A stretch of DNA of 62,942 bases, the filler included, from Fonticula-like sp. SCN 57-25 (taxonomy: Eukaryota), in assembly GCA_001724245.1 (NCBI GenBank). It is 3 parts of 3 records of this genome, joined end to end, with 100 filler letters (N's around TTAATTAATTAA, not from the genome) between each part and the next. Parts side by side here need not be neighbours in the genome. Positions count along the whole stretch, not along the records: positions 21,274 to 42,262 come from MEDX01000087.1; 2 more parts are not named here. One strand, 5' to 3'. The notes under the pieces were generated by a model. That model made no database searches. It was not told where the DNA came from and saw nothing but the letters and a program-made list of their open reading frames with translations. Numbering within the stretch: the stretch's first letter is position 1; every line of letters begins with the position of its first letter. The position numbers and the translations under genes are program-made. Positions 1-62,942 of this stretch are shown here, piece by piece.

Positions 1-202
1 AGCCGAGGCCACCGCCCCATTCACCGCCTCGCGTTTACGCCGGCTGAGATACAATAACCACGCCGAGCTCCCACAAAGCGCCCTACACCCACCCGTGGCG
101 ACGTCTGCACGCCCCATTCAAGATCGCGCGCCAACAGGGATCGTGCCGCGTTTTGTCCGCTTTATTGAACATGTGTGCTACGATGTATCGAAGGTACAGT
201 AA
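1..202 (+). CDS. possible 3' end of an unidentified gene (partial)
   Basis: An open frame from position 2 (AEATAPFTASRLRR...VCYDVSKVQ) ends in TAA at 200-202 and is followed by AT-rich UTR-like sequence. No motif is recognisable. Confidence 0.3.
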   Translation, partial: AEATAPFTASRLRRLRYNNHAELPQSALHPPVATSARPIQDRAPTGIVPRFVRFIEHVCYDVSKVQ

Positions 203-331
203 GGATAGTATGGAATACCATATATGCATGCTGGGCTGTAGCACAAATTGAATAATCATAATATACAATCAGGCCAATTTTACACTGACGTAACACGAAT
301 TGAATAAGCGCCCCAATCATGGAGGCAAAGG

Positions 332-2542
332 TTATCGACCAATCTGAGAAATCAAAAAAGAGAGAAACTCGGCAGAATGATGCGCATTTGCCTCGCTGCC
401 CCCCGTGGGGCCATAGTGGTCCCCCGATTCATCCGAGCGAATCAAAACTGGTCGATTTGCAAGGTAGCCGTCGGCGGCGCAGGCCTGCAGTTGCGCGCCA
501 TAAACGTGCGGCATCCACGGAGGCACACGGTAGTCTCCCTCCGCCGCGTACATCCAAATTGCTGCCAAGTGATGTTAAAATTACAATCACCAACATTCGC
601 ACGTTCAAAACGTACCAGGATACGCTGCGCTTCTATGAATGTTCTCCACTGGGCTAATGCTGCGCACATTCTCGCGAGCAACCGTATCGTTCAAAATATC
701 TCCCCACTCGGTAACATCCGTGGCTGCCAGCGGAAGCGACGGGTCACCCAGCCCGCCAATCAAGTCAACAAATGGCGATATCATCACAGCGGCGCGGAAC
801 GCAGACGGCGCTGAATTAATTGCGGCGCCAAGGAGCGCAGCTCCCGCACTGTGCGACATGGCGGCCACGCGGCCCCCTGACACGCCAGACAGATATTGAG
901 CAGCATTGAGCAGCTGATCAATCCGTTGCGTGTGTGCCAGGCCTCGAGCGGGCCCTTCTGCCACGTGTGCAAACACGATGCTCCACCCGCGCAACATCAG
1001 CGGAACAAATGAAAAGCGATAGTCGAGCGAAATCGGCTCGCCGTAGCAGCCGTATGATACGAGAAGAGCTGGCTGCTTGGCGCTGCCCGACGACGGTACA
1101 GGCTCCGTTCCAGCAATGGAGAGGGAAAGTTGCCCGGGAAGCGTAACCGTGTGCAGCCGTCCCTGCTCCTCGAGGACGGCGGCAATGCCAGGGTCGAGCT
1201 GCGATGCGCGCCCGCGATCATGCACAGTGCCAATCTCCAGATCAACATCAAGGGTGCGCGCCGCATGCACGGGTGACGAAAACAATAGGCGAACGTGCGG
1301 CGCATCATAGTCGGCGTTGGGGCCAAACGCCAGCGAGCCGACTGGCGGTAGGGAGAGGTCCGGGATCGATCGCTCGCCGGTGCGCAGATCAACGATGCAG
1401 AGCGTAGAGGCGCCCTTACTGAAAAAGCAAGCGCACTTTAGTCGCCTCAACAAAAAAAGCATACACGGAATCGCACCTTTTATAGATCACCGCCACATGA
1501 TTCCGAAACACAGTCGCATCGTCAACGAGATCAACCGACGCTCCCCTTGGTTTCGGCCCCGCCAGTTCGCGATCGCAGTGACCTATGACGCGTTAGCATG
1601 TCGGCGCGCAATAGAGAGCCCCTACCGCTTATCAATGCCGCCGGTGAGTCAGCGAGGACCACGCGAAGGTGTGAGCCGCCGCCCACATTGGTGACGGCTA
1701 CAAAGCCATGGTCCGTGTGCTCGACAAAAAGACGCGCGCCATCCACAAGCTCCGTCATAGGAACAAGGTTCACGAGAGAATGACCGTCGAATATAGAAAC
1801 CTAGAATACAGTGTCAGAAAGGTCGCGAAGGGAAACACGCTCATGTACCTTGCTCGTCGTCGGCGTGTTGCTGTTCACCATAAGAAATCGACCGTTCTTG
1901 GACCGTTGCACATCGACAACAAAGCGTGTGTCCTGCTCCTCGTAAAGCAGCCGCGGACCACGAGCGTCTCCGACCGCTAGTATATACACATGCGATGGGC
2001 GCTTGTCCGCGCCAAGCTGCGAAAACACCACATTCTTGCCGTCCGACGACCACTCGGCACTCACTACATCTCTAACAGGATCCGCAAGCCACTTTGAAGA
2101 CGTCATCGGCAGCTGCGACAGGAAAAGCGTCGAGCCCGAGGCATTCTCAACGCAAAACGCCCCTGCATCTTGGCGCGGCGTCAGTGACATGCGCGCCAGA
2201 TCGGCGCCATGAAATCGTGACCCCACAAAAACGGGCTCTCGCCGAGCAGCACCATCACGCCGCATCCTCCACACATCACCACTCGCTCCATCTGAGCTGT
2301 ACTCGTACACACCATTCTAGGCCTTCCGTCAGAAGACTAACACAGAAAAGCATAAGACGCACCGGCTCGGGCACGGCGCCGCCCCTCACCATCGCACCGA
2401 GCGCGAGATCGCGCATCTCTGAAACCAGCCCCCGATCCAACTGATCATAATATTGTGACACAATCTTGTTCTGCTGACGCATGGCAGCGGCTAGGGCTCT
2501 TGGCTGCCGGAGCGCTGCCCTCAGGGCGTCAACTCTGGACAT
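332..2542 (-). CDS. prolyl oligopeptidase family S9A (oligopeptidase B/PREPL-like), multi-exon
   Basis: Beta-propeller segments (AEWSSDGKNVVF, LLYEEQDTRFVVDV), the S9A motif PALLVSYGCYG, a nucleophile elbow AMSHSAGAALLGA, SPFVDL, EWGD, acid DYRV and His GDHYG, spread over ORFs 2276-2548, 1801-2310, 1531-1773, 605-1462 and 332-568. Confidence 0.85.
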
Positions 2543-2785
2543 CAGCACAACGAACGCTGCATGAACGATTCACCGCGGGCGAGAACACAGCGACAACACG
2601 TGATTGAAAAGTGACGGTGCAAAATGTACCAAGAACAAAGCCCTACAACGCCTAACCTGCGCTTGACAGGGGAGCTATCAGAGGTGAATGGGCACACAGC
2701 GCAAATCTGCACCAGCTGTTGGTGACTGAAATTGAATGAAATGTATTGAAAAATTAATGAAAAGCTACATCTATAAACGCTCGCT

Positions 2786-5700
2786 TCATGCATTTGAATC
2801 GAGCGCGCGTGAGACCTGGCGGTAGATCGCCTTGAGGTGCTCCATCGAATTTTGGGCCATTTTCTCCGTAAACGCCGAGAACGAGCTGGCGGGCACAAAC
2901 GCGTGCATGGAAGGGTACTTGTTGTCGTTCCCCTTGAGGACCTCGAGCGAGTTGACACCCGGGTACTGGTTGCAGAGCGTCAAGGCAACCTCAAAGAGGT
3001 ACTCGTAAAGGTCAGTCAGGTCGTCCCTCGCGGCGTCTGCGGGAATCCCCTGAGTCTGCAGGCTCCTATCATTTTCGGGGACATCGCGGAGCTCGTGCAG
3101 TTTTGAATGGAGGCGGCTACGCGTGGCCTTTTCCAAGGCGTCCTTGCAAGCGTCGGATTGGAGGATATGGTACGGCATGCGGCGAAGGATGGCAGCGTCA
3201 GCCGGGGGGAGGGTGCACTCCGGAAGCAGGTCCGCAAGGCCCAAGTGCTCAATCGTCCACTGGTTCGGCGACGCAGTGCGCGTCTGGTTCGACTTGACGG
3301 CGTTCGCAATAACACCCTTGATGTCCGAGATGTACACGAACGTCGTCGTCAGGTCCTCCACGGCGGCCCGCGCGAGGAAGGCGGAGAAGTCGCCAGGCAG
3401 CACCAGGGTCTGGGCCGACGACGACGGCGGCGGAGGCAAAATTTCTGACGCGCGTCTCTGCGAGACTGTACCTTCCGCGGCAGCGCTCACGAAAACAGCA
3501 TCGGTCTATAGGCGGCAACGTGAGCACGTGCTCAAGCACATGAGATAATCTGTGTCAACGTACCGGCCGTTGGTATGCGCCTCTGACGTTGGAGAGCTGG
3601 CCGAGCAGCGCCGAAATGCCGGCGGCGCGCTCGTCGTTCTGGAACAGCTCACCAATCTCGGGCACTGCAAACTGCGACAGCTTGCCGTCGCCCACGATGG
3701 CAGCGAGCTGCTGCTCGGTGGGCGAGAGGTCGGCCGGAATGGACTCGAGCAGCCGCGCGTCGTCACCAGGCAAGTCGCCAACGTCCTTGGCAAGCTGGCG
3801 CAGGTGGGAGAGCGCCACCAGCCATGCGTGCATGTCTTTGGGCGAGGACTCGGCGCGGCGGAGGCTCTCCGCCACAAAGTGCAGTCGAACAATGCGGCTG
3901 ACCATGCTCGCCACAACGGACGACGAGCTCAGGTGATCATCGAGGCAAATGGTGCGGGCGACCGGCTCGCGAACTAGCGAATCTGTGTTAAAAAACATGC
4001 GCGGCGGCATCCATGGCATCCGTACTAAATCCTCCGCTCGCGAGGGGCGGCAAGTACGTAAAGAGCGACTTGAATTTGGCGTCAGCCTGCATGCCGTTCA
4101 TCATTGCGATGCGAGAAAAGGCCGTCGTGCTCGGGGGCAAGTTGCGCGCCAGCAAGCGCGCGACGTCGACATTGACGGTATCCGCGAGCGGCGGCGCGTA
4201 GGCTTCCCACGCGTTCTCGGCAGCAAGGATGTCGTTGAAGGCCTGGTGTGCGCTCGTGCTGAGAGACGCGACAGTATCGCCCTTGGTCAGCGCAGAGTAA
4301 AAGGCTGGGTGCGTGCGCAGGCTAAAAAGAGAAAAAAGGCAAAGAGGTCAGGCCAAGAGCATCGCCAAATAAATTGCGCGTACGTGGCCGGCACGGGCAT
4401 GCACTGTACGCTGGTGATTCCCTCCTCTTTAGCATTAATCAGAAGGGGCGGCATCTCGGCGTCGCGGATCAGGCGCAGCGCGGCGCCATACCTTTCGGGC
4501 GACTGCTGGACGGCATAGAGATAGTCCACGGCGAATGAGAGAAGCATGCTGCTGATGACGTTGCGCAAGCTCAAGAAAATCATGTGGTTAAACTTGAGGT
4601 CTAGCTTGCGCGAGAAAATGGGGTCGATGGAAGCCTTCCTGTCACTGCCGTTGGCACTGCTTTGCTCCGCCACCGCGGCCTGCCACGGATACTGAGGCTC
4701 TGTCTGGCGCAGAGCGGACACGAGGCGGCCAAACAGGGCGTCCGTCACCTCGGGACGGCGCAGCATATCTCCGATGTTTTGCAACGGCAACGAAGACCCT
4801 TGGATCGAAATATTTGCCAATACCCGCTTGACAAGCCTGGTCTTGAACTCGTCAATTCCCGCATCATTTCTTTCAAGCGCTTTCTTCAGCACATCCGCGC
4901 GCTCAAGCGCGAGCAGGTCGCTGCGTCGACAAAAAGTTAGATTAACATAAACATAACAAGACAGAAGACGAACCGGATCGGGAACGTAAGCCGATGCAGG
5001 TGCTCCAGGGTAACAGGGTCCCAGCCACCGAAAAAGTTGAGGCTCCAATCAGCATTGAGCTTCGCGTCTGCGATGGAAGGAACGGTCATGACAACGGCAA
5101 TAACGCGGTTCACCGCGCCGAATTGCTTGGCCTTGCGAATGGCTTCATCAACGCAGTGGCAGATGAACGAGACCTTCTTGCTGTCCTGGCGGCCGTCGCA
5201 GCGAATAACAAGCGAATGCACCTCCTTGTTCTTATTCTCGACAAACGCCATGACCCTGGACTCGAGCTCGGTCTCGCGGGTAATCTCGGAAATCTCGACA
5301 ATAACGGTGCCTTGGGCTGCCTCGGGGGGTTTGAAGAGCGGAGTCGAAATAGGCGACTTGGTCAGCACGACCTTGCGCGCAATGCGGGCTGTACTGTCGG
5401 CAACACGCGCGCCGGCCACGGAACCCTCGCGAACAAGGTGCACTTCCGAAAGCGTCGGCGCAGACGACCTCGAATGCTCGAGCAGACCAGCAAGGTCATC
5501 AAAGGGATGCGACTCCGAGTACGCGTTGAGGAATTGTGTCCGCATTTCCGCAGCACCGCGACAAAGAACCGCGGATTCGGGCCACATGAGCGACGAGAGC
5601 AAATTAAAGGCGTGCGTATACTGCTCCTCCGAGGATGCAGAAGGATACTTGCGAACGACAACAGAGGCGATGGAAGGCAGCATCATATTCTCCGAAAAGC

Positions 5701-8700
5701 CTGCAAATGTCACTTCGTTCTTACGCGCCAACATCTTCCCCTCTGTGGTCTTGGCCATGCGAAGCCTCGTGATCGTTGTCTTGAGCTTAGAGAGAATATC
5801 AGTCTCCGCAGGCGTTCTGGTGAGCATATCCCACGACACAATGTGCTTCTCAAAGCGGTTGAGGAAGGGCGGCTGCAGGGAAGGAACGTCGCTTGAAGAC
5901 ACCATCACAATACAGCGGAAATTCTCATGAACGACTTGCCAGGGGCTCGAGTACTGGCCGTGAGCAATGTGACAGCATGCTTGCTGGCCAATAAGCTGGT
6001 AGTTCTGGTTCAGCATATCGTAGAGCGCGCCGTAGAGCCGGTCCAGCGACTTGAGGACGACAATGTCGCCGTTCTTCATGCACTCAATCACGCGTGACAC
6101 CTGGCGGAGCACGTAATCATCGCCAGCATCGGCCGGTAGCGGGCTTCCGTGCAAGACAACAAGCTCGGGCCTGCGAGTCTGATGTGCAGGCATATCAAGC
6201 ATACCCAAGAGGGGAACACTGTTGTTTGACTCTGAGATAAGAAGCAGATGCCGAGCCTGTTTGTCCGCCCAATTCATCCGGATGAGCTCCATCGTCGAAA
6301 GTGCGGGATCGGCCTTAAAACCAGGCAAAGGCCCCGCGATGTCTGCAACCACGGCTTCCCTCATGTCATATGCCATCTTCCCCTTACTCATGTCCTACTC
6401 GATTTTAGCATTGCAACATGTCGTTCGCAGACGCGTACCCTGCCACCAAAGTTGCGATCCATCAGCGTGATGATTTGGGAAATGACCTGCTCCGGACGAG
6501 GGTTGCTACCTAGCGCTCCGGCAATGCTCCGGAACATGGAGTAAAAGTCACGGTTGCCGTGAAAATTCGCATTCTCAGTTGCCTGGGTGTACTTGAGGTA
6601 TGCCTTGCTCAGAATTCTACGACGAGAAAAAATGCACATTAGAAAACAAAACCAAACATCAACCAAGACATACCCTGCAAACGTCTTAAACACCTCGCGG
6701 TTCCTGTCGGTCATGGTTACGTTCTTGGTGAACTCTGTCGCGGTTTTGATCAGGTCCTCCTGCGACGGGTCAGAAAGACTGATATGGACAGCGCGGTTCA
6801 TCTTGGCGGCATCGAGCGACCAATTACTGATTCCGACGACCGCCACGCGAGAAGAGTCGCCCGTTTGCCTCGAGCTGATGCTCTGTTCCAGCTTGGAGTG
6901 GAGCACCTTGAGCGGGTTGTGACGCGAGACGTCGGCAAGACCAACTTCGTCCAACAATACCACCGGCTGCTGCTTTGTGTTGTTCTTCAGAAGGCTCTCG
7001 GCCTTTGCGAAAATCTGCGAAACATTCAGACTTAGCACTAAAGTGGAGCGTAGAAAACGGAAGACGCACCTGCAACACGCCCTGGGACGTTGCAGTCTCT
7101 GTCCCCTGGAACGAATAGACGGAGATCGGAGTTATCTTCTTGACAAAGCCGTTGCCCGGCGAATTCGAATTGAGGTTGTTGCGAATGATCTGCATGGAGA
7201 GCGACTTGCTGCTGCCCGGCTTTCCAACGAGGAATACGGGCATCTTGAGCTGGATGCAGGTTGTCAAGATGAACACGTTCTCCAGCAACGCGCGGTTCTT
7301 CGCTGTCGTGCCAACGTTGGCAAGGTACATGTGGTCGATAAGGCCCCTCTGGTAGAACTGGCAAATCCTGGAAAAGGAAACAATGAGTCAAAGTGCAGAA
7401 AGAAACGTGTATAAACGCACTTCATAAACCGGGAATTCTCATATTCCTCAGCCTCACCCGAACCAAACAGAGGCGGAACGGTGATGAATTCCTTAAGTTG
7501 GTTCCACATCATCTGGATAAGTGAAAGGCGGTCCTCGATCCAGTGCAGACGAGCCACATAGCCCACGAACAATGCCAAAAAGAGCGGGCGAAGTTCATGG
7601 AGGGTAGGGAACTGCGCGATTAGCGGATCGGCGCCAAAGGATGTGGCGACGTCATCCTCCTGACAGGTAAAGTGCTGGTAGAGTTCGCTAAAGCGGGCCA
7701 CATCGCGAAGACTCACATTGTACGGCTCCATAAACTTGTCGCGGATCACGTCATGCGCAACGGCGACGATCCGTGCAAGATGCACGTTGCTCAATTTGGT
7801 GCTGCGGTACTTGAGCTGACCCATGCTTCCCTCGATGTACTTGAGCTCGTCTGCGCTTGTGAGCGCGCCAAAATCCCAGATATATTGGAACATAATTTCG
7901 GGCAGCGGCTGGACAGTGTACACCAACTTGGACATCTAAATGATGACGGTTACTAATCACAGCGAAAAAAACGAATCATCGCATACCTTGTTGGCAATGT
8001 CCTTTGGGGGCTCCAGACCCGCAAGGGGGCGCTTTGGCGTTTCCGCCTTGAGCTTGTAAGGGTTGCAAGCGCCGAGGAAGGTCAGGTTATGCGGGAGCGG
8101 CTGCGACATGTACGACCGGTGGCAGAGGACATCGTTGATGAGGCCCAGGTGACTACACGTGTTGATCTCGTCCAAAAAGACCCAGAGCTCACTGAATTAA
8201 AGCGTCAGCAAAAGAGCAATATCAAATGAAATTTCGTACTCATTGGTCGCCCGCGCCTCCTTGATCTTCTGCTCAATAAGGGCGTGAAGCGACTCCTCGG
8301 TGGTGCCCGCGTGGATATCGCGAACCTCAAAGGTTGCGTGGACAATGTTAGACAAGAATCGAACCAAACTGGTCTTGCCGCAACCTGTCTCGCCCATAAT
8401 GATCACAGGGATGCGCGAGCGGATTCGCAAAAGCACCATGCACATCTTTGTAAAGTTGTCATTCGTGAGCTGGTAGGCGTTGAGCTCAGCCGGAAGACGA
8501 GCTATTAAAGCAACAAAAATGAGCATAAGAACCGCGAATCTTGTTCGCAAATGCATACCATCAGGATTGTCGCAGATACACTTAAGAGCATCCAAATAAT
8601 CCGCATGATCTTTCATCTGCTGCTTGCCCATAATACCAGTCAAGAATGCGCGCAAGTTGGCGTCCTTAACTTGTGACATGTCGCCGATGACAGTGACCGT

Positions 8701-11700
8701 GGTGCGGCGCATGCCGTGGAACAGGAGCAGCGGGGTCTTGCGAGCGTCGTCGAACGTCTTAAAGGTCTGGAGACGCGATTCCGTGGAAACTTCGCCAGCG
8801 GCATTCCTCTGTAGCGCCTGAGCATCCGATGAAGAGGGTAGCATCAAAGAGATGGTCGACTGGAAAGGGAATGAAATGAGTGACACGCGGTGAGAGATGA
8901 CGCAGCGCAGCGTACCGCAAGAATCTGGTCGACGACAAGTGATCGCATTTTTGATTGGCCCTGGCTCAGCAAGTTCTGCACCGAAAAGAACTCACTGCTC
9001 GCGAAACGAAGCAGCTATGCAGCACATAAACGTCAGCCAATCCGCAAATGTTCCCTGTCAGCAGCGTACCATGTGGCTGCACATGCGAATCACCGACGTA
9101 ACAAGTGCAACTGTCGGCACGGCGTTTCTACCGGCAATCGCTTCATGGACGTGCTTGAAAATCAGCTCCCTTGCGCGGTCAGGTGCGGGCAAACTACGGG
9201 CCGGTCCCTAACACAAGGAGGAAAGTCGTAAGAACAGCGGAATAGCGAGGTCAATTCATACCGGTGCCCCACGAGAATAAATGTCGCTCTGATCGACGAG
9301 AGTGCGCGAGTCGTCGATGCGGAAAGCAAACTCGGTGCGTCCAGTTTTATCAAAGGAAGGTCCTTCAGCGCGCGCATGCAAAAAGTTGGCGACAACTGCA
9401 TTCGGGCTGGTGGGCAGCGAAGATACGCCAAAGCCTGCTTCCACCATCACGGCCTTGTTCTCATTCCAAACGAGCGGCTTCTTCTCGCGGGAAAGGTGAT
9501 GAAGGCACGACAGTTCACTCCAAAGAGGCGGCTCCCCGCCAGCAGCAACTTCAATCATCAACTCCATGAACTCTGAAAAAATGGCCGTCTTTCCTTGAGC
9601 AGAGACATGCCCGAGCATGATGAATTCGAGAAGCGTGTTGTTGAGCGTTGGCGCGTCCGCGACAGCCTGGATATCCAGATGAACACTGCAGTTGACGCCA
9701 AGCCTCAGGGATGAAAACGAGTTGACAAACTTTTGGCGCGCGTTCTCGCCGGACAGTGGAATGTACGCCGAAGCCTACACCATACAACGTTTAGGGATGC
9801 TCAGAAATCCAAATAAGCGTACCTTGCGCGGGCTGCTCGTGAGCTGCAGCTCGCGGATATAGGTTGATTTGCCCGTGCCAGCGTGGCTGGAATAAAATAC
9901 ATGAACGCGCGCAAGACCCTTGGCGAAAAGGGACTGCTGCAAATCCATGATCGATACGCTCTTGAGTAGCTGGTCAACTTCGGGCTCCTCCATGTGCTTG
10001 ATACCCTGCTCGTCAAACAGCAGATGCTGCCCCTTGCCGTCGCGGTCATCATCGGAAACGTACGGAAGTGACAGGACACAGAGCCGCCTGTTCTTGATGT
10101 TCTCCGAAATCAACCTCGCAAGCAGGTCGCGACACTTGTTCGACAGGGCCTCTCCATTAACAAGACTACCAAGATACGTACGGTTAGTCCAGACAACAAG
10201 ATAGGAGGCCGAACGCACCAAAAGAGGCGCGTGGGCTGCTTGTTGCAGCGGTTGAAGAAAATCTTCAACTCGTCTTCCGTCATCTCTGAGTGCGCAAACA
10301 ACAACTATAGCGCAATGTGAGACATGAAGCGAGTCGCTGGATAATGCGCGTACCTCGCCGGGAAGCGGAGGCGATAGAGCCTTGTTGTAGACAGCCATGA
10401 TGGCGGCATACATATCCGGTGCTCTGCCCACCTTCAGGTAGTTTGTCCCGTCCCAGTACTGCGAGGTCCCGGAAGTAAGAGGGCATCGATCGCAAAGGAC
10501 GCTGACAAACACCGACGCTGCAGCGAGAGATGCGCCGCTGGCGGTAGACCAGGCCTGCAATTGGACAGCAGTGAGGACCTTCTTTAGCGACATAGTGGAA
10601 GGTGCAGAAGGAGGTGTCAAACTGCCCTTGGAATCATGAATCGCCTTCTCGATGTTGGCGAGCGTGATGTTGTGACGCGCGCCGTGCGCGTAACGGAACA
10701 TCTGCTCCATGTCGTTCTTGGGATTCGGATCGCTGGAATAAGCAATCTTGCGTGCGAGAGCGCCAATGTTCTGATTGCAACACAAACGTTAAAATAAAAA
10801 CCATACAATACCATGCCATACCATGATCTGAACTGAAGTGAAGTAGTTCAATGTAGGAGCATCCTTTCGAGCAGCGTCGACTCCTTTCTCGTGGCGCTCA
10901 GCAATCTTCTTAAGATTATCCTGCAAGTTGGCAACATCCGTGGAATCCTGGCGAAGATCGATAGTCTCGTTGCGAAGGCCCGCAGCAAAAAGCGGCTCGC
11001 CGGCATCCTTGAGCTTGCACAGTAGTTCGATAATGTCGCTCAACGACTGCATCATCTGGGTAAACGTATCCAGGTCCATGTACTGGTCGTTGTTGCCAAG
11101 GACCTTGCGGCTACGAAGCAACAAAACTCGGCTTCTAAAGTCCTCCAGCTCGCTAGCAAAGATGCCGAAATCCTTTGACTCGGTGGCGCGCGGATTGTCA
11201 ACATTGAACTTGATCCAACCCTTTTCCAGGATCACCTTCACGCGCTTGATGGTGGTCTCCTCACTAAGTTCGCGCAAAAAAAAGTTAGAAGCCGATATAC
11301 TCTAACCGACTTGAAAGCGCACTTTGACTCGTTGCTGACCGCATCCGTGATGCTGGTAATGAGTGATTGACATTGGAGCAGATCTGGCTCGTGGCCCTCG
11401 GTCAAGAACTTGGACAGCTGCGGGAGGACTTGCTTCGACGACACTAACACCGTGCATCAGAAATACGAGCACAAATATTATAAACGCACGCTTGGCGTCC
11501 ATGACTGGAATGATGCCAAGGACGATGCTGATAAACTGCTGCATAGTGTGGTGCTGCACGACGTTGTCGTCAATCTCATTAAGCCAATTGGTCTGGCGAA
11601 GCGAATCTTTCTTCCCTTTAATAAGAGCCATCAACGGGTCAGCCTGGTGCAGGGCGAGGAAAGTTGACGTGGCCGAGTCGAGCCTGTCGGTGGAAATTTG

Positions 11701-14700
11701 CTAAACATTTGGTTAGTAATACTAATCGAAGCACGGCATTTCGCACCGACGCCAGCCAAGAAGCGGCTTGGTATACGTTTTGCACTGACTCGTCGTTCAC
11801 CTTCTGTACTCGGAAAATATACGTCAACATCAAACGCAAAAGAATCTGGTATTGTGGCCCGTACCTGCGCGTTTGCGTTCAGCTCGCTGATGTACTGCGC
11901 ATCGGCCGACGACGCGAAGAACGTAATGGCCCACTTGGCAGCTTCAAAGAGCTGGCGCCACCGCGCGGCGTCGCGTGCAATGCACAAGCGTTGAATGGCA
12001 ACATTAGAATAGGGCTTTAGCTTGAAGTGCTTGACAAACACATCGAGGTGGCTCGGCGAAAAGTTGCTGTCAAAGCAGTGGAGGTCGGAAAGGGTAACCG
12101 ACGCATCCTTCTCATCCGCCAGCTTTTCAATCAAAGACTTTAGTTGATTGGTCATTGTCTTGACAACAGAGTCGAGCTGCTTCAGGGATACGGCTGCGAC
12201 GGGTAGATTAGCGTCACGCCAGCGAATATTAACAACGTACGCTGCATTCCTTCAACATAGCGATCGACAAACGCTTTGAAAACGGCCGATTTAGCGAATG
12301 TAGCTTGCAATGAGGCTAGCTCCTCTTGTTGCTTCGTCAGCACAAAGCGGCTCCGCAAATCGGCCACGGTCATTCCATTATCCTAGAAAGGCATGTTAAA
12401 AAAGGCATGAAAACAAAGGGAACATACGGCCTTGGCAAGCTCTTTTTCCACCTCAAGGGAAGCACTGAGGAAGGAGCGAGTGAGGTCAATGTAGCTCCGC
12501 ATGCTCTCCCTGCGAACGTCGGCAGCAGCAATGATATCCGATGCGGATTGGACACCGGCTGCCAAACCTGCAGCAGAAATATTCGCAAAGAGCGGATACT
12601 TGTAGAATGACTCGATCGTCGAAATGCGTTGGGAAAGATATATCATATTGTCTTTAGAAACGTCGAGGCACCCATTGCAAATACGCTGGCATTCCTTCTG
12701 CAGGGCTGACACAATGCTCTCAACAAGCTTGAGCTGATTAGGCATAGGAGAGTTTGAACCATATTTGCTCACAAGCGCTTTCCAGTCCTTGAGGCTCACG
12801 GAGCAAAGAAGGCGGATGGCATCAGCCTGGGCAGTCAAGCGGCTCATCAAGAATTGCAAGGAGTCAAAAGCGTTCCGGCCCGGGATTTTGAAGATCTCCA
12901 CAAGGCGCTCCAGCACAAATTCCGTGGCCAAGGCATTCTGCATGACGATACTACCACTGCTCGGATCGCAAAGACGAGAAACATCAGCAACGATGTTGGG
13001 AACCAGAATGTGAAAGCGAATCAGCTTCTCTTGCAGTTTCGGCAACACTGTTCTGTAAAGCAAGCCGTCCTCGGTAGAAAGCATCACGGCAGGAAGCAGT
13101 GAAGAAGGGGCGACCGAGCGAACTATCTCCTCAAACTCGGACCTGATAAAGCCCGTAAACCAGTCGCCCGCAACATACAGCAACCTATTCAAGATCCTCA
13201 CACATGCATCCTGCTCTCTGAGTGAAACGGGTTGGAGTGAAGCGGGTGAAGCTTGGAACAGCATCAACATTGATTCTTTTCCCAACCTCGCCAAGGATTT
13301 TTCGGTCGAATCCTTCAAAAACGCCACCTGGTCAGCAAGACGCTTCCTCTGATCAATGAAATGCAAGGCAGCATTCCTATCCTTGATCCTATCACAAAGC
13401 TGCTCCACGTAGAAAACGTCCAGTCCGGCAGAATGCTCCTCGTATGCAACATGAAGAACAGCCAGCGGGAAGGAGAGCCCCAAAAAATGCATGCAGGCGG
13501 CCATGCTATCAACAAGCTTCCATAGGGCAGCTTGATCGAAGGAGGCTGCGTTCGGGTTGCCTGCGTCCATAATAGTAACGAGCATTGAAATAACGCCTTC
13601 CCACGCCGGCTGACCAACATAGCGTTCGGACGAAAAGTGTTCGCACGCGCGTAGAAGTTGTGGAAGCACATTTGACAGCCGCTCCAGCAGTTGGGGCTTG
13701 ACCAGGACTTCTGCACAAAGAGAGTTTGCGCAGTTCACGGCACCAGATAACACATGATGATCCAACGTAGTATTGCGACCTTCCTGCAAAACCTTTTCGA
13801 TGACATGAAAGGCGACGGCCTCAGGGATTCTCATCCTACCCTGCAACAGGTAGGCGAGGAAAAGTGGGTTCACTGTCAGAAGCGGATCGGGCTGATCGGG
13901 CCGATCGGGTTGACGCGACAAAAACTCGAGCAGACCTCGGACATAGTTGTGGGAGCTGATGCTCTGCAAAATATTGGGCGCATATTCAGAGCTCGAAATC
14001 ACCGACCGGTTCAAGACGCTCGCCGCAAAATTCTGAGCGGCACCAAGCCAATTCGATCCAGCGCGGTTATACTCGGCAGCGTAGTTTGTTGCGTACGCGA
14101 GCGCGTCATAGACGGCGGAAGCCATCCCCACATCATCATGCTGGGCAGCATAGGGATGGATTGTCACCAAAGAAGCCGGACGCGCCTTGAAGAACTGTGT
14201 ACCACGGCTGGAGTGCATTGTCACATCCACGTCTTTCTTGTTCAAGTATGAAGTCGGGATCAATAGACGGTGCACACTCACATTATCATCATCCGATGCA
14301 AACACCTGCGTGCTCTTTTCGATTCTCCTCTCGTTGGTCGTGCAACTGTGCAGCGAAGAGTCGCCAATCACATAGAGGAGGAGGTGCATGCGAGCAGGGA
14401 CGACGAGCGTGATATCATTCGAAGGAGTGGGGTGAGTGAGAACCGAGTTGCGAGACGCGCAGTAGCCTTGTGTATCCACGGCGAACGACACCTTGTAGGA
14501 TCCAACTTCCGACAACTGAATCGGAAAGTTCACCTTCAGTATTTCGCCTTGATCAAACATGCCGTCGACGACAAAAGAGGTGCCGCCTTCATGCTTCACG
14601 GTAGCAGAACACTTCCACTTGTTTCTCACCAGATTTCTAAACGACTTGTCCATCGTGATGAAAAGAGTGCATGCCAACGGCTCGTCAATATTAATCGCTT

Positions 14701-16897
14701 GCAAATCTGCCTTTGGCGTCCACTTGATAGAGAAGGTAGGGGCGTCCGGATGAGCAAGCGAAGGGAGCGAGATCGGCGCCGTCGCCTCGCCAAATCGGAA
14801 TTCTGCCTTTGTCGCCTTTACAGACGGCACATCAAAGACCGACTGCCCGTTCGTTGCGTCAAAGGCCTTGACTTTGCCTTCATCATTCCAAATTGAAACG
14901 GACATGCGCTCCGTCGAAGAAAAAATCGTAGACGAAGCCTTTTCCTTGACCGTCAATGTCCATCCTCCCCGCCGATTGGGGGTTGCCGAAGTAACAAGCT
15001 CGGGCAGGATGCACAAGCAGCGATTCTGCGAGGCTGCCTCGATGTTGTCGTACAGAATCACCGCCACCTTGGTCAGGACTGGCTCGACCGTTGCAGGGAC
15101 GCTAGCCTCAACAGACGCGTCCCTTTTGAACGACATCGTGTGGTCGACAGCGCTAGGCGCAGAGCCAACCCGAAGAATGACAGGAACGTGATCGGGAATC
15201 GCAGGCTTGAAGGAAGCCTTGCACATCCAGCTCATACCATCACGCTCTTTTTCCCAAACGAGTGAAGCGATGACCTTTTCAGGAGGAATGTACAAGTCGG
15301 CCACCTCGTCATAAAGAACCTGGCTTCCAAATTTGACCACTACGGAAGCCAAAGTGGCCGCCGCGGACACCGGAAGAGACTTGAGCATAGTCTTGGAATT
15401 TCCTGGATCGAGTTTCACCAACTTGTCCATCACAAAAAACTCCATGCTCTCCTTTGCCGCGAGCTCGCGCGAGAGCTCGAGTTCGAAAATTAAGCCGCTC
15501 TTTGTCACCTTCTTGGCAAATGACAAGACACTCAAAGCACTATTTCCCGGGGCCGACACCTCGCTCGTGTTGCTGAATTGAGGCGGAGTTGGCTGAGCCA
15601 GCTGCTTGTTTCCATCGCCGGCGACATCCGCGCGAGATACCTCGCCGGTCTGCGTAGCACCGCCGCTGCGCCCTTCAAGGCGGGCGTCTCTGAAACCTTG
15701 CGGTTCGAATCCTGCGGCTGCTCATCGGTGCTCGATGTCGACGCCAGCTTCTTGGGGTCTTTCTTACCTGCGCCGCTCCCAGCGCTGATCTCAGTAGGCT
15801 TGTTCGCAGTAGAGGACGCATTCGCCGCCTTCTTGCTGCCCGCGGGCTTCGCATCAACCACATCTTCGCCACTCTGGGCACCAGCAGCAGGCTGCTTGGC
15901 CGTCGTCTTGCTGTCCGCAGGCTTCTTGTCATCGATGACCTCGCCACTCTTGGCACCTACAGCAGGCTTCTGAGTCTTGGTGGACGCTTCAGTCGCCTCT
16001 TGCTTGCTGCTTGTCGGCTGCGCAGACTGCGTGGTCTCGGTGGATGCCTCGGCCACCTCTTGCTTGGCGCTCGCGGGCTCGGAGCTGTCGGCAGAAGCAT
16101 TCAAAGCATTGCTGCCAGTGGCGGGCTTGGCTTCGTCGTCGCCCAGGGGTGTGGCTTCAGAGGCCGGACGCGTCGAGTCGGGGATTGAGGTCATCTCCTC
16201 AGTGTGCGCTGCGGTCAAAGGCTGCGGCTCGCGTGAGTTCGAAGGTTTGGCGGTCGCACCGTCAGCGACCTGCGGATCGCTCGGAGCGACCGGGTTGTCG
16301 CCTGCGGCAGGGAAACCGCCTACCTGTGGCGATGCCACCTGACCATCGGCCGCACTGCCGTTTGACGACGCGCCCGCTGTAGCGGTGTCTTGTACCACAA
16401 CAGCAGGCGGGGCGCGGGCCGCGAAAGGCCACACGCGCGGACGATCTGCCGCGGGAGCCAAAGGACCAGACAAACGCCTCTCCGCTGGAGTCATATTCAC
16501 TTCAATGGGCAGCAGCGATGGTGTGATGGGCTGCGCATGTTCGTCGCTCCAGTTGAGCGGCGGGAGGCCGCGGTCGGTGTGGAGCGCGGCGTTGGTTGTG
16601 GGGTACCAAATGGAGGGAGTCCAGTCGATGTCGTGCACAAGCCCACGCATAAAAATTGGATTCATGGCGGAATATTCGGTATCCACAAGCACCTTCATGG
16701 CGCCATCCTACGCGAGTGGTCAGCATTGAGCAGGTCATGTCGACATTACGCACGATTGGCTCTGCAGCCGAAACAGAGAGCGTGGAGGATCGCCCAAATG
16801 TACCGGAAACTGTGCACAAGTTAGCAAAAACGCGTCATAAGAAAGCTCAAAACGCACGGCCTGAACCGCCGCCCGGTATCGGGCGCTGCGGGTTCAT
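2786..16897 (-). CDS. giant RNF213/mysterin-like dynein-related AAA+ ATPase, multi-exon
   Basis: RNF213-type motifs occur in order: SSHAGTGKS, IPVIIMGETGCGKT, WVFLDEIN, ACNPY, VSLRDVAR, LLENVF, PVFLVGKPGSSKSLS, LLDEVGLA, NPLKVLH, GISNWSLDAAKMNRA, LYDMLNQNY, FLNRFEKH. The ORFs can be joined by short GT-AG introns. The inferred first exon is MNPQRPIPGGGSG with ATG at 16897. Confidence 0.85.
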
Positions 16898-17048
16898 CTT
16901 GGCGGCGAAAGGGAAACTGCCGTGCAGCCTGCGGCCTGCAGTCTGCCTGCCACCTGTCTGCCAACAAAAAGTTTGCAAGCGTGATTCGGCCAATCACAAA
17001 GCTTGATCAATTCAGTTTGCAGTTTGCCGTGTGGCGTCATCGACAACA
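16898..17048. promoter_or_regulatory. putative bidirectional promoter between the RNF213-like and RNF14-like genes
   Basis: About 150 bp separates the two divergent start codons. The gap contains a CCAAT box (GGCCAATCA, ~16988) and CAGTTTGCAGTTTGC (17013-17027). Confidence 0.55.
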
Positions 17049-18359
17049 ATGGAGCGGAGGCTCGACGAGGCGCGAGCCCTGGAGGCGATTTACGGGCCGG
17101 ACTCCTTCGTCTACCAGGTGGTCTCTTCGAATGAAGTCAAAGGTCAGCTTAGCCTGAGTGCTCGCCTTCCCGATGAAGGCGTTATTATTCGAGCCGGCAC
17201 GCTTCCCGACCGCACGCTGCGTCATCTGCCGCCCCTCGTCGTGAGCTTTACGCTACCAGAAAACTACCCTGACCGCGAGCCGCCCACGGTGCGACTTTCG
17301 TGCTCGTGGCTTCCAGTGGACGATATCGACGCAATTGTGCAGGAAGCGGCGGATCTCTTTGTCGAAGGCTCGGAAAGCGTCTTTGTCATGGTCGACCGCA
17401 TTGTGGAGCGCGCGTCCGATGTGGCGGCCGGCGGCATCTCCTTGGACAAACGTGCGCATCCTGCCCACCTGTCATCTTCTCACTTATCTGTCTTTATCCA
17501 GTGACCGTGACCGACAATGTGCGCGCCGCTACGCTTGCCCTGCAAAACCTGGAGGCGTTTGATCGCACCGCGCGCCAAAAGGTGCGACTCTGCCTCATCC
17601 TCGCCGCTGCTAACCCTCGCAAAGGAATTTGACGAGAGCACGGTGACGTGCATGATTTGCTTTTCCTCATATGAAGGCTCGCGCTGCCTCATGCTGAGCC
17701 AGTGCGAGCACTCATTCTGCCGCGACTGCCTCGGCGGCCTTGTTGAGGTTGCCATCAAGGACGGCAGCTGGGCGGCCCTCGTGTGCCCCGACATGGGCTG
17801 CAAGAAGCAACTCATGCCCGTGGATGTGCAGCAAATTGTGCCCGCCGACCGCCTTGAAAAGTACGAGGAAGTCATGCTGCAAACGGCGCTGCGAACCATG
17901 TCGGACCTTGTGTACTGCCCGCGGCCAATATGCCGGTCGCCCGTCATCCGCGCCGACGCCGCCGACAAGCTCTGCATTTGCGGCAGCTGCAGCTTTGTCT
18001 TTTGCGCCATGTGTTTTAGGTCGTTCCACGGGCCGTCGGACTGCCGAGCCGACTCGGGGATTATCAGAGAGTTCATGGCGGCCGACGAGGACCACCGCCA
18101 GCAGCTTGAGATTATGTACGGCCAGGCGACATTTAGGCGAGCACTGGAAGAGTTTGCCAGCGTCGAGTTCCTTAAGAGCACGTCGACAAAGTGCCCCAAC
18201 TGTTTGACAAACGTCCACAAGATTGAGGGGTGCAACAAGATGCACTGCTCCATCTGCGACACCAACTTTTGCTATCTCTGCGGGGCAAAGCTCGGCGCAA
18301 TACCGTACCGCCACTTTGACCAAGACACGTCACCGTGCCACATGCGCCTCTTTGACTAG
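17049..18359 (+). CDS. RNF14: RWD-domain RBR E3 ubiquitin ligase (RNF14/ARA54/Itt1-like)
   Basis: RWD domain (EARALEAIY, HLPPL, LPENYP..PP), RING1 (CMICF...CEHSFCRDC...CPDMGC), IBR (YCPRPIC...CGSCSFVFCAMC..FHG) and RING2 (CPNC...KIEGCNKMHCSICDTNFCYLC) with the catalytic Cys retained. Confidence 0.9.
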
Positions 18360-18484
18360 CCAAGTGTTTCCGTGTATTACTTTCCCATATGTTTGTATTG
18401 ACTTTTGCCGTGTACAATAATACTACCTATTCTGCTATCTCGATGCCCTAATTGATCACACATTCACACTTTGCACAACCGCGC

Positions 18485-21173
18485 TCACATTGCCTCGTCG
18501 TCCTGCGCCTCCCCCTGAGCCTCGCCCGCATGGCCCACGAGCGCCCAGTCGTCCTGGTCCATCTCCTGCTCCATGCCCGCGTGATCAGTACACCACATAA
18601 GCCCCTCATTGACGAGCACAACAACGTTTGGCGCCAGCTGCCCCGCCGGCACAGTGAGCGGCTCTGGCTTGTCGCGCGTGATGCGGACGACGCCTTCGCC
18701 AGCAGCCGACACGCTCTTGATCATGCGCAGCCGCTGCCGGTCGACAAGGCTCCCCTTGCTGACAATGACAACATGCTCGGTCGTGACGGCAAACATCCAC
18801 GGCACGTCTGCGCCGCCACCGGACCCGCCCTTGAGCTTGGCGAACCCGCGGGCGGCCGCCGGTGCGGCCATCCACTCGACGAACGCGAGCATTGACTCGT
18901 GCGCAAACCGCCCACCATCAACCTTTTTGAGGAGCGCGGCGGCGGTCGCCTCGCGCGCGTTGTACGGCCGCAAGACGCCATCTACGGCAAAGAAGCGCGG
19001 CGTCCGCACACGCTGCACGAGCGTGCCTGACCCGCCGCCGGCGACCATGTCGGCCGTGTTCTTGATGCCCGTCGTGATGTGCGACGCGCCGTCAAACACG
19101 CCAACGACCGGCTTGGTGACGAGGCCGGCCACGCCCTTGCCGACGCCCTTGAAAAAGCCGCCGACGCCCTCTGACTTGGCGCCCTGCACGGGCTGCAAAA
19201 ACACGCCGGTGACACCGCTGCCGACGCCCATGGCAATAGACTTTGCGCCCGCCGCCATGCCCGTCAGCACGTTGGTCGCCGAGCCTGAGCCGGTGGACGC
19301 GCGCGCCGCCTTGTCGCGGCGCCGCGATTCTTGAAAGTCGGCGTCAAAGGTGGCCTCGGCGAGACCCGTGCCGACCGACGCAGTGATGCGCGAAATGCCG
19401 TCCACGAGGCCAAACACAGAGTTTTTCAGGAGCGACGCCGTGCCGCGGCCGACGCCCTTGGCAAAGTCCTGCGGTGAGCGCACGATGCCCTGGTACGGCT
19501 CGTAGAAAAAGTCGTCCACGCCCGAAGCGAGATTGGAGAAAAAGTTGACTGGGTTGCCGAGCGTGTCGACCGACAGCACGACCTTGTACAGCTCGGCGAC
19601 AACCTGCTTGGCATAGTGGTTGCCCAGCCGCGTGCCAATCTCGGGCATCGGCATGGACGCGTGAACCAGCTCGAGCGCGTTGAACCCGAGCGGCGCGTCG
19701 ACCACGTTGCCGAGCGCCGTGCTCAGCACGTTGAACACGATGCCGAGCGTGCGCACAATGAGCCGCGACGACTGCCGTGCGCGCTCGTGGTCCACCTTGC
19801 TTCCGGATGAACGCACAAAGGAAAGGTCGAGGCGGATCGGCTGCAGCTGCAGCACCTCAAAGTACACCTCGCGCGCCGCCGCTTCAGTCGCCTCACTCGA
19901 GGGCCGGATCGACGCGAGCGCCTTGCTCAGTGCCGTCGAGTTGCCTTCGCCAATCCAGTTGGCGAGCACCGTGCCGGCGTCCGAGGCGCCGTCCTGCGCG
20001 TCGCGGCCGCCCTCCTCGAGCGAGTCGCGCAGCATCTTGACGAGCCGCACGACGACCGCCTCCTCCACCTTGATCGACAGCTCCTTGAGCAGGATGCTCG
20101 CGTAGCGCACGTGCAGCACGCCCATCGAAGACGTTGCCTTGCCAAGGTCGACAATGATGACGGCGCGCAGCAGCGGGTCCTCTTCGGGGCTCGGGAGCCG
20201 CGCTGAAGAGGCCTTGCTACGCGCATTGCCGGCGCGCAGCGCGCGAGAAAGCATGACGGGGTACAGCGGCTCGTGCAGCTGGTTGTCCACCTGGATCGCC
20301 TGCAGCTGCACCTCGAGGCTTGCCTCGCTGTTGTGCGCCATCAGCATCTTGACCATCGGTCGCGTCAGCCGAATGTACATGAGCTCGCGCGGAGCCGCGC
20401 TCGAGATCGACAGGCCAATGCCGGGGAGCGACAGCGAAACGGAAAGCACATTCCGCAGCGGACTGCTGTCGCTCGAAAAGGTCGTCATGGTCGTCTGCAT
20501 CGTGCTCAGCCGCGACGTCGACTTTGACGACGACCGCATATCGGGCGTGTTGTACTCGATGTGGATATTGCGCACGCCCTGCTCGAGCGTCGTGGTCAAA
20601 ATATACTTTTTCCCGCCCGCCCGTAGCTTGCTGCGCTTCCCGATGGCCGCCGGGTCGACCGTCACATGCTCGCCGCTGCACCAGAAATCGAGGCGGCGGA
20701 GCGGCGCCGACGGCGCGTCCCAGCAGTAGGGCAGCACCTGACGCGGCCCGACCGTGTGCGTCTCGTGGCCGTGACGCATCGCCGCGGCCGGAAGTGCCTC
20801 GTCGCTTGCGCTCTCCATCCGCTCAGCGACCCACTCGGCCGACGGCTGGCCAAAGTCAAACGACTCGCGCGTGTAGTTGCGGATGCACAGCGGGGCAGTC
20901 GCACGGAGGCCGTGCACGACAATGCGGATCGTCGAGGCAACCTCGCTGCCGTCGTCGTCACATGAGATTGAAAGGCGCATAACGCTCCCGCCATTGTTGC
21001 GCGCAATGCGCACAAACATGTCACCCATTACGGACGCGGCGATCGGCGCGGACCAGCCGACAGAGTCCGCCGTCTGGATGCAAAAGTAGCGCTTGGCGGC
21101 GTCCAGTGCCCTAAAGTGCGGCACGGCGTGCTCATTCGGGCGAAGCTGCAGCATACACCCTTCGGTAACTGCT
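18485..21173 (-). CDS. VPS13: VPS13 family lipid-transfer protein, C-terminal part (5' truncated at contig end)
   Basis: PYCWDAP, LPGIGLSI..RELMY, IQVDNQL..LYPV, YFEVLQLQPI, DTLGNPV..DFFYEPYQG, PVQGAKSEGVGGFFKGVGKG..KPVVG and RVRTPR, followed by a PH-like tail. Confidence 0.93.
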
Positions 21174-21273
21174 NNNNNNNNNNNNNNNNNNNNNNNNNNN
21201 NNNNNNNNNNNNNNNNNTTAATTAATTAANNNNNNNNNNNNNNNNNNNNNNNNNNNNNNNNNNNNNNNNNNNN
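21174..21273. other. artificial contig-joining spacer (N44-TTAATTAATTAA-N44)
   Basis: Exactly 100 nt with a central 12-mer that gives stops in all six frames. Genes on both sides are cut off. Confidence 0.97.
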
Positions 21274-22992
21274 GCCGACCGCGCGACGGGCTTGGCGGCC
21301 ACGTTGCTCCTCGAGGCGGTCGTCATTGTCTTTAGCGTCGTGGCGGCCGGCACCACAGGCGCGTCGCCCGTCTGCCACAGCACGCTCGGGTCGCTCAGCA
21401 CGTCAAGGTAACGCACGCCGCGCACAAGGAACGGCCGCTTCTCCTCGGCCTCCCACGCAGCAAGCTTCTCCTTCAGCTGCTTCTCAATAAGGGGGATCCG
21501 CTTCTGGAACCGCGTGCGGCTCTTGCCTTCCTCAAGAAGATTAATCGGGCGCTTGCGGTTCATAAGGCGGCTGCTGTCGCTCGTCATCCGCTGCAAACCG
21601 CAACACGATCAGTACACGCCGGAAATAAAAGAATATCAAAGCCGTAAACGTACCGTAAACTCTTCAAAGTCCTGCTTGATCTGGCGGTGCTCGTCAAGCA
21701 ACGCCGACACCTGCGTGAACGACTCGAGCTTTACCTTGAGCTTGGCAATCTCCTCCTCGTGGGCGGCAAGCGACTCGTCGGTGAAAACGGCTGGGTGCAG
21801 CAGGAAGCGCGTCAGCAACACAAGCAAAAAAGGGAGGGAATACGCACTGTTGAACGCAATGGCAAACTCGGCACGGCGCTCCTCGGGGTAGTACAGTTGC
21901 TCCCACAGGTCGGCGAGCTCGGCGCGCGCGTCCATGACAAACTGCGGGATAGAGTCGCGCTTGCGCTGGCGGCAGCGCTCAAGCTCCTCGCGGCACTGCC
22001 CGCGTGTCAGCGCTGAAAAAGAAAGAAAAGCGGCAGCGTACGCGTTCCAAGTCAGAGGTAGCGAGCCCCGCGGTGGTGTCCTTGATGGCGCGGCGCTCGG
22101 CTTCGGACACCTTCAGCTTGACCCAGAGCACCTCGAGCTCGACGAGCATGTCGTTCTTCTGGCTGATGCGGCGCGCGCGCTCGTCCTGCAGCACAATACG
22201 CTTGCTCTCAAGCTGACGGAGAAGGTCGCCGTTCACCGTCTGGTCAAGGTCGCGCCTAAGGATGCGTTGGTCAAGATCAGTCTGAGCGTGGATCGCGAGC
22301 TCGGCCCAGAGCTGCACGATCGTGGTGCACGTCTGGCGAGCCTGCTGAGCGCGGTTACGCTGTTCAACAATACGCGTGTCAGTACAAGCACAAAGTAATT
22401 GATAAAGAATTCGGACCTTTTCCTCGTCAAGCTTGCCGAGATCAAGCTCCAACGTCGAGATGCGCGCCGGGGACACGTCCTCGCCGACAGCGACCTCGAT
22501 CACAGGGAGGCCGAGATCGCTGCGCGCCGAACGGATGCGGTCGAGCAGCGAGCGCACGTTATTCAAACGAAGGTTGTAGCGATCCTGGATTGACTTGTGG
22601 ATCTGCAGCAGGAGTTGGTGGTGCTTATCGAGCGTCAGGGAATCAGCCTACGTGGTGTGTCAGCGAAACGCGCAGCGGAGATGGGCCGCGTACATTGGGG
22701 AACGAAGGGCAAAGCTCGCCAAGCAGGAGCGCCATCGACTCGATTTCATTATTCATTTTCGCCAGGGAATTTTTGAGTGACTCGCGGTGATCCTCGGCTT
22801 CCTTGGCGGCGTCGCTGCACATCGCGACGATGCGGGCAAGGAGTTCCTGAGGGAAGGTTAGTCTCTTTCGACAGCGAGGCCCCGGCGTACATTGCGCTTC
22901 TGCGTGCGTGTCTCCTCCGCATAGCCGATTAGCTTCTGCGTATTGTCCAAATGTTCAAGTGCCACCCGCACTTGCTCCTTAATCGACTCCAT
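21274..22992 (-). CDS. PRC1: PRC1/MAP65/Ase1 microtubule-bundling protein (3' truncated)
   Basis: ARAELADLWEQLYY, ESLAAHEEEIAKLK, SDSSRLMNR..NLLEEGKSR..IPLIEKQLKEKLAAWEAEEKRPFLVRGVRYL. ATG at 22992 (MESIKEQV). Confidence 0.88.
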
Positions 22993-23177
22993 TGCTCAGC
23001 AGGCAGCGGCAGCGCGATTCAAGATTGAAAAAAAACGGCGGTAACGGTCAGGGTTGCATCGTATCAGAAATCGTCTCAAGCGCCCTTGGAATTGATTGGA
23101 GGTTGCTTTCAGTCATCTTTCGTTGAACACAACGGTGTGAGACGAACCGGGTGGAAACCGCGCCAAACCAGGGGACG

Positions 23178-25482
23178 ATGGCGCATGCACAGCAGCCCGG
23201 CGCCCTCGATCACGAGCAAGATCTAGTGCGGCTCATAAATGACATTGCTCCGCTGGAAGAAGGCGATTCTCTGAGCGAGAATGATGCCGATGTTACGCGG
23301 ATACCGCTCAATTCTCAACCTCCGTCATCATCATCAGAGCGTACGATGGTTTACACGCGTCGATGCCAAAGCTCACGCGATCCCAGGGTGGTCCGGGGCG
23401 ATGGACGATGTGTTTGAAGGATACACTCTGGAGGATCCACTAGTTGACTTTGATATGCCGCCCGACTTTACCGACATGCAGCCGCAGGCTGGTGCGTGGC
23501 TATCTCGCTTGCCGCGCAGTGTTAACGCGGTGCACAGAGCCGACCAAGCCGACCTTTCTTCCCTTTGAAAAGCTCGTCTCGGATGAGCGCACGCGGGAGC
23601 GTATCGAGTCGCTCACTGCCCACGTGCAGCGCCTTCAGCAGCAGTTGGAAGCGGTGTCGTCCGAGCTGAGCGGCGCGAGGCAGCAAGCCAAGGCCGCCCT
23701 TGGCCGTGCGTTCCCTGGTTTACACCAAGCTGTATCTAATGCACGACTGCAGAGCGCGACGCCGACGTGTCGCGGGCAAAGCAAGAGTGCGCCCTGCTGA
23801 ACGCCAAGGTAGAGCAGCTGCGTGAGCGCGACAAGCAGTGCGTTGGGTTGGAAGAGCTTGTGGCCTCGCGCGACACGCAGCTGGCCGCTCGCGATGCCGA
23901 GTTGAAGGAAAAGGCCGCCGCGGTTGACACGCACCTCGCGACCATTTCTGAATTAACCGAGCGGCTAAAAGAGCGCGACGCTCGTCTGGAGGCGCAGTCG
24001 GCCGAGATCGAGCGCCTTAACGGCGCCCTCGCCGCGCTCGCCGACGGGCACTCTGCGGAAAAATCCGAGCTGGAAGCGTCGCACGCCGAGAAAATGTCTG
24101 CTGCCGAGGAGACGTGCGCTGCGCTGGAGAAGCGCGTTGCCGAACTAGAAGAGCACGCTCGCCAAGCCGCGCAGCTTGCAGAGAGCCAGGCGTCGCTGGC
24201 CGCGCAGCAGCGCGAGTCTGCCGAGCGCGAATCCCAGCTGAGCGCCCAGCTTGCCGAGGCGCAGTCGCGCGCGTCGCAGCTCGAGTCGCAGCTAGAAGAG
24301 CAGAAAAGTGCGACGAAAGCGATCCAGTCGCAGCTGGACGCGAGCGCGCAGCACAACGCGGCGCTCGAGGCGGACCTGCGCGCCGCCAGCGAGACCATTG
24401 AGGAGCGCGCGGCCGACAGCAGCGAGGACGTGAGCCAGGTGCTGTCACAGCTCGCCGTCGAGCAGCGCCTTGTTGAGCAGCTGCGAGCGGAGCTGCAGGC
24501 CGTTGCGGCGGCGGCGGGCGAGGGCGAGCACGCGCTGCTGCTGCAGGAGCGGGGCAGGGTGCGCGACCTCGAGGCGGCGCAGGCACGTCTGCGCGGTGAA
24601 GTGGACGCGGCGCGGCAGGCGCTTGCCAAGGAAGCAGAGCGCACGGCGCAGCTGCAGCAGGCACTTGACGCGGCCAGGCGGGGAGGCGCGGCGGCGGGCG
24701 GCGCACAAGGGCCCGTCTCAGCCGAGCTCGCTGCTGCGCAGCAGCACATTCGGCTCTTGGTACGGCAAAAGGTATACTTTTACGTATTTTCTGACCTTTT
24801 TGTAGCATGAGCGGTGCACGCGCCTTGTGCAGATTTACCAGGGTCTCAAGCAGCGGTCAGAGAGCGCGCAAGCAGAACACGTGACGCAGCTCGAGGCGGT
24901 CCGGAATAGGGCCATTGAGGAGATGCAGCAGCTCTTCCGCTCCGAGTTTCTGCGTCGGGAAGGCGAACTCTTTGAGGTGCTTTTGCAGGAGAAGAAGCGC
25001 CTTTCAGAGGATCTTAATCGGTCGCACCAGCTTGACAAGGCGCACGGTACGATTACATGATTCTTTCCCGCCATGTTACTGATACTTTTGCAGCGCTCGA
25101 GATGCTCCGCCGTGAGCTGAGGCAGCAGACGACCGAGGTGGAGCATTCGCAGTGCCGCCTCGAAAAGGAGGCCGCTTTGCGCACCCTCGACCAGCAGTAC
25201 CGCGCCAAGCTTGCCGTCGTGCGCGACGAGCTGGCGTCGCACATGGAGCGCAGCCTGTCGAGCCTGCCGGCGCCCAGCTACGCGCAGATCCCCGACGCGC
25301 GCGCGGCGAGCAGCAGCGCGTACAATTTTGATAGCGGGAAAATGGCGCGGCAGTACCACGTGGGCGGGCAGGCGAGCTATGAGGCGCCGCAGCGGCCGCA
25401 GTACGCGTCGTATGGGCAGCAGGAGCTGCTGGCCCGCAAATACAGGTCGGCCGAGGCGCCGTACGGTTACGCGTACAAGTGA
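23178..25482 (+). CDS. long coiled-coil protein of unknown function, multi-exon
   Basis: Heptad-rich A/E/Q/L/R ORFs (23767-24810, 24827-25060, 25057-25482) linked by GT-AG introns, ending in a Tyr-rich tail. Confidence 0.7.
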
Positions 25483-25634
25483 GCGTCATATTGCGTCATT
25501 TGGCGCATTGTACAACATGTAGAGCATCATGTAATTTATTGCAATTCCGCATTTAATCTATCCATATCATGCATACTGTACACAAAGGGCATTCATCAAC
25601 CATTTCCGACGCCTGCACATATGGGCGTGCATCG

Positions 25635-28600
25635 CTAGAATCCTCTAACATTTGTAAAGCGGTTCCGCTTGAAAAAGGCGCGCAGCCCGAGGTAGTCCGC
25701 CACCCAGCTGCCCGACGAGCCGACCTCGATGAGCGTGTTGCGGTCCATGTACGCGTCGCGGCCGGCAAAGACGCTGTCAACAAACACGTCCACAAAGTCT
25801 GGGAGAACATCAGTTTAAAGGAAAGAATAAAAGAAATAAGCGTACCAAGCTGGACGTCGGATGCTGCGTCGGCGCTTTCGTCGTCGTCGGCGCGAATGAT
25901 GACGCGCGCGTTGCCGCTGTACGGCCCGACGAGCAGGAACTGCGGAATGTCCAACACGAGGTCGTGCTTGGAGCGCGACTTTTCCTCGTTGCCGCGCGAG
26001 CGAAGCAGAGGGCGCTCATCGGGGAGCAGGATGCGCTCTAAACAAGGAAAGGTATGAGAAGCAGGGAAGGCGGGAAAGGCGGAAAAGTAGCCAAAAAGTA
26101 GCCAAAAGCAGCAAAAAAGCATCAAAAAGGTCCAAGAAACGCACCGTATTCGACGCTCTTTCCGTCGCCGCTGCCCTGCTGCACCTCGTGGATCGCATAC
26201 TCATCCAGGCGACTGGCATCCACGTGGACCGCCTCTGCGATGCGCTGCTTGAGCTCTTCTGCCGTCATGCTGTCACACCACTGCGTGAGCGACATCAAAA
26301 TATACTATAAAAAGCGCACCTGTCGGCGACTGCAATGCGCTTGTGCGCGACAAACTCGACCTTTGCGCGCGGCCGCGGCGTAATTGGCGTCAATTCCGGG
26401 TTCTCGAGGTACACCGAGATGTGCTTGGTGCCCGGCGCGGCGGCAAGCGGCGACGCCGGCGGCTCCTGCGGTGTCTTTTGCTTGTCATTAGCGCGTTTGA
26501 GGGTCGGCGACGACTTTTCCATTGTGCCGCGCGGGGGCGACTTGGCGTCGGCGCGCTTCATTGACTTTGTGTCGGTCGAGCGCTTGAGAGTTGAGAGCTT
26601 GCTGGCCTGGAGGGCGCGGGTCTCGGCAGCGTAAATTTCGCGCTGGCGAGCGGCAGTCGTCGCAGAGTCATAAATGACCTGGGGAATGTTAGAATACCGG
26701 AAAATGCGGGGAAAGGGAGGAAAAAAGAGGCAAAAAGGTGCAAGAAAGGGCAAAAAAGTGCATAAATAGTACACGAAACAAACAATAAGTATGTCAAGGC
26801 GTACATCTGACGCCTTTTGGATGACGAATCTGCACACTTCCTCTGACCCGCTTGTATTCGCCATGACCTGAATGGGCATCTCTGACGGTGCGAGCGGGCG
26901 CTCATAACAAACATTCATCGCCTCGAGGTCTCCAAACCGCACCTCGTAGAGAATATAATCTTCCTCTACTGCACCCTCCTGCCCCGCCGACGCCCTCTTC
27001 ATAATGTTATTGATGAGCCCCTGGGCCGTCAAGTGCGCGTCAATCGGCACCGACTTGTACTGGTAGTCACGCAGCGACCGCCGCCCCGACGTCGAAGCGA
27101 GCGTCGTTTCCTTTGAAAAGAATACTTGCACGACACCGTGCGGGAGCATATCAACGCGCGAGAATGGCAGGAGCGACTGCGGCGTCTTTTCCTGCGCGCG
27201 GCCAAACATCTTTCTGAGCGTGCCCGTCTTTGGCTTTTCGACCGCCGGCGCGGGCTCCTTGTCCAGAAAAGTGTCCTTGACGAGCAGGAAGCGCATGTGC
27301 TGCTCGACGCTGAGGAGCTTCCAGCGCTCAAAGGCGTCGAGCGGCTTTTCGGGCGACGCAATCTTGCGCTGGTACACAATCTTGTTGCCGGGCGCCACTC
27401 GGATCTCGAATAGGACAATGTTGCTCGCGTTCATCGAAAGCTGCTTCTTTTCAAGCACGGCCTTGATGACTTTTTGCGTGTTCATGTCGGACGAGATCTG
27501 AAGGGTAGAATAGCCGGTGAAGGCCTGGTCTTGCACCACGGTCGTGTCAAAGTGGACCTGCACAAAGGCAGTGCGGACCTCGCGAGAGCGGCGGAGCGCC
27601 TTGGGGATGACGGGGCGCGTCACCATCAGCGACGTCAGCGCTGAAAAAGAAGCATATTAGCAAAAAAAACACGACAGAAATCGACATAAAAATACAGAAA
27701 ACAACACGAAAAGACACGCCAAACAAATGCATTGCCGCATTCCGCATTGCGTACCTTCGATGACTGTACGCAGATTCTCGCGCGAAAAATCGCCATAATG
27801 CTCCGGGTCAAAGAGGCGGTACCCCATGGCAAGTCGGTCCTCCACGTCACCGTACGCGAGCCGCCCCAGCACAGTGACGACATCCTTCAAGTGAACGCGG
27901 CCGTCATGGTCCGAGTCGAAAATGCCAAAAATGCCCGTGAGCGCCTGCTCCTGCTCCTCCGTGTCAATGTCGGTGCGGAGTCGGCTGATCTCGGGCAGAA
28001 AATTGAGGAACTCGCGGCGGTCAAAGCCCTTGGGCGACTGCAAAAAGAGCAGCTTGAGACGAAGCGGGTCAATGTTGAGCATGCTTGAAAGCATCCTAAA
28101 CTGCGAAGCGGCGCGCAGCTGCTTCCGCGGGTCCTGATACTTTTCCTGGTCGTCGATCTGGCGCAGCCCTTGCTTGATGAGCTCGCGCTCCTGGTTCTTC
28201 TGCTCCATTGTGATCTGCTTGAGGCGGCGGAACTGATCGGCGGCGAACGCAGCGGCCTTGTCGGCCTCGATCTGCACGCGGAACTGCTGCTGGCGCTCGG
28301 CAAACATGCGGCGCTGCTCGCGCTTGCGGAACGCAGTCTGGATTGTGACGACGGCGCGGCGGAGCGCAACATACCTTTTACATAAATTAGCAAACACAGC
28401 ATCAACATAAACGTTTGCCCGTACTCGCGGCGCTCGCGCGACATGCGGAAGCAGCTCTGCAGCAGGACGACCAAGTGCGACACCTTGTTCTTGTAGAGCT
28501 CCTCAATCTTTATCTGCAGCTCAAACTTCATGTACAGCTTCGTCTTGCCCACCTGGTAGTCCACCTTTTCCTTGTAGCCGAGCGCCGCCAGCAGCGTCGA

Positions 28601-31110
28601 GCACATCTTTGGTGTCACCTTGGACTTGGCGTTGAAGATGATCTGCCGCGGGTTGATGACCCAGTACTTGCGGTAAAAGTCGTCGAAAGTGAGGCGCAGC
28701 GGGTAGCCTTCCCGCCTAAGCCTCACAGTCTGCATGACACCAAGGTAGTTCAGCTCCTTGGCCACCGTGTCGTCGTGAAAGATCTGCGGCTTCTGCTGAT
28801 CGTTGGGCTTGATGCAGCAGATAAAGTGCGTGTCGCTGCTCTCGAGGCGCGCGAGCAGCAGCTCCAGCGAGTCCTTAAAGTACGTGCCGACCGTGCGCAC
28901 TTCCTTGCGGCGGCCAAAGTCCTTGCTGCTCTTGCCGATCAGCCCGGTGATCGACAGGCGCTTCTTGGAATTCCGGTCCATCTGCGACTCGCGGCGGAGC
29001 GTCAGGTTGCGCAGCAGCGACGAGCTCGGCGTGCGGGCAATAGACGGTGGCCGCGCAGCGGCAGGCGAGCCTGAGATGGACGGGCGGCCGCGCATGCTCG
29101 GGCTGGACGGCGTCGAGGGGGCGGCGTCGGGCGCGGGCGTGATCGGCGTCGCAGCCTCATCAGCAGCTTCCTGCGGCTCCTCAAACAGCTACGCACCTCA
29201 AGGTAAGCACAAGCAAACCAACGAAAGAGTGCCACGAACCGTCCGGATAAAGGCGCTGCTGCTGGCGCGCAGGCAGTTGAGCATGTCGCCGTGGAAGGTG
29301 TCGCTGTTCTTGCTGATAAAGCCCGCGATTTCGTACTCGACCGGCGCCGCAAAGTGCTTAACGACAAAGTGCGTCTGCGCCATCTGCTGGTTGGTCGGCT
29401 TTTGAAAGCACGCGTGGTTGCCCCACTCGCTGCGGATCTTGCCGAGAAGAATCGTGTCGGTCATGTTTTGCAGCATCGAGTACTCGTCAATGAGGTCAAA
29501 GATGCCGACAGGGCGCTGAAATAGGTCAGTTAGATAGGCAGAATAGCAATGAAATACACACCTTTGTGAGCATCGTGATGGTGTCCTTGTTGTCATTGTA
29601 GTCAATGTACTTCCAGTCGATGCCCTCAAACTTGTACTCTTCCTGCTCGACCTGGAACAGCTTGTAGTTGAAGAACTGAAACATACGCTCATTGGCATAA
29701 TTGATGCACAGCTGCTCAAGGCTGTTTGTCTGCTCATCATACTCCAATTAATAAAAATATCAAAGTCAATAGCGCGTACGGGAAAGTTTTCAAAGCCAAA
29801 AATGTCGAGAACGCCAATGTGAAGCACGCCCTCATTCGCGCCGCCTTCCTCCACGTGCTGCATGCTTGCATTGATGACCCGCACCAGATGCGTCCACAGC
29901 TTGTGGTAGAGCTCCTTGGCAAGCGCATCGCGCGCGTCCGACGCCTGGGCCGCGGTAAGGTTCTTTTGAATGCTGTCGGCATTGGCGTCGCTGAGCAGCG
30001 TGCGGCGGGTCAGGGCGGCAGTCAGACTCGCTGGCGAGATATGAAGCAGCTCGGCAGATATATTGACGGCTAAAATGGCAGAATAGTTAGACACTAAAAT
30101 TTGCATGATACTAATCCAAAACACATACCGTTTTCGTTGGCGATGATGGCAGTGTCATCATCGCTGGCGGCAATTCCAATGTTGCCGATCTGAAGAATGG
30201 CCGACAAGAGCGAAAAGATCTGTGACTGCATGACGGCATCAATACCGTGGGCGAGCATGAGCTCCTTGACGCGTGCAAAGTTCTCCTCATCGTTGGTCTG
30301 CTGCGCCTCTGTGACGGACGAGATGATGTACGAGTAGTTTGAAAAGCTGCTGCCCAAGCGATACTTGTACCGCTCTTCTTCAGTCGCGCCGCTCAAGAGG
30401 GCGTAAAAGATGTGGAATGTGCGCTCCTGCTCGCTGCGCATCACGATGCGCGATTTCTCGAGCAGGTACGACGTGATCGTGGCCCCCCTCAGCTTTCCAA
30501 ACCGGTCAAACTGAATAAACATAAACTTGCCAAAGCGCGACGAGTTCCTGTTGCGGATCGTCTTTGCGTTGCCAAACATCTCAAGCAGGTGCCCCGCCGA
30601 GACGAGCTGTCCCTTCACGCGGACATCGCCTCGCCCCGCGAGCTGCGACAGCGCCGTGACAAAGTAGGTGGCGGACTCGGTCTTTCCGGCACCACTCTCG
30701 CCCGAGATCACAACGGACTGATCCTTGGTCTTGAGCAGCATGTTGCGGTAGACGTGCGACGCGAAGCCGTACACGTGGGGTGACTCTTGCAGCGACCCAA
30801 ATGCGGCATAGATCGGGATCAGGCGAGTGTTGTACGTCGGCAGGGTCTAGATCGGCTGCGTCAGCATGCATGCCCCGTGCGGCCATGCGGTGCGTACCGT
30901 GTAGGGGTTCATCGCGATCAGGATGCTCCCAATGTAGGTGTACACCTGGTCCGCCTGGAATCGGACCTTGAGGTTGGTCAAGATCCCGTTCTCGTCAAAC
31001 GAAGACAGGCGCGCGAGATCGGTCTGGCCGATCTGCATCGGCGACGCAAGCGCCCGCAAGGTCGCCATCTCGGCCACCGCGGCGGACGCCTTCACTTTGG
31101 CCGCCAGCAT
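25635..31110 (-). CDS. unconventional myosin: motor, two IQ motifs, EF-hand module and three Ras-association-like domains
   Basis: [15 protein letters not shown]-loop [37 protein letters not shown] and [11 protein letters not shown] motifs LLQSCFR and IQTAFRK. EF loop FDSDHDGRV. Repeated tail units ending [21 protein letters not shown] and [11 protein letters not shown]. Stop TAG at 25635-25637. Confidence 0.88.
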
Positions 31111-31988
31111 GGCCCAGAGACTGCCGGATCGGGCGCGGCCACCAACAAACGCGGGATTCTAAGTATGGTGCGACCAAAGTGACACGGTGATTATAGGTCA
31201 CTTGGATCCATAGATTTGGAATGTGGATGGTCACTCGTCGCACACCTCGGCGATAAGTGTAGATGACGCGATCAAGTGGGCGGAGCGGCAGCCTAGCACA
31301 CGCTCTTCCTGTACTACGGCCGCATAGCTGTCGTACTTTTGTTGCATTCTGAGCATAACGAGACACGGTGAGCTGAGGCTCGTATCGGTAAATCATAAGC
31401 GGACGCCGTCACCCCTGGCGGACGCTGACGTTGCATTTAACTCTATAAAGTCACTCTCTCTGCTACCGCGGCTGGATCTCTCATGACGCGATGGCTGCCT
31501 TTGAGGAACATGGTTCCGGGGAGGAGCACTGCGTACTCGCGCATGTGAACGAGCAAGGCGTGGAGGTTCACACCCATCCGCCGCGGTTCCAATTGCTCGA
31601 CTGCCTCCTTCCAGAATGGCTTTCGCGATTCTTTTTGGCCCTGCTCGGCGTAACACTTTCGCCAGCGACCTTATCAGACCATTTCGAGCCGTTGTTAAGC
31701 GTGTCGCTGTTTGGCTTTACTGTCGCGCTGTCCGTGGAGAACGACAGAGGGATTCAGGTTGTGGGTTGATTATTATGATTGTAGATAGCCGTCGCTTGCA
31801 GGTTTGGCCTTATTATTGAGCCATTTGCAACAATAATGGCTCTTTTGTTTCAGTAAACACAAGTGCATATTGTCATTTATAGTAGTCTGTTGAAATACAT
31901 CTTTGCTGCATTGTCCTACAAGTGTCCCTTGACTTCTGCTTGACTTCAGCTTGACCAGCAATCTGCCCCTGAATCACACCCTATTGCA

Positions 31989-33181
31989 ATGGAGGTCAGC
32001 GAATCGAGGTCGCGGCGGCGGTTCCGCGACATTGATGTGTTTCCCAAAGTAGAGGAAAACTATCAGCAGCGCAGCTCATGGGGAGGCCTTGGTATGTTTT
32101 GTTTCTTTTTTCGATCGCGCCGTTCTAACTTGACCCAAAGTGACGACGGTCGTCATCGGCCTTGTGCTTGTGATCATGGTGAGCGAACTGCTCTTCTTTG
32201 AGAGCAAGGTCCTCACGTACCAGTACTCTGTTGACCCCGCTGCCTCTGGCCAGCTTCAAGTGAATATGGACATTTCGATTGCGATGCCCTGCGACGCGAT
32301 CACAATCTCCGCAGCCGATGTCGCCCATACCGCCTTCAACATCCAACCCTTCATCAGGCGGGAGCCGACGGCTTTCAGCGCCATCGACTTCACCGGAGGT
32401 ATCGATTTCAACAAGCTGGAAGGCGGCGTGTCGTCGCTTATCCGCGCTGCGCGGAGAGCGCGCGAGCAAAGGGAAAAGGGCGGCGCCATCGCGGGATGCC
32501 GTCTGCATGGCGTCTTTTACATCAACAAGGTGGACGGCCTCATCTCGATCGCCCCAGCCGGGCACGGCGGCGGCCACGGGCACGGAAAGCACGTTCCTCA
32601 CAACCGTATGGGATACTCAACGCGCATTTATTCTTTGATATTTACCTGTTTTTGATAGTTATGAACGTCACGCACCGCATCGATCGCCTTTCCTTTGGCG
32701 AGAACTTTCCCGGCGTGATCAACCCGCTTGACGGCGCCGTCGAGGTCGCCGACTCGCGTGCGTCTCTTGAGACTTTTTTTCTCTGTTTCCTGATTTGTTT
32801 CTTTATTCGCAGCGTTCTACATGTACCAGTACTTCCTTTCGCTGGTCCCGACCGTCTACCAGGACTCGCGCGGCAACCTGCTGCACACGAACCAGTACGC
32901 CGTGACGGACCACGCGCGCGAGGTGGACCACTCCAAGGGGAGCCACGGCACGCCAGGCCTCCTCTTCAAGTACAGCATAGAAGCGATTCGCGTGACCATT
33001 CAGGAGCAGCCGTTCTCGTTCCTGCACACCCTCACGCGCCTCTGCGGTATCATCGGTGGCGTCTTTGCGACCGCGGGTGCGTCCGCCGACGAGCACAATA
33101 GTAGCAGAGCTAACTTTTCTTAATTTAGGTATTATCCACAGACTGGGAGGCGGCCTCCTGGGCCTCGTCAAGGGCAACTGA
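31989..33181 (+). CDS. ERGIC2: ERGIC2/Erv41-type ER-Golgi cargo receptor subunit
   Basis: FRDIDVFPKV, a TM helix, LQVNMDISIAMPC, GCRLHG..INKVDG, NVTHRIDRLSFG..NPLDG, YQYFLSLVPT, PGLLFKY and RLCGIIGGVF. The Cys-rich Erv46/ERGIC3 insert is absent. Confidence 0.8.
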
Positions 33182-33252
33182 AAAGCCGCGCGGCGGTTCT
33201 TTGTTTCAAAAGAGCGAAGTTTATGTATGATAATGAAAACAAGGATACACAA

Positions 33253-36200
33253 TCACTGTTGAATTGACTGTTCAAAAATGGCGCGCGTCCGAACGTGCAA
33301 ATTGTAATTGTCGACGCGCAGCTCGATGAGCCCCTCCTTCCTGAGCTGCTCCGGGTCGTCGAGCCAGTGCAGGATGCGCGCCGGCTCGGGCTGTAGCGTG
33401 ACGACCACGATGACGTAGTGCACGCCCGCCTTGTCCGAGTGCTGATTGGCCACGCGCCACTCATTGTCGCTGATAATGAGCATGCGCTTCCACTGGGACG
33501 CCTGGCCCTTGACTTCAAACATGTAGCGGTCGCCGCGCGGCCCGATCGACCCTTCGCTGTCGACGTACTCAAAGTCATACCCGAGCCTGTTGTTGCCTTC
33601 ACCGAGCTCGGGGTAGTGGTGTTCGCGCGTGCGCGACACCCAATTGTGCTCGGTAAAGTTGGCCGCGTGCTCTGTGGAGACGACAAATGTCAGCAAAAAA
33701 CTAGAGCAGAATAGATAGTAAAATGGCGCACGACGCATGTACTCGAGGAAAAAGATTTCGGCGATGGCGCCCAAGTGCGAGTCGAGCATGTTTGTTGTTA
33801 TCATTTCGTCCATGGATGACCCCTTGTTTGACGTCTCCATCTCAAAGCGACCAAGGATAGGCTTGAGGCCGCGCATCGCCGACATTTCGCCCTGCAGCTC
33901 AGAAGGCCGCGTGTTGGGCGTCCCGGCGGCGAACTCGCGGTGCAGCGACTCGGGCGTCATGTCGAGGAAGCGCGGGCGGTCGCCGCTCATAAAGGCATCC
34001 GACTCGCGGAAGTTGGACGGCAGACGCGGGCGGTCAAGCGCGGTCGGCGGCAGCTCCATCTCGAGGAACTTGCGGCCGTGAAACTCGCGGTTGCGTTTCT
34101 CGCCAGATTCAAACTGATAATAGCAATAGTATGAGTATGGCGTCTAAAGCGGCACGGAGAGCGGCAAAACACGCACTGATTGACCTTCGCGGCCCGGGCC
34201 GGGGAAAGGCCTGCGGTTACTCGACTCGGAAAACATTGAGCGGTGCTGCTCGTACAGGAGCCGCGAGCGGTCCGTCTGGCTCATGTCGCGGATCTTGCCC
34301 AGGTCGGGGAGCGCGCGCGCGCGGCTGGAAAACTGAGACCAGATGCGTCAGTCAAGCTAAAGTCGAGAAAAGTACAGAAATGCGTACCGGATCGCCGAAA
34401 AGGTCGTCATCGTCGCTATACTCGCCCTCAATGTCGCCCTCGATACGTGGCGCGCGCGAAAACTGCCCGTCACTCGCTTCGTCGTGCAGGATGGCTCCTC
34501 GCCCGCGCCTCGGCGAGTCAAAGCGCCGCTCTCCCTGAAAGCGCCCGGCCCCGCGCCCGCGCATGGGCCCCCGCTGCACGTCGTGCCCCGTGCCTTCATG
34601 CTTGCCGCGCACGTGGTACCCCTCGTAGTTTTCGGCGCTGCGGACGGCCATGACGCGCTCGTAGTGGCTGTTGCACTGCTCGTTCCACTTTTCAACGTCC
34701 TCCGAGGTGCCCACGCGCTCGACGGTGAGGTCGCTCGAGAGCATCTTGATCATTGTCGGCCTGCAAAGCAGTGAGCACACGGCGCGCACTACCGAATGAA
34801 GCGTACGTTGAGAGGGTGTGCAAAAGCAGGTCCATGGGAATGCCGGTGATAAAGTTGAGAATGTCAAAGTTAATGGCGAGGCGGCCGTTCCGTTCGGCGT
34901 CGACAAAGAGCATTGGCGGGCGCTTTTTCTTGGCCCTAGCGCACACGTAAGTAAACAAAACCATAAAAAGGCGGCCGTACTCTTGCAGGAAAAAGAGCTC
35001 TGGCGTGTCTGCCTCGGCGATCTGCTGCTTGCGCACGCGGAGGGATCGACGCACCATGAGGTCGCGGACGTCGTACACGAGCAGGTGGTTTGCCAGCCCC
35101 TTGAACCTCTCCTGCACGTCGATCTGTGCCTCGGTCGTCCCCTCCTCCTGCTTGACGTGCAGGCCGAGCACGAGCGAAATGGCGCGGCGGTACATGATTG
35201 ACTTTGCGTGGTTGATGGCCGGAGCCGTCTTCCAGACCATCCAGGACGACATGAACGCCGACGCCGGGATTGCGTCGAGCGAGAGAAGCAGCGTTGGCGC
35301 CCACTGCGAGATGAAGCGGTCAATGATGCCCGTCGGGAAGAGCATCTCTTTTTGCAGGACCTCGCCGAATGCGGTCCACACGGCGGGGTTGTCGAGGAAC
35401 ACGGGGCGGCTGAGGTCAGCGACCTGCGCAAGGAGCCACACGCGCGCGCCTTCCTGCGCGCCCTCAAGCAGCAGCGGCAGACCGACCAACTCGGTCAGGC
35501 TCGCACTGTCGTCTGTTTCGAGTACCGTGTTGATCGAGCGGTACACGTGGGCGAGCGTCGTGAGCGTCTCGTTCTCCGCATCGAGCGTGTCGGCCGCGCG
35601 GTCCGCCTGAAGCTCCGCGAGCCGCTCAGGCGCAAGCAGCGGCAGCGCCTTGAGCTTCCGCATGGCAGTCGTGTGGTCGGCCAGCGTGAGCGTCTTGCTG
35701 ACAAGGAAAACGGTTGTGAAAAGCGCCTCGAACGCGGGGTCGACGGCGGAGGCCAGCACGAGGCCGGCGTGGCGGGCGATGGCGGCGTCGCCGCTCCAGC
35801 GCGCAAGGTCACGCGGCACGAGCATGTCGTCTTCCGTGCCTGGCACCGCGGCATTCATCCAGAGGTAGGGGAGCGCAAACTGGATGCCTTCAAGGTCGCC
35901 GCGGAGCAGCGCGCGGTGCAGCTGTGCGTACAGGGCGTGCCACGTGGTGGGGTTGGGGCACTTGTGCTCGGCGACCTGCATAAGGCACTCGCACATCTCC
36001 TGCGGCGTCTGCTTCCAGGCAATGCCGAGAAGGTCGAGAAGCGGCTCGCGCTCAATGGGAACGGCGGCGTAGTGAATGTACTCGCCACAGAGCGCCTCAA
36101 AGTGGCGCTAAAGAGTGTCAGCAAAAGCACGATATACATCATTGAGCGTACACGCGAATAGAGACGCTTGCGACTGTAGCGCGTTCCGTCCTCGGCAAAA

Positions 36201-39200
36201 GGTTTCAGCGACTCCAGTCTCTCACGAATACGCGGCGTGTCGAAAAAGACGTGGAACCACTCATCGACAACCGAGATGAGGCGGCAGTACGCGTCAAAGT
36301 CTTCCGCGGCCGCGTCCAGCAAACGATCCAGCTCGGCGGACGGCACAACAGACTCGTCCGGCTGCAGCAAAAGGCGAGGATAGCGACCAATACCAAGCTG
36401 TAAGCAACGTTTAGCAACTTTAACTAGCACTGCTACCGCGCGCGTACCTTTGCCAAGAATGTGATCCACTCGTCGAGCCCATCTCCGTCCGACGGCAAAA
36501 GTGCCATGAATCCGGCATCCGCGACGCGCACTTCACACACGCCGTCAAAGACGGGCCTCACGTGCGGGAGGTAGAGGTCGATTGGCCGGCAGAGCTGCCC
36601 GCGCTGGTCCGGAACCAGCAGCAGTGAGCCAAGGGCCTCGGCGGGCTCCTCCGACCCCGTATCCAGAAGGCTGACGTGCCGGCGGACGTACTCGAGGAGC
36701 AGCCAGAACGCCTTGCGCGACGGCGCGCTCTGCGGTAGGATCTGCACGACAAACTTGGCGAGCGTGCGGTCGTCAGGGACGGCGATGCCGAGCCGTGCCA
36801 GAAAGGTCGTTGTGCGGCTGTTGACCGTCTCAGGGTCCATGAGATGCGGCGCCGCCCACGCGCGCAACGCATCGGCGTCCGGCGGCAGAGATTGAAAGAT
36901 GGCCGCTTTCCTGTCGTGCAGCGCCACCAGCGAGCCGTCGGCGAGGCGAAGACACGCCGTCTTAGCCAGCTCGACCGCGTGCTCGTCCAGGTCATCCAGG
37001 CGGGTCTGCAGGAGCTCGTAGACCGTAGCGAGGCTCTCAGACGGCTTACTGGCCAGAGGGACTGCCTTGAGCCACGCGACCACATCGCCGACGCCAAGCT
37101 CGCGGACGTGCAGCTTGCGCATCGCCAGGTTGCGGTCAAACGACTCGGCGACCCACTCGCGGCCAACGGCAACCAAAAGCTCTTCGTTGCTGATGAGGTT
37201 CTCTGCGCTACGGTAAGTCACCAAGCGCTCGCTATTTGTGCGTACCGTATCCTGGCGCTGTCAGGAGCACGTCTTTTGGGGCGGCGAGCTTGCCCGACAC
37301 GGTCGGGATGCACGCCTCCGTCGCGATGAGGTTCCACAGCTGCTCGACCATGGCGCGCCAAAAGTTGTCCGAAACGTCGTCGGGAGACGGCAGGAACACA
37401 TGCATGAGCGAGCGCACGTGCTCGTCGGCGTGCAGGCACTCGACGAAAAAGGGCGCAATCTGGTCGCGCAGCCAAAGATTGACCGGCTTGCCGTGGTGAA
37501 TATCCTGCCGCGACGTCACAAGCTCAAAGTCGGCCTGCACGATAAAGCGCAGGCCGGCCTGTTTCACAGGGAGGTAGCAGAACACAAACTGGCCGGGGTA
37601 CGTCGACCCGGGCGGGAGGACGGGGAAGGCAAGCGCAAGCTCGGCGACCATCGGGCGCGACTCGTCCTGCAGCAAAAAAGGCGGCACAGTCAAGCGCTTG
37701 CGATGAACCCTGCACACAAAAAGGCAAGTTAATACACTCTTCGCGTCTATTTTGAACGCATTTTTACGTACTTGAAGTTGAGCCGCGAGTGCTCGCCGGT
37801 GGCCATGTTTCGAATCGAAAGAGTCGTCAGCAGGTCTTCGCGGGGCGACACAAGCTCGATTTCCTTGGCAAACGACGTCTCGACGCCGTCGTCATTGAGC
37901 GAAATGAGCGTGACGCCGAGTCGACGGAGGCGACGAAGAAACAAGAGGATGTGGTCGACGCCGCCGACGTCGGCCATGATCTCCTTGTCGAGCTGGTGGT
38001 CGGCGCGCAGCGGCAAAAAGATGCGCGTGTCCTTCCACCCGCTACCGTCCTCTGCAAACTGCCACGTCGGGACAAGGGAGGCCAAGTCGCCGTCGGACAG
38101 GTTGGACGCCGGCTGCGGAACAATGTGTCCCAGCGGCGCCTGCGAGTCAAAGTTGAATGCAAAATTGCGCGAAAAGATAAACGGCCGGTCAGAAACTTTA
38201 AACACCGACTTGAAGCCAACGCCCTTGCGGCCAATGTGCACTTCGGCGTCCGTCTTGGTGGAGCCGCCAATGTCGCACAGCGCGACCACGTTGGCATTGC
38301 GGAAGCCAACCTCGTTGTTGGACGAGAGCACATAGCCACCCGTGGGCCGCAGATTAAGCTCGAGGTGAAAGCTCGGGAGAACCTGGCTCTCGTACGAGTT
38401 GTCGTCGGCGTTCTGGATGAGCTCGACCACAAAGCGCGATGATGACGAGTAAATGTCGGACGCAAGCTTCTGGATCGCGCTTGTGAGCGTTGTGTGCAAA
38501 CTCGAAAGGCACCCGCTCATGTGCGGCGGAATGTCCAGGTCAAAACCGCGACGGCGGCGCAGCCAGGCAATGAGGTCGCGTGGGTTGAGCGCCTCAATGT
38601 CGCTCTTGGAAAGGTTCTCGGTGATCGGGGGCGATGCGTCGGGAGGCGAGGGTGCAGCGGCGGCCGCGACGACAACACTAGTTGACGGTTCAGCAGAGAC
38701 ACTGACAGGCGCAGTGTGTGGCTGGCTCACAGGCAATGCTGGCGCTACAGCGGCAGCGGCGGCGGCTCGCTGGGCGCGAAGGAGCAGATGTTCGAGGCGC
38801 TCCTTCTCCCCCATCATGTCTTTCAGCTGCTCTTGGCTGCGCTCCAGTTCAGCGTCAAGCGCTTCAATGCGTTGTTCGGCGTCCTTCAAGCGACCTGCGT
38901 AAATCTCGACGGTGGCTTGATACTGCTTGAGCACCTCCTCGGTGACGCGCTCGTCCGTCGCGGCGATCTGCGACGCCAGCGTTTCCATCTTTTTTACGGT
39001 GAGCATCGTCTTTTCGTGCCAACCACGCTGTTTTTCAAGTCGCGTCGTGCGAAGGCGCATTTCGGCCAAGTAGGCAACCTGCGCGATCGCCGTCGCATTC
39101 AAAAATTCAGTCATTGCCCTACCACATGTGTGAGAAAGTGGCCACGTGAAGGGGAGAGAGCGCGCACTTTTCCGCCTGGGCTTGCGCCCGTGCCGCGCCG

Positions 39201-39670
39201 GGGAACCGGTTCACTGCTACCAATGGCGTGCTGTGCTCAAGCGAGCGGCAAATGCTTTCTAGCTGCTGATGCGAGGTCAGCATTGCTACCATCCGCTCCT
39301 CGAGCAGCGCATAGCGTGGCAGGTCGATCTTGAGCGAGTGAAGATGCGCATCCGCAGCCGCTTGCAGGTACACCTCCACGTCGTTTGTCAAAGCAAGGTC
39401 ACACGCAATCTTTCCGTTTGCATCGCGCATGTCGAGGGGAGCCCCCAGCCGTACGAGAAGGCGCGCGATCTCATAGTAGCCGAGGCACGCGGCCCAATGC
39501 AGCGGGGTGCGACCTATCGAGTCGACCTCGGCCAGCACTTCGGCGCTGTTGGCCAATTGCGCCACGCGCTCAAACTGACCGTCAGCGACTGCATGGTGAA
39601 GGATCGAGGCGGAGCTATCCTCCTTGAGCTCTCCCGCCAAGTGCGCGATCGACTCGTCCTCGTCCTGCAT
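33253..39670 (-). CDS. ankyrin + coiled coil + sacsin/NO VEIN-like GHKL ATPase + C-terminal DUF3883 (NOV_C) protein
   Basis: Ankyrin GRTPLHWAA. An intron at ~39119-39167 joins it in frame (AEK-AMTEFL) to FVVELIQNADDN, NNEVGF, ALCDIGGSTK, HIGRKGVGFKSVF and FCYLP..FIVQADF..SRQDI..NLWL. The C-terminus has LGYDFEY..FEVKG..ISDNEW. Confidence 0.82.
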
Positions 39671-39890
39671 CAGCACGCTGACTCACTGAATTGGTGTGAT
39701 TGGTTGATTTTTGAGGAGTAGGCCGATTCGACCAATGGAGCTTTCGAGCAGAAGCAAGTGCACAATATGGGTATGCCACACTTTATATGTTGCAAATTTA
39801 TGGCAACGCAGATACAAAATCGTATAGAAGATGGGCGTTAAGCCAAAACCTATTATATACAAACAATAAATTGTCAAATGAGCCTCATCG

Positions 39891-42105
39891 TCAAATGACG
39901 AGACTGGCGTCGTCGGGGATCTCGAGCAGCCGACGAATATCCTCGTCGTTGAAGCCGAGCATATACAGCACAGTGGCAAGGCTGCTGTCGTTGACGCGGA
40001 ATGGCGCCCTCTCCTGTACGATGGGCTTGGCGCGGAACGCGACCCCGACGCCGGCATCGGCGAGCATCAAGAGGTCATTGGCGCCATCGCCGACGGCCAG
40101 GATCTGCGACCTGTCTATCCCGTGCTTCTCCGCAAGCATGTTGAGCACCTGGGCCTTGCGCTTGGCGTCCACAATGTCGCCCACGACCTGCCCCGTAAAG
40201 TTGCCGCCAGCGTCCACTTCCAGCGTGTTGGCAAAGCAATAGTCTAGGCCAAGCACAGACTTTATGTGCTCGGCAAGCGGCAGGAACCCGCCCGACACCA
40301 CGACAAGGATGCACCCCAGCCGCTTGAGGCTGCGGCATAGCGTGAGGGCGCCGTTGGTGAGCTCGAGGTTATCCCGGACAACGTCAAAGTACGACGACGG
40401 GTGACCACCAAGCAGCTCGACGCGCTACGCAACGACGCGTGAGCAGGAGAATGTGACAAGAAAAAGAAACGTACCTTGCGCAACGACCATTGAAAATCGA
40501 GCTTGCCAGACATGGCTTCGGCCGTGATCTGGCTCACTTGAGCTTGCTTGCCGGCGAGGGCGGCGAGCTCGTCAATGACCTCCTGCTGGATGAGCGTCGA
40601 GTCCATGTCAAACAGCACGAGTCGCTTGTGGCGCCTAAACACATTCTCCTTTTGCAAGTGAATGTCAATCTTGTACGACGTCGCGAGCTCCCGCAGCGAG
40701 AGGCTCAGATCCGCGGTGATCTCGGGCGTCTCGGGGATGCCGACGCTCATTTCGAGTGCGCGGCAGCACCGCTCTGACAGCCGCTTCGTGCTCAGGACGG
40801 CGACGCCATAGTGAATGAACAGGTTGACAGTGTCCGACAGCGCCTGCGCCGAGATATCCTCGGGCGCAACGAGCGTGACAACAAAGTTGGCGCTCGGGTC
40901 AAGCCTCTGCTGCAGCTCGGGCTCGGCGAGCGTGTGGTCGCTGTTAATCGAGAGGCGTAAGCAAATGCAAACAAAAAAATTTAATACAACGCACGATGCA
41001 GACGGGATTTCAAAGTTGACGACGGCGTTCAGCCTTGCCGCGTCTTCCGTCAGCTCGCGAAAAACGTCCACGTCGTCCGAGTGTAGGGCGACGAGCGCGC
41101 CGACCGTCATTGCGTGGTGCACGCGCGCGAGGCTCACGTCGTGTATGACCGACTTGTACCTGGCGAGCGCGCGCACCATGCACCCGAGAATATCGGTGCC
41201 CTGGGACCCCGTGACGGTCACAACGATACGCTGGGCGAGCTTGGGCGACTGCTCGGCGCGCTGCGACGCGGCTGCCTTGAACAGCTGCAGCGGCCCCGAC
41301 GACGATGACGTGGACGTAGGCCCGTTCGCGGCAAACACGGCGCTCTGAAGGATGGCGGGAGTGTCCTCGTGCTGGACGCGGGGCCTCTTTTGCGGCGCCG
41401 ATGATGCGGCAACCTCGGACACCAGGCGCGACTTTAACTCGGCCAACGACAGGTTCTTGGTAACGGGAAGCATCGCAATGCGGTATAAATACGACGAGCG
41501 GATATTCAAATTCGTGTGCTTTTCGAGCTTTTTGAGGATCTTGATTATTCCAGTGTAGTTGAGCACCACAAAGTTTTCGAGCGACACGATCCGCTCGAGG
41601 AGCGCGTGCGAAGCTGCGCTCGCCTCAGTTTCGCCCGGTCCTACTCGCCGCACTTAGCATACTACAAAGGCTAAAGTATACCGCACCTTCAGCGTGCGAA
41701 GCGGTCCGCGTGCGTGAGCTTTCCTGCTCCTGCCGGGCAGCGCGGATGGCAGCGACCTCTTCCACGTAGCATGCGTTCAGGCGGAGCACCTGCGAGTCGA
41801 GCTCGGTCAGGAAGAGCACAACCGAGCTATTCAGCAGATCTAGGCGCTCGTGCACCAACTGGGGAAAGTTGGGCACCAGGATCGAGTCCAGGGAGGACCC
41901 GGCCGCCGTGTAATCTTTGGGAAACCATGCAGAGCCCGTGCGCGTCCGCAGCGGACGAATGATGCGCTTGAGGGGCTGCAGAGAAGAGAGATCAGAGATG
42001 CCAAAGGAATGGTAACAAAGTTCGCACCTTGTACTCTATGCTTGCGGTCCGGAACGGCTCTTCGAGCTGCGACCGCCGCTCCTCGAGGTACTTGCCGTAC
42101 TTCAT
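39891..42105 (-). CDS. SPX domain fused to ACT-ACT-HAD phosphoserine phosphatase (SerB-like)
   Basis: SPX: MKYGKYL, YKPLKRII (after splicing), FLTELDSQV..N..Y and LENFVVLNYTGIIKILKKLEK. ACT-like segments VVTVTGSQG and FVVTLVA. HAD motifs FDMDSTLIQQEVIDELA, VSGGF, K in DAKRKA, and GDGANDL..AKP. Confidence 0.9.
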
Positions 42106-42262
42106 GCCAGCGGTGGGCACAACCTTGGCAACAACAGGGCAACAACGTCGCACGCGCCAAATCTCACGGGGCAACGGGATATTCGAATCATTACGGATCA
42201 GACCACGTGGATGGTATCATTACGCCCCTCTGCAAAGTGCGCGGCAAGCGCGAGTGCCCGCG

Positions 42263-42362
42263 NNNNNNNNNNNNNNNNNNNNNNNNNNNNNNNNNNNNNN
42301 NNNNNNTTAATTAATTAANNNNNNNNNNNNNNNNNNNNNNNNNNNNNNNNNNNNNNNNNNNN
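42263..42362. other. artificial contig-joining spacer (N44-TTAATTAATTAA-N44)
   Basis: Identical 100-nt design to the first spacer. Confidence 0.97.
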
Positions 42363-43171
42363 GGACGCGCTAAGGTTCAAGTAGTGCCACCTAAGATCAA
42401 ATGCAAAAAAAGAGCGTTCAGTATGTATGCTTGTAGCCAATAAAGGGGCAGCGCACATTTGCCCGCTGACGCGGCCAATGAGAGACGCAGTCACTCGACC
42501 AAAGTTGTTGGAAAGCGAGGGCTGGGAATTCCAATTCAGTGTGGAAATATCCCTATGAAAAACTCATCGGTTAATCAAGCGTCGCATAAATTAAAAGGAT
42601 GTACCATGAAACCGTAGGAGCGTCTGCCCAAATTGTCGAGGGAATTCCCAGCATGTCCGGATTACACACTCCTAAATAGTTCGATTGGTACATGAAGACT
42701 TGAGGGGTTCCCGAGGCGCAAAACTTGGCGGTGTTGGGCTGCATCGCGCCAGTCGCAATGTGAGCACAACGTTTTACTATAACCCAACGCGCACCGCAAA
42801 AGAAGTGAAGTCGAATTGCCAATAACTAATCATCGTCGGCGCTGATCCAGTGCCCCAAAAGTACGTGATCGATGTAGCCCCTATCGTGGGATTAGCATTG
42901 GGAATACGACGAAAAAGATCAACACAATACAAGAGCCGGCTCGTACATCCGTTTGCGTTGGGGATGCCAACGGGCCATCCGACTGTGGGTGTGCTACTCC
43001 AGGTGCTAGCCGCCGTTACGGCGTATGCCTTGCTGTTGTTCGCAGCAGTGGCTAGCAATACAGGTTAGAATAGAGCCACGCTGCCATCAACAAAAAGTAC
43101 GTACAGAGCGACACCAAAACCGCCAGCAGCGCGGCGAGGAGCACCCTTCGCGCCCTCCATCCGCCGGCCAT
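42363..43171 (-). CDS. putative secreted/surface protein, 5' part with several short exons (3' truncated)
   Basis: ATG at 43171 gives MAGGWRARRVLLAALLAVLVSL, which resembles a signal peptide. An intron GTACGT..CTAAC..TAG splices it in frame to STAANNSKAYAVTAASTWSSTPTVGWP. Further GT-AG introns follow. Confidence 0.55.
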
Positions 43172-43848
43172 TTTTTTGTGTGGAGAGGACCCTGACAACA
43201 GTTATGGAAAATTTTTGCCCGTTCGCCTCCTTGAATTGGCAAAGACCGGATGGCCAATGGCGATCGTTCTTTGCATCATTCCAGCCAATCATGGATGAGT
43301 TGCAATTTGCTGATGCCAAAATAACAAAACAATCCAGATCGTACATGAAAGGATCTAGATTGACTTTTGTCGAATCTCGCTCAATCGCTAAATCGACCAG
43401 ATCGACGATTGAGAGAGCGGTACATGCGCACCAAACTGACTATATAATGCTTGTCCCTGATGTAATTCATCTTTATGTAGCAGTTCCGAGCACACGAACA
43501 TGTCAGATAGCCTCATTATGGGCACCTTCGCCCACACCCCTAGGCAACCGCAGGGATTTTACTCGTGACTGGATTGATCAATTCGGGTAACCTTGTGACA
43601 GCATTTTTTTGCTCTTCAGTGTTCGCTTGTACTGCGCATGTAGCCACCTGTAGCTGGCCGGTGATGGCGTGTCAGGCACACCTCACAGATGCCGTTCATG
43701 AGATGATGGAATGAGCGTTCTTTCTATTGCTTTTCCGCACAGCAGGGCTGCGATTCAGACTATATGATCACGTGGGTGGTTTGCAGTTTGCAATTTTACG
43801 TGCTGCTGCTGCCAGCAGCAGCGGAAAGCGGCAAGAGTGTTCGCAATA

Positions 43849-45997
43849 ATGGCGCATCAGTTGGTGAAGAAGGCGAGCATTCGACTACACACAACTGATG
43901 TATGTTTGTTGTATTCCGCTCGTAGCATGGTCATGGTCTGACGCGGAAAGTAATTTTAGACGCTGGGGTCACAAGTCGTGTGTGCGATTTCTCCCGACGG
44001 CACTTTGGTGGCATCGGGCAGTTGGGACAGGTCACTCTGCATCACCAATATCGCCACGCAGGAAAAGGTGTACACTGTGCAGTGTGAAAGTTTTGTACGC
44101 ATCTTTTTGTTCTCTTTGGACTCTTTTTTGTTCTGACCATCGTGTAAGGTGCGCGATGTCGCGTGGTCGCCCGACGGGACGCGCCTTGTCGCCGCGGTAA
44201 GTGGTATTTTCTCCGACGAGAGCGTTGTCATTGAAGTCACCAACAACAATGCGCACTCGGTCGTGTACGATAATAACACATATGTATGCATCACGCCTGC
44301 TGCTCCTTCGTTGCTCATCCCTTGTATAGTTGTTTGGATGCGCGTTCAGTCCCAGTGGAATCCTTGCCGTCGGTGGACATGATCAAGCAGTGACACTTTT
44401 GGACCCATCCAACAACTATTCAGTTAGTGAAAAATTGACAGGATTGTCTTATTGGGTGCGTAGTGAATGAATTCTTTCTGTAGCTCACTCGAAAGTATTA
44501 GGTGAATTCCCTCGCCTTTTCCCCCGATGGTAATCTTCTTGCCGTGGGATGTACTGGTGGCCACCTGTATATTTATAAATTGACCAATGGCAAGTGGGCG
44601 CAAGAGGCTTATAACAAATATCACTCTAATTCTGTACGATATTTCACCTTGTATTGCCATGGACTTACGGTCCCTGTCACTAGGTCGTTTCACTCTGCTT
44701 CAGTCCCTCTGGCCGCATGCTATTGGCCACAAGTACTGACGATACTGCTTCCATCTGGAATGTTCCATCTAATGCCACGTGGTCAACCACTGCTCCCGTG
44801 ACACTTAAGGGGCACATGAGTGGTGTCAAAGGCGGCGCCTTTCTCGGAGACGAGTCGCACGTCATCACTGTGTCACATGTTTTCATCCGCATTTGGCGCA
44901 CCTCTGATGGAGTGCAAACTGCAAACTACATATGTGGTCAACAGGTGTGTCACGCTTTGTCTATTTATATTGCTTACCCATTTTGGTATGCAGGTGATGT
45001 CATCGTCTTATCACGCTGCGTCTGGCAACATTATTGTTGGTCTTTATGATGGTCAAGTGGAAATGTGGCAAACTGATCCGTATATTGCAACTCCTGACTC
45101 TCAAACTGCCCCTCAAGTTGCACTTCCCGCCCATGAATGCGTCCGCGAGCGTCTGGCAGAGGCGCAGGCACAGGCCAAGGACATTGAGAAATTGATTGAA
45201 AAGGCTAAAGATGGATTACGTCAGTATGTGTCACGTGATCAGGAGCGCAAGAACTCCATTTCTGATCTTGAGACCAAATGTGCGTACATATCTAATGATG
45301 TATTATTTCCTCTTCTGACATGTGTCTAGTGGCAAACGAACAAAACAACGTCGAGGATATGCAAACTCCCGAGTATATTGCAGAGTCACGTGAGTTGACT
45401 AAACTGATGGAGCGCCGTGATTTGCTGCTTGGCATTATTCATGGCTGCACGCAGATATTTGACAGTTTGACAGATTGCCTATCTGTTTCCGGATTGGACG
45501 ACCTTCGTGGTGATATTTTTAAAGAGTGGCTGTGCGACATTGGCATGCGCAAACTGCAAACTGCATTTAAGGACATTGATGGCGCTACCTTGACAATGCT
45601 CACTGTGAGTGACGTCATGGAGTATGACGTCACCTTTAAAGATGCCGCCGCCCTTCAACTATCTGGCTACATTGCGCACTACAAGCTAAGTGATGACAGC
45701 GCATTTGCCCCACCACGTGGCAGTGTTCTATCATGGAACGAAGCGCAAACTGCACACTGGATTGCTTCACTTGATGCTCCTTTTTCTTCTCTTGCCTTTG
45801 CTGGCTGGCATGGTGCTGCCTTATGTTCACTTTCGCCGCCACGTGTCATTGAAGCATTGAAAGGAAAACTCAATGCTGCTGATGCGGTAAAGTTCCTCAA
45901 CCTCATCCGAACTGAGCGCACCCACGTGGACAATGACAAGCCCACGTGGGTTTCCAAATGGAGTGGCGCAAGCACCATCATCCATCAACCCACCTAA
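43849..45997 (+). CDS. WD40 repeats + coiled coil + two SAM-like domains, paralogue 1
   Basis: WD repeats (VAWSPDGTRL, LAFSPDGNLLAVG, DDTASIWNV, LKGHMSGV), a coiled coil, then FKEWLCDIGM..DIDGATLTML and SWNEAQTAHWI..WHGAALCSL. Confidence 0.72.
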
Positions 45998-46182
45998 CAT
46001 CCATATTCATCATCATTATTCATCACTTTTTTAAACAGTCCCTTATATTGGTTAAAGGGTCTATTTGGATTCTTATCCAAATATCATAGTGACTCGCTAG
46101 CCATACTTGGACAGGCTAGCGTGTCATATACATTCATGTGTCTCTTTGAGACTCGTATGTGACGTCGAGCATGATGCTTAAG

Positions 46183-46256
46183 CAGACACGTGACGTCATA
46201 CTGCCCTTTCGCCATTGGCAGACACGTGACGTCATGCTGCCCTTACGCCATTGGCG
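46183..46256 (+). repeat. ~37-bp direct duplication carrying CACGTG, TGACGTCA and an ATTGG (CCAAT) box
   Basis: CAGACACGTGACGTCAT-CTGCCCTT-CGCCATTGG occurs twice in tandem. Confidence 0.8.
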
Positions 46257-47096
46257 AGCTTGTCCTCGAAAAGTTCGAAGAGCTGCCCGTGGTTGAAAAG
46301 GCCGCCTTTTCTATTCGTGCAATACGCGGCTTTCGAGGAGCGGTTGGCGATGTTGCTCAAAAATTCCTCCCAGGAGCGGTCGTTGCATGCAATCCCTTCC
46401 ATGGGGTCGGGTCACGTGCGCGGGATCGATGTGCCAGAATGACGTCATCAGGGCTTTCCACAAAGAAAAGAGTGCCTTGCAGTGCTTGAAGCGCGACTTC
46501 ACAACGTCCGCAGTGAAGAGCGAGGCGTCGAGAGTCTCGCTTTTGGTGAGGGATCACGTGACGCGTTGTCACGTGGTCAGTTGACGCGCTGACACGTGGC
46601 CAATTGGAAATTTGCCGTTTGCCTTGTACGCAGACAATGTTTTTTTCAGACCGTGTGTGCGCGTCGAATGTTGAGGTCTGCCAGCAAATGGGTCAGATTC
46701 ACGTGATTGTAATCACGTGATCTGTGTCGAGCGCGTCCTGAAAGAAGATGGCATTTTCGTCGCCAATCCGTCGATCCCCCTCAGCCGTTCTTGAGGGTCG
46801 AATCCGGCGAGCCTGATAAAATTGTGGCACATCCTTCAATAATAATAAAGGAATAAATTATTCATAATTATTATTCGAATTTTGAAACCAAATGGACCCT
46901 TAATTTTTTTCGTTGTGCCTTTCTTATTGATTGCCTTTGTATTGATACGGGGTTTCATGCTCTCGTGACTGCAATTTACCTTGTGATGATTTTCGCATGT
47001 CACGTGACTATGATCACGTGTCATAGTTTGAAAGCTGTCACTTTGCAAGAGCTTTGCAGGGCGGCGCCCGGGAAAGAGTGAAGAGTGCTTGACGCG

Positions 47097-49204
47097 ATGG
47101 CGCTTCAACTGGACAAGAAGGCGAGTATTCAAGTACACGAGGCGTCGGTACGTTGTCATTTTCTGTCGCCCGATGTGTGCTGCCGCTGATCTGATGCTGC
47201 TTGTACTGCAGTTGAGAGGGTGTGCGATTTCCCCCTGCGGCACTTTGTTGGCAACTGGCGGTCTTGACAGTTCGCTCTGCATCACCGAGTTTGCCACAGA
47301 GGCAAAGGTGTACACAGCACACTGTGATAATCATGTACGCGTCTTTTTGTCCTTTGTGTGCTGATGTCATTTTATTAAAGGCGTATGGTGTTGCGTGGTC
47401 GCCCGACGGGAGGCGCCTTGTCGCCGTGACTAGTGATGGCCGCGTCATCCAAGTCACAAACAACAACTCGCACTCGACGGTGTACAGGATCAACACGAAT
47501 GTGCGCATTATGTTTACTGCTCTTTTTTTGCTCATCTCTTGTTTAGTTGAACGGATGTGCGTTCAGCCCCCGCGGGATCCTTGCAATCGGTGGAGGCGAT
47601 AAAGCAGTGACGCTCTTGGATCCATCAAGACAGTTTTCAGTTATTGGAACAATTAAAGGGCTGGCTAATACTGTACGATAATGAATGAGTACTAGTCTTG
47701 ATGTTGCTCACAGTAGCCCATGCAGGTGATGCGTCTCGCCTTTTCCCCCGATGGGAATCTCCTTGTCGCGGGATGCGGTGATGGCCACATATACATTTAT
47801 GGACTGACCAATGGCAAGTGGGAACAAGTAACAGGTATCATGCATCATTCTGGATGGGTATGATACTTTTAATGATTATTCTATTTGTTAATTATTTCTA
47901 GATATGGTCACTGTGCTTCAGCCCCTCTGGCCGCATGCTATTAGCCACAAGTTTTGACAATACTGCCACTATATGGAACGTTCCAACTGGGACCACGTGG
48001 CCATCCATTCCTCACGTGACACTCAAGGGACACACAGATCAAGTCAGAGGAGGCGCCTTTTTGCGCGACGAGTCACACGTGATCACTGGATCGGGCGATG
48101 GGTCGCTCCGTGTTTGGCGCACCTCTGATGGAGTGCAAACTGCAAACTACGAAAGTGGGAACGTGTGTCACACACATACTTTTCTATTTTAGTACTCACG
48201 TTTGTTGCTATGCAGGTGTATTCATTGTCGTATCATGCTGCGTCTGGCAAAATAGCTGTCGGTCTTAATGATGGTCTCCTGGAAGTGTGGCAAACTATTC
48301 TTCATATTGCACCATATGCTGCCCCTCGAGCGGCCCTTCCCGCCCACGTGTGCGTTTGCTGGCGGCTGGCCGAGGCGCAGGCAGAAACGGACAAGATCCA
48401 AGTGACCCTTGACAAAGCCAACAATGGATTACGTCAGCAAATGTCACGTGAACAAGAACTGAAGCGCTCGATTGCAGACCTCGAAGCCAAATGTGCGTTC
48501 ATATATGATTATGTTATTATAGTACTAATATGATGTTAGTGGCGAGCGAGAAAAAGGCGCTAAAGGAACTGCAAACTGACGAGTATATTGCACAGTCACG
48601 TGAGTATAGTATGCTGAATGAGCGCCACAATGAACTATTGGGTGTCATTCACGGCTGCACGCAGACACTTGACAGCTTGACAGATTGCTTATCTGTTTCG
48701 GGATTGGAGGACCTGCGCGGCGACACCTTCAAAGAGTGGCTGTGTGACATTGGCCTACGCAAACTGCAAACTTCACTTACAGGCATTGATGGCGCAACCT
48801 TGACGATGCTCCATGTGAGAGACGTCATCGATCACGGTGTGTCATACCCCGATGCCGCCGCCCTTCAAATGCATGGCTACATGGCGCACAACAAGCTGAG
48901 CGACGACAGCACATTTGCCCCGCCACGTGGGAGTGTGCTATCATGGACTGTTAAGCAAACTGCAAACTGGATCAAATCTCTAAATGACCCATATGATTGC
49001 TTATGTGATGCTGACTGGCATGGTGCTGCCCTATGTTCACTTTCGCCGCCACGTGTCATTGAAGCAAGCAAGGGAGCACTCAAGGCGCCAGATGCAGTAA
49101 AGTTTATCGGACTAGTGCGTCAAATGAGAAAGATAGTGGACGGCGACAAGGCCACGTGGGTATCAACATGGAGTGGTTCGACGCCCATCGATCAAGCGCC
49201 CTAG
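47097..49204 (+). CDS. WD40 repeats + coiled coil + two SAM-like domains, paralogue 2
   Basis: Same exon structure and clearly similar sequence to paralogue 1 (MALQLDKKASIQ vs MAHQLVKKASIR, with shared SLTDCLSVSGL, FKEWLCDIG and WHGAALCSLSPPRVIEA). Confidence 0.75.
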
Positions 49205-49429
49205 TGCTATTGCTTCCATTCACACTCATATCAATACTATATCTATAAACCAATAAACCGCATGACCAGAATCAATAGTATCAACCCTCTCACATTATCC
49301 AATATACTGTATGGCCATACCATTAACCACACTCACATTCATACCCATATTTTCAACCCTTTTCCCACACTTTTCCAACACTTTCCTATCAATCTCTTAT
49401 TACTTTCAATCTCAATTATATTTATTCAT

Positions 49430-52400
49430 CTATACAATCCTCTGCTTCTTCACCTCCTTCTTCCCCTTCCCTCCCTTCTTCCCTCCCTTCTTCCCCTCCT
49501 CCTCCTCCCTCTCAATCTCGACGCCCACGACCCCCTTCTCCTCCGCGCGCCGCACCGCAAACGCCATCGCAGCCCTATTGAACCCCATAGCATCCTTATA
49601 CTGCCCCAAAAGCCGCTGCGCACTCGCCCCGACACTCGCCAGGGCAGGTCGGAAGGCGCGGTTGGACACAATTTGGGCCTGGTGGACACCCACGACAAAG
49701 TGCAGCACGCGGCAGCACAGTTCAGCGTTGCGGCCACGTGATAGCCAGTCATCCAGATGACGTAATAGTGCGTGCACGTGGCCAAACGACAAAAGCAAGA
49801 GTGCTGATTCGAGCTCGCTGGCGCGCACGCTGGCAAGGACAGACAACAAATAGGCACTCGAAGAAGCGCAGCCAGAGGCAACAACAAGAGGGTGAAGTGC
49901 CCCTGAATCCGCCCCTGAATCTGCCCCTGAATTGTCACCTGAATCCGCCCCTGATGCGATATCGAGTGCTTCAATGAGCCGGTCTGCGGCGCCGAGCGAG
50001 GCTGCGGCGGGCGGCGGCGCCAGAGACGATTCCGTGTTTGAGACGTTTTCTGCGGCCGATGCGTCGAAAAGTGACTCGAGCTGCTTTTCGCGCTCTTCGT
50101 CGAGGAAAAGTTGCTCGTCGGTGCGTTCCCAGACGCGAAGGGAGCGGTCGTGCGAGGCGGAGACGATAAAGTCGCCGCGGGAGCTCACACAGAGGGACCA
50201 GACGGCGCCAAAGTGGCCATCAAGCGTCAAAATCATTTCAAACTAGGAGAGAAATGGGGTAAGTCGGGTGAAAAGGGGTGAAAAAAGAAGAGAAATGACA
50301 TAAAAGTGGTCAAAAGCGATGAAAAATGAGTCAAAAAAACACACACAAAAAGTGACAAAAAGTGACTGAAATGACCAATTTGACCCAAAAATAACACAAA
50401 ATGACACAAAAACAACCATTTTACACCCAATACACACAAACATAAAAACATAAAAACATACTTCCCTTCCTTTATTCCTTCCTTTCTTCTTCGTACCTTG
50501 TCCGCGTCCCACTCCTTGACGAGTCCATCCTTACCCGCCGACCAAAAATAGTGCGTCCCCGGCACAAACCTCACCGCCATCACACTATCTCCATGCGCAT
50601 GCATCGACTTGTGACAGTCACCGAAATCCAAGCCCCACACCTTTACGCTCTTATCCGCACTCGCACTCACAAGCAGCCCACTATCAAATGATATGTCAAG
50701 TGACAGCGCAGGCAGCTTGTGGCCGTAAAGTGATAGGAAGAATTTTAGAGTGTCGACGAAAAAGACTTTGATTGTCGCGTCGAGAAGGCTGAGGGCGAGA
50801 AGGCGGCCGTCGGGGGAAATGCGGACGCAAAGTACGTCATCGGTCATGGTAAGTGTACGTGTATGAACAATGCTCAGCGTCCTCGTGGCAGCAGAAGTAG
50901 TGTTTGTGGTAGTAGAAGTGCCAGAAATAGCACCTGAATTGCCAGAAATAGAAGCAGAAGTTGACTCTGAAAGTTCAAATTCCCAAAATTTCACGTGCTT
51001 ATCAGCCGATCCAGTGACAAATTGCTTACCATCTGGGCACAGCGCAATAGACCAAATGGCGCCTTCGTGTGCTGCTTCAGAGTGAATAAGAGTCGAAGAG
51101 GCAATGTCGTGTAGTTCAAGGTGGCCGGATTTGGTGCCGATGAGCACGTGACGGTTGCCGGGGACGAAGATGAGGCAGAGGGCGTAGCCGCAGGGGAGAG
51201 TGCGGATGCAGGAGCGAGTCTTAATGTTCCAGATCTTGAGCGTATCTGAACAAGTATTAGTGCAAATTGCAAACTGAATGGAATTATACATGGTGATATG
51301 ATGTGCACAATGATACAAAGGATATACACTTACAGCACAACTGACCATGTACGACAATGATACAGCAACATGTGCAAACTGCAAACTGACACTGCTTTTC
51401 CCGCCATTCAACTTCACACATGATCACACACATGATCCCATACATGATCTCATTCATGATATCCAGATCCCACACATGATCCCTGATCCCACACATGATC
51501 CCATACATGATCCCTGCCCTAGTCGTACCGCTGGAAGCAGAGGCAAGCATTTGGTCGTCAGACGAGATGGCGACTGTGCGCACGTCGGTCCTGTGACCCG
51601 GCAGCTCGACCGCCGTCTGCAGCTCGGCGGAAAAGATCTTGCCGTCAGGGACGACGCTGTGCATCTCGAGCGTGTTGTTGTGAAGCGCGCACAAAAGAGA
51701 GTACTTTTTGCCGTTGTCGACGGCGCGGACGTCAACTGAGCGGATCTTGGCGGATGCGCGCACCGATCCCATCGTGACGATGAGATCGGTGGCGGTCAGT
51801 GTGACATCCTCCTCATCGGCATCGGGCTCATCGTCATCGTCGTCGTGAGCGTCGTCCTGTGCCTTGTTGGCGGCCGCAGTGGCCTTTTCGCGGCGGCGGC
51901 GGCGCTTCCGAAGCATTTTCTTGCGCGTCTCGGCCTCATCGAGGATGCGAAAGATCTCGACGGTGCGATCGGCGCCCTGGCAAAAGAGATGGCGGCCAGA
52001 GGGGTCGACCTTGATCGTGAGGACGCGCTCGGTCGAGCCCTGGCGGTTGAGTGTGCCGAAAAGGGTGCAGGCGCGCATTTCCTTGTCGTCGGCGTCGGCA
52101 TCGGCGTCGGCATCTTCGAGATCGCCGCTGATGTTGACGCGAGGGACGCGCGAGATGGAATCGCTCAGGCGATCAACGTCCATCTTCCACACGTGGATGA
52201 TCCCGTCGGCGCAGCCGGCATAAAGAGTCTTTTCGTCGGGTGAAGCCGTGATGCTCCACACCTCGCCGCGATGCCCGACGAGCGTCTCGACGCAGTGCTG
52301 CGCCTCGAGATCCCACGCCTTGATCAGATTGTCCTTGCTCGACGAGATGACGTAGCGCCCGTCGCCCACAAAGATGAGGCCAGTCACCATGTCCTTGTGG

Positions 52401-52834
52401 CCGCGCAGGCGGAAGAGGCCCTGCTCGGAGAGGACATCCCACAGGATGACGCACGTGTCCTTGCCGCCGCTCGCTAGCCGCGAGCACGTAGCATCAAACG
52501 CGAGGCTCGTGACGGCGCCGCGATGACCCGTAAAGACGATCGAGTATGTGTTTGTCTCGAGGCTCCAGAGGCGAATGACGCCGTCCGCGTAGCCGACCGC
52601 GACGAGAGACGCGCGATCCCCGTGCCCGCGCGCGAGGCATGTCACCTCGGAGCGCTCGCCACGCCACGTGGTGCGCTCTGTGCCGCGGCGCGTGTCCCAC
52701 AAAACAACATTCTCGCACGCCGCAGAGATGGCGAGCTTGCCGTCTTCGTCAAAGAGAGCAGCGGGGCTCGCCTCGTGGCCGACGACGAGGCCAAAGGTGC
52801 CGAGCGCCTCGTACCGAAGATACGACTTTACCAT
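49430..52834 (-). CDS. WDR3: WDR3/Utp12/Dip2 SSU processome WD40 protein
   Basis: MVKSYLRYE start, GLFRLRGHKD, LPGHRTDVR, LKFFLSLYGHKLP, WGLDFGDCHKS..AH, SHDRSLRVWERTDEQLFLDEEREKQLE, and a Utp12 C-terminal domain (KDAMGFNRAAM). Confidence 0.95.
51410..51515 (+). repeat. intronic ~12-bp CATGATCCCAYA tandem repeat
   Basis: Repeated CACATGATCCCA/CATGATCYCA units inside a WDR3 intron. Confidence 0.75.
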
Positions 52835-53157
52835 GCACGCTGCACCGCCGCACTGTCCGCGAGTGTCACAGTTCAATTGCGTTCCGGAATTGTCGATCCG
52901 GAAGTGTCGATCCAGAATCGAGTTGATCGCGATCAGGTTGGAATGCATTATTTTTTGAATCGTTTGGTGGGGAACTTTCACTGCCTTTGAAAACAGCAGC
53001 GGCCCGCCGCCTCCACGATCGCACGACGCGCGCACGCCTGGCAGTGATCTGGATGGACGCGCAGCAATAGCCATTTGAAGGAATTTGAATTAAGTTGTAG
53101 TTAATTAGCTGATCGTCAGTCGTTTGTGAATCGGACCATCTTACCGCATTGCCCGCC

Positions 53158-55212
53158 ATGAACACGAACGATGCGCGCAGCCTCATCACGAGCCTCGTCG
53201 TGACGCATCCCGAGAACCAGGTCTGCTTTGACTGCAACGGCCCCAAGGCGCACTACGTCGTCGCTGACTATGGCATCTTTGTGTGCGAAGCCTGCTCCGA
53301 ATCGCACGCCATGATCAGCACGACCAAGGGCAAGTCGATCCTCACCGAGGAGCATGTGTGGACCGAGGACGAGATGCTCGCGCTGCAGCTTGGCGGCAAT
53401 GCGCGCGCAAAGCTGTACTTTGAGAGGGCGTTTCTGCCGACAAAGGCAGTGGGGCGGGGCGCGATCAAGCAAAAGTATGTCGGCCAGGCGGCGGAAGAGT
53501 ACAAGACAAAGCTGCAGTACGACTGTAGGCTCGCTTTCAAGCGGTACGAGGATAAGTGTAAAGGGAAGAATGAAAGAGGAAAGAGGAAGAAAAAGAGAAA
53601 AAGAAGGGTTAAGGTCGTGTAGCGCATTGTTTATAGTGTTTGGCTGTGCTTTATTGGTTTTTGTTAGTTTGTTGATTTGTGTCAGATTTTGGTCATTTTG
53701 GTGCGATTTTTGCCAATTTGTGTGATTTTAGTGTGATTTTGATCGTTTTTGTGCAATTTTCGTGATTTTGGTGCCATTTCATCCATTTTTCGCACTTTTA
53801 CCCCCTTTTTTCTAATCCTCTTCTTCCCCAGTGGCGTCACACTAAACATCACGGTCACCTCCACGCTCCGCCTCGACCAACAAAGCACCTTTGAAACGAT
53901 CTCCTCCCCCAAATTCAAAGACAACGACATGGAAGGCTGGCTCCTCAAGTACTCCCACGGCGGCACATTCCGCCGCAAAGGCTTCCAGCGGCGCTACGTG
54001 GTCCTCAAAAACAACTGCCTCTACTTTTTCAAGAGCCCCTCAAATACCGAGCCCTATAATCAAATGACCACGCCGAACCAGTTTTTGTCGTCGGTTGACG
54101 GGAAAAGGCAGGCGTATTGCTTTGAGCTGGGTGACGTGAAGAGTGCGGGGAGTTTTATGTTGAGTGCGGAGAATGCGCAGGATTATCAGTTGTGGGTTAG
54201 TAAGCTGATTCAGAAGGGGTCGGTGATCTTGAAGGACGATGATGGTGCGTTAAAGGAAAAGAATGGAGATATATGTGTCGTTTTTATGTCGTTTTAGTCG
54301 TTTTTTGTGTGATTTGTTGTGTCGTTTTTGTGTTGTTTTTGGTCATTTTTGGTTACTTTTGTTCATTTTTATGACATTCTGTGTCATTTTTGGTCATTTT
54401 TATGACAATCTGTGCCATTCTTGCGCACTTTTTACAGTCTTTTTACCCACTTTTGCACACTTTTGCCCACTTTTTTCCCACCTTACTCACCCACGTGGCC
54501 ACCCAGGTGATGTCCTTCTTGAAAATGACGTCAGCACAATGCGCCAGCTCTCCATCGGCGACCTTGCCCGCCCCCGACTCCGCCCCGATCTCGGCAGCCA
54601 CCTCTTCCGCGCCGCCAACGACGCTTCCCAGGACGACCTCAGCCACGTGGCCGTTGACGACTCGCCCACGCAAGCCACTTCTGACCACGTGGTCATTCAT
54701 GTGGTGACGGACACCGAGGCCGTGGTGGTGTGCGCGGCGTGCCAGACGCGCATCGTGGCGGGGTATGAGGCGGCGACGCTGAAGAAGGGAGAGGCGGTGT
54801 ATCATGCGGAGCATCTTTGCTGTGACGCTTGTTTGGTACGTGAAGAAAAGAGGAAGAAATGGGGAAGAAATGGGACAGGATCGTGACCGGATCGTGATCG
54901 GATCGTGATCGGATCGACATCTGATGTTGGCGGGAAGATCTGATGATGCGTGAAAAGTTAAAGTTTTGTGTCTTATTTGTCATTTAATACGTTTCAAAAC
55001 ACTCTATAATTATTCTTTTTCGTTCTTTCTTTTGCTTTTTGCCTTCTTTTTCCTTTTTCCCTCCTTTACTTTTGCTGACATTTTCGCAGGAACCGATCAA
55101 GAGTCGGTGTTTCTTCCAGGATCAGCGCATGTACTGCGAGAATGACGTTCGATCGCCTCCGCCAGAGGACGCAGCGGAGGTGCCGCGAGTGCTCACGGAC
55201 ACGGCCGTGTGA
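53158..55212 (+). CDS. ArfGAP-like zinc finger + PH + LIM domain protein
   Basis: PENQVCFDC..GIFVCEAC..H and W..EM..L..GGNARA. PH domain MEGWLLK..FQRRYVVLKNNCLYFFKS..LSAEN..W. LIM CAAC..YHAEHLCCDAC..MYCEND. Stop TGA at 55210-55212. Confidence 0.82.
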
Positions 55213-55535
55213 TATCCATATGATCATATATTTCATCCCGCATGACATTCATGTAGAATTAAGACGCGGCGCGTTTTTTTTGTAGTGCATTTTCTTACCC
55301 AATGAATACCAATCGACAAGATCCGCTTTTGAAACTTAAGTTATTCTAAAGGTAAATTACGTATAATAGAGCAAGTATTGTGTGAAAAGAGAGGAAAAGA
55401 CGTCGAAAAACGTCGCATTATTTTCACATTTCAATTGACATGGTTCATGCGCATGTCTTCCCCATGACCCCTTCCCGATCAGTTTGCAGTTTGCATCCGC
55501 CTTCTGCGTCGACAACACATCACGCCATCGGCATC

Positions 55536-56623
55536 ATGATGCACTTTACGGATGTCCTTGTGTGGATAGCGGGCGCCGTCGGCTTTTGCCTCGGCACCGT
55601 GTGTCTCGGTACGCCATTTCTCTCGTTAATTTCCCTTTTTATTAATATTTATCTGCTTACCGTCCCATTTTCCTTGTCATTGCCCGATCAGCCGGGAGTC
55701 TCTACTACCTCGCCGAGATCGTCGAGGAGCACACCGTGCTCGCCCGCAAGGCCATCAAGTACATGACTGTCGTTGTCGTCGTTTTTCACGTTTTGCTTCT
55801 CGTATTGGACGGCTTTCCGTTCTGGCGGATCGCCTTTTCGATCGCGTGCCATGCCGTCTACTCGATGCTGCTCAAGGACTACCCGTACATTGATCTCATG
55901 TCGCCCGTGTTTATTAGCGGTGCAGGTACGAAAAGCTATGGGAAAGGGAAAGGAAGAGGAGCAGGGGAAAAGAATTGGAAGGAGATGAAAGGGGAAGGAT
56001 CATGTGGACATGATCTGGTAATCATGATGTCGTGGACATCTCGTGGACATGATCCCATGAGACTGATGCCGATCATGTGAGTGTGTAGTAGCGTGTAACA
56101 CACTATTTGTGTATCATTATTTATGTAGTTTGTTCGTGTGTATTTGGTGTTTATTTCATAATTTTTCCTTCTATTTTCATATTTGTACCTCTCTTTTGCC
56201 ACATTTTTGTCCACTTTTTACCTCTTTTCCTCCATTTTTGCCCGTTTTTCCTTCCTTTTTCCCCACTTTTTCTCCACTTTCCACCCTTTTAACCCCCTTT
56301 TCCCTTCAGTCCTCGCCCTGTGCAACCACTTTATCTGGTTCTACTACTTCTCCTCCTCCTACTACCGCTTCGTCGAGATCGTCTCCTTCTTCTCCCTCTG
56401 CGTCTGGCTGATCCCCTTCTCCTACTTTGTCTCCCTCTCAGCCAATGAGCACACGCTGCCGTCGGACTCGCTCGGAAGTGGCGGGAATGTTGGCGGGAAA
56501 CGCGGCGCAGTTGGTAATAGGCTGCTGGTGCTGTTCAACTTTTTGAGGCGGAAAAAGGAGGAGATCTTGCCGTCGACGGCGGGGGTGGGCGGGCAGTATC
56601 ACGTGGATGACAAGTTGTATTGA
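55536..56623 (+). CDS. TEX261: TEX261/Svp26 ER-Golgi membrane cargo adaptor
   Basis: GLYYLAEIVEEHTVLARK, H.VY..LL..YPYI.L.SP.FI, NHFIWF, FF.LCVWLIPFSYFVSLSANEHTLP. Confidence 0.9.
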
Positions 56624-57318
56624 GTCACGTGGTGTGTGTGTCACGTGAGAAGATTATTGAGGAAATGATGTAATAAGAGTTATAAAGATTACGTATCATT
56701 ACGGTAAAGAGAGGAATGGACCATATTCATTGTATGGTTCAAAGAAAAAAGTACATGGCCACGTGGAGAGTATGAGTGTGGATAGAGTATCATTGTCCAC
56801 GTGGATATATTTTAATTCATTATGGCATCATAACCCTACTTATCTACTATGCTTATTCATGCTTATCATCCACAGTGATTATCATACTGTACTATCTGAT
56901 ATGCCATCCATACTGTAATTATTGCCATTGCATCAACTTTCAGCTTACCCACGTGGACATAAAACTATATGAAAGAAAGCGAATGTATTGATGACGGTGA
57001 ACACTATCTAATGCCAAATCACCACGTCGAGAAAGACCAAATTATTGATGCTAGCGTATGACAAACAATTTCACAAACAAGACTAAAAGTGATTAAAAGC
57101 GACTATTCACAATTGCGCCACTTTTCCCGCCAATTCAAGCAACGAAAACTGCAAACACCCAATGCATAATTACATATGACGACAAACGATCTCTACTTAA
57201 AGAATTCAACACCAGAAACAGTCCAATTCGAAAAATGAAACCAATCCAATTCCATATCAAAACGACTATCCACCATTGTCCCCTCTCATTTTTCCATCTT
57301 TTTTTCTACTTGTTCCTC

Positions 57319-57706
57319 TTATGAACTGCCGACGCCGCCGTAGCCATAGGCAAGCAAGTGCGGGTGCGACGGCACAAACCGCGCCGCCGCGCCATTCTGC
57401 GCCACCGTCGGCGACGACCCCTGACTTCCCGCCCACGGCGGCGTCAAAGCACCCGAAAATGCCGTCGGCGTTGACGGCGCGCTAGGAAGGCGGCCGCTCG
57501 CAATCATGATAGGGACCGGCGGAGGCGCAGAAGTGGAAAGTGAGGACGGTTTTGACGACGTTGATGATGACGTAGGCGATGACGTCATGTCGACATCTGA
57601 AGAAGTGTTGTCGAGAAGAAGGCCGCCGACGCCGAGGCTGACGCGGCGGGGGCGGCGCGATTGGCCAAACTCGACCAGGTTGGGCTCGCTCTTGCTGCCC
57701 CTCAAC

Positions 57707-57738
<32 letters not shown>

Positions 57739-59310
57739 CTGTGATTGGTAGCGGTGGCTGAATGTGGGCGAATGGCCGCTCGAATAGGCCGCGGGCGCTT
57801 CGGCGGCGGCGGCGGCGACGACCGACAAGGGAGGAAGCATCGCGCGGCGGTTATTATTCTCGGCAAAGAACTGGAAAAGTTCAAGGTCGGTTTCGGCCGC
57901 GCCACGTGGCCCAAAGGCAGGTGACGCCGCGGCGGAGGCGGGGTCGGCGGAGCGCTTGAGGTCGGCCTCGGAGCGGCTCATGCGCAGCCGCTTTTGGGCG
58001 ACCTGCGGGCCTGATGACGTCGACGATGACGTCAGCGATGTGATGGACGGCAGCGAAAAGGGCGATGAAAGGGATGTTTTCATGCCGGATGCGCGCGGCG
58101 GCGGCGCGGCGGAAAGCGATGGGGCGGCCGACAGCGGCGAGGAGGCGGAGGAAGAGGGGGCGGTGGCGGCGGCGGAAGAGGGCGCCGCGGCGGACGACCC
58201 GCGGCGCTTGAAGCCGCCCGGCGGCGACACGTTGGTGAGCGTGCTGTAGGGGATGGCGTCGGTGTGCGACGCGCGCGGCCAGGCCATGAGGGGCGTCGCC
58301 GACGCAGGGGAAGTCGCGGACGAAGATGTGGGCGCGGCGGAGGCGAGGCGCGCGGCGGCGGCGAGCTCATTAAACATGTCGAATTGGGGGAGCGGGAACT
58401 GGAATTGCTGCTGAAAGTGCGCGAATTGGGCTTGCTGGGCTTGAAGGGTCGCCTGCTGCTGCTGGAGCATGTACTGCTGCTGGGCATGCTGATGCTGCTG
58501 CGCGGCATGCTGATGTTGAGCATGCTGATGTTGATCGAGGTGCATGTGCTGCATGACGCGGTCCTGCATGGAAATGCGGCTGTCCTGGCCCCAGTCGGGC
58601 ATTGCGGCGGCGTCGGGGGCGACGTGCAGCTCGGCGTGGGCGTAGAGCTGCTGGACGTTGCTGAAGCGCTTGCCGCATCCGGATGCGGGGCACAAAAAGG
58701 GCTTGCTCGCGGCGTGAAGGGAGAGGTGCGCGTCAAAGGAGGCGCGGTCGGGGCAGGCCTGGCCGCAGACGTGGCACAAAAGTGGGGGGGATGCCGACGC
58801 CGATGCTGATCCCGATGCCGATCCCGACGGCAGGGAGGATGCCGAAGGCGATGTCGATGTCGCGGTGGCGGCGAGGCGCTGCGCGCTGTTGGCGTGGCTG
58901 CGCAGGTGCTTGCTGAGAATGTCCATGCGGGCAAAGCGCTTGCTGCAGCCCGGGACGGTGCACGGGTACGGCTTCTCGCCCGTGTGGCTGCGCAGGTGCA
59001 TGATGAGCTTCATCTTGGTGCTGAATGCCTTGCCGCCACGAGGGCAGTCGTGCCAGTGGCAGCGGCCGGACGTCGGGTCGCTGTTGCTCACGCGGCTCAC
59101 GTGGAATTCCATGACGTGGCGGGCGAGCTGCGTGACTCCTTCAAAGGTGCGATCGCACAGCACCCAGCGGCAGGCGATGATGCCGTCGTCGCCATCGTCG
59201 TCATCGCCAGCGGCGGCGGGAGGGGGGGAAGCGCCGCGCGCGGCGGCGGGGGGCGCGCCCGGCATGGGCACGCTGGGGGCGGTGTCCGTCGGCGAACGCG
59301 TCACGGCCAT
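57319..59310 (-). CDS. Gli/Zic/Glis-like C2H2 zinc-finger transcription factor, intronless
   Basis: CRWVLC..HVMEFHV, CHWHDCPRGGKAF..HLRSHTGEKPYPCTVPGCSKRFARMDILSKHLRSH, two further fingers, and polyQ/Ser/Ala low-complexity regions. Confidence 0.85.
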
Positions 59311-60111
59311 CAGACAAAAGTAGTCGATAGAAAAGGAAGGGGATCCCGCCGGAAAGGGCTCACAGCAGCTTCAATCGGAAGAGACAAAACCCGAAAAAAA
59401 TCTCTTTTCTCCCGAAATTTCACCAACCCTCACTGCAGTTTTTCGTGCTCGGCCCTTGTCTCTAACCTCGGATATCGCGCTCGCACCGCGGCAGCCGAAA
59501 CCCGATCGCGTCGAAAAGAAGAAAAAGCACCGCCCTTCTCTTGGCAGAGCGGGTGTGTGGGTGGGGGGTAGAGGGGGCACTCGCGGTCCACCCAGCAAGT
59601 AATAAACAACGCTCATCCCGATTGGTTGAAAAAAGTGGGCAACATGCGGAAAACGCCAAATTAGTCGAATCTAATTGCCTTATATGGATGGGTTTACCTC
59701 TATTTTTGTCTAAAAAAGGGGAAAAGTCGCTTCGATGTCGTGTCATGGTTGTTCAGCGCGCTTGAGACGGTCCGGCAACGGGCGTTGAGACGATTTATCA
59801 GGTGATCGTCCGATGCGTATTTTTAGACGGCGCCAGTGGGCGTGTCGGGCACAACATTCTTCATTCCATAACTACGCGGCGCATAACAAGCGCATAACTG
59901 AGGCCAGGGACCGATTCGGCAAGCCTAGGGGAAGGGAAGGGAGGGAAAAAAAAGAAAAGGTGTTTCAAATATGAATATGTGTCTATAGGGGGGCTGAAGC
60001 CAGGCTGAATGACGTACATTTCATGACTGTTGTTGTACATATGGGCAGTCCCCTTGGAATTCAAAGGGAACTGAAAGGGAATTCAGTGTATCATATGAGC
60101 ATACCATACAA

Positions 60112-61415
60112 CAGTATGTAACCCACGTGGCCGCATATCGTCGGAATGAACCCTTTTCAACGTCCCACATTCACAATCTACCCCGGAATCCAGGGTATCA
60201 CGAAATTCAAATTTGCAAAAAAGAATGGACCAATCAGAAGCAAGGGGCCTTGCGTCTGTCATCATTGTTGGCGGGAAGCAAAATAGCAGCAGATGGTTCA
60301 GGCAGGGTTCAGGCATCGACGTCGATCCGGGCACTTGACACTGCGCTCCTAGCTGGACACGCTGCCACATTCACGTTATTCGTAGTTGTCAATGGATAAT
60401 ACTACAAATCCTACTGTTCCGCCTTTTTTAAGCGAACCGCCGCCTTTGGTGATCACCCTTCGCGCCGGTGAGCGCGATTTTCGGCTTTCTTGGGCGCCGG
60501 GTTCCGCGCCTACCGACGGCGTATTGCAACCGGAACCCACTTTTGAGGAATCCCGTATTTTGAACAAGCTACTGGTTGGTGAAATGGCCATTCGTGACAT
60601 CCGCATCCATCAACTGCAGCTACAGATTCAGTACATCCTCGAACTCAAGAAGAAAAAAAACGCCGAGCTCGAGGCCAAGATCGCCGAGCTACTCGAGAGA
60701 GAGTGACCGTCTTGCTGAAGAAGTGAAGATGCCTTGGGCAATTATTGATTCCTTCAAGAGCGGATTGGCCGAGGTTAAAAAGTACGCATCCCCATGCCAT
60801 GCCACAACAGTCACCTGTTGGCAGAAACCATTATGGATAATATAGCACATGTAGTATTATAATGAATAATAATATAGTATGAACACACCAGTATGTTACC
60901 CATGTGGCCACATATCGTCCAAAAGTATGAACCCTTTTTTTTACCCTTTCAACGCCTTACAGTAAAATCCACCCCGGAATCCAGGGTGAAACGAAATGGC
61001 AATTTGCACAAAGGAATGGACCAATCAGATGCAAGGGCCTTGCCGCTGTCATCATTGTTGGCGGGCAGCCGAAAAGCAGCAGATGGTTCAAAAGGAGCAG
61101 GCATCGACGTGCATCCCGGCGCCTGACGCCGCGCTTCTAGCTGGACACACTGAAAATTGTACGTTATTTGTAGTTATCAATGGATAATACTACAGATTCT
61201 ACTGCTGCGCATCCTCCAAGCGAATCGCCGCCATCGCCGGCAGCTCGCGCTGGCTCGCGCGATTCCCAGCCATCGTCTGAGCAGGATTCTGCGCCTGCCG
61301 CCAGCGTGTTTCAACCAGAACCCCCTATTGAGGAATCCCGTATTTCAACCGAGGAACTGATTGAATCCATCAAGATCGACTTTGCCAATATCAACATGTA
61401 CGCATCCCCATGCCG
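60112..61415 (+). repeat. tandem duplication of promoter + first exon (period ~780 bp; copy A ~60112-60800, copy B ~60889-61415)
   Basis: Shared blocks CCCCGGAATCCAGGGT, GAATGGACCAATCAGA, CTGTCATCATTGTTGGCGGG, AGCAGCAGATGGTTCA, ATGGATAATACTACA, TTGAGGAATCCCGTATTT and GTACGCATCCCCATGCC. Confidence 0.9.
60392..60800 (+). pseudogene. probable frameshifted/truncated paralogue of the downstream coiled-coil/HEPN-like gene
   Basis: MDNTTNPT.. stops at 60706 in a GA run. The homologous segment (IIDSFKSGLAEVKK plus donor GTACGC) continues in another frame, and no downstream exons precede copy B. Confidence 0.5.

Positions 61416-62942: not shown

Follow-up and report, generated by a model that had tools for sequence, protein, structure and literature searches.

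The locus and its gene model

The window, by which we mean the whole stretch of DNA analysed (62,942 nucleotides, or 63 kb), carries on its minus strand a relative of RNF213, the human immune and moyamoya-disease protein. The coding region of this RNF213-family gene occupies 2786..16698 and consists of 23 exons; once 22 GT..AG introns of 43–62 nt are spliced out, a single frame of 4,254 codons stays open up to a TGA (2786..2788) that is read directly and is followed by an A+T-rich stretch. The predicted 5′ end of the coding region is best supported at ATG 16698, and not at 16897, where an earlier account made from the sequence alone (the sequence-only reading) had placed it; 16897 marks where a short, unrelated frame ends. 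Coding capacity was judged by held-out codon usage, expressed in bits per codon, for the model frame against the other two frames. Between residues ~2058 and 3682 the spliced product gives single collinear BLASTP matches to relatives, which validates the splicing across this interval. Exons 1–7 are without homology support, and the donors at 11750 (GTCGGT) and 4973 (GTTCGT) deviate from the usual GTAYG/GTGCG, so the N-terminal gene model may hold errors. The only runs of N in the window (21174–21273 and 42263–42362) lie neither inside nor next to the gene. We consider this locus to be a real, apparently intact gene encoding a highly diverged family member, a judgement that shares the probability of about 0.6 given below to our explanation as a whole; from its sequence, the gene would be expected to be expressed and the protein to hydrolyse ATP.

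Past the stop, a 244-nt spacer (2542..2785, minus strand) with negative codon usage in all three frames precedes a gene of the S9 prolyl-oligopeptidase family on the same strand, with matches to both Peptidase_S9_N (E 4.2e-8) and Peptidase_S9 (E 3.4e-11) in its frames. Fusion of this peptidase to the RNF213-family gene is ruled out by the stop, the non-coding-like spacer and the peptidase's own ATG. On the other side, across a shared intergenic region of ~330 bp, lies a head-to-head neighbour encoding an RNF14/Itt1-like E3 of the RWD plus RING-IBR-RING type, with an RWD frame at 17007–17501 (plus strand, E 5e-14) and an IBR/RING frame at 17511–18356 (plus strand, IBR E 5.5e-16, together with RING families).

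The AAA+ core and the N-terminal arm

The AAA+ core (residues ~2058–3597; 4976..10173, minus strand) is homologous to RNF213-family proteins. Against giant relatives it gives single BLASTP matches with E values of 1e-132 to 1e-168 at 28–37% identity, and for three of its exons, searches of solved structures bring up RNF213 chains (E 3e-14 to 3e-17). For the exon carrying the AAA4 Walker B motif, all nine PDB sequences matched at E≤0.01 are RNF213, and a residue-by-residue alignment to the RNF213 chain 9jwg_A spans the Walker B stretch. When near-invariant columns are defined as those at least 90% identical in 68 relatives, 152 of 175 (87%) are conserved in this protein, the lysine of each Walker A motif and the D-E pair of each Walker B motif among them. 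No orthologue was found in the libraries, the best non-self match being 41% identical over one exon.

Both catalytic Walker A/B pairs named in the sequence-only reading are present on the minus strand. In AAA3, the Walker A motif GETGCGKT (residues 2561–2568; 8371..8394; Pfam AAA_5, E 1e-5), in which G, E, G, C, G, K and T are all near-invariant in relatives, is followed by the Walker B motif VFLDEIN (residues 2616–2622; 8161..8181), in which D2619 and E2620 are likewise near-invariant. AAA4 has the Walker A motif GKPGSSKS (residues 2900–2907; 7202..7225; Pfam AAA_7, E 1.3e-3) and the Walker B motif VLLDEVG (residues 2970–2976; 6940..6960), after which comes an RNF213-type signature, ...PLKVLH...GISNW..D.AKMNR. 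Upstream of the AAA3 site, a P-loop-like HAGTGKST (residues 2154–2161; 9862..9885, minus strand) is possibly the AAA2 nucleotide site, to go by its position only. The conserved part ends at DWSLNFFGGW (residues 3573–3582; 5021..5050, minus strand), which hhalign aligns to the W..NFL.GW block of relatives and in which W3582 is near-invariant. The protein thus has the two features by which the RNF213 family can be recognised, namely a Walker A and a Walker B motif in each of AAA3 and AAA4, with residues near-invariant in the 68 relatives, and a single-chain dynein-like AAA+ core with RNF213-specific sequence. Conservation of this kind points to an AAA3/AAA4 core with two hydrolysis-competent sites under constraint. 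The earlier description of an RNF213-like AAA+ motor is therefore right as to family and sites, although "motor" is loose wording, since AAA1 of RNF213 lacks both Walker motifs and processive motor action is not expected, according to the available text of PMC7311170.

Six AAA units in one chain, and matches to Pfam AAA_5 and AAA_7, are also found in midasin/Rea1 and the dynein heavy chain. The exon carrying the AAA3 P-loop weakly matches all six midasin P-loops (summed E 1e-17), but this likeness is limited to the P-loop neighbourhood, and the remaining core exons find no solved structure other than RNF213. No MIDAS/VWA domain, stalk or microtubule-binding domain was detected by Pfam, tail exons included, and the C-terminal MIDAS (VWA) that follows a D/E-rich linker in midasin has no equivalent here.

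With vertebrate RNF213/mysterin (6TAX, 7OIK, 8S24, 9JWG) the protein shares the giant single-chain AAA+ core, the intact AAA3 and AAA4 Walker motifs, the RNF213-specific sequence after the AAA4 Walker B motif and an arm of ~2,000 residues before the core, but the arm itself has no detectable similarity to its vertebrate counterpart. Exon 1 (15769..16698, minus strand; start codon putative) encodes ~310 low-complexity, probably disordered residues rich in A/S/T/P/K/E; it lies inside a 391-codon open frame with codon usage of +0.21 bits/codon, against −0.49 and −0.47 in the other frames, and matches no Pfam family. Exon 2 (residues 311–1405; 12428..15768, minus strand) is without detectable relatives: it has no Pfam family, no PDB sequence match at E≤1, no usable ESM Atlas match and no BLAST match among 166 relatives. 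The only likeness found to the RNF213 arm, stalk or linker is a weak similarity of residues ~1516–1885 (10690..12005, minus strand) to the collinear pre-core stretch of some relatives (phmmer E 1.3e-6 to 1e-2 against P0033, P0043, P0025 and others). A CBM20 domain has been reported for human RNF213; none was found in this protein by Pfam or PDB sequence matches.

The C-terminal tail and the absent ligase module

The last core exon ends at 4974, and what remains is a tail of 657 residues (3598–4254; 2789..4975, minus strand) in exons 20–23, close to the ~700 codons first estimated. In codon usage the four tail exons are on a par with held-out core exons, scoring +0.31 to +0.42 bits/codon in the model frame and below zero in the others. 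Such normal usage, together with three introns of the tail's own, indicates that the tail is not a recent read-through.

The ligase module, that is, the scaffold, the RING position, the RZ finger and the C-terminal domain, is absent from the gene. In mouse RNF213 the hinge (3406–3588) is followed by the E3 module (3589–4926), with its RING at 3940–3999, and then by the C-terminal domain, as given in the accessible part of PMC7311170; the protein described here is without this ~1,740-residue hinge-to-CTD region. Only ~654–657 residues follow its core, where a ligase scaffold and C-terminal domain would occupy ~1,350–1,950. The accessible part of PMC11549300 lists C4505, H4509, C4525 and C4528 as zinc ligands and C4516 and H4537 as catalytic residues of the human RZ finger, and none of these has a counterpart. 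The lack of a RING- or RZ-like Cys/His cluster, already remarked in the sequence-only reading, was upheld by every search: among the tail's residues are 5 Cys and 13 His, and no stretch of 60 residues has more than 2 Cys; a regex search of the minus-strand frames between 2786 and 17000 found no C3HC4/RING-H2 pattern; Pfam, run at E≤1 on all exons and overlapping minus-strand frames, gave no RING family and no RZ (PF20173); and an RZ profile built from 25 relatives, which matches 44 of 167 sequences, matched neither the gene model nor any of the six frames of the whole window (best E 0.4–0.57). With tblastn, the tails of 28 relatives matched the window only at 5275–4973. We also dismissed the idea that a Cys-rich frame at 2587–2703 (C-x2-C ... 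CC-x-C) conceals a finger, since it falls within the spacer and in a different reading frame, Pfam assigns it to no family, and codon usage is negative in every frame of the stretch. A RING or RZ finger in a missed exon, the outcome named at the outset as one that would overturn the reading, is excluded by geometry, since all introns measure 43–62 nt and the next gene lies 244 nt past the stop; the sole plausible splice that bypasses the stop (donor ~2815, acceptor ~2724) adds only 15 codons before another stop. The protein is thus predicted to have no E3 ubiquitin-ligase activity, whether auto-ubiquitylation or towards lipid A/LPS.

One could envision that the ligase module is encoded elsewhere, as a separate gene in the manner of a split RNF213 or displaced by misassembly, so that the holo-enzyme would still be an E3. 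The visible sequence amounts to only 63 kb, which leaves room for such a gene. However, there is no N run in or beside the gene, the frame closes with its TGA and A+T-rich stretch shortly before the next gene, neither RZ nor tail homology occurs anywhere in the window, and none of the 68 relatives is split at the core/tail point, their short forms resembling the front of the usual tail. We thus think this arrangement very unlikely. It is more improbable still that the divergently arranged RNF14/Itt1-like neighbour acts in trans as the protein's ligase. Its RWD and IBR frames do lie right beside the start of the gene, on the opposite strand, but in eukaryotes the proximity of two genes says little about shared function, and genes of the RNF14 type are conserved and serve housekeeping functions in translation quality control.

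Most of the tail is an orphan. BLASTP similarity to the 166 relatives, among which giant proteins were tested as tail relatives, reaches residue 3723 at the furthest, and residues 3724–4254 (531 aa; 2789..4544, minus strand) resemble no sequence found: PDB sequences gave nothing below E 0.15, the tail exons match no Pfam family, the last exon recovered only the window's own sequence from a library of 5.8 billion proteins (those of 131–419 and 420–2,000 residues), and its best score in the ESM Atlas, 0.85, is at chance level. The sequence-only reading had proposed a different C-terminal part, and an unrecognisable tail agrees with this. Tail segments starting past residue 3600 or 3690, compared by hhalign with two alignments of relatives' tails, gave probabilities of 0.1–0.9%; AlphaFold2 models made without an alignment were mostly helical but too poor for comparison (the last exon reached a mean pLDDT of 39.2, exon 20 one of 46.3). 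A greedy hhalign run on residues 3500–4254 returned 82–94%, with the signal confined to about the first 150 aligned columns, and we do not read this as tail homology because the segments past 3600 and 3690 give nothing. The method itself detects diverged tails, since a short tail used as a positive control (P0141) was recognised at 96.6%. We conclude that the tail, ~530–650 residues, is probably lineage-specific and helical; as the structure models are of low confidence, it may still be distantly similar in fold to the hinge or E3-back domain of RNF213.

Relatives, origin and possible function

Tails of 1,350–1,935 residues are carried by 53 of the 68 relatives that cover at least 80% of the core, as against ~654 residues in the window's protein. 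Shorter tails do occur, and in 9 of the 10 checked they align to the first part of ordinary tails, the tenth being P0141. RZ-bearing giants in genome and metagenome libraries, such as P0025, P0026 and P0022, have cores collinear with that of the window's protein (~30% identity over ~1,500 residues), but their RZ finger lies 839–1,210 residues past the core-end anchor in tails of 1,450–1,990 residues, whereas the window's protein ends at 755. They share with it the lack of a Pfam RING, which was absent from all 12 close relatives scanned (0/12 with a hit), and so a RING does not define the wider RNF213 family. A well-supported clade (39 of 69 rows, support 98; e.g., P0019, P0028 and P0043) is also like the window's protein in that neither Pfam nor the profile detects an RZ or RING; however, its tails align with RZ-bearing ones across 1,625 columns (E 4e-158) and keep a C-x-C-G ... 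C-P-x-C knuckle at the RZ position, without the G-N-C-G cysteine, while the window's protein does not keep the scaffold. As even this clade retains scaffold and degenerate knuckle, the window's gene stands alone, among those examined, in lacking the module.

The sequence-only reading had called the ligase-less form possibly ancestral, and the trees (69 rows in FastTree, 37 in IQ-TREE, midpoint root) do not bear this out. RZ-bearing relatives occur on both sides of the midpoint root, and the window's protein itself sits on a long, unplaced basal branch in both trees. Its terminal branch exceeds the median three- to fourfold (2.13 vs 0.57 in FastTree; 1.72 vs 0.6 in IQ-TREE), and an AU test (p 0.294) is compatible with a place either inside or outside the RZ-profile-negative clade. 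With RZ-bearing lineages flanking the root and a long branch of no settled place, loss or replacement of the module is a simpler reading than ancestral absence.

A branch of this length would also fit relaxed constraint, and the gene could be a truncated paralogue drifting to loss, in which a rearrangement removed the 3′ third and a tail without selected function was captured or read through. An orphan tail without relatives and low-confidence folding of both modelled tail exons count in its favour. Against this stand 4,254 codons in 23 exons without stop or frameshift, GT..AG borders kept in 22 of 22 introns, the 87% of near-invariant core columns that survive, every Walker residue among them, and a tail that is itself interrupted by three introns and shows ordinary codon usage. 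We thus consider decay unlikely.

Instead, we favour, with a probability of about 0.6, the explanation that a diverged RNF213-family protein lost its entire ubiquitin-ligase module, that a lineage-specific tail now stands in its place, and that the protein has an ATP-gated output without a built-in E3. Because the core appears to keep two hydrolysis-competent sites under constraint, we infer that in the cell the protein serves as a scaffold or a conformational switch gated by ATP. Its long N-terminal arm would bind targets and the orphan tail would deliver the output, for example through self-assembly or recruitment of partners in trans. There is precedent for ligase-independent, ATPase-dependent activity of the RNF213 chassis: in the accessible part of PMC11549300, RNF213 with its RZ finger inactivated still coats Toxoplasma vacuoles, but needs its ATPase to do so.

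In studies of RNF213 the AAA+ core is viewed as regulating the E3 module, with ATP binding reported to turn the ligase on (PMC12075652, abstract). A natural family member with both ATPase sites but no ligase scaffold would suggest that the core has an output of its own, an idea that fits the dependence of Toxoplasma vacuole coats on ATPase and not on RZ activity, at least as set out in what is accessible of PMC11549300. The ligase-less protein would then serve as a compact comparison partner for dissecting core function. A broader and more doubtful proposition, which we put forward tentatively, is that the RNF213 AAA+ chassis is a modular platform on which, in this lineage, an effector of ~530 residues without relation to the complete ligase module has taken that module's place, giving a natural separation-of-function form whose ATP-gated core would work, perhaps through self-assembly on a target or by bringing in a partner, with no ubiquitin transfer of its own; if true, the core would have a task that does not depend on the ligase and that predates LPS ubiquitylation or extends beyond it.

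Two side observations concern the wider family, and neither was described in the literature searched, most subscription journals lying outside that search. Giants of RNF213 type are common outside vertebrates, with 1,156 library representatives at E≤0.001 (phmmer on the full library with one exon as query), many of them proteins of 3,800–4,900 residues, and in one large clade the zinc knuckle lacks the cysteine that would act as nucleophile.

An RNF213-type core that keeps its two catalytic sites

The minus strand carries a chain of long open frames running from about 16700 down to 2786, joined across short introns whose donors are of the GTAYG/GTGCG type and whose acceptors read YAG. Splicing out 22 introns (43-62 nt, all GT..AG; two donors, GTCGGT at 11750 and GTTCGT at 4973, are off-pattern) yields a single stop-free frame of 4,254 codons from a putative ATG at 16698 to a TGA at 2788-2786. 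BLASTP with the spliced product returned single collinear matches to many giant proteins over residues about 2058-3682 (E 1e-132 to 1e-168, 28-37% identity), which validates the splicing of exons 8-20; homology support within exons 1-7 is limited to weak similarity at residues 1516-1885. G+C is 48-63% across the window, the DNA is eukaryotic, and the only N runs (21174-21273 and 42263-42362) lie far from the gene.

The 485-residue exon (6394-4940) matched nine solved RNF213 sequences (E 3e-14), and for the exon carrying the AAA4 Walker B motif all nine PDB sequences at E≤0.01 were RNF213 (best 3.2e-17), in an alignment spanning VVLLDEVGLA...PLKVLH...GISNWSLDAAKMNRA. The AAA3 Walker A exon matched RNF213 over 200 residues (E 4e-14) and also, through its P-loop alone, the six P-loops of midasin; Pfam gave only generic AAA_5/AAA_7. 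With the 485-residue exon, phmmer against 1.84 billion representatives picked up 1,156 proteins at E≤0.001, of which 483 pass 1e-10 and 48 pass 1e-30, the best being mostly proteins of 3,800-4,900 residues; because the best non-self match is 41% identical, that library holds no close orthologue. Both catalytic Walker A/B pairs noted in the sequence-only reading (GETGCGKT/FLDEIN and GKPGSSKS/LLDEVG) are present in the gene model, which keeps 152 of the 175 near-invariant columns (identity of 90% or more across 68 relatives), every Walker residue included, as compared to 75-84% of these columns in the least conserved relatives. We conclude that the protein's core is of the RNF213 type and has both its catalytic sites.

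Codon usage was scored with a model built from other frames in the window, with tail and core exons held out. In the model frame the four tail exons scored +0.31 to +0.42 bits per codon, with negative values in the other two frames, and the held-out core exons gave a similar +0.15 to +0.45. The gene is apparently intact, and a decaying truncated paralogue is unlikely alongside coding-like tail exons and retained Walker residues. Residues 1 to about 310 (15769-16698, minus) form a low-complexity A/S/T/P/K/E stretch containing KQE.AEAST.T-type near-repeats; here open frame and codon usage favor coding, and the start codon is putative. The N-terminal arm at residues about 375-830 (14153-15520, minus) appears strand-rich by eye and may include beta-sandwich modules; it had neither a Pfam nor a PDB match. 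A CBM20 carbohydrate-binding domain is reported for the N-terminal part of human RNF213 (PMC11549300).

An orphan tail in place of the ligase module

After the last core exon, 657 residues remain (the tail, residues 3598-4254). In the comparison with relatives, this protein has 654 residues past the core, as compared to 1,350-1,935 in 53 of 68 relatives with at least 80% core coverage; four others have 935-1,263 residues, and 11 have tails shorter than this one. When ten of these tails were checked, nine aligned at E 1e-54 or better with the front of ordinary tails and so look like cut gene calls, the tenth being that of P0141, a long-branch relative.

The tail holds 5 Cys in total, at most 2 per 60 residues, versus 4-7 per 60 in relatives' RING and RZ regions. 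RING/RZ patterns occur in no minus-strand frame across the gene, and Pfam at E≤1 on the tail exons and overlapping minus-strand frames gave no family, only two sub-threshold chance matches. An RZ profile made from 25 relatives, which picks out 44 of 167 sequences searched, had no match in the gene model or in six-frame pieces of the window (best E 0.4-0.57), and tblastn with the tails of 28 relatives against the entire window matched only 5275-4973, the known core end. The proposed absence of RING and RZ fingers after the core held up in these searches, and we conclude that the ligase module is missing from this protein. A module encoded elsewhere, beyond the 63-kb window searched, is quite improbable. 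The introns are too small for a missed exon, and the sole plausible splice bypassing the stop would add 15 codons; an A+T-rich stretch directly follows the TGA, codon usage over 2785-2570 (216 nt scored) is negative in every frame, and the ATG of the next gene lies 244 nt downstream.

When 18 frame pieces were compared with 166 relatives by BLASTP, eight core pieces matched, and the four tail and six N-terminal pieces did not. Similarity past position 3560 is confined by phmmer to the first 110-125 residues, and BLASTP similarity to relatives reaches residue 3723 at furthest. When four tail segments were compared as profiles with two alignments of relatives' tails (14 RZ-bearing, 14 RZ-negative), probabilities were 0.1-0.9%, while the positive control, the diverged tail of P0141, was detected at 96.6%. 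Against PDB sequences the tail gave nothing under E 0.15, and against the ESM Atlas scores at chance level; the last exon matched only its own sequence in the length ranges searched of a 5.8-billion-protein library. AlphaFold2 models of two tail exons are mostly helical, with pLDDT (39 and 46) too low for fold comparison.

Origin of the ligase-less form and its possible function

Pfam found RZ in 4 of 12 close relatives and RING in none. A 39-row clade (support 98; P0019, P0028, P0043 and other relatives) is negative by both the RZ profile and Pfam, yet its tails align with those of RZ-bearing proteins across 1,625 columns (E 4e-158), keeping the full ligase scaffold. At the RZ position these proteins keep a C-x-C-G ... 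C-P-x-C knuckle but lack the G-N-C-G cysteine, which aligns with the catalytic one, and they look like pseudo-RZ forms. Failing the RZ profile is thus common, whereas absence of the scaffold was seen in the window's gene alone.

The ancestral state suggested earlier is not shown by the data. In two trees the end branch of the window's protein is 1.72-2.13 long versus a median of about 0.6, and in both the protein sits near the base, unresolved, next to another long branch; RZ-bearing rows lie on either side of the midpoint root. An AU test did not reject grouping it with the RZ-negative clade (p 0.294). It is simpler to suppose that a fast-evolving lineage lost or replaced the ligase module.

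Our overall reading, to which we give a probability of about 60%, is that this apparently intact RNF213-family gene, having no ligase module, would encode a switch or scaffold gated by ATP, its output passing through the orphan tail or self-assembly rather than built-in ubiquitin transfer. In mouse RNF213, PMC7311170 places the AAA core at 1775-3405, the hinge at 3406-3588 and the E3 module at 3589-4926 (RING 3940-3999), and does not expect AAA1 to work as a processive motor. The 2024 EMBO Reports paper (PMC11549300) names the RZ ligands and describes coats on Toxoplasma vacuoles for which the ATPase is required and RZ activity dispensable. Our literature search, with most subscription journals outside its range, found no account of a ligase-less form or of RNF213-type proteins from microbial eukaryotes.

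Neighboring genes

The same-strand flanks are separate genes by domain match: upstream, VPS13 adaptor-binding and C-terminal domains (18488-21154, minus), and downstream, the propeller (1804-2316, minus) and catalytic (608-1486, minus) domains of an S9 prolyl oligopeptidase. The first frame of the peptidase gene (2279-2569, minus, starting MSRVDAL...) had no Pfam match and may be an N-terminal extension or a separate small exon. Both N runs share one layout (44 N, 12 bases, 44 N), the first adjoining the VPS13 frame at its upper end.

Head-to-head with the RNF213-type gene, about 330 bp from its start, a plus-strand gene at 17007-18356 encodes an RWD domain (E 5e-14) and, after it, RING-IBR-RING (IBR E 5.5e-16), the domain order of an RNF14/Itt1-type E3 ligase. 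A bidirectional promoter is probably common to both genes; any functional link would be pure speculation, and that this neighbor supplies the ligase, for all its proximity and E3 architecture, is very hard to credit.

Further along, Sacsin-domain (E 1.5e-14) and NO VEIN C-terminal domain (E 4e-9) frames at 33256-39210 (minus) probably belong to another giant ATPase gene of the sacsin/NOV type, about 16 kb along the joined window from the RNF213-type gene. Myosin motor-domain frames at 26298-30154 (minus), followed downstream on that strand by a Ras-association (RA) frame (E 3e-13), may form a single myosin with a C-terminal RA domain.

Follow-up and report, generated by a model that had tools for sequence, protein, structure and literature searches.

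A predicted unconventional myosin with an NCS-like EF-hand module and three RA-type units in its tail in Fonticula-like sp. SCN 57-25

The window considered here, that is, the whole stretch of DNA analyzed (62,942 nucleotides, filler included, from assembly GCA_001724245.1), contains a minus-strand gene at 31110..25635 that is predicted to encode an unconventional myosin belonging to a small family that has no name as yet. In protein order, this myosin consists of a motor domain, two IQ motifs, a charged helix, an EF-hand module, three units of the Ras-association (RA) type, denoted RA1, RA2 and RA3, and a C-terminal piece. From the sequences of the gene and its relatives, the region is very probably a single gene with this anatomy. 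All features of this gene described below lie on the minus strand.

Gene structure and the motor domain

The coding region comprises 12 exons (31110-30898, 30846-30129, 30069-29780, 29741-29562, 29515-29240, 29188-28425, 28374-27755, 27640-26805, 26678-26331, 26280-26145, 26037-25846 and 25798-25635 for exons 1 to 12, respectively) that join into an open frame of 1578 aa. All 11 introns are of the GT-AG type and 38-126 nt long, and the spliced frame contains no internal stops. The stop codon occupies 25637-25635, its final base coinciding with the lower coordinate given in a preliminary description of this DNA, and an AATAAA is found at 25540 on the coding strand. For the neighboring WDR3 gene, the best named matches come from zoosporic fungi at an identity of only 41-43%, and a lineage assignment on this basis was rejected; Rfam and tRNA scans of the window gave no match.

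The full architecture is also encoded, collinearly and on one strand, in the metagenome contig L001, which has intron positions in common with the window gene. In a tblastn search of L001 with the 1578-aa model, collinear matches on one strand cover aa 31-1578, and the L001 frame breaks where the window gene has exon junctions (near aa 413, at 467/468 and at 1460/1461). In three further relatives (P0122, P0125 and P0127), the EF-hand module is linked to RA1 in a single uninterrupted frame, and in a fourth, P0142, the sequence runs from RA2 through RA3 to the C-terminus without frame interruption.

The alternative that the gene model is an artefact, in which the motor and the EF-RA tail are two separate neighboring genes, appears extremely improbable. 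In its favor, the model derives from DNA alone and includes one unusual splice donor, GTCGCC in intron 9; the exon 9/10 junction is backed solely by the reading frame and by the equal length of the uninterrupted L001 sequence. Against such a split, exon 6 contains the end of the motor together with the first IQ motif, exon 7 contains the second IQ motif, the helix and the EF-hand module, and exon 8 contains RA1 and RA2; the introns separating these exons are just 50 nt (28424-28375) and 114 nt (27754-27641) long. Furthermore, L001 keeps this order on one strand and has intron positions in common with the gene at an identity of only 29-67%, and all other junctions are bridged by uninterrupted frames in relatives. 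The proposal, made in the preliminary description, that the EF/RA tail belongs to the myosin gene agrees with both the joined 12-exon frame and the collinear contig.

The motor domain (aa 29-790; 28496..31026) was recognized by the Pfam Myosin_head profile (PF00063) in five exon pieces that jointly cover profile positions 2-679 (E 1.7e-10 to 3.1e-72). The motifs that correspond to the consensus forms of the P-loop (GESGAGKT, aa 120-127; 30679-30702), switch I (15 residues, aa 164-178; 30526-30570) and switch II (DIFGFE, aa 399-404; 29789-29806) of the ATPase are intact, and by sequence the motor looks complete and catalytically intact. Only 28 aa precede it, and the N-terminus of the L001 protein is likewise short. 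The motor has an insert of 96 aa in loop 2 (aa 560-655; 28901..29188), of which 35% is Ser, Thr or Pro and which carries a net charge of -4 in its first 40 residues and +10 in the remainder. Measured between anchors, loop 2 is 111 residues long in the window myosin, 96-177 residues in class IX (n=26) and 26-73 residues in 78 other reference motors; among 106 motors, a loop 2 of at least 96 residues is found only in class IX and in the window's own motor.

Anatomy of the tail

Two IQ motifs (aa 797-838; 28302..28477), detected as regular-expression matches, span the 50-nt intron; the IQ-like motifs proper, of 11 residues each, are at aa 802-812 and aa 825-835, and the corresponding stretch of L001 (frame 3821-4219) is uninterrupted and of equal length. 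The motifs are followed by a charged segment rich in Gln, Arg, Glu and Lys (aa 839-905; 28101..28301), assigned as a helix by composition, and the corresponding part of P0122 is modeled as a helix at residues 2-29 with pLDDT of about 71.

The EF-hand module (aa 928-1030; 27612..28034, including intron 27754-27641) contains the string quoted in the preliminary description, which is reproduced exactly by the minus-strand frame 27657..28502 and lies downstream of both IQ motifs. A PDB search with the single sequence reached an NCS-1 chain (1fpw, E 7.2e-7), and the search with the family profile retrieved KChIP2 (2.7e-13) and NCS-1 (4.5e-13) ahead of calmodulin (3.8e-8) and calcineurin B (1.1e-7). 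With NCS and KChIP chains as the best solved relatives in both searches, the earlier assignment to an NCS/CnB-like type holds, and at the sequence level the module most resembles EF1-EF3 of NCS/KChIP proteins. The alignments cover residues about 62-139 of NCS-1 and 41-128 of GCAP2, presumably the EF2-EF3 region plus part of EF1; since they stop near NCS residue 143 and RA1 is directly next, an EF4 equivalent is absent. Members of the NCS family (NCS-1/frequenin, KChIP, GCAP, hippocalcin and recoverin), which are closer to the module than calmodulin or calcineurin B, have four EF-hands and an N-terminal myristoylation site and are free proteins of about 190 aa, whereas the window module lies inside a chain of 1578 aa, which makes an N-terminal lipid anchor impossible.

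The module includes two 12-residue loops, one canonical-looking and ending in Asp rather than Glu, the other degenerate, having a Tyr in position 5 and lacking a conserved acid in position 12. Seven loop residues of exon 7 (F152, D153, H156, D157, V160, L162 and D164) do not vary among the four aligned sequences, and the DxDxDG loop is kept across relatives that are only 28-41% identical. The Pfam scores for EF-hand_6 (21.5 bits, cut-off 25) and EF-hand_7 (19.1 bits, cut-off 30) are both below threshold, and the EF region of the P0122 model has pLDDT of 40-50. Binding of Ca2+ by the module is putative.

Downstream of the module, exon 8 encodes RA1 (aa 1040-1146; 27264-27584) and RA2 (aa 1177-1299; 26805-27173), which together score 52.8 bits in two stretches against the Pfam RA profile (PF00788, cut-off 21), the best stretch being that of RA2 at exon 8 residues 191-277. 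Seven of the eight fragments from relatives also exceed 21 bits. A basic low-complexity linker (aa 1300-1382; 26430..26678), with 16 Lys and Arg against 8 Asp and Glu and no Pfam match, leads to RA3 (aa 1383-1500; 25919-26429), a divergent, predicted beta-grasp unit split by two introns (26330-26281 and 26144-26038) that has no Pfam match on the window pieces or over the RA3 region of P0142. Profile comparison with hhalign links RA1 to RA2 (96.9%, E 1.4e-10) and RA2 to RA3 (95.4%, E 1.7e-8, 103 columns), whereas RA1 and RA3 reach only 41.5% (E 2.7e-4). Judged by these profiles, the three units repeat more than expected by chance, with RA3 homologous to RA2, and the three tandem units of the preliminary description are all present.

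The evidence for the fold comes from models of the relatives P0122 and P0142, as opposed to the window's own spliced protein. The order strand-strand-helix-strand-strand-helix-strand is seen in the models of P0122 for RA1 and of P0142 for RA2 and RA3, with pLDDT of about 80-90, 70-88 and 54-80, respectively. RA1 of P0122, a relative at 68% identity, superimposes on the RA domain of Rasip1 (TM 0.79, rmsd 2.4 A) and on RA1 of Afadin (TM 0.81); RA2 of P0142 matches the RA domain of RalGDS (Z 10.3, rmsd 2.6 A, 91 residues aligned). A PDB search with the single exon 8 protein gave no match, and Afadin (chain 6amb_B, E 1.6e-6, 83 columns) was reached only by the RA2 family profile. The fold matches of RA1 and RA2 include structures solved with Ras or Rap, namely Rasip1-Rap1B, NORE1A-Ras, PLC-epsilon-HRas, Afadin-HRAS and RGL1-KRAS. 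In contrast, the RA3 model (P0142 residues 254-365) is no closer to GTPase binders than to the PI3K adaptor-binding domain, the Ubl domain of TBCE and variants of ubiquitin (Z 8.7-8.9 throughout), and it matches both ubiquitin-like and Rap-binding domains at Z 8.8-8.9. For P0142 modeled as a whole, the nearest structures are ISG15 and the Ubl tandem of USP7. An Atlas model, that of P0127, lies nearest to Afadin-type RA-RA clusters at TM of about 0.3, a lead only, and an Atlas feature search with the same protein gave no match. Altogether, the Pfam matches of RA1 and RA2 and the beta-grasp models of relatives support the earlier reading of the units as RA/ubiquitin folds, and binding of Ras/Rap-GTP by the RA units is putative.

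The likeness of RA1 and RA2 in profile and fold to Afadin, Rasip1, RADIL, RalGDS/RGL and PLC-epsilon comes with identities of only 13-24%. Unlike the window protein, none of these is a motor: they act as adaptors, as exchange factors or, in one case, as a phospholipase, and in none does an NCS-like module stand ahead of three RA units. The tail ends in an extension (aa 1501-1578; 25638..25918) that has no Pfam family and is modeled as low-confidence helices; its terminal hydrophobic-basic stretch, W..Y..L..FFKRN, is kept in all three aligned sequences.

Distribution and class placement

An exhaustive search of 1.84 billion proteins yielded nine other proteins, all nameless fragments, and by this sequence record the architecture recurs in a few microbial eukaryotes. 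A word-index search with exon 8 among longer proteins scored none of the 1953 candidates, which is weak evidence. The preliminary description knew of no myosin class with such a tail, and the architecture indeed has no match among named proteins or in the literature searched, including one of the two supplementary files of PMC3942036, in which an EF-hand or tandem RA myosin is not mentioned.

In a tree of the window and L001 motors, 5 class IX motors and 27 other reference motors, the window/L001 pair is the sister group of class IX (ultrafast bootstrap 91, SH-aLRT 81), a moderately supported relation, and is excluded from the class IX clade (100/100). The window motor falls outside classes I, II, V/XI and IX. 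An alternative grouping with two MyTH4-FERM myosins is not rejected by the AU test (p-AU 0.221), the FastTree backbone is unresolved, and the stems of the pair and of class IX are long (0.74 each), so that long-branch attraction is possible. The next-nearest motor, P0019, was considered as a relative of the full architecture and rejected; its tail is of low complexity and unrelated. That the gene represents an undescribed class, as suggested in the preliminary description, is plausible against a reference set that covers a minority of the protist classes and no orphan myosins; the sister relation to class IX, absent from that description, is an addition of moderate strength. We judge the protein to be a new tail variant that probably belongs to an unclassified myosin class. 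With 287 unclassified myosins counted and the number of classes expected to at least triple, according to the available part of the survey of Kollmar and Muhlhausen (2017; PMC5583752), another lineage-specific class would be unsurprising in itself.

Among the known myosins, class IX (Myo9a/Myo9b), which the available text of PMC3942036 records from metazoans and filastereans, is the nearest sampled class and shares with the window myosin a long loop-2 insert, IQ motifs and RA in the same polypeptide. Class IX has one N-terminal RA domain, in contrast to three RA-type units in the tail of the window myosin, which lacks an N-terminal extension, C1 and RhoGAP and adds a built-in EF-hand module. 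The window protein could be a divergent, domain-shuffled class IX member that kept the loop-2 tether, moved RA to the tail and multiplied it, and lost C1-RhoGAP. The sister position of the pair, the loop-2 insert of at least 96 residues, which among the other motors compared only those of class IX have, and a weak match of the RA1 profile to the N-terminal RA of the class IX fragment P0002 (E 7.8e-4) all speak for this derivation, which we nevertheless consider improbable: the well-supported class IX clade leaves the pair outside, the long stems and the non-rejected MyTH4-FERM placement weaken the link, the 28 aa ahead of the motor leave no N-terminal RA extension (no Pfam RA match on exon 1), and the tail pieces gave no match to C1 (PF00130) or RhoGAP (PF00620) with E limits of 0.1 or 1. 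Class XXII, with MyTH4-RA-FERM tails (Sebe-Pedros et al., 2014; PMC3942036, as far as its text was available), also has RA in the tail; in the window myosin, MyTH4 and FERM families are absent among the Pfam matches on the tail pieces, and the RA units are free-standing and in tandem.

Possible control of the motor

The best overall explanation, towards which we lean slightly, is a single-gene myosin with Ras/Rap-docking RA domains, a cation-responsive EF loop and a loop-2 tether. Ras/Rap is bound by the RA domains of Afadin, of Rasip1 and of RalGDS, and by analogy with these proteins, those of the window myosin would serve as cargo and activation sites, recruiting the motor to membranes through Ras/Rap-type GTPases in the GTP-loaded state. 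Through the one EF loop that looks canonical, the adjoining tail might become responsive to Ca2+ (or Mg2+), and the basic loop-2 insert may tether the head to actin, as the available text of PMC3887004 describes for class IX. Signals from small GTPases and from divalent cations would thereby be turned by the motor into force or transport on actin. Control of the motor by Ras/Rap plus Ca2+ is a proposal that we advance tentatively.

Within the same gene, the beta-grasp units could instead be plain protein-protein or cargo adaptors that engage no GTPase, and the EF-hand module a cation-independent structural remnant that might, for instance, clamp a helix of its own chain in the manner of a built-in light chain. 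This reading, which we regard as rather unlikely, gains from the fold matches of RA3, which are as good with ubiquitin variants, the Ubl of TBCE and the adaptor-binding domain of PI3K as with GTPase binders, from the proximity of the whole P0142 model to the USP7 Ubl tandem and ISG15, from the sub-threshold Pfam EF-hand scores with one loop degenerate, and from the conserved C-terminal hydrophobic-basic stretch, which could be an internal target of the module. It has to contend with the scores of RA1 and RA2 above the curated RA cut-off, with their best fold and profile matches, all to RA domains whose structures contain bound Ras or Rap, and with the conservation of the DxDxDG loop among divergent relatives. 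RA folds that do not bind Ras exist (e.g., FERM F1 lobes and ubiquitin-like domains) and score nearly as well, which counts against GTPase docking, as does the lack of both a Pfam RA match and a preference for RA domains in the fold matches of RA3; the weak Pfam EF scores, the Asp-ended loop, the degenerate second loop and the missing EF4 count against a Ca2+ response.

More doubtful than either the class IX derivation or the adaptor reading is a joint scenario in which the window myosin would represent a sister lineage of class IX beyond animals and filastereans, with a single-headed motor that stays on actin through its basic loop-2 tether. The three tail RA domains would switch this motor on directly via Ras/Rap-GTP, whereas gating by Ca2+ would fall to an intramolecular NCS-like EF clamp acting, e.g., on the conserved hydrophobic-basic helix at the C-terminus. 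If true, one chain would unite the functions of motor, calcium sensor and GTPase effector.

The tails of myosins determine where and when the motor works, and to our knowledge, known myosins sense Ca2+ through separate light chains. In the literature surveyed, RA domains in myosins are confined to the class IX N-terminus or to MyTH4-FERM tails. If the preferred explanation is true, a heavy chain equipped with an NCS-like sensor of its own and with three RA domains would be a direct effector of Ras/Rap signaling on actin, and should the weak link with class IX prove right, the loop-2-tethered type of motor would have originated beyond animals and their closest relatives.

Gene model and conservation of the architecture

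The DNA is eukaryotic nuclear, with a GC content of 48-63% and short GT-AG introns. Myosin motor pieces lie in minus-strand stop-to-stop frames from 31158 to 25553, and the EF-hand and repeat strings reported in the preliminary description were recovered downstream of them on the same strand. Reading of the strand yielded a script-checked 12-exon model (31110 to 25635, minus strand) in which all 11 introns start with GT and end with AG (seven of 38-59 nt and four of 107-126 nt). The joined frame comprises 1578 codons without a stop and ends in TAG at 25637-25635; an AATAAA lies downstream at 25540. About 150 bases beyond lies the end of a convergent coiled-coil gene. The donor GTACGC is present in five of the 11 introns (within 25799-30897), and the very short introns together with these donors could be useful for recognising the host genome.

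When 1.84 billion representatives were searched exhaustively by HMMER with the exon 8 to exon 9 query (E up to 0.001), 10 proteins were retrieved, namely the window's own frame and nine unnamed fragments of 83-389 aa; the only name across the 10 clusters is "hypothetical protein", given to two 39-aa members. The fragments jointly span EF-RA1, RA1-RA2 and RA2-RA3-C-terminus in uninterrupted frames. A 6553-bp metagenome contig, L001, encodes the motor, two IQ motifs, helix, EF module, RA1-3 and C-terminus on a single strand. In tblastn, aa 31-1578 of the myosin model matched it collinearly, with 43-67% identity in motor pieces and 29-50% in tail pieces, and its frame breaks near aa 413, at 467/468 and at 1460/1461 are intron sites of the window gene. 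The motor-EF-RA architecture is confirmed as real and conserved and, given the identities and contig sizes of the relatives, we infer at least six further lineages apart from the window.

Motor and class placement

Five exon pieces match Pfam Myosin_head, jointly covering profile positions 2-679; the motor has intact P-loop, switch I and switch II motifs and begins after just 28 residues. A Ser/Thr/Pro-rich insert of 96 residues (aa 560-655) falls between profile positions 526 and 543; its first part is acidic and the rest basic (net +10). Loop-2 residues between two flanking anchors were counted in 106 aligned motors (those of the window and of L001, plus 104 of 120 proteins, 16 with fewer than 600 motor residues covered, including three class IX fragments, being left out). 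The counts are 111 for the window, 96-177 for class IX (n = 26), 26-29 for class I (n = 34), 31-73 for class II (n = 25), 29-38 for class V/XI (n = 4), 35-51 for MyTH4-FERM myosins (n = 3) and 27-50 for the others (n = 12). The class IX insert has been shown to be an electrostatic actin tether (Elfrink et al., 2014, PMC3887004). The count of 37 obtained for L001 is an artefact, since its segment-based assembly passed over this stretch; frame 2687-3613 of the contig continues through a long low-complexity run at the loop-2 site.

The motor phylogeny called for in the preliminary description was built on references that come from one word-index search and cover few protist classes and no orphans. 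FastTree applied to the 106 motors groups the window with L001 at 100% support; classes I, II, IX and V/XI are each recovered with good support and exclude this pair, and the backbone is unresolved. With IQ-TREE (LG+C20 PMSF, 32 hand-picked references), the pair emerges as sister to class IX (91/81), both stems being 0.74 long, but in the AU test a placement with two MyTH4-FERM myosins is not rejected (p 0.221). A tie of this motor to class IX is possible.

Neck, EF-hand module and RA units

Two IQ-type motifs (aa 802-812 and aa 825-835) are followed by a Gln/Arg/Glu/Lys-rich helix and the EF module (aa 928-1030), which scores 21.5 bits against Pfam EF-hand_6, under the cut-off of 25. As a single sequence it matches yeast NCS-1 (1fpw; E 7.2e-7, query residues 145-205 on NCS-1 65-125). 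A profile of seven family sequences retrieves KChIP2 (2.7e-13) and NCS-1 (4.5e-13), next KChIP4, frequenin, GCAP2, hippocalcin and recoverin, and also calmodulin (3.8e-8) and calcineurin B (1.1e-7); because of these E-values, the original "NCS/CnB-like" assignment is right, with NCS/KChIP nearer than calcineurin B. Set against the usual EF-hand loop pattern, the first loop ([12 protein letters not shown]) agrees save for Asp at position 12, and its key residues are unchanged in four of four sequences. In the second loop ([12 protein letters not shown]), position 5 is Tyr, and position 12 lacks a conserved acid among the relatives. RA1 comes directly after the EF part, so a fourth EF-hand is absent. 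In the structural model of P0122, a relative 68% identical to the window protein that spans helix, EF module and RA1, the EF part reaches a pLDDT of only 40-50, its fold being without confident prediction.

The three units that follow (RA1, aa 1040-1146; RA2, aa 1177-1299; RA3, aa 1383-1500) had been described as ubiquitin-fold, RA-like domains. Pfam RA matches exon 8, which encodes RA1 and RA2, with 52.8 bits in two stretches (cut-off 21) and exceeds 21 bits in seven of eight relative fragments, the remaining one, P0124, scoring just 13.1; the exon 9-12 pieces of the window gave no Pfam match. At the level of script-built sequence profiles, the three units show as homologous repeats, RA1 matching RA2 (96.9%, E 1.4e-10) and RA2 matching RA3 (95.4%, E 1.7e-8, 103 columns), with only 41.5% for RA1 against RA3. 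The RA2 profile also matches Afadin RA1 (6amb_B, E 1.6e-6) and, more weakly, RIAM and RalGDS.

Structures were predicted for two relatives in place of the intron-split window protein. RA1 of P0122 (pLDDT ~80-90) has the order strand-strand-helix-strand-strand-helix-strand; its best Foldseek matches are the Rasip1 RA domain with Rap1B (TM 0.79, rmsd 2.4 A), RADIL, NORE1A with Ras, PLC-epsilon RA with HRas and Afadin RA1 with HRAS (TM 0.81). The same order recurs in RA2 (pLDDT 70-88) and RA3 (54-80) of P0142, which spans RA2, RA3 and the C-terminus. Taken jointly, these two match tandem ubiquitin-like proteins in Foldseek, e.g., USP7 Ubl1-2 (E 1.4e-8) and ISG15. In VIA-align, RA2 matches RalGDS RA (Z 10.3, rmsd 2.6 A, 91 residues), and RA3 matches ubiquitin variants, the plexin-C1 Rap-binding domain and the SHANK3 SPN domain (Z 8.8-8.9). 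On the strength of the Pfam, profile and fold matches, RA1 and RA2 are RA domains, as proposed, and RA3, which has no Pfam match, is a divergent homologue with a predicted beta-grasp fold. No family was matched by the last 78 residues of the myosin, although the end of this piece is conserved in all three available sequences.

Neighbouring genes and the standing of the myosin

Minus-strand frames at about 2786-16707 (one of 1112 aa) are possibly one giant AAA-type gene, the only recognisable part being a dynein-related AAA_5/AAA_7 P-loop (8197-8991). Between it and the C-terminal part of a VPS13-like gene (18485-21217, minus; VPS13_VAB and VPS13_C matches), which enters a run of N at about 21218-21262 taken as an assembly gap, lies a RING-IBR-IBR (RBR-type E3 ligase) frame (17511-18359, plus). 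A NO VEIN C-terminal domain and a sacsin-type domain occur in frames of the same strand (33253-39210, minus), which are possibly one large gene. Two plus-strand frames of 232 and 231 aa (45299-45997 and 48509-49204), ~3 kb apart in a lower-GC stretch (48-51%), are 66% identical across 227 residues (E 6e-113) and matched no family in Pfam; they look like a tandem duplication of an uncharacterised gene. The WDR3/Utp12 gene (49430-53089, minus; at least three exon frames) has its best named matches in zoosporic fungi (41-43% identity; animals and plants 36-42%), and therefore no near relative of this genome has been sequenced and annotated.

In the portions of the literature covered, myosin RA domains are placed only at the class IX N-terminus and, in class XXII, in the stretch that separates MyTH4 from FERM (Sebe-Pedros et al., 2014, PMC3942036), RA is named only among abbreviations in a legend (Odronitz and Kollmar, 2007, PMC2375034), and neither RA nor EF-hand is mentioned in the main text of the survey that lists 287 orphan myosins and expects the class number to at least triple (Kollmar and Muhlhausen, 2017, PMC5583752). 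Judged by titles and abstract starts, no paper found by full-text searches describes this architecture. The gene encodes a known kind of motor with a tail variant that is new, and it probably represents an unclassified myosin class; among readings of its anatomy, putative control by Ras/Rap and Ca2+ has the best support.

Follow-up and report, generated by a model that had tools for sequence, protein, structure and literature searches.

Introduction

SPX domains are common eukaryotic receivers of the inositol-pyrophosphate (PP-InsP) signal for phosphate (Pi) status, and their known outputs comprise transporters, polyphosphate polymerase, a CDK inhibitor, ubiquitin ligases, glycerophosphodiesterase and transcription-factor traps. 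Vtc4, which is the polyphosphate polymerase, Gde1, which is the glycerophosphodiesterase, as well as Pho81, Pho87/90/91 and XPR1/Syg1 share with the protein considered here an N-terminal SPX domain bearing the Tyr/Lys/Lys and Lys/Lys/Lys clusters, and we know of none among them that acts in amino-acid metabolism. In Gde1, SPX is likewise joined to a soluble hydrolase with a phosphate-containing product. Plant SPX1 and SPX2, on the other hand, have no domain besides SPX and exert their effect by binding to PHR transcription factors.

Phosphoserine phosphatase (PSP) completes the phosphorylated pathway of serine synthesis, and Pi is set free in this final step. In fungi, the stand-alone enzyme of the Saccharomyces cerevisiae Ser2 type (about 300-490 aa; Dikarya and many chytrids) possesses a catalytic domain orthologous to the one described below and belongs to the same eukaryotic clade, while SPX and ACT1 are absent and precomputed Pfam hits include no ACT domain. 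The mycobacterial SerB2 proteins (M. avium, structures 3p96 and 5is2; M. tuberculosis) feature the same ACT-ACT-HAD body and the same catalytic motifs I-IV as our protein; they are bacterial and devoid of SPX, unlike the latter, whose PSP domain falls into the eukaryotic clade. Two reports describe regulation of M. tuberculosis SerB2 (MtSerB2) by L-serine via ACT-dependent shifts of its oligomeric state (PMC4270767, PMC10564941).

Here we analyze a gene from the window, that is, the whole stretch of DNA under study (62,942 nucleotides including filler, joined from three records of Fonticula-like sp. SCN 57-25, assembly GCA_001724245.1). Judged by its sequence, the gene product appears to be the SerB/Ser2-type PSP of this organism, built on the SerB2 plan plus an N-terminal SPX domain. 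In contrast to plant SPX1/SPX2, this SPX is covalently attached to an enzyme, and unlike in Vtc4, Gde1, Pho81, Pho87/90/91 and XPR1/Syg1 its output module is a HAD phosphatase of amino-acid biosynthesis that carries ACT domains. As a preliminary description of the locus had supposed, the searchable literature does not discuss SerB as a partner of SPX: the term "phosphoserine" is absent from two reviews of fungal and mycorrhizal Pi signalling, and full-text literature searches returned no paper that treats an SPX-PSP fusion in its title or abstract, though supplementary inventories of genomes or SPX proteins may list it.

Gene structure

The locus is one real gene on the minus strand, which comprises five exons and encodes a 670-aa product with the domain order SPX, disordered linker, ACT1, ACT2 and SerB-type PSP; its position, strand and single-gene nature had been given correctly in the preliminary description. 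The gene is organized as follows.

39891-42105, minus strand: whole coding region, with the ATG at 42105 and the stop codon ending at 39891; 5 exons, 670 aa
42028-42105, minus strand: exon 1, aa 1-26; SPX alpha-1 and the start of alpha-2, MKYGKYLEE...IEYK
41976-42027, minus strand: intron 1, 52 nt, GTGCGA...CTGCAG
41687-41975, minus strand: exon 2, aa 27-122 plus 1 nt; SPX alpha-2 and alpha-3
41641-41686, minus strand: intron 2, 46 nt, GTGCGG...GAGTAG
40995-41640, minus strand: exon 3; SPX alpha-4 to alpha-6, disordered linker and ACT1 without interruption, so that SPX and ACT_6 lie on the same ORF
40941-40994, minus strand: intron 3, 54 nt, GTGCGT...TAACAG; in frame, free of stops and read through in the 463-aa ORF
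40475-40940, minus strand: exon 4; ACT2, then the N-terminal portion of PSP (motif I, Glu458, SLRK)
40425-40474, minus strand: intron 4, 50 nt, GTACGT...GCGTAG
39891-40424, minus strand: exon 5; remainder of PSP (motifs II-IV) and C-terminal tail, stop codon included; matched by TIGR00338

All four introns are of the GT..AG type, with GTGCG donors in three cases and GTACGT in one, and splice junctions 1, 2 and 4 were placed by homology and consensus only. Since exon 3 alone joins SPX alpha-4 to ACT1, the fusion is independent of the splice model. A stop-free frame of 463 aa extends from SPX alpha-4 to HAD motif I, and after splicing the product can be aligned over its entire length to fungal SPX-ACT-PSP proteins.

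The flanking genes, whose products are ankyrin and sacsin-domain proteins, bear no relation to the locus. A Pho81-like SPX-ankyrin unit formed with the downstream ankyrin gene (39119-39682) was considered and rejected, as the latter forms an ORF of its own that lies past the stop codon, set off by a spacer of about 200 bp. Likewise, a CACGTG hexamer (Pho4-type E-box) at 42204-42209, about 100 bp upstream of the ATG, was discarded as evidence, the hexamer occurring 65 times in the window.

The SPX domain

The N-terminal module and the motifs that line its putative ligand site are located as follows.

41408-42105, minus strand: SPX domain, aa 1-200, introns 1 and 2 included; recognized by the family SPX profile and PDB SPX chains
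41967-42039, minus strand: IEYKPLK, spanning intron 1; Tyr25 and Lys29 correspond to Y22 and K26 in the phosphate-binding cluster of Vtc4
41519-41542, minus strand: KILKKLEK, with K156, K159, K160 and K163 corresponding to Vtc4 K129, K132, K133 and K136; comprises the lysine surface cluster and, in addition, the lysine of the phosphate-binding cluster

On the partial ORF, the Pfam SPX model (PF03105) scores 27.9 bits against a cut-off of 27.8. An SPX sub-profile, built like those for ACT and PSP from 19 fungal homologues, reaches 137 bits on the spliced protein and covers profile positions 1-184 of about 186. Exon 3 matches the PDB SPX chains of rice SPX2 (7d3y) and SPX1 (7e40), C. thermophilum 5ijp, Vtc3 and Vtc4, the alpha-4 region giving E 1.8e-5 against the rice chains. 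In the AlphaFold2 (AF2) model of the Rhizophagus member, SPX (residues 1-185) is helical and confidently predicted, residues 187-256 form a disordered linker, and behind it come two ACT folds and the PSP domain.

The motifs quoted earlier for this domain are all present, namely MKYGK at aa 1-5, YKPLK at aa 25-29 across intron 1 and KILKKLEK at aa 156-163, and the N-termini of all fusion-family members start with MK[FY]G[KNR]Y. The Vtc4 phosphate-binding cluster consists of Y22, K26 and K133 and its lysine surface cluster of K129, K132 and K136 (PMC9911596). Assuming an ungapped alignment range (5iit_A, query 17-61 versus chain 113-157), all six inositol-phosphate-binding positions of Vtc4 appear to be retained, in keeping with the earlier claim, as Y25, K29, K156, K159, K160 and K163.

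The linker and the ACT domains

SPX is tethered to the enzyme body by a linker that is followed by two ACT-like regions of unequal preservation.

41234-41407, minus strand: linker rich in Ser, Ala and Pro, aa 201-258; poorly conserved, sharing 13.5% identity with the family
40940-41233, minus strand: ACT1, aa 259-338, intron 3 included; ligand loop TGSQGTD
40640-40939, minus strand: ACT2, aa 339-438, divergent; loop APEDI with the glycine replaced

The linker-equivalent segment of the Rhizophagus homologue (187-256) shows a pLDDT below 50. Of the two ACT-like domains proposed at the outset, ACT1 stands with 31.5 bits for Pfam ACT_6 (cut-off 23), while ACT2 attains 16.6 bits for ACT_PSP_2, below the cut-off of 24, yet aligns to M. 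avium SerB2 residues 91-226 with E 8.9e-16. Taken jointly, ACT1 and ACT2 match the family ACT sub-profile with 94 bits over positions 3-187. Identity of ACT2 to the family amounts to about 20%, as compared to 64% within the family.

The loop of ACT1, TGSQGTD, retains its glycines. The corresponding glycine of ACT2 is conserved in 19 of 19 family rows and replaced by Asp in the window's copy, which in this respect also differs from SerB2. The ACT loop glycines G18 and G108 of MtSerB2 are required for L-serine binding (PMC4270767), and by alignment to M. avium SerB2 the lost ACT2 glycine would be equivalent to G108. Because the ligand loop of ACT2 is degenerate, amino-acid feedback in this copy probably runs through ACT1 only. 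The preliminary description had envisaged an enzyme doubly gated by Pi status and amino acid; for the window's copy this idea is weakened, and double gating is doubtful here since ACT2 lacks a glycine that is invariant in the family.

The phosphoserine phosphatase domain

The C-terminal catalytic domain carries a complete SerB active site, as had been recognized from the outset.

39939-40630, minus strand: PSP (HAD-IB) catalytic domain, aa 442-655, intron 4 included
40595-40609, minus strand: HAD motif I DMDST, aa 449-453; nucleophile D449 and D451, corresponding to positions 11 and 13 of M. jannaschii PSP (1f5s)
40287-40295, minus strand: HAD motif II SGG, aa 537-539, S537 within VVSGGF; aligned to SerB2
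40152-40163, minus strand: KRKA, in which K583 is the lysine of motif III; this residue matches the lysine in the GKA of SerB2
40074-40091, minus strand: HAD motif IV GDGAND, aa 605-610; aligned to SerB2

The Pfam HAD match scores 61.8 bits, the PSP sub-profile 277 bits on the spliced protein, and the NCBIfam model TIGR00338 (serB), whose cut-off is 144.15, already 161.9 bits on exon 5 by itself, with a further 71 bits on the upstream ORF. Together with the SPX and ACT scores given above, such matches exceed by far what chance would produce. Exon 5 aligns to M. avium SerB2 residues 228-389 with E 4.6e-34, and exons 4 and 5 together span residues 91-389 of this protein. A Foldseek comparison of M. 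avium SerB2 (396-residue chain) with the Rhizophagus family model extends over about 400 columns (34% identity, E 1e-32). When M. jannaschii PSP (1f5s_A) is aligned without gaps, its positions 20 and 56 coincide with E458 and R494; E20 and R56 are the phosphoserine-specific residues that recognize the serine moiety. The domain is 54.7-57.5% identical to the PSP domains of the fusion family and at most 57% identical to stand-alone fungal PSP (Arthrobotrys).

Distribution and phylogeny of the fusion family

The architecture had been regarded as the strongest candidate for an undescribed system in the window. It is in fact catalogued in public databases and not specific to this locus: at least nine named lineages of fungi possess colinear SPX-ACT-PSP proteins, which measure 613-810 aa. 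These lineages comprise Glomeromycotina, Mortierellomycotina, Mucorales, Endogonales, Spizellomycetales, Blastocladiomycota, Kickxellomycotina, Zoopagomycotina and the ascomycete Saitoella. Arbuscular-mycorrhizal hosts include Rhizophagus, Diversispora, Funneliformis, Ambispora and Geosiphon, and the fusion was encountered, in addition, in Coemansia, Smittium, Catenaria, Sorochytrium, Saitoella and Podila; the fusion is also found in oleaginous Mortierellomycotina. In the databases these proteins are labelled plainly as "phosphoserine phosphatase", with SPX Pfam hits. PF03105 appears in 24 rows of the homologue listing, 23 of which also contain HAD families, all 23 from named fungi, and among the best 150 representatives of an exhaustive profile search nine carry all three modules and seven more are SPX-bearing fragments.

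The entries from Rhizophagus irregularis (657 aa), Ambispora leptoticha (642 aa), Coemansia asiatica (671 aa), Catenaria anguillulae (683 aa) and Saitoella complicata (613 aa) share domain order, SPX binding residues and PSP motifs with the window's protein, which differs from them by a PSP identity of only about 56%, a long branch and its degenerate ACT2. In blastp searches, residues 1-659 are covered in the matches to P0021 (35.3% identity, 414 bits), P0239 and P0241; overall identity to the fungal fusions is 29.5-37%, or about 35%. The MAFFT alignment with the family is colinear, and the three sub-profiles match in order. On these sequence comparisons, the gene belongs, as a divergent representative, to a conserved family that resides mainly in early-diverging fungi and is catalogued, albeit uncharacterised.

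In a tree of PSP domains, bacterial and eukaryotic clades are split with a support of 97-98. The window's copy sits in the eukaryotic clade on a long branch (0.96-1.05) arising from the basal polytomy, apart from the fusions of named fungi, while monophyly with the latter is not rejected (AU test, p-AU 0.123). In a WDR3 tree, the organism falls into none of the fungal phyla sampled and forms a polytomy together with Fungi and Metazoa, and a single clade of Fungi plus this organism is not rejected either (p-AU 0.388).

PSPs without SPX are encountered in Chytridiales, Neocallimastigomycota, Gonapodya, Synchytrium, Amoeboaphelidium and most Ascomycota, which renders the SPX module dispensable for PSP function as such. 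Among the best 120 short matches, there was no stand-alone PSP from named Glomeromycotina, Mortierellomycotina or Mucorales, which hints that the fusion may serve as the housekeeping PSP of these groups.

Proposed function

The best explanation of these features is a SerB/Ser2-type PSP with an inositol-phosphate-sensing SPX that would report Pi status to the enzyme, a reading that we regard as evenly balanced between right and wrong. By analogy with other SPX domains, the module would bind InsP6 and the PP-InsPs InsP7 and InsP8, and in its ligand-bound state it may convey the cellular Pi status to PSP. It would most likely do so by shifting the equilibrium between active and inactive oligomers known for SerB2 enzymes, or else by docking on the ACT/PSP body; docking of SPX (1-186) against ACT-PSP (255-657) of the Rhizophagus member gave a score of 0.00, which speaks neither for nor against the latter. 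The direction of control is the weakest part of the proposal. Our guess is that PP-InsP-bound SPX restrains PSP in Pi-replete cells, and that Pi starvation, by the loss of PP-InsPs, would release PSP and thus yield more Pi recycled from phosphoserine as well as more serine. The reverse could equally apply, PP-InsPs activating PSP under ample Pi so that growing cells are provided with serine. Serine synthesis has been treated as one of the "sources" that release Pi, with a predicted increase of its flux once Pi becomes limiting (PMC7864628). Altogether, control of PSP activity by InsP7/InsP8 is a well-motivated but putative mode of regulation.

Among the alternatives, an ordinary serine-feedback PSP to which SPX is a ligand-independent appendage (for oligomerisation, stability or localisation) or a decaying relic is unlikely, albeit with a share of the evidence on its side. 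SPX-less PSPs are usual in many fungal lineages, the binding site of the metagenomic member P0248 is degenerate (F, I, V, D, K, N), the Saitoella fusion carries Thr at the K29 position, and with an identity of 46.8% within the fusion family, as opposed to 84.4% for PSP, SPX is the least conserved folded module. These same points, save the last, together with the lost ACT2 glycine and the placement of the window's copy apart from the other fusions in the PSP tree, also count against the proposal as a whole. Yet the ligand positions are maintained in a domain that is otherwise less than 50% identical: among the 38 family rows (40 in total) that have the N-terminus, Y25 is Tyr in 37 and the K29 position is Lys in 33 and Arg in two, while among all 40 rows K156 and K159 are each Lys in 39, the K160 position is Lys in 38 and Arg in two, and the K163 position is Lys or Arg in 38. 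Moreover, the full six-helix SPX profile is matched in the window's protein, and the Rhizophagus SPX is predicted with high confidence.

It is distinctly improbable that SPX acts mainly outward, with the PP-InsP-bound domain capturing a transcription factor, kinase or transporter, like plant SPX1/2 with PHR or yeast Pho81, and the PSP/ACT body supplying serine or phosphoserine information or a scaffold. The best-scoring solved relatives of the family SPX, aligned over profile positions 1-196, are indeed rice SPX2 (7d3y, 4e-19) and SPX1 (7e40, 2e-16), ahead of C. thermophilum 5ijp, Vtc4 and XPR1, and the long flexible linker would let SPX reach partners. Likeness to the plant chains is, however, no evidence of shared partners, and the neighbourhood with its ankyrin and sacsin-domain genes suggests none.

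Still less probable is a signalling phosphatase whose HAD domain acts on a substrate other than free phosphoserine, i.e. PP-InsPs recruited by SPX, or phosphoproteins. SPX domains in general concentrate PP-InsPs, which would suit such a role, but the equivalents of M. jannaschii E20 and R56 are conserved, the serB equivalog model is passed, and the domain belongs to the eukaryotic PSP clade at the identities to fusion-family and Arthrobotrys PSPs given above. The missing short PSPs of named Glomeromycotina, Mortierellomycotina and Mucorales among the best 120 short matches argue weakly in the same direction. In favour of the signalling role, MtSerB2 is reported to have activities beyond serine synthesis (PMC4270767, PMC10564941). 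Finally, a misreading of two adjacent genes, SPX and SerB, as one is effectively refuted already by the single stop-free exon at 40995-41640 covering SPX alpha-4 through ACT1, by the 463-aa open frame to HAD motif I and by more than 30 independently annotated, colinear homologues.

Returning to the Pi-reporting enzyme, its broader form is more tentative, and we consider its chances to fall somewhat short of even: SPX-PSP would be a directly PP-InsP-gated enzyme, and the fusion would be old, dating to near the base of Fungi plus the deep-branching opisthokont lineage of the window, kept in arbuscular-mycorrhizal and other early-diverging fungi and repeatedly lost, including in most Dikarya.

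Significance

If the proposal is true, central amino-acid metabolism joins the list of SPX outputs, and SPX-PSP would represent the first case of SPX/PP-InsP control over an amino-acid biosynthetic step. Pi status would then govern how much passes through the terminal, Pi-releasing part of the serine pathway and thereby how much serine is available to phospholipid and one-carbon-unit synthesis. In addition, SPX-PSP would offer a soluble, easily assayed SPX-enzyme pair for investigating how SPX transmits ligand binding. The arbuscular-mycorrhizal fungi that possess the fusion have a phosphate economy on which plant nutrition rests.

Gene structure and domain architecture

SPX, a phosphate-status sensor domain, two ACT domains and a SerB-type phosphoserine phosphatase (PSP) are combined in one polypeptide of 670 aa. 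The underlying gene lies in eukaryotic DNA with a G+C content of about 58-60%, and its frame was traced through four short introns with GT..AG borders, the donors of which read GTGCG in three cases and GTACGT in one.

42105-39891, minus strand: SPX-PSP gene, from the ATG to the end of the stop codon
42027-41976, minus strand: intron 1, 52 nt
41686-41641, minus strand: intron 2, 46 nt
41640-40995, minus strand: exon 3, uninterrupted from SPX helix alpha-4 into ACT1
40994-40941, minus strand: intron 3, 54 nt
40474-40425, minus strand: intron 4, 50 nt

The preliminary description gave exactly the same limits and had placed SPX, ACT and SerB in one gene. That claim holds: one frame of 463 codons without any stop (40262-41653) by itself covers the C-terminal SPX helices, ACT1, ACT2 and HAD motif I, and exon 3 joins SPX alpha-4 to ACT1, so that the fusion is independent of the splice model.

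When Pfam was run on unspliced pieces of the gene, SPX reached 27.9 bits (cut-off 27.8), ACT_6 31.5 bits (cut-off 23), HAD 61.8 bits and Hydrolase 61.5 bits, while ACT_PSP_2 stayed at 16.6 bits under its 24-bit cut-off. In addition, the NCBIfam serB equivalog TIGR00338 scored 161.9 bits from the last exon alone (cut-off 144.15). Sub-profiles made from 19 homologues and applied to the spliced protein delimited the modules as follows:

Residues 1-200: SPX, 137 bits, profile positions 1-184
Residues 259-438: ACT1 and ACT2, 94 bits
Residues 442-655: PSP, 277 bits

Among solved structures, exon 3 matched rice SPX2 and SPX1, C. thermophilum 5ijp, Vtc3 and Vtc4, and exons 4 and 5 aligned to residues 91-226 (E 8.9e-16) and 228-389 (E 4.6e-34) of M. 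avium SerB2, respectively. A gap-free alignment of exon 4 with residues 3-55 of M. jannaschii PSP equates positions 11 and 13 of the latter with D449 and D451 (DMDST). Its positions 20 and 56, which we take to participate in recognition of the serine moiety, correspond to E458 and R494, the latter within SLRKRV, which spans intron 4. HAD motifs II-IV are completed by VVSGGF, K583 and GDGAND. As judged from these residues, the PSP active site is intact, in agreement with the complete SerB active site described before.

AlphaFold2, applied to the Rhizophagus member with a 19-row alignment (mean pLDDT 71.2, pTM 0.43), predicted a confident helical SPX for residues 1-185, disorder in the linker at 187-256, two ACT folds of the beta-alpha-beta-beta-alpha-beta type and a HAD domain; SPX and the enzyme body are tethered flexibly. 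In Foldseek, this model matched the 396-residue chain of M. avium SerB2 across about 400 columns (E 1e-32), and M. jannaschii PSP with a TM of 0.90.

Conservation of the SPX ligand site

The two basic clusters that form the ligand site of SPX domains were reportedly first described by Wild et al. in 2016. In the window's copy, the relevant residues are Y25-x3-K29 (IEYKPLK) and K156-x2-K159-K160-x2-K163 (KILKKLEK). PMC9911596 assigns Y22, K26 and K133 of Vtc4 to the phosphate-binding cluster and K129, K132 and K136 to the lysine surface cluster. According to the reported alignment with Vtc4 (5iit_A; query 17-61 against chain 113-157), K156, K159, K160 and K163 represent positions 129, 132, 133 and 136. 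Hence, both clusters are matched and all six ligand positions are present, as the earlier reading of retained ligand residues had it.

Conservation was counted over 40 rows (the window's copy plus 39, three near-duplicate pairs included). Position Y25 is tyrosine in 37 of the 38 rows having an N-terminus, and K29 is lysine in 33 of 38, the remainder being two R, two T and one I. Lysine occupies K156 and K159 in 39/40 rows each and K160 in 38/40 (R in the other two), while the K163 position is K or R in 38/40. Only one of the 40 rows, the metagenomic protein P0248, has a degenerate site. Since within-family identity is merely 46.8% for SPX as a whole, against 84.4% for PSP (20 rows, after dropping five partial ones), this conservation argues for a functional SPX domain, whose basic surface is intact and conserved.

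A fungal family of SPX-ACT-PSP fusions

With the 463-aa ORF as query, a word-seeded search retrieved 117 proteins, among which PF03105 occurs on 24 rows besides the window's own ORF. HAD families accompany it on 23 of these 24; the 23 proteins measure 536-725 aa and all belong to named fungi, comprising Rhizophagus, Diversispora, Funneliformis, Ambispora, Geosiphon, Mortierella/Linnemannia/Gamsiella/Gryganskiella, Chlamydoabsidia, Gongronella, Halteromyces, Endogone, Jimgerdemannia, Spizellomyces, Powellomyces, Blyttiomyces and Thamnocephalis.

When 1.84 billion representatives were searched exhaustively with a profile, 11007 matches were obtained at E <= 1e-3. Among the best 150 of these, nine hold all three modules and seven more are SPX-bearing fragments. 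For a fusion diverging to the extent of the window's copy, a score of about 500 bits would be expected, and thus a place inside the best 150, so the list should be near complete at this clustering level. Names recovered for further representatives are Coemansia, Smittium, Catenaria, Sorochytrium, Podila and the ascomycete Saitoella; the added entries bear the names 'phosphoserine phosphatase', 'HAD-like domain-containing protein' or 'hypothetical protein'. The Saitoella protein (P0244/P0388 of the homologue searches) shows a Taphrinomycotina yeast retaining the fusion, at 613 aa and with Thr in place of K29; its PSP domain grouped with fusions of early-diverging fungi, not with other ascomycete PSPs.

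Another 20 of the best 150 combine tandem HAD and PSP without SPX. These proteins of 607-1664 aa (P0252, P0257-P0259, P0261-P0263, P0265, P0266, P0269-P0272, P0274, P0277, P0278, P0283, P0290, P0318, P0381) carry, ahead of (ACT2)-PSP, an additional PSP-like HAD of divergent sequence, and two of them stem from EukProt and MMETSP transcriptomes. Their architecture differs from that of the fusions, belongs to other eukaryotes and is apparently undescribed.

Divergence, phylogeny and distribution

The window's copy is the most divergent family member, with 35% identity to its best full-length relatives; domain by domain, its identity to the family is 32.5% for SPX, 35.7% for ACT1, 20.5% for ACT2 and 56.0% for PSP. 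ACT2 (40640-40939) has diverged much further than the other parts of the protein, given 64% identity of this domain within the family, and its loop reads APEDI where 19/19 family rows have a glycine (NQNGL-type). In MtSerB2, according to PMC4270767, L-Ser binding needs the ACT glycines G18 and G108, the latter of which, by alignment, is presumably the equivalent of the loop position. The ACT2 divergence and the lost glycine suggest that amino-acid sensing is relaxed or altered in this lineage.

PSP-domain trees separate a eukaryotic clade from bacterial SerB2-like enzymes (support 97-98). Fusions of named fungi formed one group in the first tree (16 rows, support 96) and, together with Saitoella, in the second (19 rows, support 82), while the window's PSP is a long branch in a basal polytomy; forcing it into a group with the fusions lowers lnL by 12.3 and is not rejected (p-AU 0.123). 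A further marker is available in the window:

51284-53089, minus strand: WDR3/Utp12 gene

Its best named matches, to chytrids, Funneliformis, Coemansia and Paraphysoderma, have 40-43% identity, and the product is at most 43-44% identical to any named protein. A tree of 23 rows places it on the side of the opisthokonts but not within the 14 fungi included, and a clade uniting Fungi with the window is not rejected (p 0.388). This placement and the low identities indicate that the source organism is a deep-branching opisthokont without close annotated relative.

Short PSPs (<361 aa) were ranked by closeness to the Rhizophagus PSP domain, and the best 120 of 5313 include Neocallimastigomycota, Chytridiales, Gonapodya, Synchytrium, Amoeboaphelidium, Neoconidiobolus, Bifiguratus and many Ascomycota, though truncated gene models may be among them. 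Batrachochytrium PSPs of 417-432 aa likewise are devoid of SPX. None of these best 120 is a short PSP from a named member of Glomeromycotina, Mortierellomycotina or Mucorales, which fits, but does not prove, that the fusion is the only PSP of these groups. The distribution implies that the fusion was either gained early and then lost repeatedly, or gained several times, and the trees do not discriminate between the two.

Genomic surroundings

About 200 bp upstream of the ATG, the filler at 42263-42363 consists of two N runs with the linker TTAATTAATTAA between them, none of whose six reading frames is free of stops, and beyond the filler G+C falls from about 0.60 to about 0.48 (42-50 kb). Owing to this gap and drop, the upstream region may not be contiguous with the gene in the genome. 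For the palindrome CACGTG, the window has 65 copies where 21.5 would be expected, and 0/100 shuffles reached 65. About half of the copies lie within some 6 kb (43769-49780), most densely at 45232-49153, and small tandem repeats containing it occur at 46182-46255 and 46559-46606; the cluster may be a repeat family or an E-box array. Other features are:

39119-39682, minus strand: ankyrin-repeat ORF, immediately downstream of the SPX-PSP gene
37747-39210, minus strand: sacsin-domain ORF, slightly overlapping the former in a different frame
18485-21217, minus strand: C-terminal part of VPS13
57319-59370, minus strand: C2H2 zinc-finger protein gene
26295-27656, minus strand: RA-domain protein gene
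12383-15721, minus strand: open frame of 1112 codons, no Pfam match at E <= 1e-4

The ankyrin and sacsin ORFs probably are exons of one ankyrin-sacsin-like gene.

Possible control of serine synthesis by inositol pyrophosphates

SPX domains bind InsP6 and inositol pyrophosphates (PP-InsP) via the above clusters, mutation of which blunts signalling (PMC9911596), L-Ser switches SerB2 enzymes between active and inactive oligomers via the ACT domains (PMC4270767, PMC10564941), and serine synthesis, with its Pi-releasing last step, is counted as a metabolic Pi 'source' (PMC7864628). PP-InsP occupancy of SPX would be expected to alter PSP activity, probably through a shift of the oligomer equilibrium or through SPX docking. 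As processes that liberate Pi are in general turned on by a drop in PP-InsP, the favoured direction would be inhibition of the PP-InsP-bound enzyme and its release upon Pi starvation; the opposite sign is nearly as plausible.

A full-text literature search, with subscription journals and supplementary tables outside its range, yielded no title or abstract on an SPX-PSP fusion, and the word 'phosphoserine' is absent from two recent reviews on how fungi and mycorrhizas signal phosphate. Gene model, domain matches and motifs confirm the fusion proposed in the preliminary description, whose interpretation is supported in part: the gene belongs, as a divergent representative, to a conserved family already present in databases and functionally uncharacterised. 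Control of serine synthesis and Pi release by PP-InsP is a reasonable and testable hypothesis.
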